IMG/VR virus record: IMGVR_UViG_3300021426_000005
Source: a virus
Lineage: Duplodnaviria > Caudoviricetes
Length of the DNA: 64,000 bases
Strand: one strand, 5' to 3'
The notes below the pieces were generated by a model. That model did no database searches and had not been told where the DNA came from. It worked only from the letters and a program-made list of their open reading frames with translations. Below, piece after piece: positions 1 through 64,000 of the stretch (positions within the stretch are counted from its first letter, which is position 1; the number at the start of each line of letters is the position of its first letter). A program made the position numbers and the translations under genes.

Positions 1-896
1 ACCATTTCTTGATTAATAGCGACCTGGCAATTACCAACAAAGAAACTTCTGTCAAGTTCGCAAAGCCCTAAATAATAAAGCATATTGTAAAGTATTTCAG
101 CGGTTTCGGTAGCATATCTGCTATTCTTATTGATTTCGATATCATAAATCTCAAATGGAGTCGCATAATGATCTGTTACATTACTATCCGTTCCCAGAAG
201 CGAAATCCAGTTATAAAAATCACCAACAAAGGTATCTGTATCACCACACTCCATGTGATATGCGTATGCAATCACAATTGATGGAATCAACTTCTTGAAC
301 CGTAGAATGGAATATCGGAACTTACAGTTATACCTACGATTGTTTATGAACCTGGCATTATACCAGTCCCAAAGCAGCTTAGTCAGAATGTTTATGTGCT
401 CAGAGGGATATTTCCTTTTAGCCATTTTGCGGAGGACATCCCCATATTTCTGCATTACATCACGACAGAATGTCTTTGTATAGCCGTTGTCAGATTTAGC
501 CTTAACTGTAACAGTAGATACAGAATCCCCCGATTCTGTAGGAGTGATGACATCAGCTACAGCAACTTCATCATCTATGACTTCGGAATTACATTCAGCT
601 GGGTCAGCAGGATGTGTACCAGCAGTTTCTATTCGATCCACACGTTCGCAGAGCTGAAGAATGGCAGATTCGATGCGATCGAGCCTTTCATCATAAAGGT
701 TAGTTTCCGGTGGTGTGGCTTTGGTGGGCTGAAAACCCAAGAGTTCGCTGATCATATCAGAAATATCATTACAGAGTTGTTGCATATCACTAAACTGACG
801 TTTAGTAGTCTCATAAAAGGCAGTATTTGACTTCATACTGTCAGAAACGAAATTAGCTACCTTTCTCAGATTAGCTATAGCTGATTGTATGCGCAT
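1..896 (-). CDS. hypothetical protein, truncated by window edge (MRIQSAIANLRKVANF...)
   Basis: Manual translation: ATG at 894-896 with GGAGTG RBS, frame open to position 1; not in ORF track. Confidence 0.75.
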   Translation of the reverse strand, partial: MRIQSAIANLRKVANFVSDSMKSNTAFYETTKRQFSDMQQLCNDISDMISELLGFQPTKATPPETNLYDERLDRIESAILQLCERVDRIETAGTHPADPAECNSEVIDDEVAVADVITPTESGDSVSTVTVKAKSDNGYTKTFCRDVMQKYGDVLRKMAKRKYPSEHINILTKLLWDWYNARFINNRRYNCKFRYSILRFKKLIPSIVIAYAYHMECGDTDTFVGDFYNWISLLGTDSNVTDHYATPFEIYDIEINKNSRYATETAEILYNMLYYLGLCELDRSFFVGNCQVAINQEM

Positions 897-1256
897 AAAT
901 CATCACTCCATGTAAAATATTGAGGGCAGCCGGCCTGTGCTGCCTCGTCTGTAGATAATAACGATTGTCAACTTTCGGGTTTGTTTGGGTGGCATTCAGA
1001 CATCTGACTACACTTTACCCCCTTACTAAAATTGTCTGTTTATGAGAAAAGAAATATGGTTTAAGAAAAGGCTGTTATTTCTTTAGTTCTAATTAATTTT
1101 TCTTTTCTAATTAATCGACTAATTAATATTAATTATATATAGCGAACTTGCTTAATTCGCTACAAATTCTTTGTAGTAAAACAAGCATTTTCAATGTCAA
1201 ATTTGTAAAATAAATGGGCTTCAATTTTACTGAAACCCATGAAATTACTGAATTTG

Positions 1257-1853
1257 TCAGAGATTTTTCGCTAATTCATTTATCGCATTTTCTTTGTCGG
1301 GATACGGAAGTTCGGCAAGATATTTAATTATATCTCTGAATTTGGATGCCGGATCATTGAATAGTTTCTCACATTCTGACTTCAAAAATTCATACTCGAC
1401 CTGGTTAGGGTCTGATTCAGAAAGTATGTATTTCTGATACTCTGAGTTATAAATATCCCCGTGATGATATTTTTGGTCAGATCGGATGCCATCAGGGATC
1501 CACATTATTGTTTCCCACAGATATGGTGGAGTCAAATCCCGGTTGTAAAGACGCCGCCTACTGAATGACATCATCGTTTCGTACTCATATGTTTTCAGAA
1601 GTTTCGTCAGGTATGTCGGTCTAGATGCCTTAAATGTTCGTACTATAGATCCAATAAAGTGATCGCCATTGTTGTAATCAAGCTGCATATCCGATACTAT
1701 GTGTTTACCACTCTCAAGCTCAGATCTGTGTCCGTTTAGCCTGCGAATGATATCCTTTGACATTCCGACATAGACTTTATCATTGTTGAGATTTTGAATA
1801 ATGTAGATGCCGGATATCTGATATCTAAGACTTGGTATGATAAAGAATCCCAT
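1257..1853 (-). CDS. GIY-YIG nuclease-domain protein
   Basis: SGIYIIQNLNNDKVYVGMSKDIIRRLNGH = GIY-(x)-YVG...R motif; start chosen at M8 of track ORF (AAGGAG RBS). Confidence 0.75.
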   Translation of the reverse strand: MGFFIIPSLRYQISGIYIIQNLNNDKVYVGMSKDIIRRLNGHRSELESGKHIVSDMQLDYNNGDHFIGSIVRTFKASRPTYLTKLLKTYEYETMMSFSRRRLYNRDLTPPYLWETIMWIPDGIRSDQKYHHGDIYNSEYQKYILSESDPNQVEYEFLKSECEKLFNDPASKFRDIIKYLAELPYPDKENAINELAKNL

Positions 1854-1913
1854 ATAGAGATCAACTCCTTTCATCTTCAGTAACGATTAGTTCTTGCGAT
1901 CACAAATTAAAAT

Positions 1914-2021
1914 AAGCCCACAAATTTGAATTGTGGGCTTAAATATTTGAAATTGATTAAAGAAGATTTTAATTGAAGCTAAAAATACCCTACGGATTTT
2001 AATTTCTCCGTAGGGTATTTC
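1914..2021 (-). terminator. two tandem intrinsic-terminator hairpins
   Basis: taagcccacaa..ttgtgggctta and aaaataccctacgga..tccgtagggtatttt inverted repeats. Confidence 0.65.
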
Positions 2022-2025
2022 AATT

Positions 2026-3006
2026 TTATCTTTTCAAATACTTATTGGTATTATGTCTCTGTACTGCACTTATCGCAGCGGCTACCTTGGCTTCCTTCCT
2101 TGCCTGTTCCGCAATCTCATTCTGCTGATATAGAAGTTCATTCTGCATATAGGCATGAGCATTCTGTTCATCAAGAAGTTCATTCTGAGCATCAAGCAAA
2201 GCATTCTGTCTCTGCTGTTCTTGAATTTTGATAGCATCTAAAGCCATTTGTAGTTTGCGATCATACATTTCAATAGCGGTTTTCATATCATAATCAGTTG
2301 TATCCAAAGTTTGTTTTATGAATGATAACGCTTTTTCATTTCTATAGTCTATAGGAATCAACTTTGTTTCTGCGTACAGCTTTTCAAGTTCTTGTTCAGC
2401 TTCATACCGCTTTCCGCTCACAACATCAATTTCATTCTGCCATTTTGAAATAGAAGATAAATGGAATTGTGTCCACTTTTGCTTATCTTCATTGTATTTA
2501 GGCATGATTATGTTATTCCACTCATCTAATTGCTTCTGATATAAAGCATCATTTTCTTGTTGTTTAGCGGTGCGAGAATCTTCTAATCGTTGGCAACGTT
2601 TTTGATATTCAGGGGATTTGGCAATAGTGTCTTTAGTGGCTTGAACCCGGGCTTTGTGTTTCTTGTACTTTTTCCATGCGTACACTGGCCAACCGAACAT
2701 TATCACCAAAATAAGAATCGCTGCAAACGTGGTATCATTCCGAAAAACAAGCCACACAGTAACCCCACACACAACCATTGACGGAAATAATGAATTTCTA
2801 TTGAACTTCTTGTCATAAGTAATCTCTGGTTTAGTTATGGGTGGCTCGACAACCCTTTCTGGTTTTGCTGGAGGATTCTTATATGACTCAGATTTTAATT
2901 CTTCCATCCGTTCCGTTTTGGTTTCCAGTTCTTCATTCAGTTGTCGTAGTTTGGTCGTAAGCATCAAGGCTTTATCAACAACCTGAATTTCATCAGTATT
3001 TCTCAT
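2026..3006 (-). CDS. membrane protein, 2 TM helices and Q-rich coiled-coil C-terminus
   Basis: Two hydrophobic stretches (MVVCGVTVWLVF; FAAILILVIMFGWPVYAW); AAGGAGGT RBS before 3006. Confidence 0.6.
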   Translation of the reverse strand: MRNTDEIQVVDKALMLTTKLRQLNEELETKTERMEELKSESYKNPPAKPERVVEPPITKPEITYDKKFNRNSLFPSMVVCGVTVWLVFRNDTTFAAILILVIMFGWPVYAWKKYKKHKARVQATKDTIAKSPEYQKRCQRLEDSRTAKQQENDALYQKQLDEWNNIIMPKYNEDKQKWTQFHLSSISKWQNEIDVVSGKRYEAEQELEKLYAETKLIPIDYRNEKALSFIKQTLDTTDYDMKTAIEMYDRKLQMALDAIKIQEQQRQNALLDAQNELLDEQNAHAYMQNELLYQQNEIAEQARKEAKVAAAISAVQRHNTNKYLKR

Positions 3007-3281
3007 GATAACCTCCTTTGAAATGATCACTCTTTACAAAGCACGAAATTAAAGGTCTGACCGATTCTAATATTATTACTTTTCTTTCATCCACAACATT
3101 CTCTCCAAAAAATATTGATAACAACCAATAAACAATAAACAGTTAGTTAAGTTTTTAGTCGTTATCAACATTATATCACATATAAAAATAAATGTAAATA
3201 GGGAATTTTGTCGAAAAATACCACCTGTACTGTGTGCAAAATAACCAATCGAAACTTCGTGGCTTGCTCAATGCAACTTAC

Positions 3282-3482
3282 TTAATCATCAATATACTCC
3301 ATTATGTCACCAGGCTGGCAATTCAGGAGCTTACATAGACGATCAATAATTTCTGAATTGACTGATTCATTATGAATCAGTCGATCTACAGTATTAGCAT
3401 GAATTCCGTTCTTCCTAAGATAACTTTTATTGATGCCCTTTTCATCCATAAGAATGAATAACTTTCTAAATGAAATCGACAT
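3282..3482 (-). CDS. Cro/CI-type HTH transcriptional regulator (HTH_26/YozG-like)
   Basis: ISFRKLFILMDEKGI...IDRLCKLLNCQPGDIMEY; GGGAGG RBS before ATG 3482. Confidence 0.85.
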   Translation of the reverse strand: MSISFRKLFILMDEKGINKSYLRKNGIHANTVDRLIHNESVNSEIIDRLCKLLNCQPGDIMEYIDD

Positions 3483-3504
3483 AGAATCACCTCCCTTCAA
3501 CTCT

Positions 3505-3632
3505 ATTGTACCCGATTGCGTACAAAATGTCAATAGTTTCGATAAAATAATCTGTACGTCAAAATAGACAAATTTTGCCTTGCACTTTTGGGCGTTATGC
3601 CAATTGACAAGTTGTCTATTTTGACGTACAAT
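3505..3632. promoter_or_regulatory. divergent sigmaA promoters with 19-bp inverted-repeat operator
   Basis: Minus: TTGACA(3528-3533)-17-TACAAT(3505-3510). Plus: TTGACA(3604-3609)-17-TACAAT(3627-3632). Perfect IR tgtacgtcaaaatagacaa 3553-3571 / ttgtctattttgacgtaca 3612-3630. Confidence 0.8.
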
Positions 3633-3685
3633 ATTATTAAGATAAGTTGTCTATCACAGTAGACAGCATAAAGGAGGCAATTATA

Positions 3686-4345
3686 ATGAATGAATTCACT
3701 AAGACTTACAGACTGTTCAAAGAAGCCGTAGACTACTATCCTGCCGATATTTCAACATATGAAGGGTGGAGAGAACTTCCGGTAAAGCTCAGAGCTGCTG
3801 GGTTGTTCATACAGTTCTTCGATCAAATAACCCTAGCTTATCAAAAGAATAAGGACAGCTACCCTTTTATAGAAGAAGAAACCGCAGTTTCAACAGTTAT
3901 CCAGTACATCATTAAGAATGTACCAATGATACTCTATCAGGCTAAAAGATACACTCCTGGCTATATGTATAAGGTCACATTCAATGCTATCTACCCACTT
4001 GGTAGGATCAAGCAAGACGTAGCTGCTTATCACAATAGAAGAAGCATCTTCGGTGACTTCATCGGGGAGCGTGGGAGCTACGAACAGACCATAGAAACTG
4101 ATGCAGAAAACAACTTCACTTATGCTGATTTCAACTTTGATTACATCACTACCGAATCTCTGGAAGATGAATTCGATAGACTTGCAGATGAAGCTGAGTT
4201 CTTCAAGATTCTGGAGCAGCTTAGTGATAAGGATCTGGAAATGGTTGAAAAGCTCATCAACAAAGTAAAGTTCACCCGGAATGAAAAGAATCTAGCTAAG
4301 ATCCAGAGAATCCGGGAACTTCTGGAAGCTACTTACAAATGCTGA
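3686..4345 (+). CDS. putative phage sigma factor (ECF-like region 2), paralog 1
   Basis: EETAVSTVIQYIIKNVP...RYTPGYMYKVTFN resembles ECF region 2 (EDxVQEVFLKLWKN...FxTWLYRIAxN); AAGGAGG RBS. Confidence 0.55.
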   Translation: MNEFTKTYRLFKEAVDYYPADISTYEGWRELPVKLRAAGLFIQFFDQITLAYQKNKDSYPFIEEETAVSTVIQYIIKNVPMILYQAKRYTPGYMYKVTFNAIYPLGRIKQDVAAYHNRRSIFGDFIGERGSYEQTIETDAENNFTYADFNFDYITTESLEDEFDRLADEAEFFKILEQLSDKDLEMVEKLINKVKFTRNEKNLAKIQRIRELLEATYKC

Positions 4346-4423
4346 AATAACAAATCGTTAAAGTAAGCATAGAAACATATCAAAACACATCAACAATTTA
4401 TTTTTTTTGAAAGAGGTATTATT

Positions 4424-5263
4424 ATGAAAGAGTTTAAGGACACATTTAATCTTTTCGGAGAAGCAATAGGATTAACATTCCCTATTGACTATACTACATG
4501 GATGTCAATCCCGAACAGACTCAAAGCGGCAGCCTTATTTGTCAACTTCTATGACCAGATCACACTTGCTTGGACAAAGGCTTGCAGTGAATTCACTGAT
4601 GAGGAGGACGGAGTTTCTACCGTAATGCAGTATTTGCTGAAGAATGTTCCTATTATAATGGACAATCCCAAGAAATTCACTCCGGCATATATCTACAGAG
4701 TAGCATACAACTGCATGGGCTGTCTCAGAAGGGTTCAGAGGGAACAGGATAGATTCGCATACACTGTGTCACAGTTTACTGTTGTCAATGATGACGTACT
4801 GGATCTGTTTGATACGATCATCGGTTCAGACTGCTTTACCGCATCTGAACTTGAAAAACTTAGAATGGAAATGAGGAATATCATATTGAACATGGATAAG
4901 GATACTATTAAAGTAGTTGAGCATCTTCTGGATGGGAAGAAACTTACAAAGAAAGCGGCAGCTAAAGAGCCTGAGATCATGGCTGATCTTCGTAAGACAT
5001 TTGCGAAATACAGATCCACTCTGATTCCAGAGGATAACAGATTTGCTACATTCAAGGATGTGCTGGACTGTGAAGACATCATCGATTCAGCTACCGTAGA
5101 AATGCGTGATGGCGTCAAGGCCGTATACTGCGGCGAAAAAAGAATTTCACCTATCACCGGCAAGACCGAAGTTGTATTCTTCGGACCAGATAGAGATTAT
5201 GTACTTCCGGTAGGCATTGCTGGTGAGCTGGTAGTAACAGAAGTAGAAATGATTGGAGAGTGA
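4424..5263 (+). CDS. putative phage sigma factor (ECF-like region 2), paralog 2
   Basis: EEDGVSTVMQYLLKNVP...KFTPAYIYRVAYNCMGCLRR; clear paralog of 3686..4345 (shared AAxLFxxFxDQITLA). Confidence 0.55.
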   Translation: MKEFKDTFNLFGEAIGLTFPIDYTTWMSIPNRLKAAALFVNFYDQITLAWTKACSEFTDEEDGVSTVMQYLLKNVPIIMDNPKKFTPAYIYRVAYNCMGCLRRVQREQDRFAYTVSQFTVVNDDVLDLFDTIIGSDCFTASELEKLRMEMRNIILNMDKDTIKVVEHLLDGKKLTKKAAAKEPEIMADLRKTFAKYRSTLIPEDNRFATFKDVLDCEDIIDSATVEMRDGVKAVYCGEKRISPITGKTEVVFFGPDRDYVLPVGIAGELVVTEVEMIGE

Positions 5264-5269
5264 TAGTAG

Positions 5270-5581
5270 ATGATCGAAATTATTACTGGTGGAAGAACTG
5301 TAGGCAAAACGGAGTGTCTTCTTAGGCACTCCGCAGCCCAAAATATACCTATCCTATGTACCAATGCTGAACGTGAAGCGCATCTGCTGGAAATGGCCGA
5401 CAAATTAGGGATACAGATCCCTAAGCCCATAACTTTAGCTCTATACAGTAAGCATCATGGATTCTTTGGAAGCAGTAAGGTTTTCATGGATCAAGTTGAT
5501 AAGATCATGGAAACCATGTTCAACGCCGTTATAATCAAAGGCGTTACTATATCAGACTACCCAGCTGACAGTCAGGAGTAA
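5270..5581 (+). CDS. small P-loop-like hypothetical protein
   Basis: IITGGRTVGKT motif at N-terminus. Confidence 0.5.
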   Translation: MIEIITGGRTVGKTECLLRHSAAQNIPILCTNAEREAHLLEMADKLGIQIPKPITLALYSKHHGFFGSSKVFMDQVDKIMETMFNAVIIKGVTISDYPADSQE

Positions 5582-5585
5582 ACCT

Positions 5586-5927
5586 ATGATGAACAAAACT
5601 AAAATCAATATCCTAGGTACACCCTATCAAATTCTATTCAAGCAACCGGAAGAAGATACCATGCTGACTGATTTATACGGCTACACAGACCCCATTACTA
5701 AGGTAATCTGTATCGATGCTAAAGATTACATGAACATCATTGACAATGAACTTCACCGCAAAGAAGTTCTACGCCATGAAATTATTCATGCCTTTCTTGC
5801 GGAAAGCGGTCTGGACAACAATGCACATAAGTCTGATCATTGGGCTATTGATGAAGAAATAGTTGACTGGCTTGCTATTCAAGGACCTAAAATCTACAAA
5901 GTATGGACGGAACTAAATATTCTATAA
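5586..5927 (+). CDS. HExxH zinc metallopeptidase-like phage protein
   Basis: VLRHEIIHAFL...DEE. Confidence 0.65.
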   Translation: MMNKTKINILGTPYQILFKQPEEDTMLTDLYGYTDPITKVICIDAKDYMNIIDNELHRKEVLRHEIIHAFLAESGLDNNAHKSDHWAIDEEIVDWLAIQGPKIYKVWTELNIL

Positions 5928-6022
5928 CAAAAGCTCCCACAAATTGTGGGAGCTAACCTTTTATATAAGTAGTTTTCATTTTTAGAGAATCGTTATAGTA
6001 TTTGTAGATTATACGCACCGGG

Positions 6023-6763
6023 GTGAATATCATGGGAAAATACAGCGCCGAATACATAAAGACAAAAACCAATGAATTGTACGATTCATTACCTATGGAT
6101 TATGATAGTAGGATAAAGTGTTTCGATGTTAGGGATGAAATTCTTGATCTCAACTACACATTCTTTGGATATGTGGCATCTTCGACTTTTGTTGAAGGCG
6201 TGGAGTATGAAGATAAATTCCAGACAGCTATCATGTCATTTCTTGGTATGTGGTGGAAATACAAGTGGACACCTAAATATCGTGCTGACTTATCCTTTGC
6301 CGTATTCTTCAAGCCACGAATATCAGAAGAGATCAAACGATATCTTTCTGTAGTGAGCTATACTCAGCGAAGAACTGCTTGTTCTAAGGCAGCGAAGCAA
6401 CTTGGGAAACATTGGACGAAAATCACATACGAAGATCTTTCTAAGGTAGTATTACCAGCAGATGACATGATCGCTCTTAAAGCTGTTCTTGGGGCTAATA
6501 TTCCGGCTGACATATCTGAGCTGGATACCTTCCTTGAATCAAAAGAACCAGTTCAGGGAATTGAAAAGTACCAAACCACAAAGTATGATTCAATTGAGGA
6601 ACTTTTGATTCAAGAAATGATAGAAAGAGAATCGAAGTTGTCCGATAAGGATTTGAAGGATATAGCTGATATGTATTGTTTACCTCAAGACACGGTTACT
6701 TCAGCTTATCCTAAATCCTTGGACATTCTATATAAAAGGTTATCTGATAATCTTGATATATGA
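6023..6763 (+). CDS. putative phage sigma70-family factor (group 3-like region 2)
   Basis: VEYEDKFQTAIMSFLGMWWKY...LSFAVFFKPRISEEIKRYL parallels YEDLxQxGxxGLxxAxxKF...FSTYAxPRIxGEIxRYL. Confidence 0.65.
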   Translation: MNIMGKYSAEYIKTKTNELYDSLPMDYDSRIKCFDVRDEILDLNYTFFGYVASSTFVEGVEYEDKFQTAIMSFLGMWWKYKWTPKYRADLSFAVFFKPRISEEIKRYLSVVSYTQRRTACSKAAKQLGKHWTKITYEDLSKVVLPADDMIALKAVLGANIPADISELDTFLESKEPVQGIEKYQTTKYDSIEELLIQEMIERESKLSDKDLKDIADMYCLPQDTVTSAYPKSLDILYKRLSDNLDI

Positions 6764-6764
6764 A

Positions 6765-6793
6765 AATATCCCCAGTTTATTCTGGGGATATTT
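6765..6793. terminator. bidirectional terminator between convergent genes
   Basis: aatatccccag..ctggggatatt inverted repeat at convergent stops. Confidence 0.65.
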
Positions 6794-7274
6794 CTATTTC
6801 AGCAAATTTGCTATCAGGGAACTTTAGGGCATCCTTCTCAATTTTATCTTCTGAGTACCCAGCATCTATCAGGTCATCATAGTATAATTCATAATCAGGT
6901 TCAAACACTTCATGCTCCGTAATATACCGATGTATGATATAGTCAGTACCTTCAACTATATATTTTGACAGCTCTTCGACGCTGTATTTATCAGCCGCAT
7001 ATTCTGGGCTGATTGATTTACCGTGAACCCAAATAGGTTTATTGTCAGTAACACATACATATATTTCATCATCATCTGTAAAGCTACCAAATAGATTATT
7101 TTCAAAATCAATTGCTTCAAAACCTAGTTCTTTGAATAAGATCCAGAGCCAGCAATTTTCAGATGATTTTGAAAAATATTTGATAATATCCTTTAGATCT
7201 AGACGATAAAACATTGTTCCCTTGGTCATAGCTTGGGTTGTAGTACCGTAAATTTTTCGTATCAATCTCTTCAT
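6777..7274 (-). CDS. acidic hypothetical protein with basic leader (MKRLIRKIYG)
   Basis: ORF track; leader resembles shared motif. Confidence 0.6.
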   Translation of the reverse strand: MKRLIRKIYGTTTQAMTKGTMFYRLDLKDIIKYFSKSSENCWLWILFKELGFEAIDFENNLFGSFTDDDEIYVCVTDNKPIWVHGKSISPEYAADKYSVEELSKYIVEGTDYIIHRYITEHEVFEPDYELYYDDLIDAGYSEDKIEKDALKFPDSKFAEIEISPE

Positions 7275-7885
7275 GGCTGACCTCCGTAACTGTTGATAGC
7301 ATTAGGAAGAACTCCTCGCTTATTTCCGGTCAGCTTGGAATAGTTAAAATTATTACGAATATATACCCAGAAGAAGTGTCCTTTTGACGGAGCTGACTGC
7401 CACTTTCTATACAAAGCTGATGGGAAATCATAATAGATGTATACATCTCCCGGACCACCATTCTTGTTTTTGAACTGAACGATTAAGTCACCGGTCTTAT
7501 CTTTTCTATCACGAATATTAAGTCCATAAGCCCAAACATTTGAGGACTTAACTCTAACCAGATTTTGCGCAAGGTTCTTGGTATTGATAGCGGCTGTGAT
7601 GCTGGATCTACAAGATGAATCGATCATCATCTGATTATAAAAAATATCACCGCAGGCAGCTTCGACTACCTTGATAATATCCTCAGAAGTTTCAGCAATA
7701 TATTGCTTTTTAGGACTATAATTGCTGTACACATCAATTTTAGTACCAGATCTATCATAAGTACACCAGATATTTGTTAGTCCACTGTCTGTGCTGACAG
7801 TACACATATACCTTTTCTTATGGGTATTATTAGGCTGAGATAGCCCCAAGAAATCCATTACTTCAGCAAATTCTCTGTAAAGCAT
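7271..7885 (-). CDS. KTSC-domain protein
   Basis: C-terminal VKSSNVWAYG...LIVQFKN...YIYYDFPSALYRKWQSAPSKGHFFWVYIR matches KTSC pattern; preceded by internal RSSITAA motif. Confidence 0.65.
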   Translation of the reverse strand: MLYREFAEVMDFLGLSQPNNTHKKRYMCTVSTDSGLTNIWCTYDRSGTKIDVYSNYSPKKQYIAETSEDIIKVVEAACGDIFYNQMMIDSSCRSSITAAINTKNLAQNLVRVKSSNVWAYGLNIRDRKDKTGDLIVQFKNKNGGPGDVYIYYDFPSALYRKWQSAPSKGHFFWVYIRNNFNYSKLTGNKRGVLPNAINSYGGQP

Positions 7886-7899
7886 CTACTTCACCACCA

Positions 7900-8301
7900 T
7901 CAAAATAGAATGATATAGTTCTTATATGCTTTTCGGATTCTATTGCCAACTTTCCATTTTATCGTACTCATAGCAAGCTCCATATCCAGCATATCCTCGA
8001 CTTTGAACAGATCAAAGCCGAGGGTTTTTTCTTCTGGGGTCATTTCGATAGTATCTACACGAATTTTATTCTGGTAAGTTGTAATGCTTATATTGATAGT
8101 CATTTCCTGAACATCATTCGGTATTCCGCCATATTCTTCTTTCAGTTCATACAGCAAAGTGACGTAAACATCAAAAGTGTTTCTATCTTTTGTAAACTTG
8201 TATGCACCATCCAGATTTTTGTACAGATACTTCCCGACCATGTTGACTACGGTGCTTGCTGGTGGGATATTAGTAGTTTTGCAGTATATCTTCATCAGCA
8301 A
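7900..8301 (-). CDS. hypothetical protein (MKIYCK leader)
   Basis: ORF track; in virion operon. Confidence 0.6.
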   Translation of the reverse strand: MLMKIYCKTTNIPPASTVVNMVGKYLYKNLDGAYKFTKDRNTFDVYVTLLYELKEEYGGIPNDVQEMTINISITTYQNKIRVDTIEMTPEEKTLGFDLFKVEDMLDMELAMSTIKWKVGNRIRKAYKNYIILF

Positions 8302-11016
8302 TCACACTCCGGTTATTCGTTTTCCATTCTGGAATTCTATATAGTCAGCACCAACGGTCTTAATATTACTCCGTAGAGTAGTTAGCTTATCCCCTAGGAT
8401 ATCAAGACTCCTATTCTGATACAGTGCAGTTATAATATCTTCCCAAGTCAATCCAGTATCTGGTACAATTATATCGCCTGCCGATCCCTCAAGGATATAT
8501 GGTACTCCGTCTTTATCCAGCATTGAAAGCGCTACGCTTTGCAATCTTCCGGTTTGCACTAATGCACCTACTGGATATGGATCTGTTGATTGATATTCAG
8601 CCGGAATTGCGATTAGCTGTACCTTACCTACTGATGAAGCTGAATTGAAGAGGTTGAGTATAGGTCCAGCTTCAACTTCTGCGGTTGATTGCCCCGAACT
8701 ATCAAGCGGAACAGCCTTACTAATAGTCTGTGGTTGTTTAATATTCCTAGAACTCCATGTACCATCAGGAGATAGTGGTTGTTTTGTTCCAACATCAGTA
8801 TATACTGCAATTTTAAGGAACTGGTTAAGTGGTAGATTCCAATAATCTTCATGGATACCAAAGACATTGAGTACATCTGCGGTATATAAACTAGATAATG
8901 TTGCGACATTATAGTGACCGCTTACTGGTAACAAGGCATTTGCATTTGTAATTTGTCCTGTAGCACTAGCAGGTAATGTAGAACTATATGTTGGTGTAAT
9001 TCTGTTGATAAAAGCCCAACCGTTTTTATAACCTGAGCCTGTGTTTAGATTCCAATATGACCCTAGAAGTTTTGTACTTCTTACAGCCGTATCAGAGTTC
9101 TCAAATCCCACAAGATTGATTGGATTTCCGTTAGCTATGATGTTAAATTCCATCGGAGTAGTGATGTCTAGCACATGATCAGATTGGTGAACAGGCCATA
9201 CCCAGTTATTAGAATGCTCAGTTCCCATAATAACACCGTAGTAATCTGATTTACTTCCGGCTGTAATTTGATCCCACAAGTTCTTAGTAGCGGACTGCCA
9301 GTACCCACCCGTGCTAAAAGCTGGGGTAAGTTCCTCGTTGGAATCATATACGGTATATCCACATTTCTGCTGTATGATGTTTGAAAGTCGTCCAGTAATT
9401 CTACGACCAATATATGAAAGTACCTGGCAGTATGGGTTACGATCTGCTTGTATGGTAGCCGCTGAAATATATCCTGTATTATCTATATCGGCTTGAGCTG
9501 CGGCAGGTAGTGCGGACTTAATAACTGAGTATTCGTCCTTGAGTTTCATCTTCCAGTCAGTTTCTGTCCATATATCATATCCAGCTGGTAACGGATCACC
9601 ACTATTCAATATCGGAGCATCAAAGTAATTAGACCGAATAGAACCTTCAACTGCTAAATATGGTCCTACGACATTTGCTGTCGTTTCAATGCCATTGTAG
9701 TGGATTTCCCGTGCTACAAGCATACCAAACAAATCAGTTTTATCTACCTTAGCAACTGGAATAGCCGCATCGGTAAAAGTATCATGTTGATATAATACAT
9801 AGGTCGCTGGATATTCGGGCTGATTGTCAATATCTCCGATATCACGCAATATTCCGACTGTTCCTAAAGCATTTTCTTCCAGCTCAGTCACTATGCTCAT
9901 GGATGTGGAGACATCAGCCACATCATACAGTCTATCGAAGATTTTGGTTGTACCAGGTGCTACAGTGTCAATCGGGGCAGCAGACCACAGTCCGGCGTGA
10001 CCATTCCATAGCAAGGATCCATATAGTGCAGGTGGTAAATTTTCTGATGGCTGATATGTCATCAATACTGCGGAAAATTCATCTATGCCGGTTATAGAGA
10101 TAACTTCGATATTCTTAGTAGCATCCATATATTCAGTGTGATTGAAATAATACTGCTCAGGATTACAAGAGGTCATATCTACAATAGCACCCATGTCATT
10201 CTTCTTTGCAGTTGTACCCTTTGGGAACTCACGAACATACTCGGATTTAGTAGCGACAAACTTATTGACAAATGCACTTGGTACAGAGAAGGATATCTTG
10301 GCAGCCCAAGGAAATGCAGCTGGACCTAAGAAGTCACCATTGGCAGGATCAGAAGTGTTCACAGCAGAATTTGTTTTTACCATACCACCGATTATACCTT
10401 TATCAGTAAAGCCAGTCAGTAGAATAAAAAACGGAGTATCTACCACACCATCGATCATCAGTCTGATTTTTGGGACCTGAGCTAATGTAGGACTGAAATC
10501 CTCATAAGGGTTTAATGACGGAGAATTTACTGTCCATGTACCAGGCTGAATAACTAAGCCGTCCACTACCTTCATGTAGTTTTTCATTGCATTGAGTGTG
10601 TCATCAGAAAAATCTTCTAAATCCACATTGGCCGGAGGTACAAGATTACCAGTAGGGTGTGATTCCTCAGTATTAGATATGAGTGGACCGTAGTCTACTA
10701 CCTTAGAAGGCCAATGTGCTGAAACATCTGTAAGATAAGCATTTCCGATGAAAAACGACGCCAGTATATTATTAGCTGCAACCAATCGACAGCCTTCCGG
10801 CAAATCATATTCCACATAATGAAGAGAATCCGTGGTATCTGCCGATACATATAGTAACATAGACCCACCCAAAGCAAGCATTGATGTTAGCCATTCCTTC
10901 TCGCTTGCTGGGGTTGCTGTTGGATCATCCGCCATAAGCTGACGGATATACACTTCATATGCAGAGTATCCTACTACTCTACCTTCATTCCATAAGGTTC
11001 TTGACATAATAATCAC
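8302..11016 (-). CDS. large putative virion structural protein (tail/baseplate region)
   Basis: 904 aa, S/T/G/P/N-rich, downstream of fibre genes; GRVVGYSAYEVY resembles the GxSAYE motif of phage tail proteins. Confidence 0.5.
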   Translation of the reverse strand: MIIMSRTLWNEGRVVGYSAYEVYIRQLMADDPTATPASEKEWLTSMLALGGSMLLYVSADTTDSLHYVEYDLPEGCRLVAANNILASFFIGNAYLTDVSAHWPSKVVDYGPLISNTEESHPTGNLVPPANVDLEDFSDDTLNAMKNYMKVVDGLVIQPGTWTVNSPSLNPYEDFSPTLAQVPKIRLMIDGVVDTPFFILLTGFTDKGIIGGMVKTNSAVNTSDPANGDFLGPAAFPWAAKISFSVPSAFVNKFVATKSEYVREFPKGTTAKKNDMGAIVDMTSCNPEQYYFNHTEYMDATKNIEVISITGIDEFSAVLMTYQPSENLPPALYGSLLWNGHAGLWSAAPIDTVAPGTTKIFDRLYDVADVSTSMSIVTELEENALGTVGILRDIGDIDNQPEYPATYVLYQHDTFTDAAIPVAKVDKTDLFGMLVAREIHYNGIETTANVVGPYLAVEGSIRSNYFDAPILNSGDPLPAGYDIWTETDWKMKLKDEYSVIKSALPAAAQADIDNTGYISAATIQADRNPYCQVLSYIGRRITGRLSNIIQQKCGYTVYDSNEELTPAFSTGGYWQSATKNLWDQITAGSKSDYYGVIMGTEHSNNWVWPVHQSDHVLDITTPMEFNIIANGNPINLVGFENSDTAVRSTKLLGSYWNLNTGSGYKNGWAFINRITPTYSSTLPASATGQITNANALLPVSGHYNVATLSSLYTADVLNVFGIHEDYWNLPLNQFLKIAVYTDVGTKQPLSPDGTWSSRNIKQPQTISKAVPLDSSGQSTAEVEAGPILNLFNSASSVGKVQLIAIPAEYQSTDPYPVGALVQTGRLQSVALSMLDKDGVPYILEGSAGDIIVPDTGLTWEDIITALYQNRSLDILGDKLTTLRSNIKTVGADYIEFQNGKRITGV

Positions 11017-11282
11017 TCCGATACTGTATGTTTAACTCTATCATGCACTTCGGCTTTCTTACCGTCACAAAATCTATCTAAGGATCCAACCAAATATCCG
11101 GTTATCCGCCTTATCCTATCAAATGGGGGATTTAGAAATTCGCATCTGAGATTGACGTATTCACCGTCAACTTCAATATCAAGCTGAGATATTATACGCT
11201 CATGGTACTTCTCCATTGCATATTTTATATACTCCTGCTTTTCTGCTTCGGATATAGCGCTTCCAATTACATTAACTTTCAT
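11013..11282 (-). CDS. stand-alone NrdD-type glycyl-radical domain protein
   Basis: FDRIRRITGYLVGSLDRFCDGKKAEVHDRVKH = C-terminal signature of class III RNR NrdD. Confidence 0.75.
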   Translation of the reverse strand: MKVNVIGSAISEAEKQEYIKYAMEKYHERIISQLDIEVDGEYVNLRCEFLNPPFDRIRRITGYLVGSLDRFCDGKKAEVHDRVKHTVSE

Positions 11283-11337
11283 TGCTTTAACCTCATTTCA
11301 ATTCATGTCTCTATATCAATCTACTAGACATACTATC

Positions 11338-12774
11338 TTATGTCAACTCAGTAGTTGAAACTTCTCGCCAGGCTCTCCAAAGAGGGGTTGTTGACATATT
11401 TACACCTAGTCTGAATACCAATCTTGTCGGATCTGCCGCCAACATATGAGAAAAACAGAGTTGCACAGCATAGGCTGTAAAGCGAATATTTATAACTATT
11501 CCATATGATCCCGGTATAGGATTACCTACTGCACTACCTGTAAATCTATAGTATTTAGTTTCTACAAGTGTATCAAAAGTAAGTTCAGAATTTTCGTTTA
11601 GTGTATACTCCCCTCGTCGCAACACAAAAGGAATAATATCTTCTATTAATGGAAGCATCTCTTCTGTCAACTTCGCATTAGTTTGTGCATAAGGAACATA
11701 AGTATCATCAACTATAACAGCATCACGAAGCATCGGATAAAAGGTAAGATGGTCAACAGTCGTCCCTGTAGATACCCTGATATAAATAAGATTGCTCGCA
11801 GTCGTTGTAAATGTCACACCAGCACCAACATCAGCAGCATCTTTTTGATAAGCAATTACTTCATATGTGCTAGTACCTCCGCCTGCTGGACAACCACTAA
11901 GAATAACGGATTTACCAGCTGGAATCTCAGATAGTGCATCACCATTAATATCGAAATCCGCATTAGCTGTAGCTGTTCCAGTGGCTGTGACGCTACCATC
12001 ATCATTTACAGTAAAAGTAATACCATTAACTGTAGATGAAGTGGCAGTATTGCGCAATAGATTCTTCGCTCCAGCATTAGCTATAGCGTTGATACATCTT
12101 TGTTCTTCTCTACCAAAGGCAATTATGCGATATTGAGTTCCGTCATACACAAAAGTTACGGTATCGCCTGCGTTAATTATATTATCTGTGACTGCTGTAT
12201 CAGCATAATAAATGGCTTTAGCACCTTTAGAGTTGATATTTAATGTCGAATTGGCAGGTACGGCATTTTCAAAATGTATTGATACTATTCCGTTTTTAAC
12301 CAATACATAGTCTGCTAGAGTTGCTGTTTTAGCGGTAGTAGATTCTGCGGTAGTGCAACTTCCGTAACCGAAACCTAGCTTCTGTGGAGTGTATGTGGTA
12401 TCAGAATCATATCCGTAAACATAGTCCCAACACCCACCGCTTATCCTAGTTTCATTATAGATAAGCAATGCAGTATACGCTTTGTTGAACTGCGTTGTAA
12501 GTCTAGCTGATGCAGCGTTACTTCTATATACTGGCTTCTCCCCCAAATTATTTATATTAACTGTGAAGTTAGTTGCAGAAGTAACAACGCCATTTGTCAG
12601 CCAGACACAAACTCCGTCATGTAAATCGATAATACCCGGTACACTCGCTGTAAATTTAGTCGAAGTAGACGTAGCATCACATGAACCAGCTGGAATAGTC
12701 CCAGCTATATCATATGAGGAATTATCTGGTGTCTTTATCTTAGCAACAAATGCCATAATATCTCCTTTAATCAA
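11338..12774 (-). CDS. tail fibre / receptor-binding-like protein
   Basis: Repeated GxCxTxxxTTAKT...LNINxxGAKxIYY...FVYDGTQY modules and GAKNLL...NGITFTVNDDGSVT module typical of Clostridial phage fibres. Confidence 0.65.
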   Translation of the reverse strand: MIKGDIMAFVAKIKTPDNSSYDIAGTIPAGSCDATSTSTKFTASVPGIIDLHDGVCVWLTNGVVTSATNFTVNINNLGEKPVYRSNAASARLTTQFNKAYTALLIYNETRISGGCWDYVYGYDSDTTYTPQKLGFGYGSCTTAESTTAKTATLADYVLVKNGIVSIHFENAVPANSTLNINSKGAKAIYYADTAVTDNIINAGDTVTFVYDGTQYRIIAFGREEQRCINAIANAGAKNLLRNTATSSTVNGITFTVNDDGSVTATGTATANADFDINGDALSEIPAGKSVILSGCPAGGGTSTYEVIAYQKDAADVGAGVTFTTTASNLIYIRVSTGTTVDHLTFYPMLRDAVIVDDTYVPYAQTNAKLTEEMLPLIEDIIPFVLRRGEYTLNENSELTFDTLVETKYYRFTGSAVGNPIPGSYGIVINIRFTAYAVQLCFSHMLAADPTRLVFRLGVNMSTTPLWRAWREVSTTELT

Positions 12775-14123
12775 GAGCCGGTATTTGGCTCTACAGTGTA
12801 AGTTTCCTCAGTACCAGTAAAGGTTTGAGCTGCCGCCGTACCAGTACCAATTTTAGTGACAGCAGTAACCTTATCATTTGTACCAACGGTTATTGTCTGA
12901 GCTGCCGCCGTAGCTGTTCCAAGTGCAGTAATAGCCTTAGCAGTGGTGTCTGAGCTGAATGTAACTGCATTTGTACCACTTGTACCGATAGACTTTACAT
13001 ACTCAACTGCACCAGTCGATGTAGTATCTGCACTTGACAAAGTTATTGTAGGTTGAGCCGTTACACTCACAGTCTTAGCAAATGTGGCGCTAGACGGAGC
13101 ATTATATCCAGTAACAGCATTTGCACTTGTAGGTGTTCCAAGTCCTGTAAGAACAGTTCCGCCAGAAGCTGAAGCGGACAAAGATCCGGTTGCTACGGTA
13201 GTAGCATTTGCATTCTTAACGGGGACAACGACATCCTCAAATGTATAGGGTGTGATTGAACCAGCTGATGCCGCCGGAGTTATTGATTTTGTCGAAATCG
13301 GCTTAAACGTGAAACTAAGGGTCTCATTAGACACTGTGGCACCCCACATAGGTGTATTGTCGCCTCTTGTAGCCGTTTCAGTACCTAGATTACCATTTGC
13401 AACAGTAGTTGATGTACCGACCTTTGCAACAGAAATAGCTGTTCCAGCACTTGCTTTTGATGCAGTCGTAGTGGTAGAACCTACACCAATCACAGTTGTA
13501 GTTGCCAACTTGGAAGTCGCCCCTGGATATGATTTTACAAATGTATCTACATCTGCATCTCCGAGATCTGTAATAGCTGACCCAGATGTAGCCACACCAA
13601 CCGCTGTACCGGTAGCACTACCTTTAAGATACTTTGTTGTACCTACAGTTTTAGGTACAGTACCGGTTGTTGCATCTGTAAGCACTGTCGCAGTAGTGTG
13701 ATTTCCAAATGTTACAGAAGATGCCTGATTAGTAAATGTAGTAGCTTCACCGAGAACTTTATCGGTAGCCCCTCCGGAAAATGATACCGCAGATGCACTA
13801 TTAGTTCCCTTTGGCTGTATTGTTACAGTACCAGTGTCTACCTTACCCATTTCGCCGATACCGCTCATGTCGCCAAACTTATGCCATATAGTACCGTCAA
13901 AGACAAATTCTCCGTCCCCATAAAATACCGCATCATTAGCAACTGCCGTGTAAGCTACATCATTGATTTGAATGGGGTTTGTTGTAGACCCATCTTCTAG
14001 AGGTGTAGTTGTGGTACCTTTGATCTTTATAGCACCACCAATCGCAGCCCTTGCTACGGCATCTTTAATATCATATGTATTACCAGAAGGTAATGTAATT
14101 TTTGATATATCAGCCATACTCAT
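12771..14123 (-). CDS. T/A/G/S-rich fibre-like virion protein
   Basis: N-terminal ISKITLPSGNTYDIKDAVAR followed by low-complexity T/A/G/S beta-type repeats. Confidence 0.6.
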   Translation of the reverse strand: MSMADISKITLPSGNTYDIKDAVARAAIGGAIKIKGTTTTPLEDGSTTNPIQINDVAYTAVANDAVFYGDGEFVFDGTIWHKFGDMSGIGEMGKVDTGTVTIQPKGTNSASAVSFSGGATDKVLGEATTFTNQASSVTFGNHTTATVLTDATTGTVPKTVGTTKYLKGSATGTAVGVATSGSAITDLGDADVDTFVKSYPGATSKLATTTVIGVGSTTTTASKASAGTAISVAKVGTSTTVANGNLGTETATRGDNTPMWGATVSNETLSFTFKPISTKSITPAASAGSITPYTFEDVVVPVKNANATTVATGSLSASASGGTVLTGLGTPTSANAVTGYNAPSSATFAKTVSVTAQPTITLSSADTTSTGAVEYVKSIGTSGTNAVTFSSDTTAKAITALGTATAAAQTITVGTNDKVTAVTKIGTGTAAAQTFTGTEETYTVEPNTGS

Positions 14124-14128
14124 TCTCC

Positions 14129-14467
14129 TTAGTAAAAAATCAGATTCTCAAAATCCAAAGTATCTAGTTTAACCGAAACCTTACTATTCCAATTGTCTAT
14201 GTCAGCTTCCGTTATATTTCCAGTTACGACAAATGGGAGATCTATGAGGTATGCGTTACCGTCACCGATTTTGATCGCTGCAAAATCAGTATTGTCCCTA
14301 TGTCCGTAATCTGAGTATACATATATTACGTTCTTTTCTGATATTAAACCCGGTTGTGCATTCCAGCCAGCTGTGGTATTAGTTTTTATCGCATCAGTCC
14401 CTCCGCCACCACCGCCGCCGTGTTTACAGAATTCCCGAAGAAATAGGGCATCGACCATATTTTGCAT
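14129..14467 (-). CDS. small virion-associated protein
   Basis: TTAGWNAQP...IKIGDGNAYLIDLPF motif seen in fibre N-terminal domains; poly-G linker. Confidence 0.55.
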   Translation of the reverse strand: MQNMVDALFLREFCKHGGGGGGGTDAIKTNTTAGWNAQPGLISEKNVIYVYSDYGHRDNTDFAAIKIGDGNAYLIDLPFVVTGNITEADIDNWNSKVSVKLDTLDFENLIFY

Positions 14468-14567
14468 AGCATCACCCCTTTATCATGGTGGTCAATACTG
14501 TCGTAACTATCAAATTAATAGACCATATCATGGAGTTTTACTTCCATTGGACAGGTCTCCTTACCTG

Positions 14568-15305
14568 TTAAATATATGTTACTGTATAGCTGGCACCTTG
14601 AACATTACATCTTGACCCTACATTTTGGCCACCAGAAAGAAGTAGCGTATTATTATTTGTGTCCGCTAAGAGATATATATCGTTGGCTTTTGTACCAGTT
14701 GCTTCCGTATCGCTCCATGATCCGCTAACAGCTTTTGCACCAAAACGGAAAGAGGCTAAATTTACCATTCCCGTACCTACTCCAGGTCCATCTATAGAAA
14801 GAATAACTGTAGGTGTTTCCGGAAAAGTGATTGTTGTTGTTGCCAAGCCGTCACCTGTATAAGTTAATGTTTTTATACCTGTACCTGTATTATTAGAAGT
14901 TCCTGCACCAAGTTTGATACCAACAATCTGCCAAAGTACAGGGGTATATCCAGAATTCTCATTTGGAGATCCGGAAGTAGTTACAGTAAATTTATCGCCA
15001 TTGAAGGAAACGTGGAGATTTCTCATGAAATAAAAACACTCTACCGCTGTATCTTCACCTTCTTCTGTCAGTGATGGAAGAAAAGAATATTGAGTGTAGC
15101 TATTTGTACTGCTTATATCATTACGATTACCAAGTTTCAGATAAATAATATCATAACTGTTAATGTTACTGGTCAATTGGTATTGAGTTCCCACGGCTGC
15201 ACCATTGCTATCGCTCCACAGCGTGTCGATAGTTGCACTGCCACCACCGCTACCTGAGCCGGATGCTAGATTTTTTCCTATAAGAACATTAAACATATCA
15301 CCCAT
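14568..15305 (-). CDS. putative virion/tail-associated protein
   Basis: G/S/T-rich, TLWS...LTSNINSYDIIYL motif; operon context. Confidence 0.5.
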   Translation of the reverse strand: MGDMFNVLIGKNLASGSGSGGGSATIDTLWSDSNGAAVGTQYQLTSNINSYDIIYLKLGNRNDISSTNSYTQYSFLPSLTEEGEDTAVECFYFMRNLHVSFNGDKFTVTTSGSPNENSGYTPVLWQIVGIKLGAGTSNNTGTGIKTLTYTGDGLATTTITFPETPTVILSIDGPGVGTGMVNLASFRFGAKAVSGSWSDTEATGTKANDIYLLADTNNNTLLLSGGQNVGSRCNVQGASYTVTYI

Positions 15306-15309
15306 AATA

Positions 15310-15537
15310 TCAATCTCCCTGCTTGATCCAGTTTCCAGAAGAGTCCATCATGTAGAATTCATGTGTAGTAACTACCCATGCTATAGAGCCTTGAGCTATC
15401 TTGTATCTACCCTTGTCTGAACTAAAGTAATATACATCATTTGGAAGATCTGATACTTGATCTACAAACAGCTCATAATGACATACAGAAGTCTGACCTT
15501 CCCACGTTAGATGTTTAATATTGTATACAGTAATCAT
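15310..15537 (-). CDS. small virion-operon protein
   Basis: DLP...IAQGSIAWV...YMMDSSGNWIK motif common in phage tail regions. Confidence 0.5.
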   Translation of the reverse strand: MITVYNIKHLTWEGQTSVCHYELFVDQVSDLPNDVYYFSSDKGRYKIAQGSIAWVVTTHEFYMMDSSGNWIKQGD

Positions 15538-15543
15538 AACTGA

Positions 15544-15783
15544 TCACGCTCCGTTCTTTTCTATTAGATATGTGTCTTCTAAGTCAGTATATTGTAGCGG
15601 TTTGATTTCCTGTGTAAGCTGGTTGACCAAATACCAGCCACAGACCGTGCGATTTCCTCCCCAGCCATACCAACCGTATGCTACAGTCCAGACCACATTA
15701 CTAAATCTACCTATGCGAATGCTATCACCTGGACTTAGTGTAATATCGTAATCTGGTACAGATAACGTCATGGTTTCGCTCAA
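15544..15783 (-). CDS. hypothetical protein, first gene of virion operon
   Basis: TTG start at 15783 with GGAGG RBS; follows AACCTTATATA motif. Confidence 0.5.
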   Translation of the reverse strand: MSETMTLSVPDYDITLSPGDSIRIGRFSNVVWTVAYGWYGWGGNRTVCGWYLVNQLTQEIKPLQYTDLEDTYLIEKNGA

Positions 15784-15819
15784 AGCAGACACCTCCCAAA
15801 GATTATATTGAATCATTAT

Positions 15820-15830
15820 TATATAAGGTT
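15820..15830 (-). promoter_or_regulatory. putative late promoter motif AACCTTATATA
   Basis: Exact 11-mer recurs at 40850, 47828, 49750, 51954, 54966, 61067 (variant at 28129), always upstream of minus-strand genes. Confidence 0.7.
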
Positions 15831-15847
15831 ATGTATGGATAAAAATA

Positions 15848-15880
15848 AGCCGTAGGGGTTATACTCTCCTACGGCTTTTT
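15848..15880 (-). terminator. intrinsic terminator
   Basis: aagccgtagg..cctacggctt hairpin with A/T tracts on both sides. Confidence 0.7.
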
Positions 15881-15882
15881 AA

Positions 15883-16697
15883 TTATCTACATACAATGGT
15901 TACAAGGATACCTGCTATGCTCAAAGCTGTTGCAATACCTGTCAAAAAGCTAGATACTCCAACTATACGTTTTGTTTTAATTAGTTCATCAGCCAGTTTC
16001 ATTATCAATATATCTTGATTGCCATTCATTGTAGTCAATATGTCTATCTGTTTTTCCAGAATTGTAACTTGTGACTTGTAAGTGTCATTGTGTAGGTTTG
16101 AACATTGTTCATTCATAATTTCACCACCATTCCAATTCCTCCACCATTATGCTATCGTATGCACTATTATTATAATTGCTATGCTTAGTGTCATTAAAGC
16201 CATCCCGGTGAGGAACTTATGCCAACGGAGCGTTACTCTAAGATCATCTATTTCAGCAGACAATTTGGACACCTGCAAACTTTGCTGAACATAGAAATTC
16301 TGAAGATTATCATTCATTTCATTGATATTGCACTTCAGGTCTTTTATACCATCCAGTGCATCAACTATATGATCTGTATATGGATACATTATGATTTCAC
16401 CACCATTCCGACCCCTTCACCATGTTCAAGCATATACAGCATATTCTTCAGCGCTGATATGCAATCCTGCTTATCCGTCCGTACCAGCATTCCGGAGGAA
16501 TCTTTGGGAATAGCTATTGAATGTATTCCTATGGAATATAGGTAATCAATGATCTCTCTGAGCTGATATGTTGAACTGCCTAGATATAAGCTATCAACAC
16601 AGAACACTATACAATCACCTGATCTTACAATTTTGTAGTCATTGATTGTGTTGAACAACTTCAGTGCCTTACGTTTCTTCCGAATTCTTTTGTTCAT
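15883..16697 (-). CDS. three small hypothetical ORFs (two with C-terminal TM helix)
   Basis: ORFs 15883..16116, 16147..16389 (both end FLTG+hydrophobic helix) and 16389..16697. Confidence 0.5.
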
Positions 16698-17415
16698 CTG
16701 TACCGCCCTCCAAATGTGATAAATCTACACCGACTTCAAGTCTGTACTTTGATTTTCTACCACAGGATTTCTTTTCTGGACAGTAGCCCAGCATTTCACA
16801 CTTTGGATAGAATGTCAGATCTACCAGCGTGTTCCATTCCGTAGAATACTCAGATAGCTTTCGCTTCACATCTGGGAATAAATCATTTTTGTATTCCCAG
16901 AAAGCCCTACTACATTCCCTATTTCTCGACATATCGATCAGATTTCTGACATTACGTTTATCAACTTCTGTAGTTCGCATACCTAAAGGACAAAGCATAG
17001 AGCTGTCTTCACGCTTGATCTTATATACAGACTCAAGATACTCCATTGCTTCGGAAATCTTATTCATAGTAGATTCATATACAGCTTTAGCATCTGGTAT
17101 CTTTTCAATCTCCGGAGGAATAATATACTTGAAGTTAGTATAATCCACATACCTTGTGGATTCCTGTAACCGTGTAGGGGCACCGCCGATATGTGTATAC
17201 CACTCACGAATTACTTTTGCGGAATAGCCTTTAAGGACCATGTGAACATCTACGAATTCCAAAGTTCTGCCGTGTCCGGACTTGATACAATCCAACCCTC
17301 GTTGATAATTTGCTTTCGGATTAGATATATCTGCATGATAGCATATTCCAGCTCTACGTCCTATCAGAGATATAGGATCCTTAACTGTTTCCGGTAAAAT
17401 GATAACTTGTCCCAT
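16669..17415 (-). CDS. thyX: FAD-dependent thymidylate synthase
   Basis: GHGRTLEF, REWYTHIG...QESTRYV, N.R.L..M.R.R.C.RAFWE motifs. Confidence 0.9.
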   Translation of the reverse strand: MGQVIILPETVKDPISLIGRRAGICYHADISNPKANYQRGLDCIKSGHGRTLEFVDVHMVLKGYSAKVIREWYTHIGGAPTRLQESTRYVDYTNFKYIIPPEIEKIPDAKAVYESTMNKISEAMEYLESVYKIKREDSSMLCPLGMRTTEVDKRNVRNLIDMSRNRECSRAFWEYKNDLFPDVKRKLSEYSTEWNTLVDLTFYPKCEMLGYCPEKKSCGRKSKYRLEVGVDLSHLEGGTDEQKNSEET

Positions 17416-17430
17416 TTGAATTCCTCACTT

Positions 17431-18024
17431 TCATATAATACCGTATGCAGTAGTTGGGTATACACTACAACGGAAAAACGGTTGATCTGATTTATCTATA
17501 TCTTCCATTAGAGAAAAGAAAGATTTGAAGTCCTCAATTTTTATGTCACGAACATTCCAGTCTACAGAAGGAAGAGCTTCAAACATCGGTCTGCCACCTT
17601 CGCCGTAATATTCCTTAGTATTTCGGTCATAATCAAAGCGATTTTCTTTGACCAGTACATCGAAATCTATACGACCTTCGTCTATGTATATAGACACTCT
17701 GTGTTCTTCCCAAAAACGGGTAGATTGTATATTCTTTGGAGATACCGCAATAATTCCTTCGTCTCTACCCTTAAACTCTGTAAGATCAACAAGATCCTTA
17801 GCGAATATAGTTTCCCTTTCATCATTCGGAAGTCCTGCACCCGTAGCTTGTAATGCTAATACTGCTTTCTGTCTGTCACTTAATTCTAACGGAAATGTTT
17901 TATAAGCATCTAACACTTTTTGAACTAATTCCAGTGAAGCGACCGTATAAGCACTCCAATGATAATAAGAATTTGCAAGAATCTGCCCTTTGTTGAATAT
18001 CTCAATATTAAGTCTCTGTCCCAT
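17431..18024 (-). CDS. hypothetical phage protein (MGQRL...YYHWSAY)
   Basis: ORF track; coupled to neighbours. Confidence 0.55.
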   Translation of the reverse strand: MGQRLNIEIFNKGQILANSYYHWSAYTVASLELVQKVLDAYKTFPLELSDRQKAVLALQATGAGLPNDERETIFAKDLVDLTEFKGRDEGIIAVSPKNIQSTRFWEEHRVSIYIDEGRIDFDVLVKENRFDYDRNTKEYYGEGGRPMFEALPSVDWNVRDIKIEDFKSFFSLMEDIDKSDQPFFRCSVYPTTAYGII

Positions 18025-18511
18025 TATACATATCCATTCCCTTCAGTGATATTTCCGGAGTATCATAAATATTCCCAATTACTTTTAACGTGTGTCCTAT
18101 GAAGTCGCCTAAGTCTGCGTGTCTACTAAGGATTACATACTTTCTATTAAACGATGACATATCTTCCGGAATGATATAGTTATATACAAAGGCAGCTGAC
18201 TTTGAATCATATCGGCATAAGTAATTGTCAGTAGCCTGGGAAACATCATTGTAAAATCGACTGATTTCTATGATGTCCCCCTCAAAGATCTTATTCTGTC
18301 CAGAATCCATGAAGCCAGTATACTGACCTACTGTTTCTGGATCAACATCTATGCCATCCACACCATCGGTATTTTTCATTGTTGCGAATACACCATCACA
18401 CAGGTTGGTTATAAGCCCATAAACCCAATCACCGTTTTTATAGTTAGTTCTATATTCACGGTTAGGGTACCTGTTTATGGCTTTACCTCTAAATAATATC
18501 TCCCTACTCAT
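18008..18511 (-). CDS. YopX family protein
   Basis: REILFRGK...WVYG...TVGQYTG...IFEGDI...VIGNIYD. Confidence 0.85.
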   Translation of the reverse strand: MSREILFRGKAINRYPNREYRTNYKNGDWVYGLITNLCDGVFATMKNTDGVDGIDVDPETVGQYTGFMDSGQNKIFEGDIIEISRFYNDVSQATDNYLCRYDSKSAAFVYNYIIPEDMSSFNRKYVILSRHADLGDFIGHTLKVIGNIYDTPEISLKGMDMYNGTET

Positions 18512-18514
18512 AAA

Positions 18515-18922
18515 TTATTCTCCTTCCGAGTTTTCATCTCCGATTAGCTCAGGGTTGTCATAGATGTTGCCGATGACTTCAACTTCAACTCCCTCTCTTA
18601 CAAGGAAGCCAATAGATGTAACATCATATTCCGGCGTTTCGTATTCTACACAGAACGCTCCGTCTGAATAGTATACTTCGTTGCCTGAATAGTGTATACC
18701 GTCATAATAGTCCTCAGATATTCTAACAACATCTCCCTCAAATATCTTAGTACCATTTTTATCAGTTAATCCTGTATACTGACACAGTGTATCTTCATAT
18801 ATACACTCATGTCCATTACCAGCATATATCTGAGGAACATCGTACTGTTTTGCATAATGTCCGTATGTCCATTCTTTGGTTGCTTTTGTTTTAGCTCTAA
18901 ATAATATTTCTCGCATACTCAC
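18515..18922 (-). CDS. YopX family protein
   Basis: REILFRAK...QYTGLTDKNGTKIFEGDV...EVIGNIYDNPEL. Confidence 0.9.
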   Translation of the reverse strand: MSMREILFRAKTKATKEWTYGHYAKQYDVPQIYAGNGHECIYEDTLCQYTGLTDKNGTKIFEGDVVRISEDYYDGIHYSGNEVYYSDGAFCVEYETPEYDVTSIGFLVREGVEVEVIGNIYDNPELIGDENSEGE

Positions 18923-21900
18923 TTCTCCACCTTATTTATAAGATCAATAGCATCCTGCTTATGCTTCCAGACAAAGAATTCTTCATCCTCACAAAGGTTG
19001 TGATTTAGATGTTCACTAAAATGCTTGCAGTTCTTGCAAGCATAATCATGTTGACCACAGCTGTAGATATCATCCAAACCGAATGAATCCACAATATTTA
19101 TCAGTTCGGATAGATATTGCTTTGCAAGTTTAAGATCCTCAAATATTTCTTTAGGAACTTCCGAGACATTGCTTTTCGGCATATCTGCTATAGCTTCTAC
19201 TATATTACTGCAAGTTTCAGCATCAAGAAACGGTTTCATCTTAGAAATTAACCTATATAGATTATCTTTTGATACATAACCATCTATATCTTTCAGCACA
19301 TAATCCCCCCCTATCATTAGAATAATATCATTCCGTCTTTTTGAAATGCACCATTTAGAAGCATCTTATCTAAGCAATGACACATACGGATTTCTTTATC
19401 GGTACATTCACATTTCCCAAGAGTTATTTCAAAGGGGTCTCCTACTTTCGGATATACGAATATACGATATCCTTTTTCAAACAACTTGGTCGTGCAAAGG
19501 GAAACTTGTGTTGTCATAATCACAGGAAAATCAGCATCGATAGCCTCCTTTGTTTTGACATAGCTATGCAAGACAATTTGGCTATCGTCTATATTCATAT
19601 ATAAATGGAAAGATTTATTCATACTACTCAACTCCTTTAGATGAAATGCAGCATTTATCATCTGATGTTCTCCCTATTGGGAATTGGCAACCATCCTTGT
19701 ACATCTGTACTTTGCTTCATGTATGGACAGTCATTGTGCTTGATGACAAATATATCAGCGTGGTTATTTCTAATGAATACCCCTATATAACACACATCAT
19801 TATAAAGCACGATTACATCTGAATGGTTGCATTTCGGCAGTTCTCGCTTTGGGTCAATCCAATAGAGTTCTGATTCAAGCATAGTCATCCATCTTCTTCC
19901 TCCTAAAACACAACTTTTATCATAAAATAGGGCTAGATTTTGCCTATTCTACGTTGTTTATTTTTCGTCGTTTAACAGCTTTTTGGCTTCATCGGAGTAA
20001 CGCCATCGATATGCAACATCACAGCCACCATCACCAGGACAACAGCAGCCATCTATTTGAGACTTCCACTTACAACATTCACAAACTAAACCGCCATTGT
20101 AAACCTTGGCAACAGTAATGCTTAAATCCTCGACCGCCGCTTTCAGAAGTCTCTTTGCTTCATCATACTTCTCAGCTATCCCCATTCCCACCTTTGCAGA
20201 ATTATTTAGAGCTTCTTCTGTTGCAAAGAAGTTATGTTCTGCAACCCACAGCAACTCTATAATCTGCGCCTTTGTTAGAGACATAAGATAACTATCACTA
20301 TATGCTTTATACCCCATTTAATTCATCTCCTATCAGCTTTAAGACCGCATCTGTGTAATGCCACTTAAACTTTTTATCGCAGGATATACTGTATCTTTTG
20401 GCACACACTTTGCAAGTATCAAATCTATGACAAAAATTGTTAGAGTTGACATCCTCAACCGCCGATTTCAGAAGTCCTTTAGCTTTCTCAAGTTCCTTGA
20501 TAGCCGATATTCCTGTACTTAATGCTGTGTAGACCTCTTCCTCAGTAAACGTCAGCTTGGATTCGCATGAGGGACGAAGATTATCAAGGATCATAATTGT
20601 TGTATCTATGGCTTCGGATTCAAGCTGATCGTTGTAAATTTTTGCTTCTTCATCTGTTAGATCACGCATTTTTCAGCCTCCTTGTGTCTTTAGATACATA
20701 ATCATCCATTTTCAGCACTATCTTCCATAAGAAGAGTCCAAACAACATCTTGTATAAAAGCATCAAGATCGATAAAATCTGTTGTGTACCAATCTTCAGA
20801 GGATCTTGTATCATACATAGAAGTAAACACTATTGTATTTTCTCTATCCGGACTATCAGGATCTATACCTGCTTCATACTCCTGCCAGGTGAGATTAAGT
20901 TCTCTGAATTCCTTGATGTTCTTCATCAGTTCATCGATAAACTGATATAAGTCATCACGATTCTCAAACTCATGTGTCTTAAATTCGGGATCACGCTTTA
21001 TAGGTGTGTCAAACACGCTATCTATATGACTATTGACACGTTCCATTATAACATCAACTTTTCTCGGCTGATGCTTAGGAGCTAGTCTGTACAGCCACAT
21101 AGCAATGTGGCCTACCATTGTAGTGTTAGTTATCAGAATCATCTTTTCCTCCTTATAGTATACCGTTTCTGAGATTTCTTAGTGGTTGATTTCCTCTCAA
21201 CCATTTATTTCAAGCTCCATGAGCTTTTCCATGTACCAATCAGCTTTATCCAGATCTTCCTGACCGTTCTTTCTGGTTGCCCGATAACGGTACTTGTAGA
21301 CGTTGCATTTACAAAATGCCTTGACAGCTTCTATGCCGAACAAAGCAAGCATTTCATCGATACACTCATGCTTGCCCTGATAATGATCAGGGTGGTTTAC
21401 GTTGTCTTTCATATCATTCATTTATATCACCTTCCGATTTAATAATATTTTTAATCATAGCCCCACAGTTAGGGCAACATACCCAGTCTGTGACTTCATT
21501 CTTGTGTCTGCCGGTTCTGCAATTGGAACAATATACACCTTGTCCTATGTAAGTTTGAACTTCTCCGGCATCATCCAGCCGCTTATAGTCACACTTGACC
21601 CAATGTGCAGACTTGTTTAGAGTTTCCACTTCTACTTCCCCCCAAATCAGTGATTTGTTTTAGACCAATGCTTCTTATGCTCTTCTGATAATAAAATTTC
21701 ATCCATTACAGGCTTCAATTCTGATAAGTTATAAGATGATCCACATATAATTATAGAATGTTCAGCTTGATAATACCCAAGTGCAATTTTACCATAATTG
21801 ACCATCGGCATAAGTTCAGTCGTGATTCTCTTAACAACAGGGACAGTCATGTGGAATACATAATCGCTATCAGTTGTAAATTCAATCCATCTAGTGTACT

Positions 21901-24213
21901 GTTCATAACCTTCGTAGCTCATATTAAATATTTCAAGAACTTCGACCTGAAAGACCTTTTTAAGTATAGCTACAAGATGTTCATATGCTTCTTTCTCAGG
22001 ATACTTCCTACGCTTATCATACTTATTTGCCTTTATAGAAAGCCATTTCTGTGCATCATTAAAATAATAATCAGCCCAGAAATAATCAACGTTTCTTCTG
22101 ATTGTATAAGCTATATCTTCATCTGCAAGCTGACTTAATCTCTGATGTCTTTCTAACTTCTTATGCTCATAAGCAGATAGTTCTAAAGCATCCGCTATAG
22201 CTTTTGCACCATCTGGTTTTATCCCATTATACATATTATCTTCAGCCATTTACTCCGCCCCCATAGCTCCAAAATCAACACTTCTTGTGTATTCATCATC
22301 ATGATAATAGGCAAATGACTTGACTAAGCAATGGCAAAAACCACGTCCACCACTGAAAGGGCATTCATGACAGCGGAACACCAAATCATTTGATTCTGTA
22401 GTCTGCTTGACGTTCATGCACCAATTCTTAGTGAAATGGTTTAATCCGTCTATAGCAGCGTGGATATCATCTGAGTTTCCGTCTGTATAGTTTCCAGTGA
22501 TTCTTATTCTGTCCTTCTTTGTATCCATAATTACCTCCTTATATGGATTATGTTCGCTTATATTCAAGTCAGTCTGGTGGAGCTGCCGCAAATGTTATAG
22601 CGTGTTCTGAAAAAGTGGTGCGACATCCGGAACAGATACGCCGATTCATGTTTTCAAAATCCATATTCATCTTATTCCACTCTTCATCAGAATATGGTTT
22701 GAAGTTGAGTTTCAAAGTGTCCCTGTCTACAATCACATCAATAATACTGCCATCATAGCATCGAACCTGTAATCTAACCTCATTCGCATTTATTCGTTCT
22801 ACAAATGTACACGTTGCATCAACTTCCTCATGGCTATTTGATTCGTGTACTTCTGCATGAGCTTTGTTAGGTTGAATGTCAGACTGAATGTCAATTTGCA
22901 CATCTGCAAGAAATTCAGGGTTATCCTCAAGAACTATCCGTATCTTATCTAATTCTTCTTTACTACCGGTTATTCTTACCATAATTACCTCCTACCAACC
23001 GCTCAGAAGTATTCCGACTTTTCATTCACAGTCCAGCCACTGTGACGAAATTCTTCTATAAATGAAGCTGCCGCTCTTGGAATTCTGACAGCCGTATTAT
23101 TATGATATGCACCATGAGTATTCGCAAAAGCGATTATAGTATCTACAGCTTCTTTGTCTGTAGTGAATGCCGGGATTTCGACTTCTGCAATATTTCTACC
23201 GAATTCGTCATACAATCTAACGAAAAATCCATTTAGAATTGAATACTCCATGACATATAAATAGAAATGTGAATCTGCCATAACTACACTTCCTCAGAAT
23301 CATTCAGAGATTTTCTCAGTATACTACCATCTGTACGATGTAGTTCCATTTCACGTTCTAAGTATGTAGTTAATTCAGTCCTTAGAAAATATACTGTCGA
23401 ATCCAAAACCACATCATATCCAACTATGCAGTTAATCTTCTTCGCCAAAAGATCGACTATTTCATGAGTTTCAGTAAATGACAATGACGGAAATTCAAGT
23501 TTAACTGTGATTGGTTCAGTCAATGACTGTTCACAATATCCTACAAGCACTTGAAATAGCTGTTGTCTGATAACTGTAGGAGCTTCAACTTCCCAAGCCT
23601 TCTGTTTATTGTAGAGTTGTAGTAATTCTACTGAATTTGAATCGAATGTACCTTTATATGCGGACATTTCAACTAATTCAGGTATCCGATGATACATAAT
23701 ATTATCAACTTCATTGTTGCATCTAACTATGAAATCATGACAAGCATCTTGCAGCTGTTCTTTTGTACAAGTCCACTTCTTAGATGGATGTTCATTCAAC
23801 TTACAATACTCAATACTCATTCTGACAACTCCTTATAACGAGAGATCAAAGCGATACTGCGGATCTGCCGTAACCATTTCTTGATAAAATCTATTGAAAA
23901 TTTGCAATATCTGCGCATCGTTTAGACCGGTACACACTGTATCAAAACCATTCCTGGTGATGCTGAACGGACATGACTTACATTCATGATGATCACAAAA
24001 AGCTCGATAGCAATGGTCACTAAGCCAGTATATGAAATCCGTACTTACAGTATTTTCATCATCGACCGAAGAAAACAGCTTCGACCCACACTGATGACAA
24101 AAATTCATTCCATACTGCAAGCTATCGCCATTTTGATAAAATGGTACATCTAGTGTAACCCCACACTTTGGACATTTTACTTTAGCAGTGCCTATTCCTA
24201 CCATCAATCTCAC
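18919..24213 (-). other. run of about 15 small tightly packed hypothetical phage genes (several Cys-rich)
   Basis: Minus-strand ORFs with overlapping stop/start and GGAGG/GGGGG RBSs; 19658..19888 is DUF551-like (WIDPKRELP...WLPIP). Confidence 0.6.
21197..21421 (-). CDS. DUF3310 (SaV-like) protein
   Basis: DNVNHPDHY...ECID...FCKCNVYKYRYRA..KNG.EDL.KA.WY. Confidence 0.85.
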   Translation of the reverse strand: MNDMKDNVNHPDHYQGKHECIDEMLALFGIEAVKAFCKCNVYKYRYRATRKNGQEDLDKADWYMEKLMELEING

Positions 24214-24315
24214 CCCTATTCATCTAAATGGTCATTCTTAGTCGAAACCAAAGCAAGTATTGCAATACCGAAAACGGTACCGCCTACAAATGAAGCAAAA
24301 CAAGCTAGGATCATA

Positions 24316-24435
24316 TTAAACACCACCCTTTGAATTCCTTAATATAATGGCTGTAAGCCGGTTATAGTGTTCTTCCTTGATTTGACCTGTTGTCAGTAAA
24401 TACTTAGCCCAGGCTTCAAAAATTTGCTGTTTCAC
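24316..24435 (-). CDS. 39-aa SHOCT-like protein next to recombinase
   Basis: Manual translation VKQQIFEAWAKYLLTTGQIKEEHYNRL..., GGGAG RBS. Confidence 0.45.
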   Translation of the reverse strand: MKQQIFEAWAKYLLTTGQIKEEHYNRLTAIILRNSKGGV

Positions 24436-24559
24436 AAAATCACTCCCTATGAAAGTCTTGACTAGGATAGCCTATTCTATACTATCTATAACGATTTGTG
24501 ATTTTCCCTATTGACAAACTAATCACGGTATTGTATAATTGATATAGGGTGGTGATAAA

Positions 24560-26311
24560 ATGGATATTTATAATATCGCTAATGAACTGAAACTTTCTCA
24601 TAAGACCATTCATGATATTCCGCTTAGAGTAACATTCTATGCTAGGGTTTCTACTACAAGAGAAGAACAAGAAGGCTCTATAGAGCATCAGATCAGCTTC
24701 TTTACTGAAATGATCCAGAATAATCATAATTGGACGTTTATTCCGGGTTATGTGGATAGGATCAGAGGGGAATCCGCATCTAACCGTGAAAACTTCATGC
24801 GTATGATTGAAGATGGGAAGAATGATAAATTCGATTTAATCCTGACGAAAGAGGTTTCCAGATTTGCAAGAAACACAATTGACAGCTTAACTTATACTAG
24901 AGAGCTATTACGCTGCGGTGTAGGTGTATTCTTCCAGAATGACGGAATTTGCACCATTGATACTGATAGTGAACTGAGACTAACTATCATGTCAAGTATA
25001 GCAGCTGATGAAGTCAGAAAGCTCTCAGAGCGTGTACATTGGGGACAGAAACGTTCAATTGAGAACGGTAGGGTCATGGGTAACAACCGTATGTATGGCT
25101 ATCACAAGTCCGACTGCAAATTAGTCATAGATGAAGCTGAAGCTGAAATGGTCAGACTGATATACCAACTATATGCTACCGGAGATTATAGCACCCGGAA
25201 AATAGAAAAAATCCTCTACGAAAGAGGATTTAGAAGCCGGAGCGGTACTAAAATTTTTCATGGGGTAATATCTGGAATAATTCAGAATCCTAAATACAAA
25301 GGATATTACTGTGGAAATAAGGTCCGAATAGTAGACTACAGAACAAAACAGCAGAAGTTTCTTCCGGAAGAGGACTGGATCATATACAAAGACGAAACCG
25401 GTGAAGTTGTTCCAGCTATAGTTTCAGAAGAACTCTGGGATAAGGCGAATGCAGTCTTCCAGGAAAGAAGTCAGGCTATTAAGGTAAGAGGGAGATCTTT
25501 CAAAGATAAAAGTCCATTGACCGGAAAGATCTGGTGCGGAGCTGACGGAAGTGCCTATTGGAGAACGAGCTATTCCAACAGCATCAAGATGGGAAGCCCA
25601 ATTTACCAATGGGTATGTAGTTCAAAGAAAAAGGACGGTGCAGCTTCTTGTAAATCATTTGCTTTAATGGAATGGGAAGTATACTACATCTTATCAAATA
25701 CATTCAAATCACTAGTAGATGATATAGATACTTATGTATCAGAATTTCTTGAACTCCTAAAAGCTACAGATCCTACCAAAGATGTACAGAAAGATATACT
25801 AGCACTAACAGCAAAAATTGATCAATGTAAAACAAAGAAAGATAAACTATTAGAAATATATATGGACGATGCTATATCTAAAGCTGAGTTCAAAGCTAAA
25901 AATGATGATTTCAATAGAAAGATTGAAGAATATGAAGGCGAAATCAATGACCTCAAGGAATTGAAATCCGACACAGCTATGACAAGCCGTAAGCTCCATG
26001 AGATTGAAAAGTCTATCAAGGGCATATATCAATCAGATGATGAAGTAATTCCGAAAGCTCAGTTGGACGACCTGATAAAGACTGTACTGGATAAAATAGA
26101 AGTTTATCCTGATACTGAGGATTCAATGATTCTTAAAATCTTCCTAAAAACTGGGTCAGAAACATCAGTAACTCATTCAAAAGACTTGCGTTGTTCTGGA
26201 CACATCAAACATATGATTAAGCCACAACAACAATACATATTCAAAAGAAATTCTATAAAAAGACAGCATCATGAATTCCAAATCAGATATGATGCTGAAA
26301 TATACATATAA
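24560..26311 (+). CDS. large serine recombinase (integrase)
   Basis: YARVST catalytic motif, DLILTKEVSRFARN, recombinase domain, Zn ribbon (C..D...C...C), coiled coil. Confidence 0.92.
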   Translation: MDIYNIANELKLSHKTIHDIPLRVTFYARVSTTREEQEGSIEHQISFFTEMIQNNHNWTFIPGYVDRIRGESASNRENFMRMIEDGKNDKFDLILTKEVSRFARNTIDSLTYTRELLRCGVGVFFQNDGICTIDTDSELRLTIMSSIAADEVRKLSERVHWGQKRSIENGRVMGNNRMYGYHKSDCKLVIDEAEAEMVRLIYQLYATGDYSTRKIEKILYERGFRSRSGTKIFHGVISGIIQNPKYKGYYCGNKVRIVDYRTKQQKFLPEEDWIIYKDETGEVVPAIVSEELWDKANAVFQERSQAIKVRGRSFKDKSPLTGKIWCGADGSAYWRTSYSNSIKMGSPIYQWVCSSKKKDGAASCKSFALMEWEVYYILSNTFKSLVDDIDTYVSEFLELLKATDPTKDVQKDILALTAKIDQCKTKKDKLLEIYMDDAISKAEFKAKNDDFNRKIEEYEGEINDLKELKSDTAMTSRKLHEIEKSIKGIYQSDDEVIPKAQLDDLIKTVLDKIEVYPDTEDSMILKIFLKTGSETSVTHSKDLRCSGHIKHMIKPQQQYIFKRNSIKRQHHEFQIRYDAEIYI

Positions 26312-26346
26312 AATAAGGCTGGGATCAGTAAGTCCCAGCCTTTAGT

Positions 26347-28092
26347 TTATTCGATTGGATCAAGAGCATCAGCAATTCCACTCATGATATAAGCTACACA
26401 TGGTACCGCTACCGAATTTCCTAATGCTTTATATCTTGAAGCATCGGATTCAGGATAGGTCCAATTGTCAGGAAAACCCTGGAGCCTTTCGCATTCCACA
26501 GGCGTCAACCTCCGGACAATCGAATTTGATTTATATACTATCTTGGGGTCTTTATAATCCCTTGCAAGTAAGGTAGGTACAACTTCTTCATCACAACCCA
26601 TGAAATGCCCTGTAGTTGCGCAGAGTGCCGGCTGCTCCATTACCAACGGAACATTACCTCCACCAGTACCCATTCTCGCAGATAACGTCTGACATATTCC
26701 GTCATCGGAAATCTTTACCCTACTGTCTGCTGGATGATTTTCAATTAATACACCCATTCTCTGATTAGCCACTAAAGTAGGTGATAATTCTTCATTGTAT
26801 GGTAAACATGGCACTCCTGGACCGGCTTGATAAGCAAAAGCTGCTGAGGATTTTTCAGTTTGATCTTTTACGGAATAAGCAACCGCAGGTCTATCTATAG
26901 TAGTCAATGTATAAGATACATCTTCTTTCCAACCTTTACCATTGCAACTAGCGGTATCAGCTCTGTCAACGCAATTTCCTTGTATACAGTACACCGGTTC
27001 CTGAACTACCACATTTCCGCCTTGATTGCAAGTAGGATCTGTTCCTGTGGTATCAAGGGTCTTAGCTACATCTGCTTTGTAGAAGCCACTATTAGGATTA
27101 CCGGACTTCATAGAGTTCGATCCCATAGAACATATACCATAGACTTCCGATGCTTCTGATTGACTATCTACCAGCACAGACATCTGATTATCGCCCATCT
27201 GTGCTCTTAATGTACCGGAAAGCTCAGGCCATAGCCTTGAACCCTTTAGTCTTGAGGAAGCTCCTGGTTCAAATCCGTAGGTTGTTGTTTCTGCGACATC
27301 AGATGTGCTTGCCTTTCCAATGCTACTTTCAGCCTTTCCGGAAGCTCTTTTCCACGGGATTTCGCCCTGCGGAGTATGCCTTCGCAGGCTTTCTGGCTTA
27401 AATAATACCTCTCTTGCACGTTGTCCTCCAAGATCTGTGACAAGGAAGATTCTACGTCTGCGCTGGGGGACTCCCCAATATTCAGCATCGAGAGTCCTCC
27501 AAGCAAGGGATCCGGACTTTCCCAACAACTCCCCCGCTTTTGTCCACTGCTTAGGTCTAAACGTAGGAAGTTCTTCTCCAAATAGTCCAGCGAATTCTCG
27601 CAGGACGCAGTAGAAGTCGTCTCCATTGTTTGAGCTAAGACTCCCGAATACATTTTCCCAGATAATAAATTTCGGATACTCGCCATTAGTTGCTTCCCTC
27701 ATTTCTTTAATAATTCTGATCTGTTCTACAAATAGACCGCTTCGTGTTAGTTCCAATTCTGCTCCACACTCAGGGCAGGTAAAAACGTCAGAATTTGCAA
27801 GAATTGAAAATCCGCAGTCTTGGCAAATTCGTGAAATTCCGGCCTGCTTTCCGGCGATAGACAATGACTGACAGGGCGACCCTCCAGAAATTATATCAAC
27901 CGGATCAATTTTACCACCATCGATCTTCGTAATATCCCCAATATGCTTCATATTCGGGAAATGCCGTTTTGTGATGCGTATCGGAGCTTCTTCAATCTCA
28001 GAAGCCCATACTGGTTCAATACCGTACATCTGAGCTGCAAGTTCAAATCCACCGATACCAGAAAACAAACTTCCTAATGTCAGCTTAGGCAT
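26347..28092 (-). CDS. DNA (cytosine-5) methyltransferase with long variable region
   Basis: FSGIGG, GGSPCQ, ENV, QRRRR, RRLTPVECERLQGFP, GNSV motifs; repeated TL.A/TL.T TRD-like segments. Confidence 0.93.
   Translation of the reverse strand: MPKLTLGSLFSGIGGFELAAQMYGIEPVWASEIEEAPIRITKRHFPNMKHIGDITKIDGGKIDPVDIISGGSPCQSLSIAGKQAGISRICQDCGFSILANSDVFTCPECGAELELTRSGLFVEQIRIIKEMREATNGEYPKFIIWENVFGSLSSNNGDDFYCVLREFAGLFGEELPTFRPKQWTKAGELLGKSGSLAWRTLDAEYWGVPQRRRRIFLVTDLGGQRAREVLFKPESLRRHTPQGEIPWKRASGKAESSIGKASTSDVAETTTYGFEPGASSRLKGSRLWPELSGTLRAQMGDNQMSVLVDSQSEASEVYGICSMGSNSMKSGNPNSGFYKADVAKTLDTTGTDPTCNQGGNVVVQEPVYCIQGNCVDRADTASCNGKGWKEDVSYTLTTIDRPAVAYSVKDQTEKSSAAFAYQAGPGVPCLPYNEELSPTLVANQRMGVLIENHPADSRVKISDDGICQTLSARMGTGGGNVPLVMEQPALCATTGHFMGCDEEVVPTLLARDYKDPKIVYKSNSIVRRLTPVECERLQGFPDNWTYPESDASRYKALGNSVAVPCVAYIMSGIADALDPIE
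27246..27686 (-). CDS. overlapping alternative-frame polypeptide, M.EcoHK31I beta-subunit-like
   Basis: Nested in the C5-MTase gene, same strand; ESPSADVESSLSQILEDNVQERYYLSQKACEGILRRA..RGKELP. Confidence 0.65.
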   Translation of the reverse strand: MASIRNLLSGKMYSGVLAQTMETTSTASCENSLDYLEKNFLRLDLSSGQKRGSCWESPDPLLGGLSMLNIGESPSADVESSLSQILEDNVQERYYLSQKACEGILRRAKSRGKELPERLKVALERQAHLMSQKQQPTDLNQELPQD

Positions 28093-28216
28093 TATGTATT
28101 ATCCTCCATTATAAATAGTATATATAGATATATAAGGTCTGTTGTCTTTATACACTATCTATAACGATTGCAAAGAATAAAACTCACAAGGTTCAATTGG
28201 CCTTATGGGTTAAGTA

Positions 28217-28597
28217 TCAGTCAGGTTTCCAGCCATCATCCAGATAGCATTTATAATGTTGGCTGTTATCATATCGAACGGTTGGGACTTCCCTAAGCCC
28301 AAATTCAACCTTTATATCCGAGATCAAGTCATCCGGAACATTGGGATTCATGTATACTATAGGTTTCCCTTTGTTTGAAAAGTCTACACGACCTCTGGGG
28401 TAGTAATTATACGGCTTATTGCACCCCTTTGGTTTTACGTCCTGCCAGAGCTTCTTGTGATTATAGGTATTGCCAGATTTTGCTACACCTTGAGTATCAT
28501 AATCAATAAACGGAAATGCTAATAATTCATCATCTATGACCCAGAACACACCCCTAGTTGGTTCTTTCGCCATTGATTTTATATATAGCTTCATCAT
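28217..28597 (-). CDS. hypothetical protein with MKLYIKS leader
   Basis: ORF track; GVFW...H...W...Y.YYPRGRV. Confidence 0.65.
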   Translation of the reverse strand: MMKLYIKSMAKEPTRGVFWVIDDELLAFPFIDYDTQGVAKSGNTYNHKKLWQDVKPKGCNKPYNYYPRGRVDFSNKGKPIVYMNPNVPDDLISDIKVEFGLREVPTVRYDNSQHYKCYLDDGWKPD

Positions 28598-29217
28598 TCA
28601 TCAATCCTTTCCACATAGTCAAAGAATGCAGACAGCCATTCCGGTGGAGTTGATGTTGTCTGATCCATAGTATTAGAAATACGATTATACACAGCTACAA
28701 GTTGATACCCGTTGCTGCTATCATAGAATTTTGCCGTATCACAGTAGTCTAAAATTTTACTTAATTGTTCAAATCTATGATTATATCTACGGATAATCGT
28801 TTCACTTGGTATGTCGTGACCGCCATGCTTCACTCGGTTGGCTACCCTATCGATGCTATCCTGTGCGGAATTCAGACCGATATATATTAGGTTTATCGTA
28901 TACCCATGTTCCTTAGCTTTCTTAGCAGTAGCTATAATGTGCTTACCAGAAAGCGTAGTTTCTTCTGTAAATGCAAATCCATTTTCTATGCAATATTCAA
29001 TATCCTTTAATGCTTCTTTACCACCTTTGATATTGCCACCATACTTTATCGCATAGTCATCAGGATCTATAATTACACCGTATGATTCACTAGTTGTGCG
29101 CAAGATACCCATTGCTGAACTCTTTCCAACACCGTTTACGCCAGCAAGTATGGTGAATACCTTTTTCTTGACCTTAGTATCAACCACACTTATTATTCTT
29201 CTGATATACCGCTTCAT
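28594..29217 (-). CDS. zeta-toxin-family / COG4185 P-loop kinase with MKRYIRR leader
   Basis: LAGVNGVGKS, IDPD, EETTLSG, RVANRVKHGGHDIP..IIRRY. Confidence 0.8.
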   Translation of the reverse strand: MKRYIRRIISVVDTKVKKKVFTILAGVNGVGKSSAMGILRTTSESYGVIIDPDDYAIKYGGNIKGGKEALKDIEYCIENGFAFTEETTLSGKHIIATAKKAKEHGYTINLIYIGLNSAQDSIDRVANRVKHGGHDIPSETIIRRYNHRFEQLSKILDYCDTAKFYDSSNGYQLVAVYNRISNTMDQTTSTPPEWLSAFFDYVERIDE

Positions 29218-29385
29218 AACATCAGCCCCTTTATTGCATTATATCGGTTTTATTCAATATGTCAAGCACTTATTTCATATACTACGGCTGCATCCTGAAT
29301 ACAGTAATTCATTACTTGTAAAGCTGAAATATACCAGCCTAAAAGGAATCTGTATTTACTGAGCTTCATCAGGCTTTTCCTCCTA

Positions 29386-29850
29386 TTAGCTAACAATATC
29401 ATATGTGGCTACTTTATCCGAAGCATTGTAGTGCATTTCGCAGTACAAATCTTTTGCGTTTAGTAGCTTATCAATGAAGCGCTTAACGGATTGTGCCTGA
29501 GATTTCGTGATTTCCTTAAGTGTGGGACAGTAAGGGGATGCAACTTCGGAAACCCTATTCCCTTCTGCATCAAAACCAAAATCCGACAAAATAGATCTTG
29601 CAGCTTCTATTTTGTCAAATGTATTCGTATCGGCAGAAGGTTCATCATAAAGTCTTGTGTACTTATCATAGGACATTACAACTACACGGTCATCCGCAAA
29701 CACACGGAATGAGTTTATAAGCTCTTTTACTTCTGCTTCTGTTATTTTAGTCTTGTTGTAAATTACCGCCATACAGTGATCCACACCATTGTCGGTAACA
29801 GTGAACTCTATCATTTGCAAGTTCTTCGCTGTAATCCGTCTATTTTCCAT
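29386..29850 (-). CDS. hypothetical protein
   Basis: ORF track, GAGGAGG RBS. Confidence 0.6.
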   Translation of the reverse strand: MENRRITAKNLQMIEFTVTDNGVDHCMAVIYNKTKITEAEVKELINSFRVFADDRVVVMSYDKYTRLYDEPSADTNTFDKIEAARSILSDFGFDAEGNRVSEVASPYCPTLKEITKSQAQSVKRFIDKLLNAKDLYCEMHYNASDKVATYDIVS

Positions 29851-29862
29851 TGATATACCTCC

Positions 29863-30924
29863 TCAATTTTCTATTATATTTACAACCGCAGGTGCATCTT
29901 CATCAGATTTAGTATTGATGAACATAGGTGCTACCCACTTAACTACTAACTTACGCTCAGGTGTATCACGCTTACCAGTCCAATAGTGGTGGAAGTGTGC
30001 TCTCCTGGTGTGCGGTCTCTTCCTTGAATGCTTAGTAATTGTTCGGGATCCGCCGGAATGTTCGGTGTTGCTGTTCTGACGAATGATTTGGCCAACTCTA
30101 TACCCTACGTCCCATTTTTGAATAGAACTGAGCTTATCCTTACGAACATTAGCTTTCTTGTATATTTTCTTCTGCTCTGGGTTTTCTACCACATCACTAT
30201 TGATAGCGCAGAGATAAAGAAGTATCTGCACAGCAGTATTCAGGTGCATACCTACATGAGTATCGACTTCTGCAATATAGGCTTCGGCTTCATCAGGTTT
30301 AAGCCTATCCTTTTGAGAGAATACTGCTTCACGGAATAGTTTTGTGTAACCTTCTCTGGATTCTTTTATAGTCAAACCTGGTGTCATCGAAATAGGAAAT
30401 CCAAGCACGTTTCCATTTTTCATCACAAACATGATATGAAGTGAATTGAGGAATTCAGTGCTTACGGTAGAAACGTTTTCACCCTTATCAAAGATTTGAA
30501 CGTTTCTGGAACAGAAGAATCCTTCGCAGCCTGATGAATAATCATGGATATCTACATAGAATGAATCATAAGGGAGATTTCTAAGGGATTCGATTTCAAC
30601 GTCATCACACTCAGACAAAGTGAGTTCTTCTATCAGTGTAGGATCAAATGTGTAGATCTGAGAATATCTTCTCCATGCCGCTAAGTGAAACAAATCCTCT
30701 ACGTTTATCCCCTTGGTGTGAAGATTGAGCTTGCTACTAAGTTCAACATAAGCAGTCAGCGGAAGATAACAGCAACTATCCCAAGTCATACCAGATTGCA
30801 TCATGACATCACGGAACATATCTACCATTTCAAATACATCACCGTATCCGGTATCTATCTTGCGAATTTCCTTGATACGCTGTAGCGGTAAAGGCTCTGC
30901 TATAGTTCTTTTCCTTTTAGCCAT
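29863..30924 (-). CDS. AcrVA2/FinQ-family-like protein
   Basis: LAAWRRYSQIYTFD, LPYDSFYV, LLYLC, W.VG.R.G and RPHTRRAHFHHYWTG...WVAP motifs. Confidence 0.65.
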   Translation of the reverse strand: MAKRKRTIAEPLPLQRIKEIRKIDTGYGDVFEMVDMFRDVMMQSGMTWDSCCYLPLTAYVELSSKLNLHTKGINVEDLFHLAAWRRYSQIYTFDPTLIEELTLSECDDVEIESLRNLPYDSFYVDIHDYSSGCEGFFCSRNVQIFDKGENVSTVSTEFLNSLHIMFVMKNGNVLGFPISMTPGLTIKESREGYTKLFREAVFSQKDRLKPDEAEAYIAEVDTHVGMHLNTAVQILLYLCAINSDVVENPEQKKIYKKANVRKDKLSSIQKWDVGYRVGQIIRQNSNTEHSGGSRTITKHSRKRPHTRRAHFHHYWTGKRDTPERKLVVKWVAPMFINTKSDEDAPAVVNIIEN

Positions 30925-31122
30925 AATATCATCTCCTATATATGACAACGATTTGTGGTTTTCACTATCCTAATTATATCATACCGTACATATATTTTCA
31001 ATTAGTAAGTTGCACAAAGTTACAATATCGTAATTGTGTATATAGTACATATTGACAATTACGGCATTATATGTTAAAATAAGATAGCATCGTTATATGT
31101 TTATGAAAGGGGCTGATAACTT

Positions 31123-39600: not shown

Positions 39601-39694
39601 TGGGGGCGGTGGGATTTGAACCCACAATCTTCTTTGCTTTCCAGAGAAGTAATAACTTCTAAGGCAAGTGACTTAGCTTTTAGTCGACGCCTCC
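39601..39694 (-). tRNA. atypical or pseudo tRNA with hairpin-expanded anticodon loop
   Basis: GGAGGCG/CGCCCCC acceptor, D arm GACT/AGTC, GTGGG-TTCAAAT-CCCAC T arm; 26-nt anticodon loop; no encoded CCA. Confidence 0.55.
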
Positions 39695-39862
39695 TACATG
39701 AAGAGCTTCCGCCACTTCATGATTAGATCAGTTATAAGACAGGTTTACACTACCATTACGTTCATTTTGTTCTGTCCAGATCAAGCTGGATCTCATTTGT
39801 GGCTGATGAACGAACGTCCCACCAGAAATTTGCATTCACAATGTGGGAGAAAGAAACAGCCC

Positions 39863-39973
39863 TGGATGGCAGCAGTGAGAATCGAACTCACCAGCGAATG
39901 AATATGGTCTGTACTTCTACAGTCCTGAGATTCAAGTTAAATCTCTACATTCCCACTTCAGTGGTCGCCGCCA
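39863..39973 (-). ncRNA. tRNA-like RNA with 8-bp acceptor stem, canonical T arm and CCA
   Basis: TGGCGGCG/TGCTGCCA-T-CCA; GTGAG-TTCGATT-CTCAC; multibranch core. Confidence 0.6.
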
Positions 39974-40194
39974 AAAATGTCCCCAGAAGTTCTATATACC
40001 TCTGGGAAATAAAAGAAGAGGTATTTATTTGGATGTCAGTTTCTGCTTTGTTTTGCTTGTGTGTAAGCAGGATCACACATTGGACAAGAAACCAAGTCAT
40101 CACCTCAGTTTCCTGATACACCCCATGAAGGGGATTCACATGGGGTGTTATTTGGGGAAGATGTCCGCAGCTACTGACGCAGATTGCTGTGGAC

Positions 40195-40271
40195 TGGTGG
40201 AACATGAAGGACTTGAACCTTCGATCGTCCGGTTATGAGCCGGAAGCCTTAACCAGCTTGGCCAATGTTCC
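40195..40271 (-). tRNA. tRNA-CAT (probably Ile2; Met not excluded)
   Basis: TCCGG-CTCATAA-CCGGA anticodon arm typical of Firmicutes Ile2; CCA. Confidence 0.88.
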
Positions 40272-40354
40272 ACATACCGCAGACGTAGTGTCATCTGCGG
40301 TAGTACGATTAAGGACGGTTGAAGAAGTAACCTTCTTCTAATTACATTAACGAT

Positions 40355-40759
40355 TCAATGATTTCGGTTTTTTGTAGGCTTCGACTTATATCTAGGTCTG
40401 GTCTTATCACCATTTATACTGCGGTGCTTATCATTGAATGACTGCTGTGCCGATAGTATCATACTGTCAAGATTTCTGGCTGGTTCAGATACAACAAGAT
40501 GCTTCGGCTGCAAACCTTCATTCCGCAAACTTAGCTCTGGACCACGACCAGTATCAACACATTCAGCAGTAAGTTCCTTACCGACTGAAACGACATCGGC
40601 TACATCATGCACAAAAGACTGTGATAGCTTTGAAATGTGGATGAAACCGGTATACTTTGTACCCAGCAGTTCTACAATGATACCCTTATCCAAGAGCTTC
40701 ATAACTGACACTGGATACTGTTTACCGATTTCAAGAAATCCTTCTGGTAATCTTTCCAT
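40355..40759 (-). CDS. S1 RNA-binding domain protein (YugI/GSP13-like)
   Basis: LEIGK...V.KLLDKGIIVEL...TGFIHISKLSQSFVHDVADVVSVGKEL. Confidence 0.85.
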   Translation of the reverse strand: MERLPEGFLEIGKQYPVSVMKLLDKGIIVELLGTKYTGFIHISKLSQSFVHDVADVVSVGKELTAECVDTGRGPELSLRNEGLQPKHLVVSEPARNLDSMILSAQQSFNDKHRSINGDKTRPRYKSKPTKNRNH

Positions 40760-40760
40760 G

Positions 40761-42575
40761 TTATTCTCCAATTCTAACGGTGAATTTATCAAATTCTGGA
40801 ATGTCAGAATGCTGTACTCCAGCAAGTATTATCTGTATTCCAGTAATCTTATATAAGGTTTTTAACGTGTGTGCGATAGATGGCGGATCTAGGTGATCAA
40901 GTAGATCATCGACAAGAAGCAACCTAAATTCATTATCTGAATTATTCTGCTGGTTGATTGTAATGAGTAGAGCTAATGTGAACAGACATTTCTCTCCGCT
41001 TGAAAGACCGCTGTATTCTATATAGCTTTCATCACGAACTATACCAAATTCAAAGCTGTTCGCTTTCTCTCCTACTAGGAATTTCGCTGAAACATTATTG
41101 TGAAAGATAGAAGTCAGTATCGGTGTCATTGCTGACTCAAATTGTGTGAATGGTGCGATCATGATTTTTGACTGCCAGCCGTTGACACCTGATAGCTTTT
41201 CCCAAGCCTTGTAAATAGTCAGCTTTTCTTCTGCAAGCTGCTTCTCGGAAAGAAGCTCCGCACCTAACTTGAAGTATTTCTCATTTGCAGCTACCTTTAC
41301 TGCTAAATCCTGAAGTTTGTCAATTTCCTTGGAAATTTCCACAACCTCCGCTTCAGCATTAGCCAACTCCATATCACCTAGAGACTCATCTAGCTGGGAT
41401 TTGAGGTTATCATATGTGGTATATTCAGCTTTTATAGCACTGATACGATACTTGACCTTATTATATGCGTCCTTTGTATTGCTGAGTTTAGTCTTTGCAC
41501 TGTTAAGGTGTATCTGCTGATGATTTAGGGTTTCATTAAGGGTATCTAATTCACCCTTCAACTGCTGGATCTGCCGAGATATGCTGTCACAAGTGGAATT
41601 GGTAAACGGACATATTCCGCCGCCGGATATGATCTTCTCATGATCACGGATTTGGTTGATTGTCGTAGCTATATCCGCTGAACTGCGTGGAACTTCTTCC
41701 TCCAGGAACTCTAAATCTTTTGTACACTCAGCTAACTTATCCAAAAGCTCTTTGTACTCCTGGTTATCATCCAGTGAAGGAGAATACTGTGAAATTGTTA
41801 GCTTGCTTAATTTATCCTTTATCTTATCATTGGATCTGCATTTGTATACTTTTTCGGATGCCACAGAGTGTCGAATTTTCAACACACGGAGCTTTTCTTG
41901 AATAGTTTCATTGGTGATAGTGCTGTCGCAATCATCATAGTATACCAAGCTCTGAATGGTATGATCAATGCGCTGAATATCGCCCTTTAATACAGACATA
42001 TTCTCTTTGCATATAGCATTGAAGTTCTTTAATCGGGCAATGACCTGCTCACCTTCAAGAAGACCTACTGCATCATCTAACATAGATTTATCTATGATCT
42101 CGACCGTAGGTGCCACAGCTTTAAGCTCGGCACTCCAATCTATAGACTTTGAACTCTTAGGTAAGAACTCAACAAACCAATCCTTCAGCTTATTAGCAGT
42201 CATACCGATGAATTCGTTGAAGTTACATATTGGGAGTGTGCGATTTCCAAGTAAGGACTCTACATCAAAGCCTTCTGGTTTCGTAGTAATCGTATTTTTA
42301 ATGCTTTTACCATCACGAAACCACTGACGGAGTATTTCAGTACCGTCATCGAACAGCAAGCATACTGACATCATCGGACCGTTTGAATGTTTGAAAATTG
42401 CAGCATTCGTCTTATCTGTACCTGGGATATATCCCAGAATGCCAAGCTGTATGGCTTGCATTATAGTTGATTTACCAGCTCCGTTTTTTCCATAGAAGTA
42501 AGTCATGTCAGACAAATCATAGGTTGCATCAGTTACTTTGTGCATTCCATGAATACTTATAGATGAAAGTTTCAT
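40761..42575 (-). CDS. Rad50/SbcC-like SMC ATPase
   Basis: GKNGAGKS Walker A, coiled coils with CPFT...C hook-like site, LSSGE signature, LLLVDD Walker B. Confidence 0.88.
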   Translation of the reverse strand: MKLSSISIHGMHKVTDATYDLSDMTYFYGKNGAGKSTIMQAIQLGILGYIPGTDKTNAAIFKHSNGPMMSVCLLFDDGTEILRQWFRDGKSIKNTITTKPEGFDVESLLGNRTLPICNFNEFIGMTANKLKDWFVEFLPKSSKSIDWSAELKAVAPTVEIIDKSMLDDAVGLLEGEQVIARLKNFNAICKENMSVLKGDIQRIDHTIQSLVYYDDCDSTITNETIQEKLRVLKIRHSVASEKVYKCRSNDKIKDKLSKLTISQYSPSLDDNQEYKELLDKLAECTKDLEFLEEEVPRSSADIATTINQIRDHEKIISGGGICPFTNSTCDSISRQIQQLKGELDTLNETLNHQQIHLNSAKTKLSNTKDAYNKVKYRISAIKAEYTTYDNLKSQLDESLGDMELANAEAEVVEISKEIDKLQDLAVKVAANEKYFKLGAELLSEKQLAEEKLTIYKAWEKLSGVNGWQSKIMIAPFTQFESAMTPILTSIFHNNVSAKFLVGEKANSFEFGIVRDESYIEYSGLSSGEKCLFTLALLITINQQNNSDNEFRLLLVDDLLDHLDPPSIAHTLKTLYKITGIQIILAGVQHSDIPEFDKFTVRIGE

Positions 42576-42587
42576 ATGGGATCTCCT

Positions 42588-42821
42588 TTAGTATGATATA
42601 AATTCAAAACGATATTCTTGAACGGCCTCGGGGTACTTTTCTTTATCAACCTTTGACGTGAACATATCCAGAGGTCTAGACCACAATTCATTAGTTCCCA
42701 GGTGTTCATACACGACCAAGGGCTCCCCAGTCTCAGTATGCTTAGATACACCGATTACCCGAATGTATGCACCTTTGAAGTGGCGATACACACCACAAGC
42801 TACCTGCTTCACTGATTTCAC
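42588..42821 (-). CDS. DUF1653 family protein
   Basis: GVYRHFKG...HTETGE.LVVY...WSRPLDMF.S.VD..KYP. Confidence 0.88.
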   Translation of the reverse strand: MKSVKQVACGVYRHFKGAYIRVIGVSKHTETGEPLVVYEHLGTNELWSRPLDMFTSKVDKEKYPEAVQEYRFEFISY

Positions 42822-42822
42822 C

Positions 42823-43272
42823 TCACTTCGCTAATTTCTCAAGCAGCTGTTCATATAGCTGTTTATAAAGATCACGTTCTGTTTTAATAACCAGATCCGG
42901 TGATATTTCCGGCTGAATCGGTGATATGATTTTAGGCGGATTACAGTTCAATCCCAAGGACGCCATAAGTGCATCATCTATAGGCTTCATCTCAGCATCT
43001 GTAAGGGACGTTATATAATCTCCAATCCGATTAACAGATACTGAATTGACCTGCTCACATAGAACGGTTGATGTCACGCCGTTTGCGGTCACTTCAGCAT
43101 GAGTTGGTAACTCAGGTTTATGCCTAGTAGTAAGATATACTACTTCAAGAACGTTGCTGAAGTGGTTGTTGGTGTTGTTTGATACAATTACACCAGGTCT
43201 ACCAGCTTCCTGCTCTGAGCCATATGCGGGCTGCTTGTATATGTAGAAAATATCTCCACGTTTGTATTCCAT
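42823..43272 (-). CDS. PemK/MazF-like protein
   Basis: KRGDIFY...GSEQEAGRPGVIVSNN...LTT...LCEQV.SV. Confidence 0.85.
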   Translation of the reverse strand: MEYKRGDIFYIYKQPAYGSEQEAGRPGVIVSNNTNNHFSNVLEVVYLTTRHKPELPTHAEVTANGVTSTVLCEQVNSVSVNRIGDYITSLTDAEMKPIDDALMASLGLNCNPPKIISPIQPEISPDLVIKTERDLYKQLYEQLLEKLAK

Positions 43273-43340
43273 TTTTATTCTCCTTTATATTATTTTTGTA
43301 ATGAAACGTTTAGCATCTTATATATACTATAACGACACGG

Positions 43341-44984
43341 CTAATCAAATATTCCGTCCGGCTGCTTGTATCTCCCATCAGGTCTCCCATCAGGATTATC
43401 CACCCACAGAGTCAGCTTTGTCTTAGCTCTTGTACAACCAACGTAAAAGCAGTTCATTTGATCTTCATTCTTGAACACAGGGAAGCTCTTTCCATTGACC
43501 CCAATCAAATGCACAGAGTCATATTCAAGTCCTTTTGCAGAGTGAATTGTACCTACATATAAACCGTTTTCTGAATTAGTATCCGATAGTAAGAGCTTAT
43601 TTACGGCTTTAATTACGTCTGTTATTGTAGGCAGATCCATAAGCTCCTGTTTATGAAATAATCCATTGTTGAATATGGTGTACAGCCCTAAGCAGAAAAT
43701 CCTTCCTGATGCTTCAGGTTGACCGGCGATCAATCTTCTTACTTGCATTATTAAATCAATGTCCCTGCGGAACTTGATCCCAAATAACTGAAGAAAAGTA
43801 GCTTCTGTAAAGTCATCGGATATACTACTCATTCTCAGATAGCGACCATAATCATCAGCTGAAAGTTTAGTTGATATCCATTCAACTAGATACTTCTCAT
43901 CTACAGCACTGTTCAGTATGTGTCCGACATACCCAGATTTATTGTTGGTAGAATACGGAATGTTGAATGCGGTTAGAAGTTCCACTACCCTAGTTACCTC
44001 AGCATTGGTTCTGCACAAGATAGCCGTACTTCCAGGCTCTTCTGCGATAGGAATTAGATCCTTTGGTGTATTGTAATCAAATGAAGGTTTGATTACAATC
44101 GGTTCACCCGGTTTATCGCTGACCATTTCTATATTGAATGGATCATTCTTCCAATCAAAGTGTATTCGATTGGCATACTCGCATATCTGCTGTGTAGATC
44201 TGTAGTTAGTAGGTAAAATTATAGTTTCCCAATCAGAATTTGAAGCGAGCGATTTTATAATTTCACTTGATGTCCCTCTGAAAGAATATAGGTTTTGCTT
44301 CGCATCACCCACAACAAACAGCTTAGATTCATTAAATGATGAAATAAATCCCCACTGTTTATCATCGGTATCTTGGAATTCATCTGCGATCACATAGTTA
44401 TATTTCTGCTTGTACTTCCTGATACATTCATGATCATCTATGAATAGTTGTCCTATATCATAACACATAATGTCGAAAGTTATAAGATTTGCTTTTCTCA
44501 GCAACTTCTTGTATGCCAACCAGTAAGTCTTATATTGAAACCGCTTGTTCAGAGGTATTTCGCTTTCAGGCTTATCCAGCTCTGTATCTGAGAGCTTTGT
44601 TCCGACAGCACTTCTAGCTAGACCACGATACTTCTTAATATCTGCATCAGATGCTACTTGCGGAACTTTCATGTACCCCATTACTGACTTAACTGTAGGA
44701 TCCATAACAAGTAACTTATAGCAAAAGCTATGAAATGTTCCGAATTGAGGAGTTATGGTTTCACCAGACTGTGCCTTATACCTTATTTCCATTTCATGTG
44801 CGGCAGCATTGGTAAATGTCAGTGCCAAGATTGAACTGGGATCTACACCCAGTCCTACTAATCGGCAGATACGTTCGATCAAAACAGTCGTTTTTCCACT
44901 ACCAGCGGCAGCAATGACACAGATCTTATCAGAATTACTGTTTACAGCAAGCAACTGCTGTTCATTCAGATTCTTCAATGTCAT
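43341..44984 (-). CDS. UvrD/Rep/PcrA-family helicase
   Basis: AAAGSGKT, LTFTNAAA, DEFQD, VGDAKQNLYSFRG, NYRS, TIHSAKGLE, YVGCTRAK. Confidence 0.93.
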   Translation of the reverse strand: MTLKNLNEQQLLAVNSNSDKICVIAAAGSGKTTVLIERICRLVGLGVDPSSILALTFTNAAAHEMEIRYKAQSGETITPQFGTFHSFCYKLLVMDPTVKSVMGYMKVPQVASDADIKKYRGLARSAVGTKLSDTELDKPESEIPLNKRFQYKTYWLAYKKLLRKANLITFDIMCYDIGQLFIDDHECIRKYKQKYNYVIADEFQDTDDKQWGFISSFNESKLFVVGDAKQNLYSFRGTSSEIIKSLASNSDWETIILPTNYRSTQQICEYANRIHFDWKNDPFNIEMVSDKPGEPIVIKPSFDYNTPKDLIPIAEEPGSTAILCRTNAEVTRVVELLTAFNIPYSTNNKSGYVGHILNSAVDEKYLVEWISTKLSADDYGRYLRMSSISDDFTEATFLQLFGIKFRRDIDLIMQVRRLIAGQPEASGRIFCLGLYTIFNNGLFHKQELMDLPTITDVIKAVNKLLLSDTNSENGLYVGTIHSAKGLEYDSVHLIGVNGKSFPVFKNEDQMNCFYVGCTRAKTKLTLWVDNPDGRPDGRYKQPDGIFD

Positions 44985-45936
44985 CTTCCTTTCCAGCCCA
45001 AGGCTTGATGTGAATATCGGTAATGTCAGAGAACAAAGCCCTTCCTTTAGCCGTGACATAGTATGCTTTGCTCTCCCCTATCGCCATATATCCCCATTCT
45101 ACAAGCTGATTGAGATACGGCTTATCCTCTGCTGTAGCATAGTAATAGTTCATGTGCGGTTCAAATCTATGCCAAGTTCTACCTATAACCAGACTACCAC
45201 GATAGCCTATTGTGCTCCGTATCAGCATAATGTGACGTAGGGTAATGGAATCGATTAACTTTGGATCAACCATGTTTCTTCACTTCCTCATCGAAATCTA
45301 TGCCGATTTCGTTCTTCATAAATTCCAGACATTCTATTGTCCCGAATTTCTTCCCTAGGATTCCCGTGGACATGGTTTGAAATGTAGCATCGATATTTCG
45401 CTTAAACTGCATCAACCGCTGTGTTCGCCAGTTGTATGGTGGCTTGTACAGCGTTGAAAATGCAACCGCAAGTATTTGTGCTGAAGCATCCTTAATAGCT
45501 GCCTGATATATTTCAGCTTCCTTTGAAGCCCACTGTTCCTCAAGGTAAGCAGTCAGTTCTTCTTCGGTAAAGCACTTTATCTTCTTACTTACGGTACCGT
45601 CTTTTGCCCGTCTATAGTTTGATTTCATGGTAAATCCTCTTCTCCTATATATTCAGATAACTCTTCTACAATGTCTTCATAATCGTTTTCGTCTAGTACC
45701 TGAATACAGGCAGCTACATCACTGCCACACTTATTCGCAATGTAAGTCATTAGCTGTTCTGTTGTAGAAAAGAACATCATACCGTCCGGAGTGACCAACC
45801 CTTTTGTCCCATCAACTAAAACGGTTGCAATGTCATACTCCCCACCATATATGTTGCCGGTCTTCACAATATCACCACCTAATAAAAATAGTCTATGTAA
45901 GAATTTCTCCTTACATAGACTATAACGATTGATCAA
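44962..45936 (-). CDS. three small hypothetical ORFs
   Basis: 44962..45273, 45266..45628, 45625..45936 overlap in series. Confidence 0.55.
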
Positions 45937-45941
45937 GTTAA

Positions 45942-46865
45942 TTATTGATAGTAGAAGTGATTTTGATATCCGTCACCCCACCATGAGTTATCGCTGTTAA
46001 ATTCCCCCATATTTGAGAAATAGTAATCTACGGCATCATAGCAAGCCTGAGTAGGTGTACAACACCCAGGCCAATATCCACTAAACTGACCTGGCTGAGT
46101 AAGTACATCATATACAGTTGCAGGAAATCTGCTATCGTATACACGATTCATGACCCCGGCAGCAACCTTAGCTTTACTATATGTGTCAATATACGATGAC
46201 CCAGCTTCATGCCAGACTATTTCTGCAAGTAGCTGCCTATCATAATCAGCTACTGTTGGTGTTTCCGGAACATATTCATGAAGGATTTCCATATCAGGGC
46301 TGCACTCTGAACATTTCCTTGCTTCAATATCCTCAGTATCGGTTATTTCATAACATTCTGAGGAATACCATCTGCACTTGTTTGTATGAATGTAGTGGGT
46401 AGATGGCTTAAATACTGTGAAAGTAGGTTCTTCAACCACAGGTTCTGTTGTTTCAAATTCTTCTTCAATGATTTCTTCTTCGACAATCTCTTCAATTTCT
46501 TCTGGTTGAAATTGTTCTTCTTCAACGTCAACAACTTCTTCCTCTACAGTTGCTTCCTCTATTTGAACGGTTTCGGTTGTTGACTGTGTACTAGTAGTGA
46601 CTACGGCAGTAGTGGTTTCTGTAGTAACTGTAGTGGTCACTGTAGTAGCAGGGGCTGTAGATGTAGCTGTAGTCACTTCAGGAATAAACGGATCCACATC
46701 ATATGCTAGTGCTTCCTTTATTTGAGAAGTCCTAACTGCTACCGGAGTGCTGGGGTCTGTGTCTATGCTGTAGCGTCCACTCCCAATCAACATCAAAGAC
46801 AGCATAGAGGGAATTAAAATAATTTGTGTCGCCCTTTTCAAGCGACTTCGGTTTAGAATTTTCAT
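45942..46865 (-). CDS. SleB/CwlJ-like cell wall hydrolase (Hydrolase_2) with N-terminal anchor and T/E-rich linker
   Basis: LLAEIVWHEAG...VAAGVMNRV.DSRFP.TV.DVL.QPGQF; AGGAGG RBS. Confidence 0.85.
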   Translation of the reverse strand: MKILNRSRLKRATQIILIPSMLSLMLIGSGRYSIDTDPSTPVAVRTSQIKEALAYDVDPFIPEVTTATSTAPATTVTTTVTTETTTAVVTTSTQSTTETVQIEEATVEEEVVDVEEEQFQPEEIEEIVEEEIIEEEFETTEPVVEEPTFTVFKPSTHYIHTNKCRWYSSECYEITDTEDIEARKCSECSPDMEILHEYVPETPTVADYDRQLLAEIVWHEAGSSYIDTYSKAKVAAGVMNRVYDSRFPATVYDVLTQPGQFSGYWPGCCTPTQACYDAVDYYFSNMGEFNSDNSWWGDGYQNHFYYQ

Positions 46866-47054
46866 AATGAAATTCCTCCTTGAAATAAATTTATCGTGTA
46901 TAAAAACGACTGTGTAGGATTGCTCCCACACAGTCTACAACGATTGCTGTTCAATTATCTTTCGTACAAGGCTATTTATAGCCATTTGTAGGCTGTTGAT
47001 ACCCTCACAGCCCTAAACCTAAAAATCAGCAGAATTTAAGTCAAATGATTTACA

Positions 47055-47771
47055 TCAGATAAATATCAGACTGTCATCATAGAGAATTGAAGCCGCTACA
47101 TCCCCAACGACACCGTCATTTATAGCAGTGATGAGCTTACCCTTGCGTGTTGCGTTGGGGAACACCTGCTGAATCTCATCCATATAATCAGCAGTCTTTC
47201 TGTTGAGCTGATATCCAGATTTTGTTTTCCCCTCATTGCTCTTACCTGTACCCTCATATACAGTTATGTATATTTTTCCACCAGGCTTTACAATCTTTCT
47301 CATGTTTTCAAGAACACCAAGTCTATTCTCAGGTTCTTTTATAACATTGAGAACATTTGAACAGGTAGCAGTATCAGCCCCACCGTGTTCTCTTACAAGG
47401 TTGATGACTTCTCTGTTATGCTTCTTAGAGCGGTTGAATGGGTCAAGTACCATATTGATAACATCGTACTGTGTCAAATATTCTGCCACATTGTCAAACC
47501 GACCGCCACCGTAATCCACATTGACAGTTCCAGGTTCAAAGGTCACAAGATGAAATAATGCAGGAAGATTCTTAGCATTGATAGATGTATTTTCAGAAGT
47601 AAACTCCTGATCTATCTCCTTGATGGAATCCCACACATCTTCATACACATCATGTTCACCAGTATATTCCTCATAAGGATCTTCTTCTCTGGCACTATAT
47701 ATCTTACGTTCGGGATAACAAGCTCTTGCAGAAGAAACGCTGTGTTTTCTACTTCTAACTGTAATTTTCAT
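47055..47771 (-). CDS. class I SAM-dependent methyltransferase with basic leader
   Basis: VDYGGGRFD, LDPFN, ADTATCSNVLNVI. Confidence 0.75.
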   Translation of the reverse strand: MKITVRSRKHSVSSARACYPERKIYSAREEDPYEEYTGEHDVYEDVWDSIKEIDQEFTSENTSINAKNLPALFHLVTFEPGTVNVDYGGGRFDNVAEYLTQYDVINMVLDPFNRSKKHNREVINLVREHGGADTATCSNVLNVIKEPENRLGVLENMRKIVKPGGKIYITVYEGTGKSNEGKTKSGYQLNRKTADYMDEIQQVFPNATRKGKLITAINDGVVGDVAASILYDDSLIFI

Positions 47772-47852
47772 AGCAATTTCACCTCAAAAAATAAAAAATC
47801 GGTAATAGAATTACTCTCTATTACCGATATATAAGGTTATTTTGCATTGTAA

Positions 47853-48410
47853 TTAGCGGTCTAATGGTAATCCATAGCGTTGTAACTGTACATTCCACCG
47901 ACCTATTCCATTACCATCTGAGGTTTCCTGCAAGGTATTAAGCCACTGCCTGCTCCAATTCCAGCTATCAGCTACATCAAAACCAGGATAATTGTTTAAG
48001 ACCCACAGCCACTTATGATGGAATATATACTCTGAATGTCCGGTCTTGATTGTTCCGTCAGGTTTCACTGTAATATAGTCTCCGACCTTGGGCTCTCTTG
48101 CAGTATCAAAATCAGGCGATTCCTGAAATGATACATCACCGGTTTTAGGGGAATACCGTATGCAGTTATATTCATAGTCTGGATATTCTTCTGATAGCAC
48201 TTGTTCTGCATATTCTAAAATATCAAGAGGAATTACATCTTCGGCATAATCCCTATGGAAATATATATCTCCGCCGATTTCTTTACCCACACCGTATTTT
48301 GAACTTCGTTTTATAGGTGAGCCTTTATATGTTTTAAGGGTAGATCCTACTTCAGTCTGCTTATCATTATACTCCTGCGGAGTAAGTGCAGCTCTTATAT
48401 AACGTTTCAT
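47853..48410 (-). CDS. MKRYIRA-leader protein resembling the accessory domain of phosphorothioation-associated methyltransferases
   Basis: VSFQESPDFDTAREP...IFHHKWLWV. Confidence 0.5.
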   Translation of the reverse strand: MKRYIRAALTPQEYNDKQTEVGSTLKTYKGSPIKRSSKYGVGKEIGGDIYFHRDYAEDVIPLDILEYAEQVLSEEYPDYEYNCIRYSPKTGDVSFQESPDFDTAREPKVGDYITVKPDGTIKTGHSEYIFHHKWLWVLNNYPGFDVADSWNWSRQWLNTLQETSDGNGIGRWNVQLQRYGLPLDR

Positions 48411-48447
48411 TCATACTACTCCTCGCCATGCGTGATGTGAGCCTACA

Positions 48448-48879
48448 TCAATGTGAGATTTCTTCAAGAGTAAGCGCTTCATTCTTTACCACATCTTTCT
48501 TTGATTGGATATATGCTTCGATGTGCTGGGTGATTATTTCTTCCAGATCAATACCGTTTTTATCAATTATGGCCTTGGTAGTAGTTAGCAGACTATCAGT
48601 AACATTATTGATCACTGTACGGAGCACATCAGCTTGAGTTTCCTTATTCCAGGCATCATTCTCCTTCAGTACCGCTACCGTGGTCTGCTCACAGTGATCT
48701 ACACAAGTAGCAACGGTAGTTGTTATGTCAGAAATAACTGCCTTGATGTTCTCATTATCGGTTTTAGACTTCAGCCATGAAGCCAGAGCTGGAAGTAGCA
48801 CTGTAGTGATCACAGCAGCTAATATGGTAAATACCAATTCAATTATGGATTTAATTACATATTCATTCATAATAATCAC
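48448..48879 (-). CDS. holin-like protein (LL-H type)
   Basis: N-terminal TM, V...EQT, IEAYI motifs. Confidence 0.55.
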   Translation of the reverse strand: MIIMNEYVIKSIIELVFTILAAVITTVLLPALASWLKSKTDNENIKAVISDITTTVATCVDHCEQTTVAVLKENDAWNKETQADVLRTVINNVTDSLLTTTKAIIDKNGIDLEEIITQHIEAYIQSKKDVVKNEALTLEEISH

Positions 48880-49358
48880 TTCTCCGGATCGTATTCAGAA
48901 AAATAAGTATTCATAAGGTCCCTCACAAGAACATTGTTGTGGTGTGATGCCTTATCTATCGTATCATTGAAATAGAGCTTTCCTTGGCTATTGAAACCAC
49001 AAAGATGATATTCTCGGTATAGGATTATCAGCTGTTTCAGTTCTTCACTGTAATCTTCATTTCCGGCTTCAATAGCAAGCTGAATCCGTTTCGATTTCTC
49101 AAGGATCTGGGTCTGTAAACCTGTCCGCTGCGCTGATGATAACTTAGTCAATTGTTTTGTTATATCATCAATTGCGGCTTTTGTTTCAGATATGGTATCC
49201 TTAGTTTCGGCAGTTGTCTGCATTACGTCCTTGATGTACTTTTTGCCGGGATTGATTTTCTCCCAATTATTCAGAACTGCGACTAAAACGGCCGAAATCA
49301 GCGGTGCGATTACCGATATTAAAGCAAGCATAGTTTCTTTATTCATCGAAATCATCAT
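48876..49358 (-). CDS. membrane-anchored coiled-coil protein (holin-adjacent)
   Basis: N-terminal TM; LY.EYH..GFN motif. Confidence 0.5.
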   Translation of the reverse strand: MMISMNKETMLALISVIAPLISAVLVAVLNNWEKINPGKKYIKDVMQTTAETKDTISETKAAIDDITKQLTKLSSAQRTGLQTQILEKSKRIQLAIEAGNEDYSEELKQLIILYREYHLCGFNSQGKLYFNDTIDKASHHNNVLVRDLMNTYFSEYDPEK

Positions 49359-49695
49359 CCTTTACGGACTTTATCAGCCATTTTAGGTACTGGTCGGTTT
49401 CTTTATCGCAAAGAGGACAGATACCGGTGATTTTTTCGACTTCCTGATCTGATTCAACCAATGCTGAAATAAACACTCCGTGACAGGAATCGCATTCCGC
49501 TATGAAGTGGTTAGCGATATTGTTATCAAGTTCGATGTCTATATCATCTTCTTCAACATCATCAATGGTGTCCTGGATGTCCTCAACAGAATCCGATATA
49601 TCATCTATAGTATCCACAATATCGTAATCCTCTTCATCAGCAGCTACAATTCTTGTAGATGATTTTATGGGCTTCCTATTCTTACTCAGCTTCAT
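49339..49695 (-). CDS. acidic Zn-ribbon protein with basic leader (RKPIKSSTRIVAA)
   Basis: D/E-rich segment, CDSC...CPLC. Confidence 0.65.
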   Translation of the reverse strand: MKLSKNRKPIKSSTRIVAADEEDYDIVDTIDDISDSVEDIQDTIDDVEEDDIDIELDNNIANHFIAECDSCHGVFISALVESDQEVEKITGICPLCDKETDQYLKWLIKSVKDDDFDE

Positions 49696-49830
49696 GATGT
49701 TCAGCTCCTTACATAAAAATAACGGTAGCAGATGTTATTCTACTACCGTTATATAAGGTTAAACATACTTCTTATGTAAAGCCCCTTATGGTACAAGTAT
49801 AATACACATAGGGGCTGTTGCAAACTGTTT

Positions 49831-51004
49831 TTATTTGCTAAGAATTCTATTAACTTCTTTCTCAAGTTCGTCAATGGAATATACTTGTTTAGAGCGATTT
49901 CCAGCCACATTCCTCACGATTACGGTACCGTCTTCTCTGATAAATACCTGCGCAGATGTCCACTTTTTAGGGTCAGATCGTAATAGATAGTTCTTACCGT
50001 CCATAGTCCAGGCTTCTTTAACATCGTAGGGACTAGATTCCACCCAATCTACAGCAACATCATAAGTGAGTTCATTTGTAGGGGCGACATAATTAGGATT
50101 ATTGATTCTGCGCTTGATAACTTTAGCGTTATAGCCATTGTCGATGTAGTCCCTAACATCTTGTTTTGCCAGCTTCAAGGATTCTGAAGATGTGTCATCA
50201 TATACAGCTATATCTTCCCAACCATAGCCAGGAACATATTCCTGTGAAACATACACTTCTATCTTTTTAGCATTTCGAGCGGATTTAATATACCGTTTCA
50301 TTGTAGTATTCACTCCTATAGAAAATATTAGTAACACCCTTATTACTGGAGTGTTGCTCTTTTCAGTTCTTCGAGGTTGTCAATAACGTGTAAGGAAGTA
50401 ATTCAGGCAACCTGTAACGATTTCATCATAAGTATGGGTGAAATCAAAGTCGTCCTGAATGTACTCCCCACCATCTTTCACAAGCCATATGTCATACCTA
50501 TCATCAGGATCTGGTGGGATAAGTTTGAATCTTGCATAGACATCACCATCATCAAATCTGATGATGACCTCTCTATCTGAAACCTCAACACCGTAGCCGA
50601 GGTCCTTAATTTTTTGGTACTGCCAAGAATCTTCCCAATTCTCACGGGAAGATTTGATGTATCTTTTCATAGAATTACCCCTTTCCCGCTCAAAGTTTTG
50701 CTACCGTAGCATCAGCAGAATTGCCGACATAGAGTTCGCCAGTATCTTTGTCTTCGATAAGGATACCAGAACGATAACCATTGGTATCATTCCAGGCAAT
50801 GCCTATGATCTCATAGTTCATTTCCATAGGATCAAATGTACCAGCCATATCTTCTGCAATACCGGAAGCTACCATATCCCTGAGTTCTTTTCTGGTGAAT
50901 AGGTACTTACCGGGGAATCTGCTTGTCTGCTTGCCGTATTTCTTTCCGTTAGGTGCTTTCCATGCGGAAGCCATTACGGAAGTGGATTTGATATATCGTT
51001 TCAT
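49831..51004 (-). CDS. three unrelated proteins each starting MKRYIKS (49831..50301, 50380..50670, 50690..51004)
   Basis: Identical 7-aa starts followed by unrelated bodies. Confidence 0.75.
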
Positions 51005-51903
51005 CAGTATTCCTCCTCCCCAGAAATTGCATTGATAGCACGCTCTACAACATCATTTATCCGATCATTGTTATCTATATCTGTAAGATATTCCGGTACC
51101 ACAACATTAGCCCATTCTTCTGGATCAACATCAATACCGCGATCATCACATACACTTAATACCATATTCTGCATTAAGGCATCAAGGTTTTCGTATAATA
51201 GTATGCTGTAATATTCAGACTGACACATCTGAAGCATCCTAACCATATCAGTTGTACCGTCAAGTAAGCCATTAACTGCCGCTTCTTCATATGCACCGCT
51301 TTCCCAAATTTCATATGCAGATTTGAACAAACTATCATAATAAATATCTACTTCACTATTTGCTTGTTCTGCAATTGCATCTCCAATATATGCGTCACTA
51401 TCGGAGTAGTTATATACAAACCCGTCTAGGCAGTTTTCTGGGGCAAGATGTTCATACGGATAAAAGTCATATTCTGCGTTTAGTACGTTATTGGTTGCAG
51501 CCATGATAGTCTTCCTTCCTTTACGCCTTGTGGAAGCCTGTACATCGTCTTCGTACATGATTTCGTCCTCGTAGTAGTCTCTCAGTTCTTCGGCAATAGC
51601 CTTCCTCGTAGCAGGACTGAGCATTGCAACTGATCCTCTACCAGAGCCGAATTCTTTGTCGTATCTTCTTACACCTTCGTCTGCAACATACTGCCAGAGC
51701 TTAACCGCAAGATCACGGTCATACTTGCCCTTCTTGTACTTACGCTTCAGATTTTCGATTGCCGGAGTGATACGCTCACGGTAAAGATCTCCATCATTTG
51801 TGATAGTAAGCACCAGCTCATCTACATCTTCTCTGGAAACCTGAGATCTGTCTACGGCAGCCGCCTTGACCGGTCTGTTATAAGCACGGTTTATCTTTTT
51901 CAT
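51004..51903 (-). CDS. two-domain polyprotein-like ORF; C-terminal domain Ocr (T7 gp0.3)-like
   Basis: RPVKAA leader, VQASTRRKGRKTIMAA linker; DAIAEQANSEVDIYY...GLLDGTTDMVRMLQ...E. Confidence 0.65.
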   Translation of the reverse strand: MKKINRAYNRPVKAAAVDRSQVSREDVDELVLTITNDGDLYRERITPAIENLKRKYKKGKYDRDLAVKLWQYVADEGVRRYDKEFGSGRGSVAMLSPATRKAIAEELRDYYEDEIMYEDDVQASTRRKGRKTIMAATNNVLNAEYDFYPYEHLAPENCLDGFVYNYSDSDAYIGDAIAEQANSEVDIYYDSLFKSAYEIWESGAYEEAAVNGLLDGTTDMVRMLQMCQSEYYSILLYENLDALMQNMVLSVCDDRGIDVDPEEWANVVVPEYLTDIDNNDRINDVVERAINAISGEEEY

Positions 51904-52216
51904 AAGTAAGTTCCTCCTTAATAAAGTGGTTGTGTTATAGTTACCTATAACACTATATAAGGTTACAAGCCGTGTTTTTTGCATTTCACGATGTAGATAT
52001 CGGTCGCAAAGTTATATCATTTTTGCACATATCGCACTTGAATGTGTGGGGCTTTCTACCTAAAAGGTATAGGTTTTCTGTATGATATTCCAGACCGCAA
52101 TGAGGGCATTTGTACACCGGATCATTAGAATCATCACTGACACATATTGTTTCTTTTGCATCAGGATCTATCGGCCAGTCTAACGGATTATAGAAATGTA
52201 ACATATCACCAGCCCC

Positions 52217-53101
52217 TTACAGTATTGAAAGCCGGTCCGCAGTCTGAAGCATAGTAACCATGGGATATTTTTCATTAGCATCCATGAGATCATGTTTCTG
52301 AGCATCAGATACATCATACTCATTCATGTGCCAGCGGATAGCTAAAGCCTGCTCTGTTGTCAGCTTGAATATCTTCATAGCAATGAACATGGAAGTTACA
52401 CCATGACCGAATGGAAGTGAAGAACCTTTGTACTTATAAGCAAGCTGCTGTTCCCATACACCAGTTTCTTCATTCTTGACGTTCTTCTTGTAGGGCTGGT
52501 AGAAATCAATCTTACACCAATCATGGCAGATAGCAGCCAGAATAGCCTGAGCCAGATCAACTTCTGCATAAGTATCTATGGTGCTGAGTTCGATTATCTT
52601 ATCTACAACCTTGAGGGTGTGTTTTGCAAGACCACCTGGGCAGCAGTCATGATATATGGTACTTGCCGGAGCTATAAAGAAATCGGTACTTTCAAGCCAC
52701 TGAATAGCTCTTGTTACATACTTCTTAGCTGTATCATCATTGCCATGGGTGGCATAACAGCAAGCTATGATATAGTTTTCCAGCTCCTCCTTGATAAGTT
52801 TGATCTGCTCCTGATTAGGATCATCTTTTGCTAACAGCTCCTGGCTAACCCTACCACCGATGTAAACTTCCGGTCTGAACATGGTAAACCGAGTGAAGTT
52901 CTCCATAACCTCCGGAATATCATCAGCGCCGAATGTTTCATCAGCAGGTATGAAATGAGGCTCATGCTGGTCATCAGGGACTATAGTACCTACTTTAGAA
53001 TTATCGGAAGTCATCGTTACGGTCCAGGAATCTGATATTCCTATACGCTTGAACCAGTATGCGAATGATTCCTTAAAAGACATTGTATTGATGTTAAACA
53101 T
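52217..53101 (-). CDS. HD-domain phosphohydrolase
   Basis: APAS..YH....GGLAKHT, AICHDWCK, GHG, IRWHM, ADR. Confidence 0.85.
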   Translation of the reverse strand: MFNINTMSFKESFAYWFKRIGISDSWTVTMTSDNSKVGTIVPDDQHEPHFIPADETFGADDIPEVMENFTRFTMFRPEVYIGGRVSQELLAKDDPNQEQIKLIKEELENYIIACCYATHGNDDTAKKYVTRAIQWLESTDFFIAPASTIYHDCCPGGLAKHTLKVVDKIIELSTIDTYAEVDLAQAILAAICHDWCKIDFYQPYKKNVKNEETGVWEQQLAYKYKGSSLPFGHGVTSMFIAMKIFKLTTEQALAIRWHMNEYDVSDAQKHDLMDANEKYPMVTMLQTADRLSIL

Positions 53102-53254
53102 AAAATCAACTCCTTCATATACATTAACGATTTATATAAACTAGCAATACCGTACTTGTATCTTCACTATAATTATACAATACCGTACATAGTGTGTCAA
53201 TTGGTATAACGACCAAAAAGAAACTGCCGATATTGTTCATATCGGCAGCAAATG

Positions 53255-54391
53255 TCAATCTTCGGTATATCTTGAAGGATCATACTCAAACTTCACCAGA
53301 TCTGTGATGAATTTTCCTATTTCCTCCCACTTACCCAAGAAGTAATGTATACTATCATAGTAATCCATATCCTCTTGTTTAAGCTCTGGGAATTTCAGAT
53401 TTGGTGTGAAGTAGTAGATGCCATCATCGGGATCCTGATTGGTAGTGACCGTAATTTCTGGTAGATACTTTGCATCACTACCCTTAGCTTTTAGGGTTAT
53501 CTGCAAATCATCAGATACTTCCATATCATAGTCGTTTCTGTCAGCAGACTTCCACAGTTCAAGAAATGGTCCGTCAATCAGAGCATCAGAACTCTGAGCT
53601 GCGGTTATAGGTCTTTTTGTAATTTTCATTGTGTATCACCTCAATCAATTATAATCGGAATTCTGTTTACTACTGTGATATAGTTATCACTATATCCAGA
53701 AGCGTGTGTATAATATCTGTTATCGATCCAGTTGTTGCCGATAGCGTCATCCCAGCCATACTTTGCATATCTCAAAGCCCGCTGGAACATCTTATAAGAC
53801 GGATCGTTTATCAGCTTATCTCTCCAACGCTCTGCGGTTTTTCTGTCCTTATATACGATCAGATTATATCGTGCAGAGTAATTGTCCTGGGTCATTACAC
53901 CGAACTCAGGCTGATCTTCTTCGTAAGCAAAAGCTACATCATAGTCATTTGCTTTTATGTATCTTTTCATAATAGCACCTCACTTAAACTTAGTGTCTGT
54001 CCCAGAAATTCCAGCCAGATCCATCCGATCCAGAATTTCTTCCTCTGTTAGCTTTAGCTTCAAAAGTGGATTGTGTATCTAACCACAATGGTTCATCACA
54101 ATATACACCCCTTGATGCTAGTTTCGTAGCAACATCATATGTACTGCCAGTTTTCAATTTATACCAAGGTGAATCTAACATAGCCCAATCAGTATCTGTT
54201 ATTTTGCTAAAATAACAATTTCCGGCATCCCAATCCATACCTATGACTGCACCTATCGGAAACCTATTCAAAACAGCTTCGTATTCCTGGATGTCAGCAT
54301 AAGTAGTCTTTGAATATCCAGGAAATACAGGTAAATTGTTTAATTCCGTCAGTATACTTTCTTCTTTAGAACACCGAATATATCTTTTCAT
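53255..54391 (-). CDS. three leader-bearing hypothetical proteins (53255..53629, 53641..53970, 53990..54391)
   Basis: Starts MKITKRPITAA, MKRYIKAN, MKRYIRCS. Confidence 0.7.
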
Positions 54392-54400
54392 AACAGCACC

Positions 54401-54886
54401 TCACTTAAACATATTGTTATCCCAATCCCCGGTATAGTCAAGCATAGCCTTTCTACTGGGAATGGTTTGAATCTCATGATACTTTATTCCCCATTTGTTG
54501 ATCTTCAATACGTTCAGGGAATGTTTCTTCTTCTCTTTAATAAGATAATCGATATCCCTTATGTCAAGAATGAAAGCTCTTTGATAAGAAGCGAACAGAA
54601 CTATGATCACCCCATAAGTACCTTCTATCTTCGACTTTTTCAGAAGATTGTCATACTGATAGTCGGTTATCATTGAGAAGTCAAATCTATCGGCATAAGT
54701 GGCTTTGCTTTCGATGTAGAACATATTAGGTTTCTTATACAGCGTGAAGTCACAGATGTTCTTACTGCCTACAAATCCTGTCATTTGGTCCTTTATTCTA
54801 TCAAAAGAATACCCTTCTTCTGGTCGGTCTAACCAGGCTTCTATCTTAGCTTCTGCCTTTTTACCTAACAGATCATCTCTTACCAT
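54401..54886 (-). CDS. RecU-like Holliday junction resolvase (PD-(D/E)xK)
   Basis: GKKAE...ICDF......YIESKAT....F....I.DYQ. Confidence 0.7.
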   Translation of the reverse strand: MVRDDLLGKKAEAKIEAWLDRPEEGYSFDRIKDQMTGFVGSKNICDFTLYKKPNMFYIESKATYADRFDFSMITDYQYDNLLKKSKIEGTYGVIIVLFASYQRAFILDIRDIDYLIKEKKKHSLNVLKINKWGIKYHEIQTIPSRKAMLDYTGDWDNNMFK

Positions 54887-55038
54887 AGTTCCTATCTCCT
54901 ATATATACATTAACGACCGGACAAATAAAGAAATGGTGAGTTCCCATTGTTTAGGAACTCACCATTATATAAGGTTATTTATTACATATTGTGATGAATA
55001 GGTTTGTGGTCAACTGTCTTTGAGTCAGAGAATGATTC

Positions 55039-55554
55039 CTAAAATCGCCCCGCGCTCCAATAGCCATCTATGGCTCTTTTAGCCGCCTTTAGTGTGGAAT
55101 CGGTTTCCCACATAACTTCATCAGTTTTGGGATCTATTGTATACCACCGCTTATTTTCATAGTTATAGTGTATGTTGAATCCTCGATATTCATACAAATC
55201 TTCACCTATACGCTTGGCTGTAGGTCTTTCACCACAATAATACTTAATTGCTGCTCTGTCGGGATTCGATAACATATCAGATTCCAATAGGTATGATAAG
55301 TTATCCTTCTCTGTAAAATTGAGCCTAATAATGCCTGTAAATGGGGTAGTTGATAAAGCCTTTACAGCCTTTTTATGTATAGCTAAAAACGGACCCTCTT
55401 CATAGCCCTCTAATATAACTCGCAACGTGTCAAGACGATTCCACCTTTTTATGAACTCATCTTTGGATAAGTTGGAATATATTACATCACCGTTCTTAAA
55501 TGTATATTGGTATCTTGCGTTGGGCTTAGAATCGCTTTTTATGTAGCGCATCAT
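55039..55554 (-). CDS. hypothetical protein with MMRYIKS leader
   Basis: ORF track; ends in YEYRGF...TLKAAKRAID module. Confidence 0.65.
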   Translation of the reverse strand: MMRYIKSDSKPNARYQYTFKNGDVIYSNLSKDEFIKRWNRLDTLRVILEGYEEGPFLAIHKKAVKALSTTPFTGIIRLNFTEKDNLSYLLESDMLSNPDRAAIKYYCGERPTAKRIGEDLYEYRGFNIHYNYENKRWYTIDPKTDEVMWETDSTLKAAKRAIDGYWSAGRF

Positions 55555-55659
55555 ATGATCGCTTCCTTTCATAATGATTATACCATAACAGCAGTATATT
55601 GTCAGTAGTAAATATCAACAATATACTGCTGTTCATTTTAGTTATTAAGTTATCAGTTA

Positions 55660-56631
55660 TTATTCATATGCCTCTGCTTTGTCATTGTACTCAGCGATAA
55701 GATCATTGACGTTACGGCTGTTTATCTGGCTATCGATTGCGGAAGCATCATCAAGCACCTGATTGAAGTAGCTTTCGCCGTACTTATCATATACAGCCTT
55801 AAACTCGGGAGAAAGCTGATTTACCATGTTGCGACCAACATTGTAAAGTGTATCAGCAATATCTACAAGAGCTTTATGCTCTGAATTGATGTATCCGTCC
55901 TCTACATCAGCCCAATCCCTTAGTATCAGGAGCATACTTACAAGATCATAGGGGATTTTTCCAGAATATGCAGCCTTTATAGCTTTACAACCTGATCTTT
56001 TTCTACTACTTACTACAGCACCTTTACGTCTTGAAGATTTTACTGATTTCTTACCACATGATCCGGTAACAGACTCTTCTGATACAAGGTTATCCAGATA
56101 TTCTAAAGTCTGGTATGCAAAATCAGCAGGGGTAAAGCAAGAACTCAGGTCATCGGTTTCTTGCCATTCATCATTGAAATAATCATCAGGGTATTCACGA
56201 ATAATATCTTCTGCTGTGATAGTATCGGTAGTATCACCATTCATATACCAATTGTAAGCATCTTCATAGCAATACTCCCGGAACTCATCCCAGGTCATTA
56301 TCTTATAGCAGTTATCCATCTGGATATTAGATGCCTTTACTGGTCTTGTGGAAGCCTTAACAAAGGGATCTTTGATAGATTCCGTTCTGCCGTAGTCATC
56401 GGGATTTTCGCCGTTCTTAGTGATGAGTACATCAATGTAGTTGTTGCCGTTAGAATTGAGAAATCCTAGCAGTTCATCTTCGGTCATAGATTTGATTCCT
56501 GGACCAGCACTGCCCCAGGTTTTCCATGTATTATCTTCGTCCAGAACCCATAGGATATCGTCAGGTGCATATCCAGCTCTAATAGATCTGTGGTTAGCAT
56601 TTTTATTGATTTTCTTACAATATATCTTCAT
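55660..56631 (-). CDS. three-domain polyprotein-like ORF with basic linkers
   Basis: RSIRAG leader; FVKASTRPVKAS; VTGSCGKKSVKSSRRK...KAIKAA. Confidence 0.7.
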   Translation of the reverse strand: MKIYCKKINKNANHRSIRAGYAPDDILWVLDEDNTWKTWGSAGPGIKSMTEDELLGFLNSNGNNYIDVLITKNGENPDDYGRTESIKDPFVKASTRPVKASNIQMDNCYKIMTWDEFREYCYEDAYNWYMNGDTTDTITAEDIIREYPDDYFNDEWQETDDLSSCFTPADFAYQTLEYLDNLVSEESVTGSCGKKSVKSSRRKGAVVSSRKRSGCKAIKAAYSGKIPYDLVSMLLILRDWADVEDGYINSEHKALVDIADTLYNVGRNMVNQLSPEFKAVYDKYGESYFNQVLDDASAIDSQINSRNVNDLIAEYNDKAEAYE

Positions 56632-56648
56632 ATGCTATACCTCCAGTA

Positions 56649-58225
56649 TTAGTATACAGATAGTCCGAATGCTTCGGCTTCGTCTTCTGTCATCATATGT
56701 GTAATAGCACCAACATTAAGCCTTACCCAAAGATGTGCCGTGAATAATTCAAGTTCACCACGCTTCCAGGCTTCAAGCTCCTCCTGAGTTGGAATATCAT
56801 TGTCCGCATTTACTGTAGCATCTGTCTGCAATGAACCATCCAGAAATACATAGTCTTTGATGTCATCTGAAAAGATGAAGCTACTTTCAGCTATATCATC
56901 GATTAGGTCCTGTGCAGTCCTAAATGAATCTGCAATTGTGAAAGTCCAAGAATTGACTTGTTCGCCTTCACCCTGTTCATAGCTATCAACCATAACGTCA
57001 ACATAGCAATCAGAAGGTACATATATTCTGAGGTTGCTTATGTCAGCAGCACCCATGATGGAGCTTGCTTTTACAGACTTCTTAGACTTATTGCATTTAA
57101 TCTTCATAATCTTCATCCCCCTCATTACGACCATACCACTCCCTGAAATCATACATACGGAACATATATGCCAGTGATTCTGCAAGTTCATCTGTGGAAA
57201 GTCCCTGAATGATCTCTGCATCTACAGTTTCCTTGCCAAGATAATCACAGGCGAATTCATATGCTTCCCATGCCTCTGACTCCTCTACGACCCAGCCGTA
57301 GCTTTCTGCTGACTTGATAGGTCTTCTACATCTGGGATTCTGTGAAGCGCTTACAGCTCTGCGTTTGTTTCTTATTATCTTCATAATATCAACACTCCTT
57401 ATCTTATAATGCTTATCTTATAATGCTTGCAGCTTCAAGGAGATCCTGAAGATTATTGTATTCAGTCTTTTCTCCATAAGCATCTATAACATATCCTGAA
57501 CCTAAGTCCACATTGATGTATGCTGTATCACCCATGCCGTTATCGTAATCAAATTCATCAAGTCTACCGTTATGGGGTGTTGCACCGATAAGGGGCAGTC
57601 CAGCACAAAGCAGTTCTCCGATGTCATATTCGTCCCAAGTATAAAGATCATCACAAAGACGGTTTGCATCTTCTGCCGTGTTGACTTCATAATTGAAAGG
57701 AAGCTCATACATATTACCTGCTGGATTCCACCAGACGTAGGCTTCGTGTGTATCATCATTGTATGTACAGCCGAAACCAAGCCACATATACTTATCCCAC
57801 CAAGGTGTAGGTTCATTAGCATACTCAAAACCATTAGCCTCAAGTATTTTTATCACATTTGCATTGCTTCTGTCAGCCTCTCCCTTAATAGGGCGCTTAT
57901 TAGATTTATTCATGTAAATCTTCATATTGACACTCCTTTACAACATAAACGGTATTTCCAGAAGCCTTACTCTGAATACATCTGAAATGTCAGGTTTACC
58001 AAATTCTAAACCTTCGGTTTTGTCTATCAAGGCTTCTATCTCAGATATATCTTCGTAGTAAACTTCACCAAGGAAGCACTGACCATCCAGATCTATCTGA
58101 GCTTCTTTTACACATTCCAGAGAGTTTAGCTGCTGGACGAAATCCAGCAGCAACTCTATTTCATCTTGTGGATAATCTGTGATCAGATCCGGATCCACAA
58201 ATAACTTGAACTTATTGTATTCCAT
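56649..58225 (-). CDS. four acidic hypothetical proteins (56649..57107, 57097..57384, 57413..57925, 57938..58225); first three carry basic leaders
   Basis: KKSVKASSIMGAA; RRAVSAS...RRPIKSA; KRPIKGEA. Confidence 0.7.
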
Positions 58226-58230
58226 AAGCC

Positions 58231-60807
58231 TTAGATGTTTGTTATCGCATTGTAGATAGCCTCTGCGGCAGGCTTTGCAATACCCTTAACATACTCTTCG
58301 ATAGCTTCCATATCGTAGTTGTTAGGATCAAGATTGCTTGAATTCCAGATAAGTTCAACCTTATCGATCTCATTACCCTTTACATAGATATAGAATTCAA
58401 GTTCTCCGACTTCCTTACCACCACGGAAATCATAGTGGTAGGCATCAGGCAGAGCATATGATACAACGTCTATATCATCAGTATCGAATGTAGCACTGAT
58501 TGTATAAGTAACGCCTACATATGTGCTAGAAGCATAATACTCAAAGGTATCTTCCATGATAGTAGCGTATTCATCAACCTTAGCAAGCTCAGTTGTAGGA
58601 AGAACTTCACGCTCTGCGATTCTGTAGAGTTCATCTACCGTAGACTCAGATATTGCTTCTCCATTGGAATCGAAGCCATAACCGTAGTCTTCGTCTTCGC
58701 CATTGATAGGCTCAAGGTCTTCATAGGTAGCCGCTTCAACAGTCTTACCAGCTACACTCTTTACAGCGGCAGCCAGCTCCTCCGCATCATCATCTTCATC
58801 ACCAAGAATAGGTGTGATCTCATCGGTAGGCTGAATATACACTACATCATCTTCGGTACCGTCATAGAATGACAGTGCTTCATCTGTAACTGCACAGCCG
58901 ATACCTTCGTATCCGTCATCGTGAAGAATACCAAGGGTCATATCTGCAAGCATCTGATTGTACTCTGCTGCTGAGATATTTTCTGATGCACACTTTACCG
59001 ACTTAGCATCACTTCTTCTCACGGTAGAAGCTGTGATACCATTAGCAAGGAAACTACCTAATCCATTCTGGAAATCCGTATATGCCTTTATGCGGCTATC
59101 TTCATAGGCATCACGAATTTCAGATAGTCTTTCAAGCCATTCAGGTGTCAAATATTGATCATCAAAGTCAACCTGCGGTGCATAGATTTGTCTGTTACCA
59201 GGGTAAAGCTGAATATAGAACTCATTTCCGTTTACAGCATTCTGATTGTATATGTAGTTTACCGGATCTTCATCAAGCGGATTAGCGAGATCTGCTTCAA
59301 GCATTTCCTCATACAAGTCATGATCCATAGCATCAAGGAAAAACCAAAAATCAGTTTCAACAGCTTCGGGACTCAAACCAGCATCTACTGACCAATCATC
59401 CGGACCGTTGTACTTCACACTGTCAGTATTCAGCCAAGCACCACTACTGGGATCCTGAAGGAAAGCATCTACATATTCCAGCATATCGCTGTCTTCAAAG
59501 CCGTCGTACTCATAAGAATCATTCAGCATATCATTGACATCTTCTTCAGAAGACTCCCATGTATCTGCCTTTATAGCCTTACGTCTGATTTTCGATGTAC
59601 ACTTCACTGACTTAGTACCAGTCACCTCTTCTGTAGCAGGGAAGATCTCAAAATCGAGAATACCGTCTCCATCTTCGTAGTTATTTTCATCATCTACGAA
59701 ATCATAGTATATAAGCTCACAGAATGTATAAGCTGTCTCAGAAGCATCACCATATTCATCATCGAACAGAGGGTCGCCGAACTGATTACACCACTCCTGG
59801 AATTTCAGTCGGGTCTCATCGTCCTGACAGAGTGGAAGTATAGCATCATACATATCAGCTCCTGGCTGACCTTCATATATCTTCTCGCCGTTGAAGTACA
59901 TTACAATGTCTCCACCCTCATACCAAGCGGCAGTTACTTTAGTGCCGTTTCTTCTCTTGGTAGAAGCACCAATACCCATTGACTTCCAGACTTTATCCCT
60001 GAAATCTGCGATTTCGTTTGTTACAACGAACTCACCATCAAAATTCTCAGCATAAACGTCAGGATCAATGTCTATCATATCACCGGTCTTGAAGTAAATG
60101 ATATTAACATACAAGCCCTGCATGAGAAGTTCATGTGCATAACTTTCTACTTCTGACCATTCATCAGGTCCGAAATATCTATCTGCGTATGCACCGCTGC
60201 GATTTGAACCAAGGTATCCGGTTACTGCGAAACCGTTTTCATTCCACGAAGCCTTTACAGCCCTACGTCTTTTAGCTGACTTAGAAGCCTTAATATTGAA
60301 CTTTCTTTTATAAACAGACCCACCTATAGGGGATGCGTATTTACGTCCCTTAAAAGTGAATGTAGCCGTACCATCGAGAGCTGCTTGCTTTGCTTCTTCA
60401 GGAGTATCATAAATCTCTTTAGATATATCCCATGCAAATTCACCATTTTCAGCTTCATTCATAGATCTACGAATTCTATACCCATATGGACGTTTAACTA
60501 CCCGAAGCTGCGCCCCATCATCATCTTTGAGAACGATTTCAGCATCATTTTCACGAACAAGCTCCGCACCGGCTTTTACAGATTTCTTACCACAAGCAGA
60601 TTCAACTACTTCGTAGCCCTTCTTCTTAGCCCAGGCTATCGCACCCTTTTTACTTTTCCAATTGTTAGGGGCAGAAGTAAGAACCTGATTATCCTCTGCA
60701 TTTTTCAAACCGTAATACTCTCCGGATTGACCCTTATTGATAACATAAGGAGTGACCTTGAGGGTAGAACTGTTGGAAGAAGCAGTTACTTTGAATTTTC
60801 TCATCAT
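58231..60807 (-). CDS. seven-module polyprotein-like ORF: mostly acidic domains joined by basic [VI]x[ASC] linkers
   Basis: KVTAS; KKSVKAG; IKAS..RRRAVKAS; IGAS.KRR..KVTAA; SVKC..RRKAIKAD; ITAS..RR..SVKCAS..ISAA; VKS..KTVEAA. Confidence 0.75.
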   Translation of the reverse strand: MMRKFKVTASSNSSTLKVTPYVINKGQSGEYYGLKNAEDNQVLTSAPNNWKSKKGAIAWAKKKGYEVVESACGKKSVKAGAELVRENDAEIVLKDDDGAQLRVVKRPYGYRIRRSMNEAENGEFAWDISKEIYDTPEEAKQAALDGTATFTFKGRKYASPIGGSVYKRKFNIKASKSAKRRRAVKASWNENGFAVTGYLGSNRSGAYADRYFGPDEWSEVESYAHELLMQGLYVNIIYFKTGDMIDIDPDVYAENFDGEFVVTNEIADFRDKVWKSMGIGASTKRRNGTKVTAAWYEGGDIVMYFNGEKIYEGQPGADMYDAILPLCQDDETRLKFQEWCNQFGDPLFDDEYGDASETAYTFCELIYYDFVDDENNYEDGDGILDFEIFPATEEVTGTKSVKCTSKIRRKAIKADTWESSEEDVNDMLNDSYEYDGFEDSDMLEYVDAFLQDPSSGAWLNTDSVKYNGPDDWSVDAGLSPEAVETDFWFFLDAMDHDLYEEMLEADLANPLDEDPVNYIYNQNAVNGNEFYIQLYPGNRQIYAPQVDFDDQYLTPEWLERLSEIRDAYEDSRIKAYTDFQNGLGSFLANGITASTVRRSDAKSVKCASENISAAEYNQMLADMTLGILHDDGYEGIGCAVTDEALSFYDGTEDDVVYIQPTDEITPILGDEDDDAEELAAAVKSVAGKTVEAATYEDLEPINGEDEDYGYGFDSNGEAISESTVDELYRIAEREVLPTTELAKVDEYATIMEDTFEYYASSTYVGVTYTISATFDTDDIDVVSYALPDAYHYDFRGGKEVGELEFYIYVKGNEIDKVELIWNSSNLDPNNYDMEAIEEYVKGIAKPAAEAIYNAITNI

Positions 60808-60815
60808 TAAACACC

Positions 60816-61031
60816 TCACTCAATTATTGCATTTGAAATGCTATTGTTAATGTTTACAAGATTCTGACTAAGCTCCAAAGCTATTGATAATGCCTCTTTG
60901 CCTTTATCAGTGCTGGTCCGTCCGAGCTTTTCAAGTCCTTCGATAATGTAATCGAAATCTGCTTCCAGATCCTTTATAGCATTGTCTAAGGCTTCATTGC
61001 CCTCAGTAGCAGCTAATATCATTCGTTTCAT
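60816..61031 (-). CDS. small helical protein with MKRMILAA leader
   Basis: GGTGGTG RBS; first gene after AACCTTATATA at 61067. Confidence 0.65.
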   Translation of the reverse strand: MKRMILAATEGNEALDNAIKDLEADFDYIIEGLEKLGRTSTDKGKEALSIALELSQNLVNINNSISNAIIE

Positions 61032-61236
61032 TTTATCACCACCGAACAATATATAATCATTACTTTTATATAAGGTTATCACACTTATTCTTATATATAC
61101 TATAACGACACAGACCACATTTAATTAAAACAAAAATAGCGACCTGCTAAAATGCAAGTCGCTGTTGTATATATTGACGAATAAGGTTGTATTGCCCTAT
61201 AGGGGATTTTCTTACTGAAAAGGTAAAATGCACAAA

Positions 61237-63495
61237 TCACTTACTTCTTCCAAGTAGAAAATCAAACAGTTCAGGATTCTTTTTCAGATCCAGTTTACCG
61301 TCTACGATATAGTTTGAGATAGCGCGTTTATCTTCAAGTATCTGATATACACGTTCATCTACCGTGTCTTTGGAAAGTAAGGTGTATACCTTTAGTGGTT
61401 CTGTACTGCCTATACGATTTGCTCTGTCTTCTGCTTGTGTCTTATCAGCTGGTGTCCAGCAATCATCGTAAAAGATCACGTTGGTAGCAGCTGTAAGCGT
61501 AAGAGAAACACCCATAGCACCGATAGTACCAAGCATTATCTTGTACTCAGGGTTGTTCTGAAAGACCCTTTTATGTTTCTCTCTATCTGCTTCATTCATA
61601 GAGCCGGTATAGCAACAAGTCTTATACTTCTTCGATAAGAACTTGTATATAGTCCTTAGTGGATCTATCCAGTTTGAGAAGATAATGACCTTTTCATTTC
61701 TTTCGACCACATCATCTACTAGCTCAATGAGCCGTTTCAGCTTTGCATTGCAGGCTATATACTTGTCATCGACGACTATAGTATCATCTACCAGCTCTGG
61801 ACTTCCGTTGACCTGACGTAATCTGAGCATTGCCGTAAGCGGATTCAGTGTGCTGAGAATTTCTTCTCGCTGCTGATAGAGTTCTTCTACTATGGCTTCA
61901 TACAGCGCTTGCTGCCGGGGAGTATTTTCAACGTATTCGGTATAATATATCTTCGGAGGGAGATCAAGAACTTCTGACTTCATTCGGCGGATCATATTGC
62001 CTTGGAGCATATCTTTCAGAATAGGTATATTCTTGTAGCCCATTATTTCATGATCACCGTATCCGCCAAATATGCAGAACTCCCTTGACCACATATAATA
62101 GCTTTTGAAAGCATGACCATCTACCAGCTTCAATGGTGTGAATACATCAGTAGGCTTGTTTTTGATAGGCGTACCAGTCATGGGGATCCACTGTACAGCT
62201 TTCTCAGTTCGCTTCTTGATATCCAGTATGACCTTACCCTGAGTAGATTGTGGAGACATATTTTTGTGACATTCATCTATAGCTATCATCTGCAATTTAC
62301 CTTCGTTTATCATCTTAATGATAGCTTCCTCAAGGGTGAATATCTTTCCGACCTTAGTTCTACCAAGGGCTTCTATGTTGGTTATAAGGAAGTATGGAAG
62401 CTCAGGGGCATCTTCTTTGCCATACATATGACCGGATACAAGATCCTCTACCTTATCAGGACCTGTGGTATTGAACCTCAAGCTGCCATTGCGTTTCTTT
62501 CTTGTACCAAGAATATAGCCAATCTCCTGACCATTGGTGTGCTTTGCTATGTCTTCCTGCCAGGAATACTTAGCTGAGTTCACACAAGTAATTATGAGAC
62601 AGTGCTTGTAGTTGTAGATCTTACGCTGATACATGGCGTAGTTGAGGACTTCTAAGGTCTTACCGCAGTTGTGGACCAGAATACCATTTACAAAGAAGTT
62701 CCGGTACGGATCAGCCATAACTATATCGTATGTCAATTCACAGCACAAAGGTGTCTTACTAACTACATGAGACCATGTAGGTATCATATATTCATCAACA
62801 GTAAAGACTTCCGAATCGGTAACTAAATCAGCTAGTTCTACATAGCCATTTCTGGTAAAGAATTGATGGTCTTCCGTAGCTTTTACTTTGTACCCGTTTT
62901 CAAGTTCCAGTTCGTATACAAGTTTGTATCCACTACACTTCATGTCACGGATTCGATTTTGCTTAGTTACATTATTCACTTCATCATAGGAAGAAGTTGT
63001 AAACGTATATTGCGGATTCGACTTAAATAGCCTATATAGGGTTTCCAATGGTCTAATAATACGGTGATCATTGACGTAGAAGGTGATTGAAGCATCACCA
63101 GCTATGCAGCCCATATCATCGGCCAGTATGAAGCCATTTCTGCCCTTGCTCTTAGCGTACTTCAAGAAAGCAAGCTGGTGATCATACAGCTTGTAACCTT
63201 CTTTAACATAATGATCCACATCAGATATATCTGCATCCGGTATCAGGTTTATATCGGTAGAATCTATAGAAGCATTCTCATTTATAGCTTCTTCCGACTG
63301 GATCTGTAATGTACCTTCGTAAGCAGTACCTTTGATCTCGTTTAGAAGCCACCCAAGATGACCTTTTGGAATAGTCCAGTATTTGTTTTCTGGTACCCAT
63401 TTTCTGCCGGGTACATTTTTGACCATAGCTATGAGTTGGGGATCATATTTGAATTTCAGTATGTAGAGGTCATTTTCCTGAATAGCATAAAACAT
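61237..63495 (-). CDS. SNF2-family helicase containing a mini-intein
   Basis: LADDMG^CGKT Walker A, DECH, MTGTP, MIRR.K..VLDLP, G.SLTL, QAEDRANRIG. Confidence 0.92.
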   Translation of the reverse strand: MFYAIQENDLYILKFKYDPQLIAMVKNVPGRKWVPENKYWTIPKGHLGWLLNEIKGTAYEGTLQIQSEEAINENASIDSTDINLIPDADISDVDHYVKEGYKLYDHQLAFLKYAKSKGRNGFILADDMGCIAGDASITFYVNDHRIIRPLETLYRLFKSNPQYTFTTSSYDEVNNVTKQNRIRDMKCSGYKLVYELELENGYKVKATEDHQFFTRNGYVELADLVTDSEVFTVDEYMIPTWSHVVSKTPLCCELTYDIVMADPYRNFFVNGILVHNCGKTLEVLNYAMYQRKIYNYKHCLIITCVNSAKYSWQEDIAKHTNGQEIGYILGTRKKRNGSLRFNTTGPDKVEDLVSGHMYGKEDAPELPYFLITNIEALGRTKVGKIFTLEEAIIKMINEGKLQMIAIDECHKNMSPQSTQGKVILDIKKRTEKAVQWIPMTGTPIKNKPTDVFTPLKLVDGHAFKSYYMWSREFCIFGGYGDHEIMGYKNIPILKDMLQGNMIRRMKSEVLDLPPKIYYTEYVENTPRQQALYEAIVEELYQQREEILSTLNPLTAMLRLRQVNGSPELVDDTIVVDDKYIACNAKLKRLIELVDDVVERNEKVIIFSNWIDPLRTIYKFLSKKYKTCCYTGSMNEADREKHKRVFQNNPEYKIMLGTIGAMGVSLTLTAATNVIFYDDCWTPADKTQAEDRANRIGSTEPLKVYTLLSKDTVDERVYQILEDKRAISNYIVDGKLDLKKNPELFDFLLGRSK
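62668..63108 (-). mobile_element. mini-intein (147 aa, no homing endonuclease)
   Basis: Starts CIAGDA, block B ATEDHQF, ends YDI...NFFVNGILVHN followed by Cys +1. Confidence 0.9.
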
Positions 63496-63861
63496 TTACT
63501 CACCACATTTCAATAATCTTTCAGCTCTGCGTAAGTAGACGTATTCAAATAGTCCGTCACACTTACTCCGTCCTTGAGGAGTACGACAGTCTTTAGCGCA
63601 CATAATGCAAGGATTTGCACAACCCCTAGCCTGAATAGTCTCGATAGCATCAGCAAGCGCCATACGAAGCTCCTTAACTAAGCTATAATGTTCGTTGAAA
63701 CCAGTCATGTAGCCACGCATAAATAGATTGTTGGCTTCAACAGAATCCATCGGTTTTGCAGCTTCCAGCTTTGGATACCCTTCATCATCAAGTATCTTCC
63801 GCAGAACGTCTTCCAGCTCACTGTAGTTGTCAGCTGCCATTTTGTTGATAAGATTTTCCAT
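63496..63861 (-). CDS. hypothetical Cys-rich protein
   Basis: ORF track; GGAGG RBS. Confidence 0.6.
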   Translation of the reverse strand: MENLINKMAADNYSELEDVLRKILDDEGYPKLEAAKPMDSVEANNLFMRGYMTGFNEHYSLVKELRMALADAIETIQARGCANPCIMCAKDCRTPQGRSKCDGLFEYVYLRRAERLLKCGE

Positions 63862-63870
63862 GATTTCCTC

Positions 63871-64000
63871 CTAGAATAGCTTATTTGTTTTAGCCTTAGC
63901 AGTGGCGGATTTGGTATCAGCCAGCTCCGCCACTTTAGTTACTGATGCAGATTTCCCATCGACCTTAAACTTATACCCCGCAGACACCATATCTTTTAGG
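63871..64000 (-). CDS. 3' end of a gene entering from beyond the window (...DTKSATAKAKTNKLF*)
   Basis: Manual translation; TAG at 63871-63873. Confidence 0.65.
   Translation of the reverse strand, partial: LKDMVSAGYKFKVDGKSASVTKVAELADTKSATAKAKTNKLF

Follow-up and report, generated by a model that had tools for sequence, protein, structure and literature searches.

The internal proteins of phage T4 are basic, and IPI* is an injected anti-restriction protein. In T4, any protein fitted with the 10-residue capsid targeting sequence (CTS) MKTYQEFIAE is taken into the head, and gp21 removes the sequence (PMC9026906; PMC8442874); targeting depends on residue 4, and cleavage on residues 8 and 10 (PMC9026906). 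The core and scaffold components gp22, gp67 and gp68 are cut to pieces and leave the prohead before the DNA is packaged. The locus described here resembles the T4 system (CTS of IPI, IPII, IPIII and Alt; gp21) in its homologous head module, with a gp21-type S77 protease and a gp23-type capsid protein, and in a short predicted N-terminal propeptide that is common to unrelated proteins and ends in a protease motif with an aliphatic P3. The propeptides of both begin M-K-x-Y, and the injected IPI* parallels the putative Ocr-like cargo found here. P1 is Ala/Ser/Gly/Cys here and Glu in T4, and the tag is shorter, with 7 residues in the short form. About 17 genes carry it in one 14-kb stretch, compared with three to four in T4. 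The predicted cargo is mostly acidic whereas that of T4 is basic, some of it consists of multi-module polyproteins, and a coiled-coil scaffold is joined to the protease in one protein.

The Dar proteins of phage P1 are anti-restriction proteins packaged in the head, depending on a chain of Dar/Hdf proteins. T7 Ocr (gp0.3) is a DNA mimic that is made after entry and is not packaged. The Ocr-like protein would share with these an anti-restriction action when DNA enters, but its Ocr-like domain carries a head-protease leader. Phages phiKZ, 201phi2-1 and SPN3US have Gram-negative hosts and genomes >200 kb, and we know of no common short N-terminal tag described for them. They have 8-19 cleaved head proteins and a gp21-like protease; the propeptides have several redundant sites, the protease itself undergoes C-terminal processing, and proteins pass into the host on ejection (PMC9026906; PMC10052503). 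The present phage is similar in its many putatively processed head and ejection proteins, but the proteases of the giant phages cut after Glu (S/A-x-E). For herpesvirus assemblin, Welch and co-workers reportedly gave in 1991 the consensus (V/L/I)-x-A↓S at the release and maturation sites. The herpesvirus protease fold is described as homologous to that of phage prohead proteases (Cheng et al. 2004, cited in PMC10052503). As in assemblin, the protease here is fused to its own scaffold and is predicted to cut between Ala and a following Ser or Ala (P1'), with an aliphatic residue at P3; it differs in that its HMM family is phage S77, not herpes S21, and in that its putative substrates include many non-structural cargo proteins. 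The resemblance in specificity is most simply explained as convergent.

Leader peptides in the window

Between positions 47055 and 61031 of the window (the whole 64,000-nucleotide stretch of DNA analysed), 17 of the 23 genes start with a leader, either MKRYI[KR][ASC][AS..] or a longer basic type ending in [VI]-x-[AS]↓[AS] (Table 1; genes are named by their start positions, and ↓ marks the predicted cut). The other six are a holin, a membrane protein, an HD protein, RecU and two small ORFs. The ten short leaders quoted in a preliminary description of this DNA are all present at the given minus-strand starts, each preceded by a Shine-Dalgarno-like sequence. The longer variants it listed were confirmed as well (RPVKA↓A at 51903, RPITA↓A at 53629, KPIKS↓S at 49695, KSVKA↓S at 57116, RAVSA↓S at 57384, RPIKG↓E at 57925 and RSIRA↓G at 56631), and FKVTA↓S at 60804 is another. 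A six-frame scan of the whole window with M[KR][RKL][YFM]I[KRL] gave nine matches, 9/9 at gene starts and none away from them. The two basic forms can be written as M-K-x-Y (short) and MK-x-basic-Pro (long); the long form resembles the N-terminus of the phage's own capsid protein. The motif is short, and the assignment is weak for some members, such as 57925 (Gly at P1) and 47771 (VSS↓A). MKRYIRRI at 29217, the start of a zeta-toxin-like P-loop protein, was also among the quoted leaders. It has the leader-like start, but the small-residue end is absent, as it is from MKRLIRKI at 7274, and both are therefore doubtful members. Staphylococcal phage 80alpha makes use of the L27 protease Prp, whose motif is of the Phe-Phe-Ala↓Ser type; Prp-type (L27-type) N-terminal cleavage was rejected as a candidate, this motif being absent from every leader.

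Table 1. Positions of the leader genes and associated features (window coordinates unless prefixed with L106)
Feature	Position	Strand	Leader or remark
Leader gene, 238 aa	47055..47771	-	MKITVRSRKHSVSS↓A; methyltransferase-like body
Leader gene, 185 aa	47853..48410	-	MKRYIRA↓A; widespread family phrog_16075
Leader gene, 118 aa	49339..49695	-	MKLSKNRKPIKS↓S; very acidic (net -29), Cys-pair motif
Leader gene, 156 aa	49831..50301	-	MKRYIKS↓A
Leader gene, 96 aa	50380..50670	-	MKRYIKS↓S
Leader gene, 104 aa	50690..51004	-	MKRYIKS↓T
Leader gene, 299 aa	51004..51903	-	MKKINRAYNRPVKA↓A; Ocr-like module, residues 135-293
Leader gene, 124 aa	53255..53629	-	MKITKRPITA↓A
Leader gene, 109 aa	53641..53970	-	MKRYIKA↓N
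Leader gene, 133 aa	53990..54391	-	MKRYIRC↓S
Leader gene, 171 aa	55039..55554	-	MMRYIKS↓D
Leader gene, 323 aa	55660..56631	-	MKIYCKKINKNANHRSIRA↓G; polyprotein-like, five motif sites in total
Leader gene, 155 aa	56649..57116	-	MKIMKIKCNKSKKSVKA↓S
Leader gene, 95 aa	57097..57384	-	MKIIRNKRRAVSA↓SQNPRCRRPIKS↓A
Probable leader gene, 170 aa	57413..57925	-	MKIYMNKSNKRPIKG↓E, Gly at P1
Polyprotein-like putative cargo gene, 857 aa	58231..60804	-	MRKFKVTA↓S
Leader gene, 71 aa	60816..61031	-	MKRMILA↓A; first gene after SNF2 helicase
Leader gene outside 47055-61031, 125 aa	28217..28594	-	MKLYIKS↓M
Holin gene within leader operon	48448..48870	-	phrog_13712, E 1e-9
Endolysin-like cell-wall hydrolase	45942..46865	-	PF07486; phrog_14642
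AACCTTATATA, promoter-like word	61067..61077	-	Heads operon starting at 61031
AACCTTATATA, other exact copies	54966-54976, 51954-51964, 49750-49760, 47828-47838	-	
Protease-scaffold fusion, 456 aa	L106:1172-2542		PF03420 on record
gp23-family capsid protein	L106:2559-4025		PF07068 on record

The sequences behind the leaders had been called unrelated and usually very acidic. BLASTP of the leader proteins minus their first 14 residues gave no homologous pair within the window, so that at this level they are unrelated; most mature parts are acidic (net charge -1 to -94), with 55554 (+2) as the one exception. The leader-bearing genes are located among recombination genes, outside the head module. 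The motif is not as common among replication genes: none of the window's annotated enzymes of replication and repair (SNF2, RecU, HD, UvrD and SbcC) has the leader, nor do its DNA methylases, which were called by sequence inspection only. The body of the 238-aa protein matches Methyltransf_23 (E 1e-5), below the cut-off. For the 185-aa protein no known fold was found; its AF2 model (pLDDT 91.9) has residues 1-5 disordered ahead of a confident fold, and its 120 homologs keep M1, K2, Y4, [IV]5, [SA]7 and [AS]8 while residues 9-13 vary. The ortholog of the 118-aa protein in genome G001 contains an extra 105-aa module, with ITA↓A at its end directly before the shared domain, and the 96-aa protein is homologous to the C-terminal module of a 396-aa G001 leader protein. 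The 95-aa gene is hidden from simple ORF calling.

The head module and its predicted cut sites

Contig L106 matches the window at 100% identity along 10,505 nt and carries the phage's own head module. The phage is uncultured and has a genome of 147 kb and a T4-type head. Capsid and scaffold had been proposed as places to look for the same site, and the motif is found in both the protease-scaffold fusion and the capsid protein of L106. The catalytic His and Ser motifs of the protease align with T4 gp21, and its G001 ortholog matches phrog_207 (E 2e-18); with respect to family S21, general scans gave S77 and phrog_207 matches only. Behind the protease domain comes a coiled-coil region that contains IAA↓S, ITS↓S, INA↓S, ITA↓S, VTA↓S and VEA↓S (cuts predicted from the alignment), and the C-terminal region contains 9 motif sites vs 2.0 in shuffles (P < 0.0002). 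The capsid family profile matches T4 gp23 (6uzc) with E 2e-46, and the nearest cultured capsid proteins are ~26% identical. At its start the capsid protein has a basic leader, and its sequence runs RPVTA↓STSITS↓G...SIMG↓ATNTSNI; about 75 variable basic residues ahead of the conserved core form a predicted cleavable propeptide. A 111-aa acidic protein is also encoded in the module.

The leader motif sits exactly where the gp23-like capsid proteins of Glu-type relatives carry their T4-style L-x-E↓A maturation site. In the capsid alignment, the conserved A-T-N/Q follows a Glu in distant relatives, as in T4 L63-T64-E65↓A66, and an Ala or Gly in 40/40 members of this clade ([LIM]-x-E↓ATN vs I-[MT]-[GA]↓ATN). 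In a comparison of 52 related loci, a change between Ala-type and Glu-type affects the capsid site, the scaffold sites and the leaders alike. Scaffolds of Ala/Gly-type loci contain 2.70 Ala-type vs 0.67 Glu-type sites per 100 aa, and 55 of 769 ORFs have Ala-type leaders; in Glu-type loci the scaffold values are 0.18 Ala-type vs 1.87 Glu-type, and of 148 ORFs, 11 have Glu-type leaders (e.g. MKLRILE↓S) and none an Ala-type leader. This co-variation rests on essentially two clades and thus counts as a single evolutionary switch rather than as many independent changes. No enrichment of Glu-type sites was seen in the present phage, where P1 is Ala/Ser/Gly in leaders, scaffold and capsid. The signal had been described as analogous to that of T4 but different. 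The different P1 (Ala/Ser/Gly, not Glu) stands, whereas "analogous" has to be replaced by T4-homologous, given PF03420 and PF07068. Judged from these sequences, capsid targeting and propeptides here follow the T4 style, with a P1 preference like that of herpesviruses.

Multi-module proteins and the Ocr-like module

The 857-aa protein consists of acidic modules (net -94), and the basic linkers between the modules carry the motif, with 9 sites vs 2.4 in shuffles (P = 0.001); a strain variant has 950 aa and 13 sites. The 323-aa protein has five sites vs 0.87 in shuffles (P = 0.001). The same comparison gave no enrichment inside SNF2, UvrD, SbcC and a 901-aa protein. Residues 135-293 of the 299-aa protein match phrog_2568, "ocr-like anti-restriction" (E 1e-12). 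This protein has no Pfam match at E < 0.01, and the homolog P0275 has PF08684 on record. The internal sites VQA↓S and IMA↓A lie directly before the Ocr-like module. Stand-alone Ocr-like homologs each have their own leader, and whether the module is fused or stands alone, the domain always begins right behind the leader or linker.

Proposed role and expression of the leader proteins

We consider it likely, on the sequence comparisons above, that the leaders are propeptides for the phage's own gp21-type protease and load cargo into the head for ejection with the DNA. The leaders would be recognised by the T4 gp21-type prohead protease, which in this clade would cut after a small residue (P3 Val/Ile, P1 Ala/Ser/Gly/Cys, P1' mostly Ala/Ser/Thr). 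The basic N-terminal part most likely recruits the protein to the core of the assembling prohead, as the T4 CTS does; the protease would then remove the leader, and in multi-module cargo it would use the same motif to cut within the linkers. After maturation the proteins, which are mostly small and acidic and include an Ocr-like DNA mimic, would remain inside the head until they pass with the DNA into the next host. Sequence comparison bore out the preliminary reading on each point that it could probe; we infer the cleavage, the targeting role of the leader, the retention in the head and the ejection. Among the points that weigh against this reading, the leader genes lie apart from the head module, and the predicted cargo is acidic where T4 internal proteins are basic, which makes its retention beside packed DNA less obvious. 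A large and fast-changing protein cargo, including an Ocr-like anti-restriction protein, is probably loaded into the capsid. A wider proposal seems to us possible rather than probable: the clade (at least 40 IMG/VR genomes, ~90-200 kb) would have re-tuned a T4-type protease from Glu to Ala/Gly/Ser at P1, along with capsid, scaffold and all cargo sites, and a minimal 7-residue tag (MKRYIKA↓A) would load a strain-variable, pre-made anti-defence arsenal (Ocr-like mimic, multi-module polyproteins) that is released in the head and injected before gene expression.

If true, capsid targeting by a short propeptide would be old and widespread among T4-type heads instead of peculiar to T-even phages, and its "address code" could be read from a genome by comparing capsid, scaffold and gene starts. 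A provisional role (virion-delivered cargo, probably counter-defence) would follow for 17 genes without an assigned function here and hundreds in relatives, and the Ocr-like protein would be flagged as pre-packaged rather than expressed early. The P1 switch from Glu to small residues, followed by every substrate, would be a clean natural case of protease-substrate co-evolution and would parallel herpesvirus assemblin. For engineering, the 7-residue tag could be of use as a means of bringing foreign proteins into the heads of such large uncultured phages.

The proteins could be protease substrates in the prohead and yet be accessory scaffold or core, chopped and expelled before DNA packaging, not cargo. 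Several are very acidic with many sites (9 in the 857-aa protein), much like scaffold proteins degraded to peptides (PMC9026906), and the protease-scaffold fusion and the 111-aa head-module protein look similar. We regard this explanation as unlikely: the leader-protein set is large and differs among strains of 95-98% identity and among related phages, something not usual in assembly parts; one module resembles Ocr, whose action takes place in the next host; and the short-leader proteins, compactly folded and with one site each, are like T4 internal proteins, which are cut once and retained.

A role unrelated to the head protease, as a translation-initiation ramp, an N-terminal (ClpXP-type) degron or a tag for another modifying enzyme or a host protease such as Prp, appears quite improbable. 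The AAA second codon and A/T-rich early codons would favour expression, but the codons for Arg (CGT, CGG, AGA, CGA, CGC), Tyr (TAT/TAC) and Ile (ATA/ATT/ATC) vary freely, so that selection acts on the peptide and it is the peptide, not the DNA, that is conserved. Moreover, the motif recurs in internal linkers, scaffold and capsid maturation site, and in the sister clade it switches to Glu together with them. That the proteins are old paralogs diverged except at a functionless N-terminus is hardly credible despite a five-member paralog family with short leaders in G001, as neutral divergence would not spare only residues 1-8 across 120 orthologs or put the same motif in capsid protein, protease and Ocr-like proteins.

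AACCTTATATA occurs in 7 exact copies in the window (16 at <=1 mismatch vs 2.7 expected). It had been said to head most leader operons and the virion operon; 5 of the 7 exact copies do head leader operons, whereas for the operon behind the copy at 15830 none of the products has an HMM annotation, so the label "virion operon" is plausible only. Gene 55554 has its own sigma-70-type promoter (55605-55577) and 28594 is preceded by another; not all leader genes are therefore purely late. The holin gene and the endolysin-like gene, the latter downstream of 47771 in the same operon, point to late expression of the leader operons and are a better basis for this timing than the unannotated operon. The 71-aa leader gene has an ortholog at the same position in G001.

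N-terminal leaders in the window

Nearly all genes of the window are on the minus strand. A six-frame scan with M[KR][RKL][YFM]I[KRL] gives nine matches in the window, all nine at gene starts with a Shine-Dalgarno-like sequence upstream and none elsewhere. The codons under the common peptide vary (CGT, CGG, AGA, CGA, or CGC for Arg; TAT or TAC for Tyr; ATA, ATT, or ATC for Ile). As synonymous codons vary freely, selection is on the peptide, and a DNA-level repeat or recombination cassette behind the common starts is ruled out. Counting longer basic leaders ending in [VI]-x-[AS]↓[AS] (arrows mark cut positions, predicted in this phage and its relatives), a leader is present on 17 of the 23 genes from 47055 to 61031, one of them (95 aa) having been missed by simple ORF calling. 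With the first 14 residues removed, the leader proteins of the window give no matching BLASTP pair, which at this level bears out the claim of the preliminary description that near-identical leaders head unrelated proteins. The mature parts are mostly acidic. Almost none has a known family in Pfam or PHROGs, Megablast found nothing matching the leader region among GenBank phages, and a literature search for MKRYIK found no paper with the leader.

Most of the short leaders listed in that description fit the pattern; MKRYIRRI, like MKRLIRKI, lacks the small-residue end and is a doubtful member. It starts a zeta-toxin-like P-loop protein (PF06414, E 6e-10) whose gene lies downstream of a sigma-70-type promoter and directly ahead of a leader gene, and may be either a degenerate leader or a coincidental resemblance.

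The 185-aa leader protein has 195 homologs. Among 46 aligned, the leader is conserved at M1 (46), K2 (40), Y4 (33), I/V5 (42), S/A7 (36), and A/S8 (40), and residues 9–13 are variable. An AlphaFold model built from the homolog alignment has a pLDDT of 91.9. Residues 1–5 fall below 50 in this otherwise confident model, and the leader is thus predicted to lie outside the fold. Foldseek with the model found nothing in the PDB at E ≤ 0.001 (best matches, E 0.13–0.5, include Ugi), and a wide VIA-align search gave no PDB fold match (best Z 3.6).

Surrounding the leader genes and interspersed with them are genes for an intein-bearing SNF2 helicase, RecU, an HD protein, UvrD, and SbcC. None of these carries a leader, so the annotated replication and repair enzymes of the window do not bear out the refuting case of a motif equally common among replication genes. 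The SNF2-RecU variable locus is also present in G001, a related complete phage (148.7 kb, terminal repeats) in which some 20 genes bear leaders, both kinds being represented, and a 7.8-kb relative has twelve consecutive leader genes. Strains 95–98% identical in the flanks are distinguished inside the leader locus by fusions and insertions. The SNF2 gene of one such strain, L107, is intein-free (605 aa); in a further strain, L108, it encodes 957 aa with hints of Hint and LAGLIDADG.

Positions of features in the window and related sequences
Feature	Position	Strand	Remark
Doubtful leader MKRLIRKI	7274		
Operon taken earlier for the virion operon	15816-8302		
Leader gene after zeta-toxin-like gene	28217-28594		
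Zeta-toxin-like gene, MKRYIRRI	28594-29217	-	
Methyltransferase-like ORFs (examples)	26347-28092, 31544-32830, 32827-33612, 33627-34547, 35960-36667, 38166-38990		within 26347-38990
tRNA cluster	37089-40271	-	nine genes
185-aa leader protein	47853-48410		
299-aa leader protein	51004-51903		Ocr-like module, residues 135-293
323-aa protein	55660-56631		
95-aa leader gene	57097-57384		
857-aa protein	58231-60804		
SNF2 helicase	61237-63495	-	752 aa, intein-bearing
AACCTTATATA with hairpin and T-run	47798-47838, 49719-49760, 54932-54976	-	
Operon with endolysin-like gene	start 47838		
Operon with holin gene	start 49760		
Sigma-70-type promoters	53172-53200, 55577-55605	-	precede HD gene and leader gene 55554
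AACCTTATATA(T)	L106:2138; G001:110502		L106 copy about 7.7 kb beyond window end
Glu-type ORFs beside head module	L023: 295, 757, 2224		

Head module and the predicted capsid maturation site

The head module was located on L106, found as a contig encoding a 121-aa protein. L106, which belongs to a 147-kb ENA scaffold, matches the window at 100% identity along 10,505 nt and runs 9.86 kb beyond the window end. It encodes a 456-aa protease-scaffold protein (a Peptidase_S77 domain, as in T4 gp21, then a coiled-coil region), followed by a 488-aa Gp23-family capsid protein, and also an acidic 111-aa protein with basic ends. The catalytic His and Ser motifs of the protease align with T4 gp21, a relationship detected by HMM libraries only; phmmer against the PDB did not find gp21. 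The preliminary description had asked whether capsid and scaffold carry the leader-type site, and both do. Nine [VI]-x-[AS][AS] sites lie in the coiled-coil region, as against 2.0 in shuffles (P < 0.0002), with no enrichment of Glu-type sites. The protease begins MSGKTKRSVQA↓S, and the capsid protein MAIKKTFRP...RRPVTA↓STSITS↓G, resembling the long cargo leaders. The same pattern is found in G001 and two related contigs (L019 and L025). Against cultured phages the capsid protein reaches at most 26% identity, and no close cultured relative was found.

The capsid family profile matches T4 gp23 with E 2e-46. T4 gp23 is cut at L63-T64-E65↓A66 (521-aa precursor, 456-aa mature chains). Most family members have [LIM]-x-E-A-T-[QN] about 25 residues upstream of a conserved PNLIA segment; at the same alignment columns, all 40 members of the window phage's clade have [VI]-[MT]-[GA]-A-T-N-T. 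The P1' side (A-T-N) is common to both types, so the alignment is unambiguous, and it indicates that the capsid P1 has switched from Glu to Ala or Gly. Ala or Gly at the aligned site predicts cleavage of the leaders at MKRYIKA↓A and RPITA↓A.

Co-variation was scored on 52 IMG/VR loci whose capsid genes are full-length, the locus search using profile A3 because profile A1 was too diverse. In the 40 loci with Ala or Gly at capsid P1, the scaffold has 2.70 Ala-type and 0.67 Glu-type sites per 100 aa, and leaders are Ala-type in 55 of 769 ORFs and Glu-type in 10, the latter probably by chance. In the 12 loci with Glu, the scaffold values are 0.18 and 1.87, and leaders are Ala-type in none of 148 ORFs and Glu-type in 11 (MKLRILE↓S, MIKLIIE↓S, and MIRVLE↓S among them). 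Three independent site classes are thus concordant on each side of the switch. Because the scored loci are relatives of one another, however, they amount to little more than one evolutionary switch and do not record many independent changes.

In L023, a Glu-type relative, three ORFs beside the head module start MLKIQIE↓S, MLRIMYE↓D, and MLRINIE↓P, and the protease, called from a TTG start, begins AILIE↓T, like LLIE↓T of T4 gp21. The Glu-type sister clade appears to use the same tag logic.

Candidate cargo proteins and comparison with known systems

The mechanism we regard as most likely, and with good confidence, is that the basic propeptide would target cargo to the prohead and a re-specified gp21-type protease would then remove it. 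We infer cleavage, packaging, retention, and ejection of the cargo from the sequences. The earlier interpretation, that the leaders load a variable set of proteins into the head for co-ejection with the DNA, passes every test open to sequence data. The main rival, that leader proteins enter the head but are degraded as scaffold accessories, is unlikely, and so, taken together, are readings of the leader that do not involve the head protease.

Motif sites also occur inside the cargo, nine in the 857-aa protein (2.4 expected) and five in the 323-aa protein (0.87 expected; P = 0.001 for each), in basic linkers joining acidic modules. No such excess is present in SNF2, UvrD, SbcC, or a 901-aa protein. 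The 299-aa protein contains a match to the 'ocr-like anti-restriction' phrog_2568 (E 1e-12), with VQA↓S...IMA↓A directly upstream. Four homologs of this module stand alone (PF08684 is on record for one), and in all four the protein's own leader ends right at the domain start (PIKA↓ATDYESL, ITA↓STDYESL, TVMA↓SVDYDSL, and MRDIKA↓STDYDSL); leader or linker plus Ocr-like domain therefore seems to behave as a portable unit.

The T4 precedent is IPIII, whose 10 N-terminal residues (MKTYQEFIAE) suffice to bring foreign proteins into the head; residues 4 and 7 are important for targeting, while cleavage depends on 8 and 10. The T4 protease gp21 cuts behind (L/I)-x-E, and IPI*, which is injected, acts against restriction (PMC9026906; PMC8442874). 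Many head and ejection proteins of phiKZ-type phages are cleaved after S/A-x-E (PMC9026906; PMC10052503). In common with T4, the window phage has the head genes, the logic of the tag, and a leader beginning M-K-x-Y; the differences are a small P1 residue in place of Glu, a shorter tag, many more cargo genes, acidic cargo made in part as polyproteins, and fusion of the protease to the scaffold. In this fusion and in its P1 preference the protease is like herpesvirus assemblin, the consensus of which is (V/L/I)-x-A↓S. A literature search found no paper on a gp21-type phage protease cutting after Ala.

Operons, promoters, and neighbouring genes

The promoter-like word AACCTTATATA has seven exact copies in the window and 16 matches with at most one mismatch (2.7 expected); it is rare in G001. 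The proposal that it heads the leader operons holds for five of the exact copies; the 'virion operon' it was also said to head has no virion annotation, nor any HMM annotation in PHROGs or Pfam. A holin (phrog_13712, E 1e-9) lies within one leader operon and an endolysin-like hydrolase is the last gene of another, which points to late expression. Timing would not be uniform, since a sigma-70-type promoter of its own precedes leader gene 55554. The two sigma-70-type promoters in the leader region are near-perfect (12/12, and 11/12 with an extended -10), and host polymerase may therefore also read part of it.

At three places, AACCTTATATA is followed immediately by a strong terminator-like hairpin and T-run. 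This layout, reminiscent of the promoter/stem-loop cassettes in T4-type hyperplastic regions, could block read-through from upstream, with new transcripts beginning inside the stem. AACCTTATATA(T) also occurs inside the protease-scaffold gene, about 420–440 nt upstream of the capsid gene start, in both the L106 phage and G001, which have few other copies in common; it may be an internal late capsid promoter or may arise only because the encoded peptide N-L-I-Y is conserved.

The clustered tRNA genes are for Glu, Lys, Pro, Leu (four), Gln, and Met. Several ORFs resemble DNA methyltransferases, as judged from N-terminal sequence inspection only; if real, they would represent heavy phage investment in anti-restriction, consistent with Ocr-like cargo.

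Follow-up and report, generated by a model that had tools for sequence, protein, structure and literature searches.

An Ocr-family domain fused behind a second module in a large Oscillospiraceae phage, probably an anti-restriction cargo of the phage head

Does a phage have to produce its Ocr-type anti-restriction protein after the DNA has entered the cell, as T7 does, or can the protein be delivered together with the DNA? The question is raised by a gene in a stretch of 64,000 nucleotides of a tailed virus (Caudoviricetes; IMG/VR record IMGVR_UViG_3300021426_000005), hereafter the window, which comes from a large phage infecting Oscillospiraceae of the gut or rumen; megablast of the region 49-54 kb against GenBank phages yielded no match. 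A first-pass annotation had read the end of this gene as an Ocr homolog placed behind a targeting leader and under a late-type motif. The Ocr protein is probably packed in the capsid and injected with the DNA rather than made after entry, because a linker resembling paired head-protease cut sites attaches it to a second domain in front. As the explanation that accounts best for the whole of the observations, and with slightly better than even confidence, we propose a two-module precursor that is packed, cut and injected as anti-restriction cargo.

The residues quoted in the first-pass annotation (...VQASTRRKGRKTIMAATNNVLNAEYDF...DAIAEQANSEVDIYYDSLF...GLLDGTTDMVRMLQMCQSEYYSILLYENLDAL...) were present in the translation of the frame 51004..51984 on the minus strand. 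The most probable start is the ATG at 51903 (MKKINRAY...), which corrects this longer frame, since AAGGAGG is located 9 nt before this codon and P0002, a relative with 95 % identity, has a called length of 299 aa; the ATG further upstream at 51984 is an unlikely start. The gene product is a two-module protein composed of a 14-residue leader, a 4-helix domain, a 12-residue spacer and a 164-residue acidic Ocr-family domain (Table 1). The interval 51004-51495 corresponds to the portion following IMAA, plus the stop codon, and base 51004 is common to the Ocr gene and the next gene.

Table 1. Features of the Ocr-fusion locus in window coordinates; arrows mark predicted cut positions
Feature	Position	Strand	Remarks
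Promoter-like word AACCTTATATA, TTGT in front	51954..51964	(-)	exact match, 50 nt upstream of start
Hairpin GTGTTATAG-GTAA-CTATAACAC	51932..51953	(-)	directly after the word
Ribosome-binding site AAGGAGG	51913..51919	(-)	9 nt before ATG
Ocr-fusion gene	51004..51903	(-)	299 aa, ATG start backed by ribosome-binding site
Basic N-terminal leader MKKINRAYNRPVKA	51862..51903	(-)	14 residues; ends in motif V-K-A↓A
Partner module, 4-helix domain	51535..51861	(-)	residues 42-150 of the 326-aa frame
Basic spacer STRRKGRKTIMA	51499..51534	(-)	12 residues, between paired motifs VQA↓S and IMA↓A
Ocr-like module (ATNNVL...GEEEY)	51007..51498	(-)	164 aa; stop codon 51004-51006
Core superposing on T7 Ocr	51130..51453	(-)	model residues 14-121
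C-terminal helical extension with conserved IDNN-DR..D motif	51007..51129	(-)	absent from T7 Ocr
Next gene (MKRYIKSTSVMASA...)	50690..51004	(-)	its ATG overlaps the TGA of the Ocr gene as ATGA

The resemblance of the C-terminal module to T7 Ocr, proposed by eye in the first reading, was recovered with HMMER (query residues 176-274 aligned with Ocr 15-105) and borne out by profile and structure comparisons. PHROG 2568, 'ocr-like anti-restriction', matched with E 3.5e-13 over profile positions 6-150 of 161, and a profile built from the family itself found T7 Ocr in the PDB with E 1e-6, covering Ocr residues 9-112. Pfam PF08684 alone gave 17.2 bits for this module, under the 25-bit cut-off, and matched 8 of the 39 family members with E up to 3.5e-5. 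The AF2 model of the module (pLDDT 93.7) was superposed by VIA-align on 1S7Z with Z 9.2 and an rmsd of 2.4 Å over 100 of 106 residues at ~24 % identity; seven Ocr chains scored Z 7.9-9.2, the next, unrelated chain Z 3.1, and the top four Foldseek hits were all Ocr (probability 0.96-0.99). A conserved D-A-I-x-x-x-A-D/N-x-x-V-x-x-Y-Y block and the strong acidity are shared with T7 gp0.3, the composition being 35 D/E against 5 K/R with a pI of 4.05 and a net charge of about -30, as would suit an acidic surface imitating the DNA backbone. A two-copy complex prediction scored 0.38 at a mark of 0.42 and counts neither for nor against dimerisation. On profile and model comparison, the last ~164 residues are thus assigned to the Ocr family by a resemblance far beyond chance, and even without the packaging model the annotation as an Ocr-family domain within an unusual fusion stands firm.

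The direct family consists of the PHROG 2568 proteins of Bacillus phages (Shbh1, Tsamsa, Izhevsk, phiAGATE and others) and of ~160-aa metagenomic relatives, which share 30-39 % identity in tblastn, nearly full profile coverage and the C-terminal extension. The family alignment revealed this extension of 40 residues, which distinguishes the module from T7 Ocr, as common to Ocr-like proteins of ~155-165 aa. T7 Ocr differs further in lacking the fusion behind another domain and a basic leader, and the PHROG 2568 relatives stand alone, begin at the domain and are leaderless; none has been reported as processed or packaged. Most Ocr-like homologues elsewhere are without any leader, and in P0011 and P0040 the Ocr module follows alone behind a leader of its own. 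A viral-contig search for related loci with the single protein as query retrieved none, the domain alignment being used as query instead. No Ocr module was present in three genomes carrying related prophages, the nearest prophage relatives; the module is thus accessory and does not belong to the core of the lineage.

What had been called a targeting leader in front of Ocr proved to be composite: a basic leader and a motif-bearing linker are present, but between them lies a separate, shuffled 4-helix domain. The AF2 model of this partner domain has four helices (pLDDT 87.5), and the confidence falls below 50 in the basic spacer. Copies with 50-90 % identity occur in 38 other proteins, at N-terminal, internal or C-terminal positions and in 38 different architectures, and the domain also stands alone as phage proteins of ~107 aa; most homologues elsewhere carry no leader. 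The N-terminal domain as the targeting device itself was rejected, since it is found in all these positions and also alone and leaderless. Comparisons gave only weak sub-threshold matches in Pfam (DUF7602, Bud3_N) and only uncharacterised viral proteins in BFVD, and the best Z of 5.6 in a full PDB scan is uninformative for a helical bundle.

The leader and both ends of the spacer carry the motif [IV]-x-[AS]-[AS], which is enriched 3.5-fold in the gene block at 47-61 kb, with 32 strict motifs against 9.1 +/- 3.0 expected. Eleven of the 20 block genes have a motif within the first 25 residues (0.9 expected); the other 70 genes revealed no motif enrichment. The leader consensus of the tagged block is MK[RK]YI[KR] plus small residues. 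Among the block genes, the leaders are encoded by different synonymous codons and preceded by dissimilar DNA; what is conserved is the amino-acid motif, not its DNA. RecU, the HD hydrolase and two membrane proteins of the same block are without the tag. Among the homologues of the partner domain, 24 of the 31 with a following module have a strict motif no more than 30 residues behind the domain, and 24 of 37 have a site at most 20 residues in front of it (chance 0.067); modules are exchanged at the linkers.

The connection to head maturation was drawn from relatives, as the head genes of the phage itself lie outside the window. Related prophages were present in an Oscillospiraceae MAG and in Ruminococcus callidus ATCC 27760, with a syntenic helicase of 59-60 % identity. 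R. callidus ATCC 27760, the host of one of the two, is a cultured strain. The MAG prophage encodes a Peptidase_S77 protease-scaffold (PF03420; 34.9 bits, cut-off 27), which had been missed by a PF03420 genome scan, was found by reading the locus and was confirmed by hmmscan, and a Gp23-type capsid protein (PF07068; 57.5 bits, cut-off 24.4). The profile scan covered the MAG prophage only; the R. callidus proteins were identified by alignment to the MAG copies, with 49 % identity for the protease-scaffold and 59 % for the capsid N-terminus. Peptidase_S78, the HK97-type protease, was not found in the relatives. In both related prophages, the capsid propeptide is basic, has ~85 residues and contains several motifs, the last of which directly precedes the conserved TNT[ST]NIAA[KR]PDF. 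Thus, [IV]-x-[AS]-[AS/G] recurs in the capsid leader and at conserved scaffold positions of the relatives, and we infer that these are the actual cut sites. The aligned N-terminal site of the protease reads I-K-A-S or V-N-A-D in these prophages and L-N-E-S in the distant S77 phage L011, whose partner-domain protein carries x-x-E-S sites around a basic spacer. From the motif in the Gp23-like propeptide and in the S77 protease-scaffold of the relatives, a packaged cargo appears as the most likely reading of the Ocr fusion.

The upstream region of the gene points to the structural genes as well. The word AACCTTNTATA was present in nine exact copies in the window, eight of them on the gene strand, and copies with up to one mismatch numbered 22 against 8.1 +/- 2.7 expected. 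The layout of word and hairpin recurs at 47838, 49760 and 54976, and one exact copy stands 3 nt before the first gene of the tail-fibre module at 15816. The word is conserved in the relatives L063/G001, L064 and L067, and one related prophage carries it ahead of fibre genes, of the capsid gene region and of the gene for the homologous polyprotein. What the earlier reading called a late-type motif is thus shared with the fibre operon and, in a relative, with the capsid region, and may be a late promoter. The co-occurrence with fibre and capsid genes would place the Ocr gene late in infection; T7 Ocr is the product of the first early gene. Pfam gave no hits for the regulators at 3.6-6.8 kb, sigma-like ones included, and no sigma factor was tied to AACCTTATATA, nor were there Pfam hits for the polyprotein gene 58231-60807 and the fibre genes.

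In the proposed mechanism, the precursor would be transcribed together with the structural genes, and the basic leader or spacer would bring it into the core of the assembling prohead. There a gp21-type (S77) prohead protease would cut it at the small-residue sites, freeing an untagged Ocr-like protein that would be retained in the head. After ejection with the DNA, this protein could titrate type I restriction-modification or BREX-type enzymes before phage expression. Cleavage, packaging, injection and target of the Ocr module are all predictions. A precedent exists in T4 with the capsid targeting sequence (CTS), the protease gp21 and the injected anti-restriction Ip proteins (PMC9026906, PMC12373910), and by analogy the closest counterparts of the system are the internal proteins IPI/Ip2/Ip3 with CTS plus gp21. 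Both comprise arrays of unrelated small genes with a common short N-terminal leader, and the T4-type head with gp21-like protease and Gp23-like capsid is found here in the relatives; the T4 proteins are anti-restriction payloads travelling with the DNA, as is predicted for the Ocr module. The T4 leader is MKTYQEFIAE, which differs from the consensus of the tagged block. The internal proteins of T4 are basic (PMC9026906), whereas the cargo here is very acidic; in addition, cargo here also forms polyproteins in which paired sites enclose basic spacers, and the host belongs to the Oscillospiraceae. All characterised proteases of the gp21 family cut after Glu, in T4 at L/I-x-E and in giant phages at A-x-E (PMC10052503), while the residue at P1 here would be Ala/Ser as judged from the sequences, and a cut after Ala/Ser would be new for the family. 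The system may work like that of T4 but appears to be of a different specificity class, since Ala/Ser takes the position of Glu and the distant S77 phage keeps L-N-E.

The strongest competitor, to which we assign a clearly smaller but real likelihood, is a true Ocr-like anti-restriction protein that works in the cytoplasm, intact or after cleavage by a phage or host protease, and does not enter the head; leader and linker would then serve another purpose, e.g., polyprotein processing or solubility of the acidic modules. The Ocr homology holds equally in this case, T7 Ocr and the Ocr-like genes of Bacillus phages are expressed like any other gene, in several cases from a position close to a genome end, and other fused Ocr-like proteins without such linkers exist. 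Also the gene shares its block with genes of replication and recombination (RecU, HD hydrolase, helicases) and lies outside the head module. A purely cytoplasmic protein leaves unexplained, however, why the motif is present in the capsid propeptide and the protease-scaffold of the relatives, why the upstream word is common with fibre and capsid genes, and why enzymes with a cytoplasmic role in the same block are untagged. Furthermore, the product of a late-type signal would come too late to protect incoming DNA.

We regard it as improbable that the Ocr fold has another role here, either as an acidic internal or scaffold-like head part offsetting basic core peptides or as an inhibitor of another host DNA-binding protein, e.g., RNA polymerase. 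In favour, PDB entries present Ocr bound to RNAP, PARIS AriA, BrxX and type I enzymes, and the module has an identity of only ~24 % to T7 Ocr and the additional C-terminal extension. However, both the annotation of the family and its wide occurrence are those of an accessory anti-restriction gene, the variable presence of the module among close relatives fits a counter-defence gene rather than a structural part, and the many DNA methyltransferases encoded in the window identify restriction-modification clearly as a pressure on the phage. Very improbable is an uncut fusion whose leader and linkers are by-products of cassette recombination or of a translation start optimised by Lys/Arg-rich, A-rich codons. 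AAA at codon 2 is common in Firmicutes, the neighbouring genes 53970 and 54391 have the leader and 14 of the last 16 upstream bases in common, and the 96-aa tagged gene 50380-50670 is absent from the 95 % identical relative like a cassette indel, but the remaining leaders have synonymous codon differences and unrelated upstream DNA, the motif is repeated inside proteins at the borders between domains, where the start of translation is irrelevant, and it becomes x-x-E in the lineage with the T4-like site.

The proposed packaged and processed precursor has parallels in two further groups of phage proteins. In polyvalent proteins, several counter-defence domains are united in a single chain that is predicted to enter along with the invading DNA (Iyer et al. 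2017, PMC5512222); for them proteolytic release has been proposed too (PMC5512222). They are usually very large, with a zincin-like peptidase of their own and no regular linkers, whereas the proteins here have few modules and a stereotyped linker of site, spacer and site. The Ocr fusion (P0001) consists of two modules, one Ocr-like and one lacking an informative fold match, and polyvalent signature domains (zincin-like MPTase, LPD, MuF, ARTs and others) were not detected in it with Pfam and PHROG. Searches with T7 Ocr in the polyvalent-protein survey recovered only a phyletically limited set (PMC5512222). In the giant phages phiKZ and SPN3US, propeptides of many head and ejected proteins are removed at a short P3-x-P1 motif, with multiple motifs per propeptide (PMC10052503). 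They differ from the present system in the A-x-E site with Glu at P1, and neither an Ocr-like cargo nor polyproteins of the type module-spacer-module have been described there (PMC10052503).

A generalization beyond this gene is more tentative, and we consider it somewhat less than evenly probable: in T4-headed temperate phages of Oscillospiraceae and Ruminococcus, the P1 specificity of the gp21-family protease would have switched from Glu to Ala/Ser, giving an [IV]-x-A↓S site like that of herpesvirus assemblin, and an MK[RK]YI[KR][AS] leader or a linker of site, basic spacer and site would be a general code for packing, release and injection. If this loading code holds, the Ocr protein would be the first case of a DNA mimic against restriction that is delivered ready-made in a capsid, and the linker would serve as a cargo connector that is both portable and designable. 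The head-protease family of gp21 would gain a member with a small-residue P1 specificity. Leader and linker would then reveal injected proteins of abundant gut and rumen phages from the sequence alone, and about a dozen genes of the block, at present without assigned function, would be marked as injected. An injected Ocr-type mimic would represent a second solution to the timing of restriction evasion, combining T7 Ocr and T4 IPI*. Suitable targets exist: among the three genomes that carry related prophages, type I S-subunit genes were present in two and PglZ in one.

The C-terminal module of the Ocr-module protein almost certainly belongs to the Ocr family. It matched PHROG 2568 ('ocr-like anti-restriction') over almost the full profile length (E 3.5e-13), and the sole relevant Pfam match, ocr, was sub-threshold with 17 bits for a cut-off of 25. 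In a phmmer search against PDB, T7 Ocr ranked first (E 0.4), in the same alignment that the first-pass annotation had drawn by eye. An exhaustive search yielded 67 relatives of the module, the majority stand-alone proteins of approximately 155-165 aa; tblastn located stand-alone relatives in Bacillus phages, where they are annotated as Ocr-like. An alignment of 39 relatives matched T7 Ocr residues 9-112 (E 1e-6). The top four Foldseek matches of the AF2 model of the module (pLDDT 93.7) were T7 Ocr, and superposition on 1S7Z gave Z 9.2 and an rmsd of 2.4 Å for 100/106 residues, the next unrelated chain having Z 3.1. The homology proposed on first reading was thus confirmed by PHROG 2568, the family profile and the superposition. 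A helical extension of about 40 residues is absent from T7 Ocr, but common to the wider Ocr-like family. The module has 35 D/E versus 5 K/R and is probably an anti-restriction DNA mimic. A complex prediction with two copies of the module scored 0.38 for a mark of 0.42, which speaks neither way on dimerisation. Type I specificity subunits were present in two of three genomes with related prophages and PglZ in one of three, thus plausible targets exist. The three nearest prophages were searched for the Ocr module without a match. The segment 24560-38990 encodes a large serine recombinase (PHROG 95, E 1.5e-101) and, after it, two or more DNA methyltransferases, probably at least five. This is a temperate phage with a heavy investment in methylating its own DNA, in keeping with the additional presence of a restriction-modification inhibitor.

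Translation revealed a stop-free frame at 51004..51984 (-). The gene likely starts with the ATG at 51903, because AAGGAGG is located 9 nt before this codon and the 95%-identical homologue P0002 was called at 299 aa. The stop codon TGA and the following gene's ATG overlap; the product of that gene begins MKRYIKST....

Features of the Ocr-module gene and its upstream region (vertical bars, inferred cuts)
Feature	Position	Strand	Remarks
Word AACCTTATATA	51954-51964	-	exact copy, upstream of RBS
Hairpin, 9-bp stem	51932-51953	-	after word AACCTTATATA
Leader MKKINRAYNRPVKA	N-terminus of protein
Partner domain	after leader		~109 residues
Linker VQA|STRRKGRKTIMA|A	between partner domain and Ocr-like module
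Ocr-like module	C-terminal		164 residues

Homologues of the full protein were mostly matches to the first domain only, with 50-90% identity. This partner domain was placed N-terminally, mid-protein or C-terminally beside wholly different modules, and occurred also alone in phage proteins of about 107 aa. Its predicted structure is a confident 4-helix bundle, for which structure searches returned no informative relative. At the junction with a following module, the sequence is [DE]-x-[VI]-x-[AS]-[AS], then a basic stretch and often [VI]-x-A-[AS]. The strict motif [IV]x[AS][AS], a candidate cleavage site, was present within 30 residues after the partner domain in 24 of the 31 proteins with a following module and within 20 residues before it in 24 of 37 proteins, for a chance rate of 0.067 per 30-residue window. 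Structure-model confidence collapses within the linker. Two homologous proteins have the Ocr module alone behind its own leader (MKVYANKSKNSKGKSLRKITAS|T... in P0011 and MKRYVKSDGKKNKRVIKCS|Q... in P0040, the latter in a syntenic phage block). The shuffled partner domain and the lone Ocr modules with leaders therefore characterize the modules as exchangeable units bounded by the motif.

Twenty genes at 47-61 kb contained 32 strict motifs versus 9.1 ± 3.0 expected, and 11 of them carried one in the first 25 residues (0.9 expected). The remaining 70 genes of the window were not enriched (26 motifs versus 34.7; 3 versus 3.1 expected in the first 25 residues). Leaders such as MKRYIK[AS] are encoded by differing synonymous codons, and the DNA upstream of them is unrelated except in one adjacent pair. 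The motif is a block-specific feature under selection at the protein level. RecU, an HD hydrolase and two membrane proteins are untagged within the block. The adjacent tagged genes MKRYIKAN... and MKRYIRCS... at 53970-54410 (-) are identical at 14 of the 16 bases immediately upstream (gtttaagtgaggtgct[a/g]tt), perhaps the trace of a local duplication or recombination. The 96-aa tagged gene at 50380-50670 (-) (MKRYIKSS...) is absent from the otherwise syntenic, ~95%-identical locus L067, where the 156-aa gene comes straight after the 104-aa gene; this looks as if a single tagged gene had been gained or lost as a cassette. A methyltransferase-like protein at 47055-47771 (-) has the tagged leader MKITVRSRKHSVSSA... 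and a weak match to Pfam Methyltransf_23 (25.6 bits, cut-off 27). If the tag means packaging, it would be a virion-borne methyltransferase, in likeness to P1 DarB.

The head genes of this phage lie outside the window, and head proteins were compared in relatives. Related prophages, found via the partner domain and the syntenic helicase (59-68% identical), reside in an Oscillospiraceae MAG, a Clostridium sp. MAG and Ruminococcus callidus ATCC 27760. In the first and the last, a protease-scaffold fusion and a capsid gene are situated just upstream of the helicase. The proteins of the Oscillospiraceae MAG matched PF03420 Peptidase_S77 (34.9 bits, cut-off 27; also PHROG 207) and PF07068 Gp23 (57.5 bits, cut-off 24.4); those of R. 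callidus were assigned by alignment to them, with 49% identity for the protease-scaffold and 59% for the capsid N-terminus. Both capsid leaders are basic, comprise about 85 residues and contain many motif copies, the last of which (SITAA / SIMGA) immediately precedes the conserved TNT[ST]NIAA[KR]PDF. Scaffold motifs are kept at aligned positions (ITSAT/ITSST, RITAS/RITSS, VTAST/VTAST). In a much more distant phage, the 202-kb IMG/VR contig L011, the S77 protease scored above the Pfam cut-off, the junctions of the partner-domain protein are V-T-F-E-S, a basic stretch and M-T-E-S, and an aligned N-terminal protease site is L-N-E-S versus I-K-A-S and V-N-A-D in the two prophages. Cargo junctions thus co-vary with head-protein sites, the best computational argument for junctions as prohead-protease sites, and cleavage of the linker by the head protease is somewhat favoured. 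The proposed small-residue P1 site resembles the herpesvirus assemblin site V-x-A|S. In the gp21/S77 family, every characterised enzyme cleaves C-terminally of Glu (PMC10052503, PMC9026906). If true, a small-residue P1 would be a new specificity for the head-protease family. L011 also has a terminase large-subunit gene with an apparent intein-like insert (6318-8750 (+); ...CFTADTEIHLADGR...VFVHNS...). The related prophage of the cultured type-collection strain R. callidus ATCC 27760 (L056, chromosome ~1.474-1.494 Mb, and L045) encodes a tagged polyprotein besides a T4-type protease-scaffold and a Gp23-like capsid protein whose leader is rich in motifs, and presents a ready experimental system. 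A conserved protein of ~115 aa adjoining the head genes (L063:4624-4983 (+); L056:3488-3829 (-)) starts with a basic tagged leader, is acidic in the middle and ends in a basic tail with the motif, e.g., MKIKMNRKVAAKSAVKGRRVMA...VSASTNRR...; it may be a head-core component.

In T4, a short capsid-targeting leader is common to a hypervariable set of unrelated genes; gp21 cleaves it off, and the products, which inhibit restriction enzymes, enter the host by injection (PMC9026906, PMC12373910). The tagged gene set described here is organised in a parallel manner. By analogy, a leader-tagged precursor would be targeted to the capsid and cut after Ala/Ser, and the Ocr-type payload would be injected; for packaging and injection of the Ocr-module product, we regard the case as evenly balanced. 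Differences to T4 are the Ocr-type DNA-mimic payload, the putative cut after Ala/Ser, the option of joining cargo in series by site-spacer-site linkers, and the acidic character of the cargo, whereas T4 internal proteins are basic. A survey of polyvalent proteins reported Ocr in a phyletically limited set only (PMC5512222), and Pfam and PHROG searches detected no polyvalent-class signature domains in the Ocr-module protein. The gene falls within known kinds (Ocr; T4-type targeted internal proteins) and is no separate category.

Nine exact copies of the word AACCTTNTATA were present in the window, eight on the gene strand. It precedes the Ocr-module gene, four more tagged-block genes and the first tail-fibre-module gene (3 nt away). 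In the MAG prophage, 5/5 copies were on the gene strand: before fibre genes, within the protease gene that precedes the capsid gene, and immediately in front of a 719-aa polyprotein carrying the partner domain. L064 and L067 contain the word, too. This recurrence across relatives and structural genes indicates a conserved signal common to structural genes, a putative late promoter. At 47838, 49760, 51964 and 54976 (-), word AACCTTATATA leads directly into a strong hairpin just ahead of the next RBS, often followed by a T-run. This arrangement is conserved; terminator, promoter overlap or RNA processing are conceivable roles. Between the helicase and SbcC-like ATPase genes, 42823-43272 (-) encodes a 149-aa protein starting MEYKRGDIFYIY...; its syntenic counterpart in L067, of the same length and after a UvrD-type helicase gene, is recorded as PF02452 PemK/MazF toxin.

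What the first reader, a model, noticed from the sequence alone, without database searches (positions are those of the whole stretch)
58231..60807. Polyprotein-like ORF: seven modules separated by paired motif-basic-motif linkers
Seen: the leader motif recurs inside the ORF, usually twice per linker around a K/R-rich spacer: VESACGKKSVKAG (~60560-60610), NIKASKSAKRRRAVKASW (~60245-60295), IGASTKRRNGTKVTAAW (~59925-59975), VTGTKSVKCTSKIRRKAIKADTW (~59560-59625), ITASTVRRSDAKSVKCASENISAA (~58960-59035), VKSVAGKTVEAA (~58725-58765). The modules between are roughly 60-190 aa, non-repetitive and mostly D/E-rich. Inference: a concatenated cargo precursor cut into several small proteins, with the basic spacers excised. 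Strong acidity fits DNA mimics or anti-CRISPR-like inhibitors. Polyproteins of this design are unusual in tailed phages.
Basis: partly seen in the sequence, partly recalled or inferred. Interest (0 to 1): 0.88.

Follow-up and report, generated by a model that had tools for sequence, protein, structure and literature searches.

The report
Protease-jointed head-cargo polyprotein of gut phage
A roughly 150-kb gut phage with a T4-type head encodes an 858-residue chain of seven swappable small domains. The domains are joined by the same short motif that marks its capsid protein, its head protease and about 15 neighbouring small genes. The chain is therefore probably loaded into the head and cut into separate proteins, but no cut has been measured.

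Summary
The ORF (58231-60807, minus strand, 858 aa) has a basic leader and six K/R-rich linkers that carry one to three copies of [IV]-x-[A/S/C/G]. The strict form occurs 8 times against 1.4 expected, and no shuffle out of 5000 reached either the count or the pairing.

AlphaFold gives five confident domains, with pLDDT below 50 exactly at the linkers (pTM 0.28).

In 58 long relatives the modules are present, absent or reordered, and M2, M4 and M5 start right after a motif in 68 of 69 cases. M7 also exists as a stand-alone 160-190 aa gene, often with the MK-x-Y-I-K-[A/S] leader. A related phage shows M1 and M7 fused with the downstream leader and its ribosome-binding site still inside the ORF.

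About 10 kb upstream lie a gp21-type (S77) protease-scaffold and a gp23-type capsid protein. The capsid protein's variable basic N-terminal extension is built from the same motif and ends with it just before the conserved core.

My best reading (0.6) is a T4-style capsid-targeted cargo precursor cut by the head protease. The inferred cutting rule puts a small residue at P1, not the Glu of T4, phiKZ and SPN3US.

Module functions are unknown, and the DNA-mimic idea is untested. This scan has noted Glu-type cargo polyproteins on other DNA before.

The parts
58231..60807 (-). Whole ORF, 858 aa plus stop (identical to P0002); a mosaic polyprotein
60781..60807 (-). N-terminal basic leader (aa 1-9, net +3) ending in V-T-A before S; candidate capsid-targeting and propeptide segment
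   Evidence: Relatives start M-A-I-K-K-F-K-V-x-A|S, like the capsid protein's own M-A-I-K-K start
60598..60780 (-). Module M1 (aa 10-70, 6.7 kDa, pI 9.5); also found in 133-149 aa proteins on contigs of about 45 kb
60571..60597 (-). Linker 1 (aa 71-79), the stereotyped A-C-G-K-K-S-V-K-A cassette between two motif copies
60286..60570 (-). Module M2 (aa 80-174, 10.7 kDa, pI 8.1); poorly modelled because the alignment is shallow
60250..60285 (-). Linker 2 (aa 175-186, net +6) between I-K-A|S and V-K-A|S
59965..60249 (-). Module M3 (aa 187-281, 10.8 kDa, net -11); a confident alpha/beta fold; occurs alone as the 97-aa P0067
59929..59964 (-). Linker 3 (aa 282-293, net +4) between I-G-A|S and V-T-A|A; the P1 Ala is invariant in 31 aligned relatives
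59599..59928 (-). Module M4 (aa 294-403, 12.7 kDa, net -23); in 37 of 38 relatives it starts within 3 residues of a motif
59566..59598 (-). Linker 4 (aa 404-414, net +5) between V-K-C|T and I-K-A|D
59029..59565 (-). Module M5 (aa 415-593, 20.7 kDa, net -37); modelled alone at pLDDT 81 and pTM 0.75
58969..59028 (-). Linker 5 (aa 594-613) with three motif copies (I-T-A|S, V-K-C|A, I-S-A|A)
58732..58968 (-). Module M6 (aa 614-692, 8.4 kDa, net -19), ending in the V-E-A|A junction
58234..58731 (-). Module M7 (aa 693-858, 18.8 kDa, net -29); the conserved C-terminal module. The family has 94 cluster representatives, many of them stand-alone genes of 156-200 aa
60816..61031 (-). 71-aa helical ORF with a leader ending I-L-A|A; first gene of the same transcription unit
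61066..61077 (-). Promoter-like word AACCTTATATAA upstream of the 71-aa ORF and the polyprotein
   Evidence: (10 copies in the window against 0.88 expected)
61132..61163 (-). Terminator-like hairpin plus T-run after the SNF2 gene, which separates the unit from upstream genes
   Evidence: read directly
47055..57925 (-). Downstream cluster of about 14 further genes with the same basic leader. It includes two two-module proteins with the same type of linker (51004-51984 and 55660-56631)

Best explanation
The ORF is a precursor polyprotein of capsid-internal (probably ejected) proteins. Its short basic N-terminal leader would direct the whole chain into the assembling prohead core, as the T4 capsid targeting sequence does. 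Its linkers are made of further copies of the site recognised by the phage's own gp21-type (Peptidase_S77) prohead protease, inferred here as [I/V]-x-[A/S/C/G] cut before S/A/G/N/D. When the protease is activated inside the prohead, the chain would be cut into seven small proteins of 6.7-20.7 kDa and five or six basic peptides of 7-13 residues. The design lets one address tag load seven cargo modules in equal numbers. The stereotyped linkers also let modules be swapped, added or lost.

Shown here: the motif statistics, the beads-on-a-string fold, the module shuffling, the stand-alone forms, and the same motif in the capsid protein's N-terminal extension and in the protease-scaffold.

Inferred: that the motif is the protease's site, that the chain is packaged and cut, and that the products are ejected and act on the host. 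Their biochemical functions are unknown.
For: (1) The motif and its pairing are far above chance.
(2) The AF2 model has confident domains M3-M7 and pLDDT below 50 at 278-297, 393-440, 592-611 and 688-707, which are exactly the linkers; pTM is 0.28.
(3) In 58 long homologues the modules are present, absent or reordered (M3 and M4 swap), and M7 stays C-terminal.
(4) Module starts in the relatives lie on a motif: M2 9 of 9, M4 37 of 38, M5 22 of 22, against 41 of 222 random positions. The sequence turns from basic to acidic at the motif.
(5) M7 is a true stand-alone leader-bearing gene in L009 and in many of 94 family representatives. M2 and M4 directly follow a leader in P0063 and P0061.
(6) In L008, M1 and M7 sit in one ORF joined by a retained leader plus an internal GGAGG ribosome-binding site. 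A module of the L008 and L009 polyproteins is a separate leader gene in this window (51004-51984).
(7) The phage has an S77 protease-scaffold and a Gp23 capsid protein about 10 kb upstream. The protease aligns with T4 gp21 at E = 1e-6 with the G-H-P and S-x-R-G motifs kept.
(8) The capsid protein has a basic N-terminal extension of about 78 aa built from motif copies, and 120 homologues keep them. The last copy, I-[MT]-[GA], stands directly before the invariant core, while the Pfam Gp23 profile begins at residue 87.
(9) The protease-scaffold carries the motif at its N-terminus and several times in its coiled-coil tail.
(10) T4 precedent: short N-terminal capsid targeting sequences removed by gp21, diverse internal proteins, and foreign proteins packaged when fused to the tag (PMC9026906, PMC3012670).
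Against: There is no proteomic, N-terminal or expression evidence that anything is cut or packaged. Every characterised S77-type protease (T4, phiKZ, SPN3US) cuts after Glu (PMC9026906, PMC10052503), so a small P1 residue would be a new specificity resting on inference alone. I could not align the capsid protein's N-terminus to T4 gp23 to place the T4 cut. Internal leaders could be relics of gene fusion rather than working sites. Many stand-alone M7 relatives have no leader at all, so the module does not need packaging to work. The exact promoter word of this unit does not sit directly upstream of the capsid gene. The strict four-residue motif is short and also occurs in non-cargo proteins of the window.
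Confidence: 0.6

Rival explanations
1. An internal head or virion protein that keeps its domains joined. At most the N-terminal leader is removed. The internal motif-basic-motif linkers are fossil leaders left by gene fusions, retained as flexible DNA-binding or scaffold-binding tethers.
For: Fusion with a retained leader and ribosome-binding site is directly visible in L008, so internal leaders can arise without selection for cutting. The K/R-rich spacers (net +3 to +6) would bind DNA or acidic scaffold proteins.
Against: The motif positions are conserved while the spacers and neighbouring modules vary: the P1 Ala of linker 3 is invariant in 31 sequences, and M2, M4 and M5 boundaries sit on a motif in 68 of 69 cases. 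A disordered linker that carries the same site as the capsid protein's extension, enclosed with the protease, would be hard to protect from cutting.
Confidence: 0.2
2. A cytoplasmic, non-packaged multi-domain protein (host take-over or anti-defence). Its leader and linker motif serves something other than head maturation, such as another protease, a localisation signal or a recombination cassette.
For: Many M7 relatives lack any leader. M1 occurs in small proteins of unrelated phages of about 45 kb. The gene lies next to replication and repair genes (SNF2, RecU, UvrD). Linker cassettes recur almost word for word in relatives, and one 21-nt stretch is shared with ORF 55660-56631 at 95% identity (family D19).
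Against: The same motif composes the capsid protein's N-terminal extension and marks the protease-scaffold. A related promoter-like word also precedes the head operon. No second protease or secretion signal was found, and the leaders are too short and polar for Sec export.
Confidence: 0.14
3. Processing is done by a host protease such as Prp, the L27-processing enzyme of Firmicutes that phage 80alpha borrows, and not by the phage protease.
For: The likely hosts are Clostridia (names on capsid-protein relatives), which have Prp. 80alpha capsid and scaffold proteins are cut by Prp at a shared N-terminal motif (PMC5744158).
Against: Prp cuts between F and A within the conserved L27-like N-terminal sequence, and the motif here has no Phe. 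This phage has its own S77 protease, which bears the motif itself.
Confidence: 0.03

Closest known systems
Phage T4 internal proteins IPI, IPII, IPIII and Alt: capsid targeting sequence plus gp21 processing
   Same: The head module is T4-type (gp21-type protease, gp23-type capsid protein, gp13). Short N-terminal leaders are shared by many unrelated small proteins in a hypervariable cluster. The leader ends in the motif that also marks the capsid protein's N-terminal extension, with a hydrophobic P3 and a free P2. The leader even begins M-K-x-Y, as I recall the T4 tag does (from memory, not tested).
   Different: The inferred P1 is Ala, Ser, Gly or Cys instead of Glu. The leaders are basic. The cargo is mostly acidic, whereas the T4 IPs are basic. 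Here seven modules are strung in one gene with internal sites, whereas the T4 IPs are single-module genes. There is no sequence similarity to any T4 IP.
Giant-phage head and ejection proteins cut by gp21-like proteases (phiKZ gp175, SPN3US gp245; PMC10052503)
   Same: Many head proteins are processed at a short motif. Propeptides hold several sites and are chopped into small pieces. The protease has a C-terminal propeptide.
   Different: Those cuts follow A-x-E. The removed parts are long propeptides that are discarded, not a string of folded cargo domains.
Polyvalent proteins of phages and conjugative elements (Iyer et al. 2017, PMC5512222)
   Same: Large, highly variable, multi-domain proteins proposed to be packaged and delivered with the DNA and to be released into parts by proteolysis.
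   Different: Polyvalent proteins are defined by recognisable effector domains and usually carry an embedded peptidase (MPTase and others). This chain has no detectable known domain or peptidase. It would be cut in trans at a linker code shared with the capsid protein.
Herpesvirus assemblin sites ((V/L)-x-A before S; own knowledge, not checked here)
   Same: Assemblin belongs to the same protease fold class as the phage prohead proteases. Its site, with a hydrophobic P3 and Ala at P1 before Ser, looks like the motif inferred here.
   Different: The Pfam family differs (S21 against S77), and no sequence relation was tested. The resemblance is a lead only.

Membership tests
T4-type capsid-targeted, protease-processed internal head proteins | The phage encodes a gp21-type (Peptidase_S77) prohead protease and a gp23-type capsid protein | tested here: met
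   PF03420 at E = 2.6e-8 (34 bits, cut-off 27) and PF07068 at E = 8e-19. BLASTP to T4 gp21 gives E = 1e-6 with the His and Ser motifs aligned. Synteny.
T4-type capsid-targeted, protease-processed internal head proteins | A short N-terminal leader, shared by unrelated proteins, ends in the same motif that marks the capsid and scaffold proteins | tested here: met
   16 of 96 window ORFs have the leader, and 14 of them lie in 47-61 kb. The same motif is in the capsid protein's extension and in the protease-scaffold.
T4-type capsid-targeted, protease-processed internal head proteins | Cleavage C-terminal to Glu in (L/I)-x-E | tested here: not met
   The conserved position is A, S, C or G. Glu is not conserved at or beside the junctions. 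The first 56 residues of the capsid protein contain no Glu. Cultured relatives (HSE3, GXN1) do have Glu-rich N-termini.
T4-type capsid-targeted, protease-processed internal head proteins | Physically present in the head, leader removed, ejected with the DNA | not testable with these tools
   Needs virion proteomics or genetics; the phage is known only from metagenome contigs.
Polyvalent proteins (Iyer et al. 2017) | Two to 15 recognisable conflict domains, commonly with an embedded peptidase (MPTase, assemblin-like and others) | tested here: not met
   No Pfam family at E <= 1, and one insignificant PHROG match. No peptidase fold appeared among the structure matches.
Ocr-type DNA mimics (PF08684) | Match to the Ocr profile or fold | tested here: inconclusive
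   No Ocr hit in this ORF, and the fold searches list no Ocr-like chain. Acidity alone is not diagnostic. A neighbouring gene gives only a sub-threshold Ocr hit (E = 0.043, 14.7 bits against a cut-off of 25).
Aha1_N / BPI-SPLUNC1 (TULIP-like) fold, for modules M7 and M5 | A long helix wrapped by a curved antiparallel sheet | tested here: inconclusive
   M7: Z 9.3, rmsd 3.2, 113 aligned to 4n4x_A, with Aha1 at Z 7.1-7.3. M5: Z 5.3, rmsd 3.9, 123 aligned to Aha1. These values are near the background level given by the tool. The M5 and M7 profiles are not related.

The most novel reading that the evidence does not exclude
A lineage of gp21-type (S77) prohead proteases in large phages of gut Clostridia has changed its P1 preference from Glu to small residues. 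It uses a basic [I/V]-x-[A/S/G] code as both address tag and cutting site. On this code the phages have built a hypervariable, recombining cargo polyprotein at a fixed genome position. New members arise when neighbouring leader-bearing genes fuse, so that the downstream leader becomes a linker. The excised basic peptides may stay in the head as DNA counter-ions.
Probability: 0.45. Interest if true: 0.8.

Novelty: new variant of a known kind. Interest (0 to 1): 0.7.

Why it matters
If the reading holds, it extends the T4 capsid-targeting and gp21-processing paradigm to abundant uncultured gut phages, with a different and readily recognisable sequence code. That code would allow virion-delivered proteins to be predicted from sequence alone in hundreds of related contigs.

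It would also show a route by which cargo repertoires evolve: gene fusion turns a leader into a cleavable linker. It would point to a change of specificity in a protease family so far known only to cut after Glu. It would supply a natural multi-cargo loading tag for phage engineering.

The modules are a pool of small, mostly acidic proteins of unknown function. They are good candidates for first-minute host take-over or anti-defence factors.

Tried and rejected
- Pfam and PHROGs on the whole ORF gave nothing usable.
- tblastn against 50,697 GenBank phages gave no match.
- No whole genome is held for this window.
- The one IMG/VR relative (G001, 64% complete) gave no hit to PF05065 or PF04586, the HK97-type capsid and protease families I tried first.
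- phmmer of the capsid protein and of the protease against PDB sequences gave no hit.
- BLASTP and hhalign of the capsid protein family against T4 gp23 did not align the N-terminal region. The position of the T4 cut could not be transferred, and the by-eye likeness of the conserved A-T-N-x-x-N-I-A-A stretch to T4's N-A-T-N-I-A-A is only a lead.
- The first alignment, built from module fragments (A1), was misaligned by MAFFT and was discarded. Co-linear full-length relatives (A2) were used instead.
- Foldseek against PDB and BFVD gave no match at E <= 0.001.
- The ESM Atlas search by features gave nothing, and its structure rows have TM below 0.5.
- M5 against M7 by profile comparison showed no relation.
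- Chance or low complexity as an explanation is rejected by the shuffles.
- The strict four-residue motif alone does not separate N-termini from the rest of the window proteome (0.26 against 0.16 per 100 aa). The signal lies in the basic context and the position.
- I did not run complex prediction, because the tool advises against enzyme-substrate pairs. I did not use the sequencing-run tools, because they cannot show cleavage.
Full report
**What is there.** The minus-strand ORF at 58231-60819 reads through without a stop. Its real start is the ATG at 60807, seven bases after a GAGG, which gives 858 aa. This is identical to database protein P0002, which is seen on contigs up to 152.6 kb. Motif copies of the form [I/V]-x-[A/S/C]-[small or polar] start at residues 11, 72/81, 176/188, 283/295, 405/416, 595/608/615 and 694, counting from 60819. 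In 5000 residue shuffles the strict [IV]-x-A-[SA] motif averaged 1.39 copies against 8 observed. Motif pairs around a net-basic spacer averaged 0.0004 (strict) and 0.011 (loose) against 2 and 5 observed. No shuffle reached the strict count or either pair count.

**Anatomy.** If the chain is cut after the third motif residue, it yields a 9-residue leader and seven modules of 6.7, 10.7, 10.8, 12.7, 20.7, 8.4 and 18.8 kDa. It also yields spacers of 7-13 residues, of which five are strongly basic (net +3 to +6). M3-M7 are very acidic (net -11 to -37). M1 and M2 are not (pI 9.5 and 8.1). An AlphaFold2 model was built on 31 co-linear relatives. It has confident domains for M3, M4, M5, M6 and M7, and pLDDT below 50 at residues 278-297, 393-440, 592-611 and 688-707, which are exactly the linkers. 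Its pTM is 0.28, as expected for beads on a string. M1 and M2 were poorly modelled because the alignment is shallow there. M5 modelled alone reached pLDDT 81 and pTM 0.75.

**Modules are autonomous units.** I found 58 homologues of 570-1485 aa, all from metagenomes.
- BLAST of each module shows presence, absence and reordering. M4 precedes M3 in many relatives, the reverse of the order here. M7 is almost always the C-terminal module.
- In relatives under 90% identity, the expected first residue of M2, M4 and M5 lies within a few residues of a motif in 9 of 9, 37 of 38 and 22 of 22 cases. For random positions the figure is 41 of 222.
- The sequence switches from K/R-rich to D/E-rich at the motif. 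The P1 Ala of linker 3 is invariant across the 31-sequence alignment.
M2 and M4 stand directly behind an N-terminal leader in P0063 and P0061. M3 occurs as a 97-aa protein.
- A profile search with M7 against 1.84 billion representatives found 94 proteins. About half are 156-200 aa proteins made of M7 alone. Several of these carry the M-K-x-Y-I-K-[A/S] leader and others have no leader at all.

**Related phages.** In the syntenic phage L009, M7 is a separate leader-bearing gene that follows the stop codon of another leader gene. In L008, M1 and M7 lie in one ORF, and the joint still holds the downstream gene's GGAGG ribosome-binding site and its M-K-R-Y-I-K-S leader. This looks like a fresh gene fusion in which a leader has become a linker. 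The polyproteins of L008 (719 aa) and L009 (1106 aa) sit at the same genome position and end in a module that, in this window, is the N-terminal domain of the separate leader gene 51004-51984. Modules therefore move between the polyprotein and single genes.

**What the motif is.** The window belongs to a phage contig of about 147-152 kb.
- About 10 kb upstream on the same strand lie a 456-aa Peptidase_S77 (T4 gp21-type) protease fused to a coiled-coil scaffold-like tail, a 488-aa Gp23-type major capsid protein and a gp13-like neck protein.
- The protease aligns with T4 gp21 (E = 1e-6) with the G-H-P and S-x-R-G motifs in register.
- The capsid protein begins with about 78 basic residues that hold several motif copies, while the Pfam Gp23 profile starts at residue 87.
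- Across 120 homologues this N-terminal stretch is variable in length and sequence. It keeps R-R-P-[VI]-T-A|[SG], T-S-I-T-[SA]|G and [IV]-M-[AG] copies. It ends with I-[MT]-[GA] immediately before the invariant start of the conserved core.
- The protease-scaffold has the motif at its own N-terminus and repeatedly in its tail.
- In the window, 16 of 96 ORFs have a basic leader that ends in the motif, and 14 of these lie in 47-61 kb next to this ORF.

This is the logic of the T4 head. There, gp21 removes the gp23 propeptide, chops the scaffold, and removes 7-10-residue capsid targeting sequences from internal proteins that are otherwise unrelated (PMC9026906, PMC3012670).

**How it differs from the known proteases.** T4, phiKZ and SPN3US proteases all cut after Glu (PMC9026906 figure legend; PMC10052503). 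Here Glu is not conserved at the junctions, where the second motif position varies among K, T, M, Q, E, D and N. The capsid protein has no Glu in its first 56 residues. The nearest cultured relatives of the capsid protein (Bacillus phage HSE3 and Streptococcus phage GXN1, about 26% identity) have acidic, Glu-rich N-termini of the usual kind. A change of P1 preference in this uncultured clade is therefore implied, but it is not demonstrated.

**Most likely mechanism (inference).** The leader docks the chain to the prohead core. The activated protease then cuts every exposed linker. Seven small proteins stay with the DNA and are ejected at infection. The basic peptides leave the head or stay as counter-ions. 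I put this at about 0.6.
- Main rival (0.2): the chain is packaged but its internal sites are fusion relics that are not cut.
- Second rival (0.14): the protein acts in the cytoplasm and the motif serves another purpose. This is supported by leaderless M7 relatives and by M1 in unrelated phages of about 45 kb.
- Third rival (0.03): host Prp does the cutting. This is unlikely because Prp cuts between F and A (PMC5744158).

**Function of the modules.** This remains unknown.
- Pfam, PHROGs, GenBank phages, Foldseek on PDB and BFVD, and the Atlas gave nothing significant.
- VIA-align places M7 nearest the SPLUNC1/BPI/Aha1-N fold (Z 9.3, rmsd 3.2, 113 aligned). M5 falls weakly in the same group (Z 5.3, rmsd 3.9, 123 aligned). 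Both values are near the tool's stated background, and they say nothing about function.
- The DNA-mimic or anti-CRISPR idea rests only on acidity.
- A neighbouring leader gene gives a sub-threshold Ocr hit (E = 0.043), and another is a methyltransferase. Both fit a cargo cluster aimed at host defences, but neither is evidence about this ORF.

**Comparison and novelty.** The system works like T4 internal proteins with their targeting tag. It meets the testable membership features except the Glu rule, which it fails. It is not a polyvalent protein in the sense of Iyer et al., because it has no recognisable effector or peptidase domains (PMC5512222). I found no paper that describes this leader or a cargo polyprotein of this design. 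Earlier notes of this scan describe Glu-type cargo polyproteins in other T4-like uncultured phages. Those notes are unchecked AI notes, and I do not count them as evidence. I class this finding as a new variant of a known kind.

Noticed in passing
window 61237-63495 (-): The SNF2-family helicase is interrupted by an intein (Hint-type block between the helicase motifs; Pfam Intein_splicing weak, plus SNF2-rel_dom and Helicase_C). The L008 and L009 orthologues are about 150 aa shorter and list no intein.
   Followed up: partly
window 15819, 40849, 47827, 49749, 51953, 54965, 61066 (-) and L003:5622-5640: The promoter-like word AACCTTATATAA occurs 10 times in the window against 0.88 expected, mostly just upstream of gene groups, including the leader-gene clusters and a tail-fibre block. 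A one-base-longer variant follows a terminator hairpin upstream of the head operon.
   Followed up: partly
window 51004-51984 (-): A two-module leader protein. Its N-terminal domain recurs as the last module of the L008 and L009 polyproteins. After a motif-basic-motif linker, its C-terminal acidic domain gives a sub-threshold Ocr hit (E = 0.043, 14.7 bits, residues 197-271).
   Followed up: partly
window 55660-56631 (-): A second two-module protein with a long K/R/S-rich linker that carries the same cassette. It shares a 21-nt stretch at 95% identity with linker 1 of the polyprotein (56038-56058 and 60574-60594).
   Followed up: partly
window 47055-47771 (-): A leader-bearing SAM-methyltransferase-like protein (Methyltransf_23, E = 1.1e-5, 25.6 bits against a cut-off of 27). 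It may be a packaged modifying enzyme.
   Followed up: no
L008:9779-10543: M1 and M7 are joined in one ORF with the downstream gene's ribosome-binding site and leader retained in frame. The gene caller reported only the 180-aa downstream part.
   Followed up: yes
proteins P0074-P0149 (contigs of about 45 kb): Module M1 (about 50 aa, 78-84% identical) is very common in 89-168 aa proteins of a different, smaller phage group. There it sits at either end of the protein behind an M-K-Y-D-P-I-M-C start. One source labels such a protein YbcV/DUF1398.
   Followed up: no
L003:7066-8436: The prohead protease is fused to a coiled-coil, scaffold-like tail of about 290 aa (PHROG 207 covers residues 22-428). 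T4 has separate gp21 and gp22.
   Followed up: partly
window 54401-54886 and 52217-53101 (-): A RecU-like resolvase and an HD-domain protein, both without leaders, are embedded in the leader-gene cluster.
   Followed up: no
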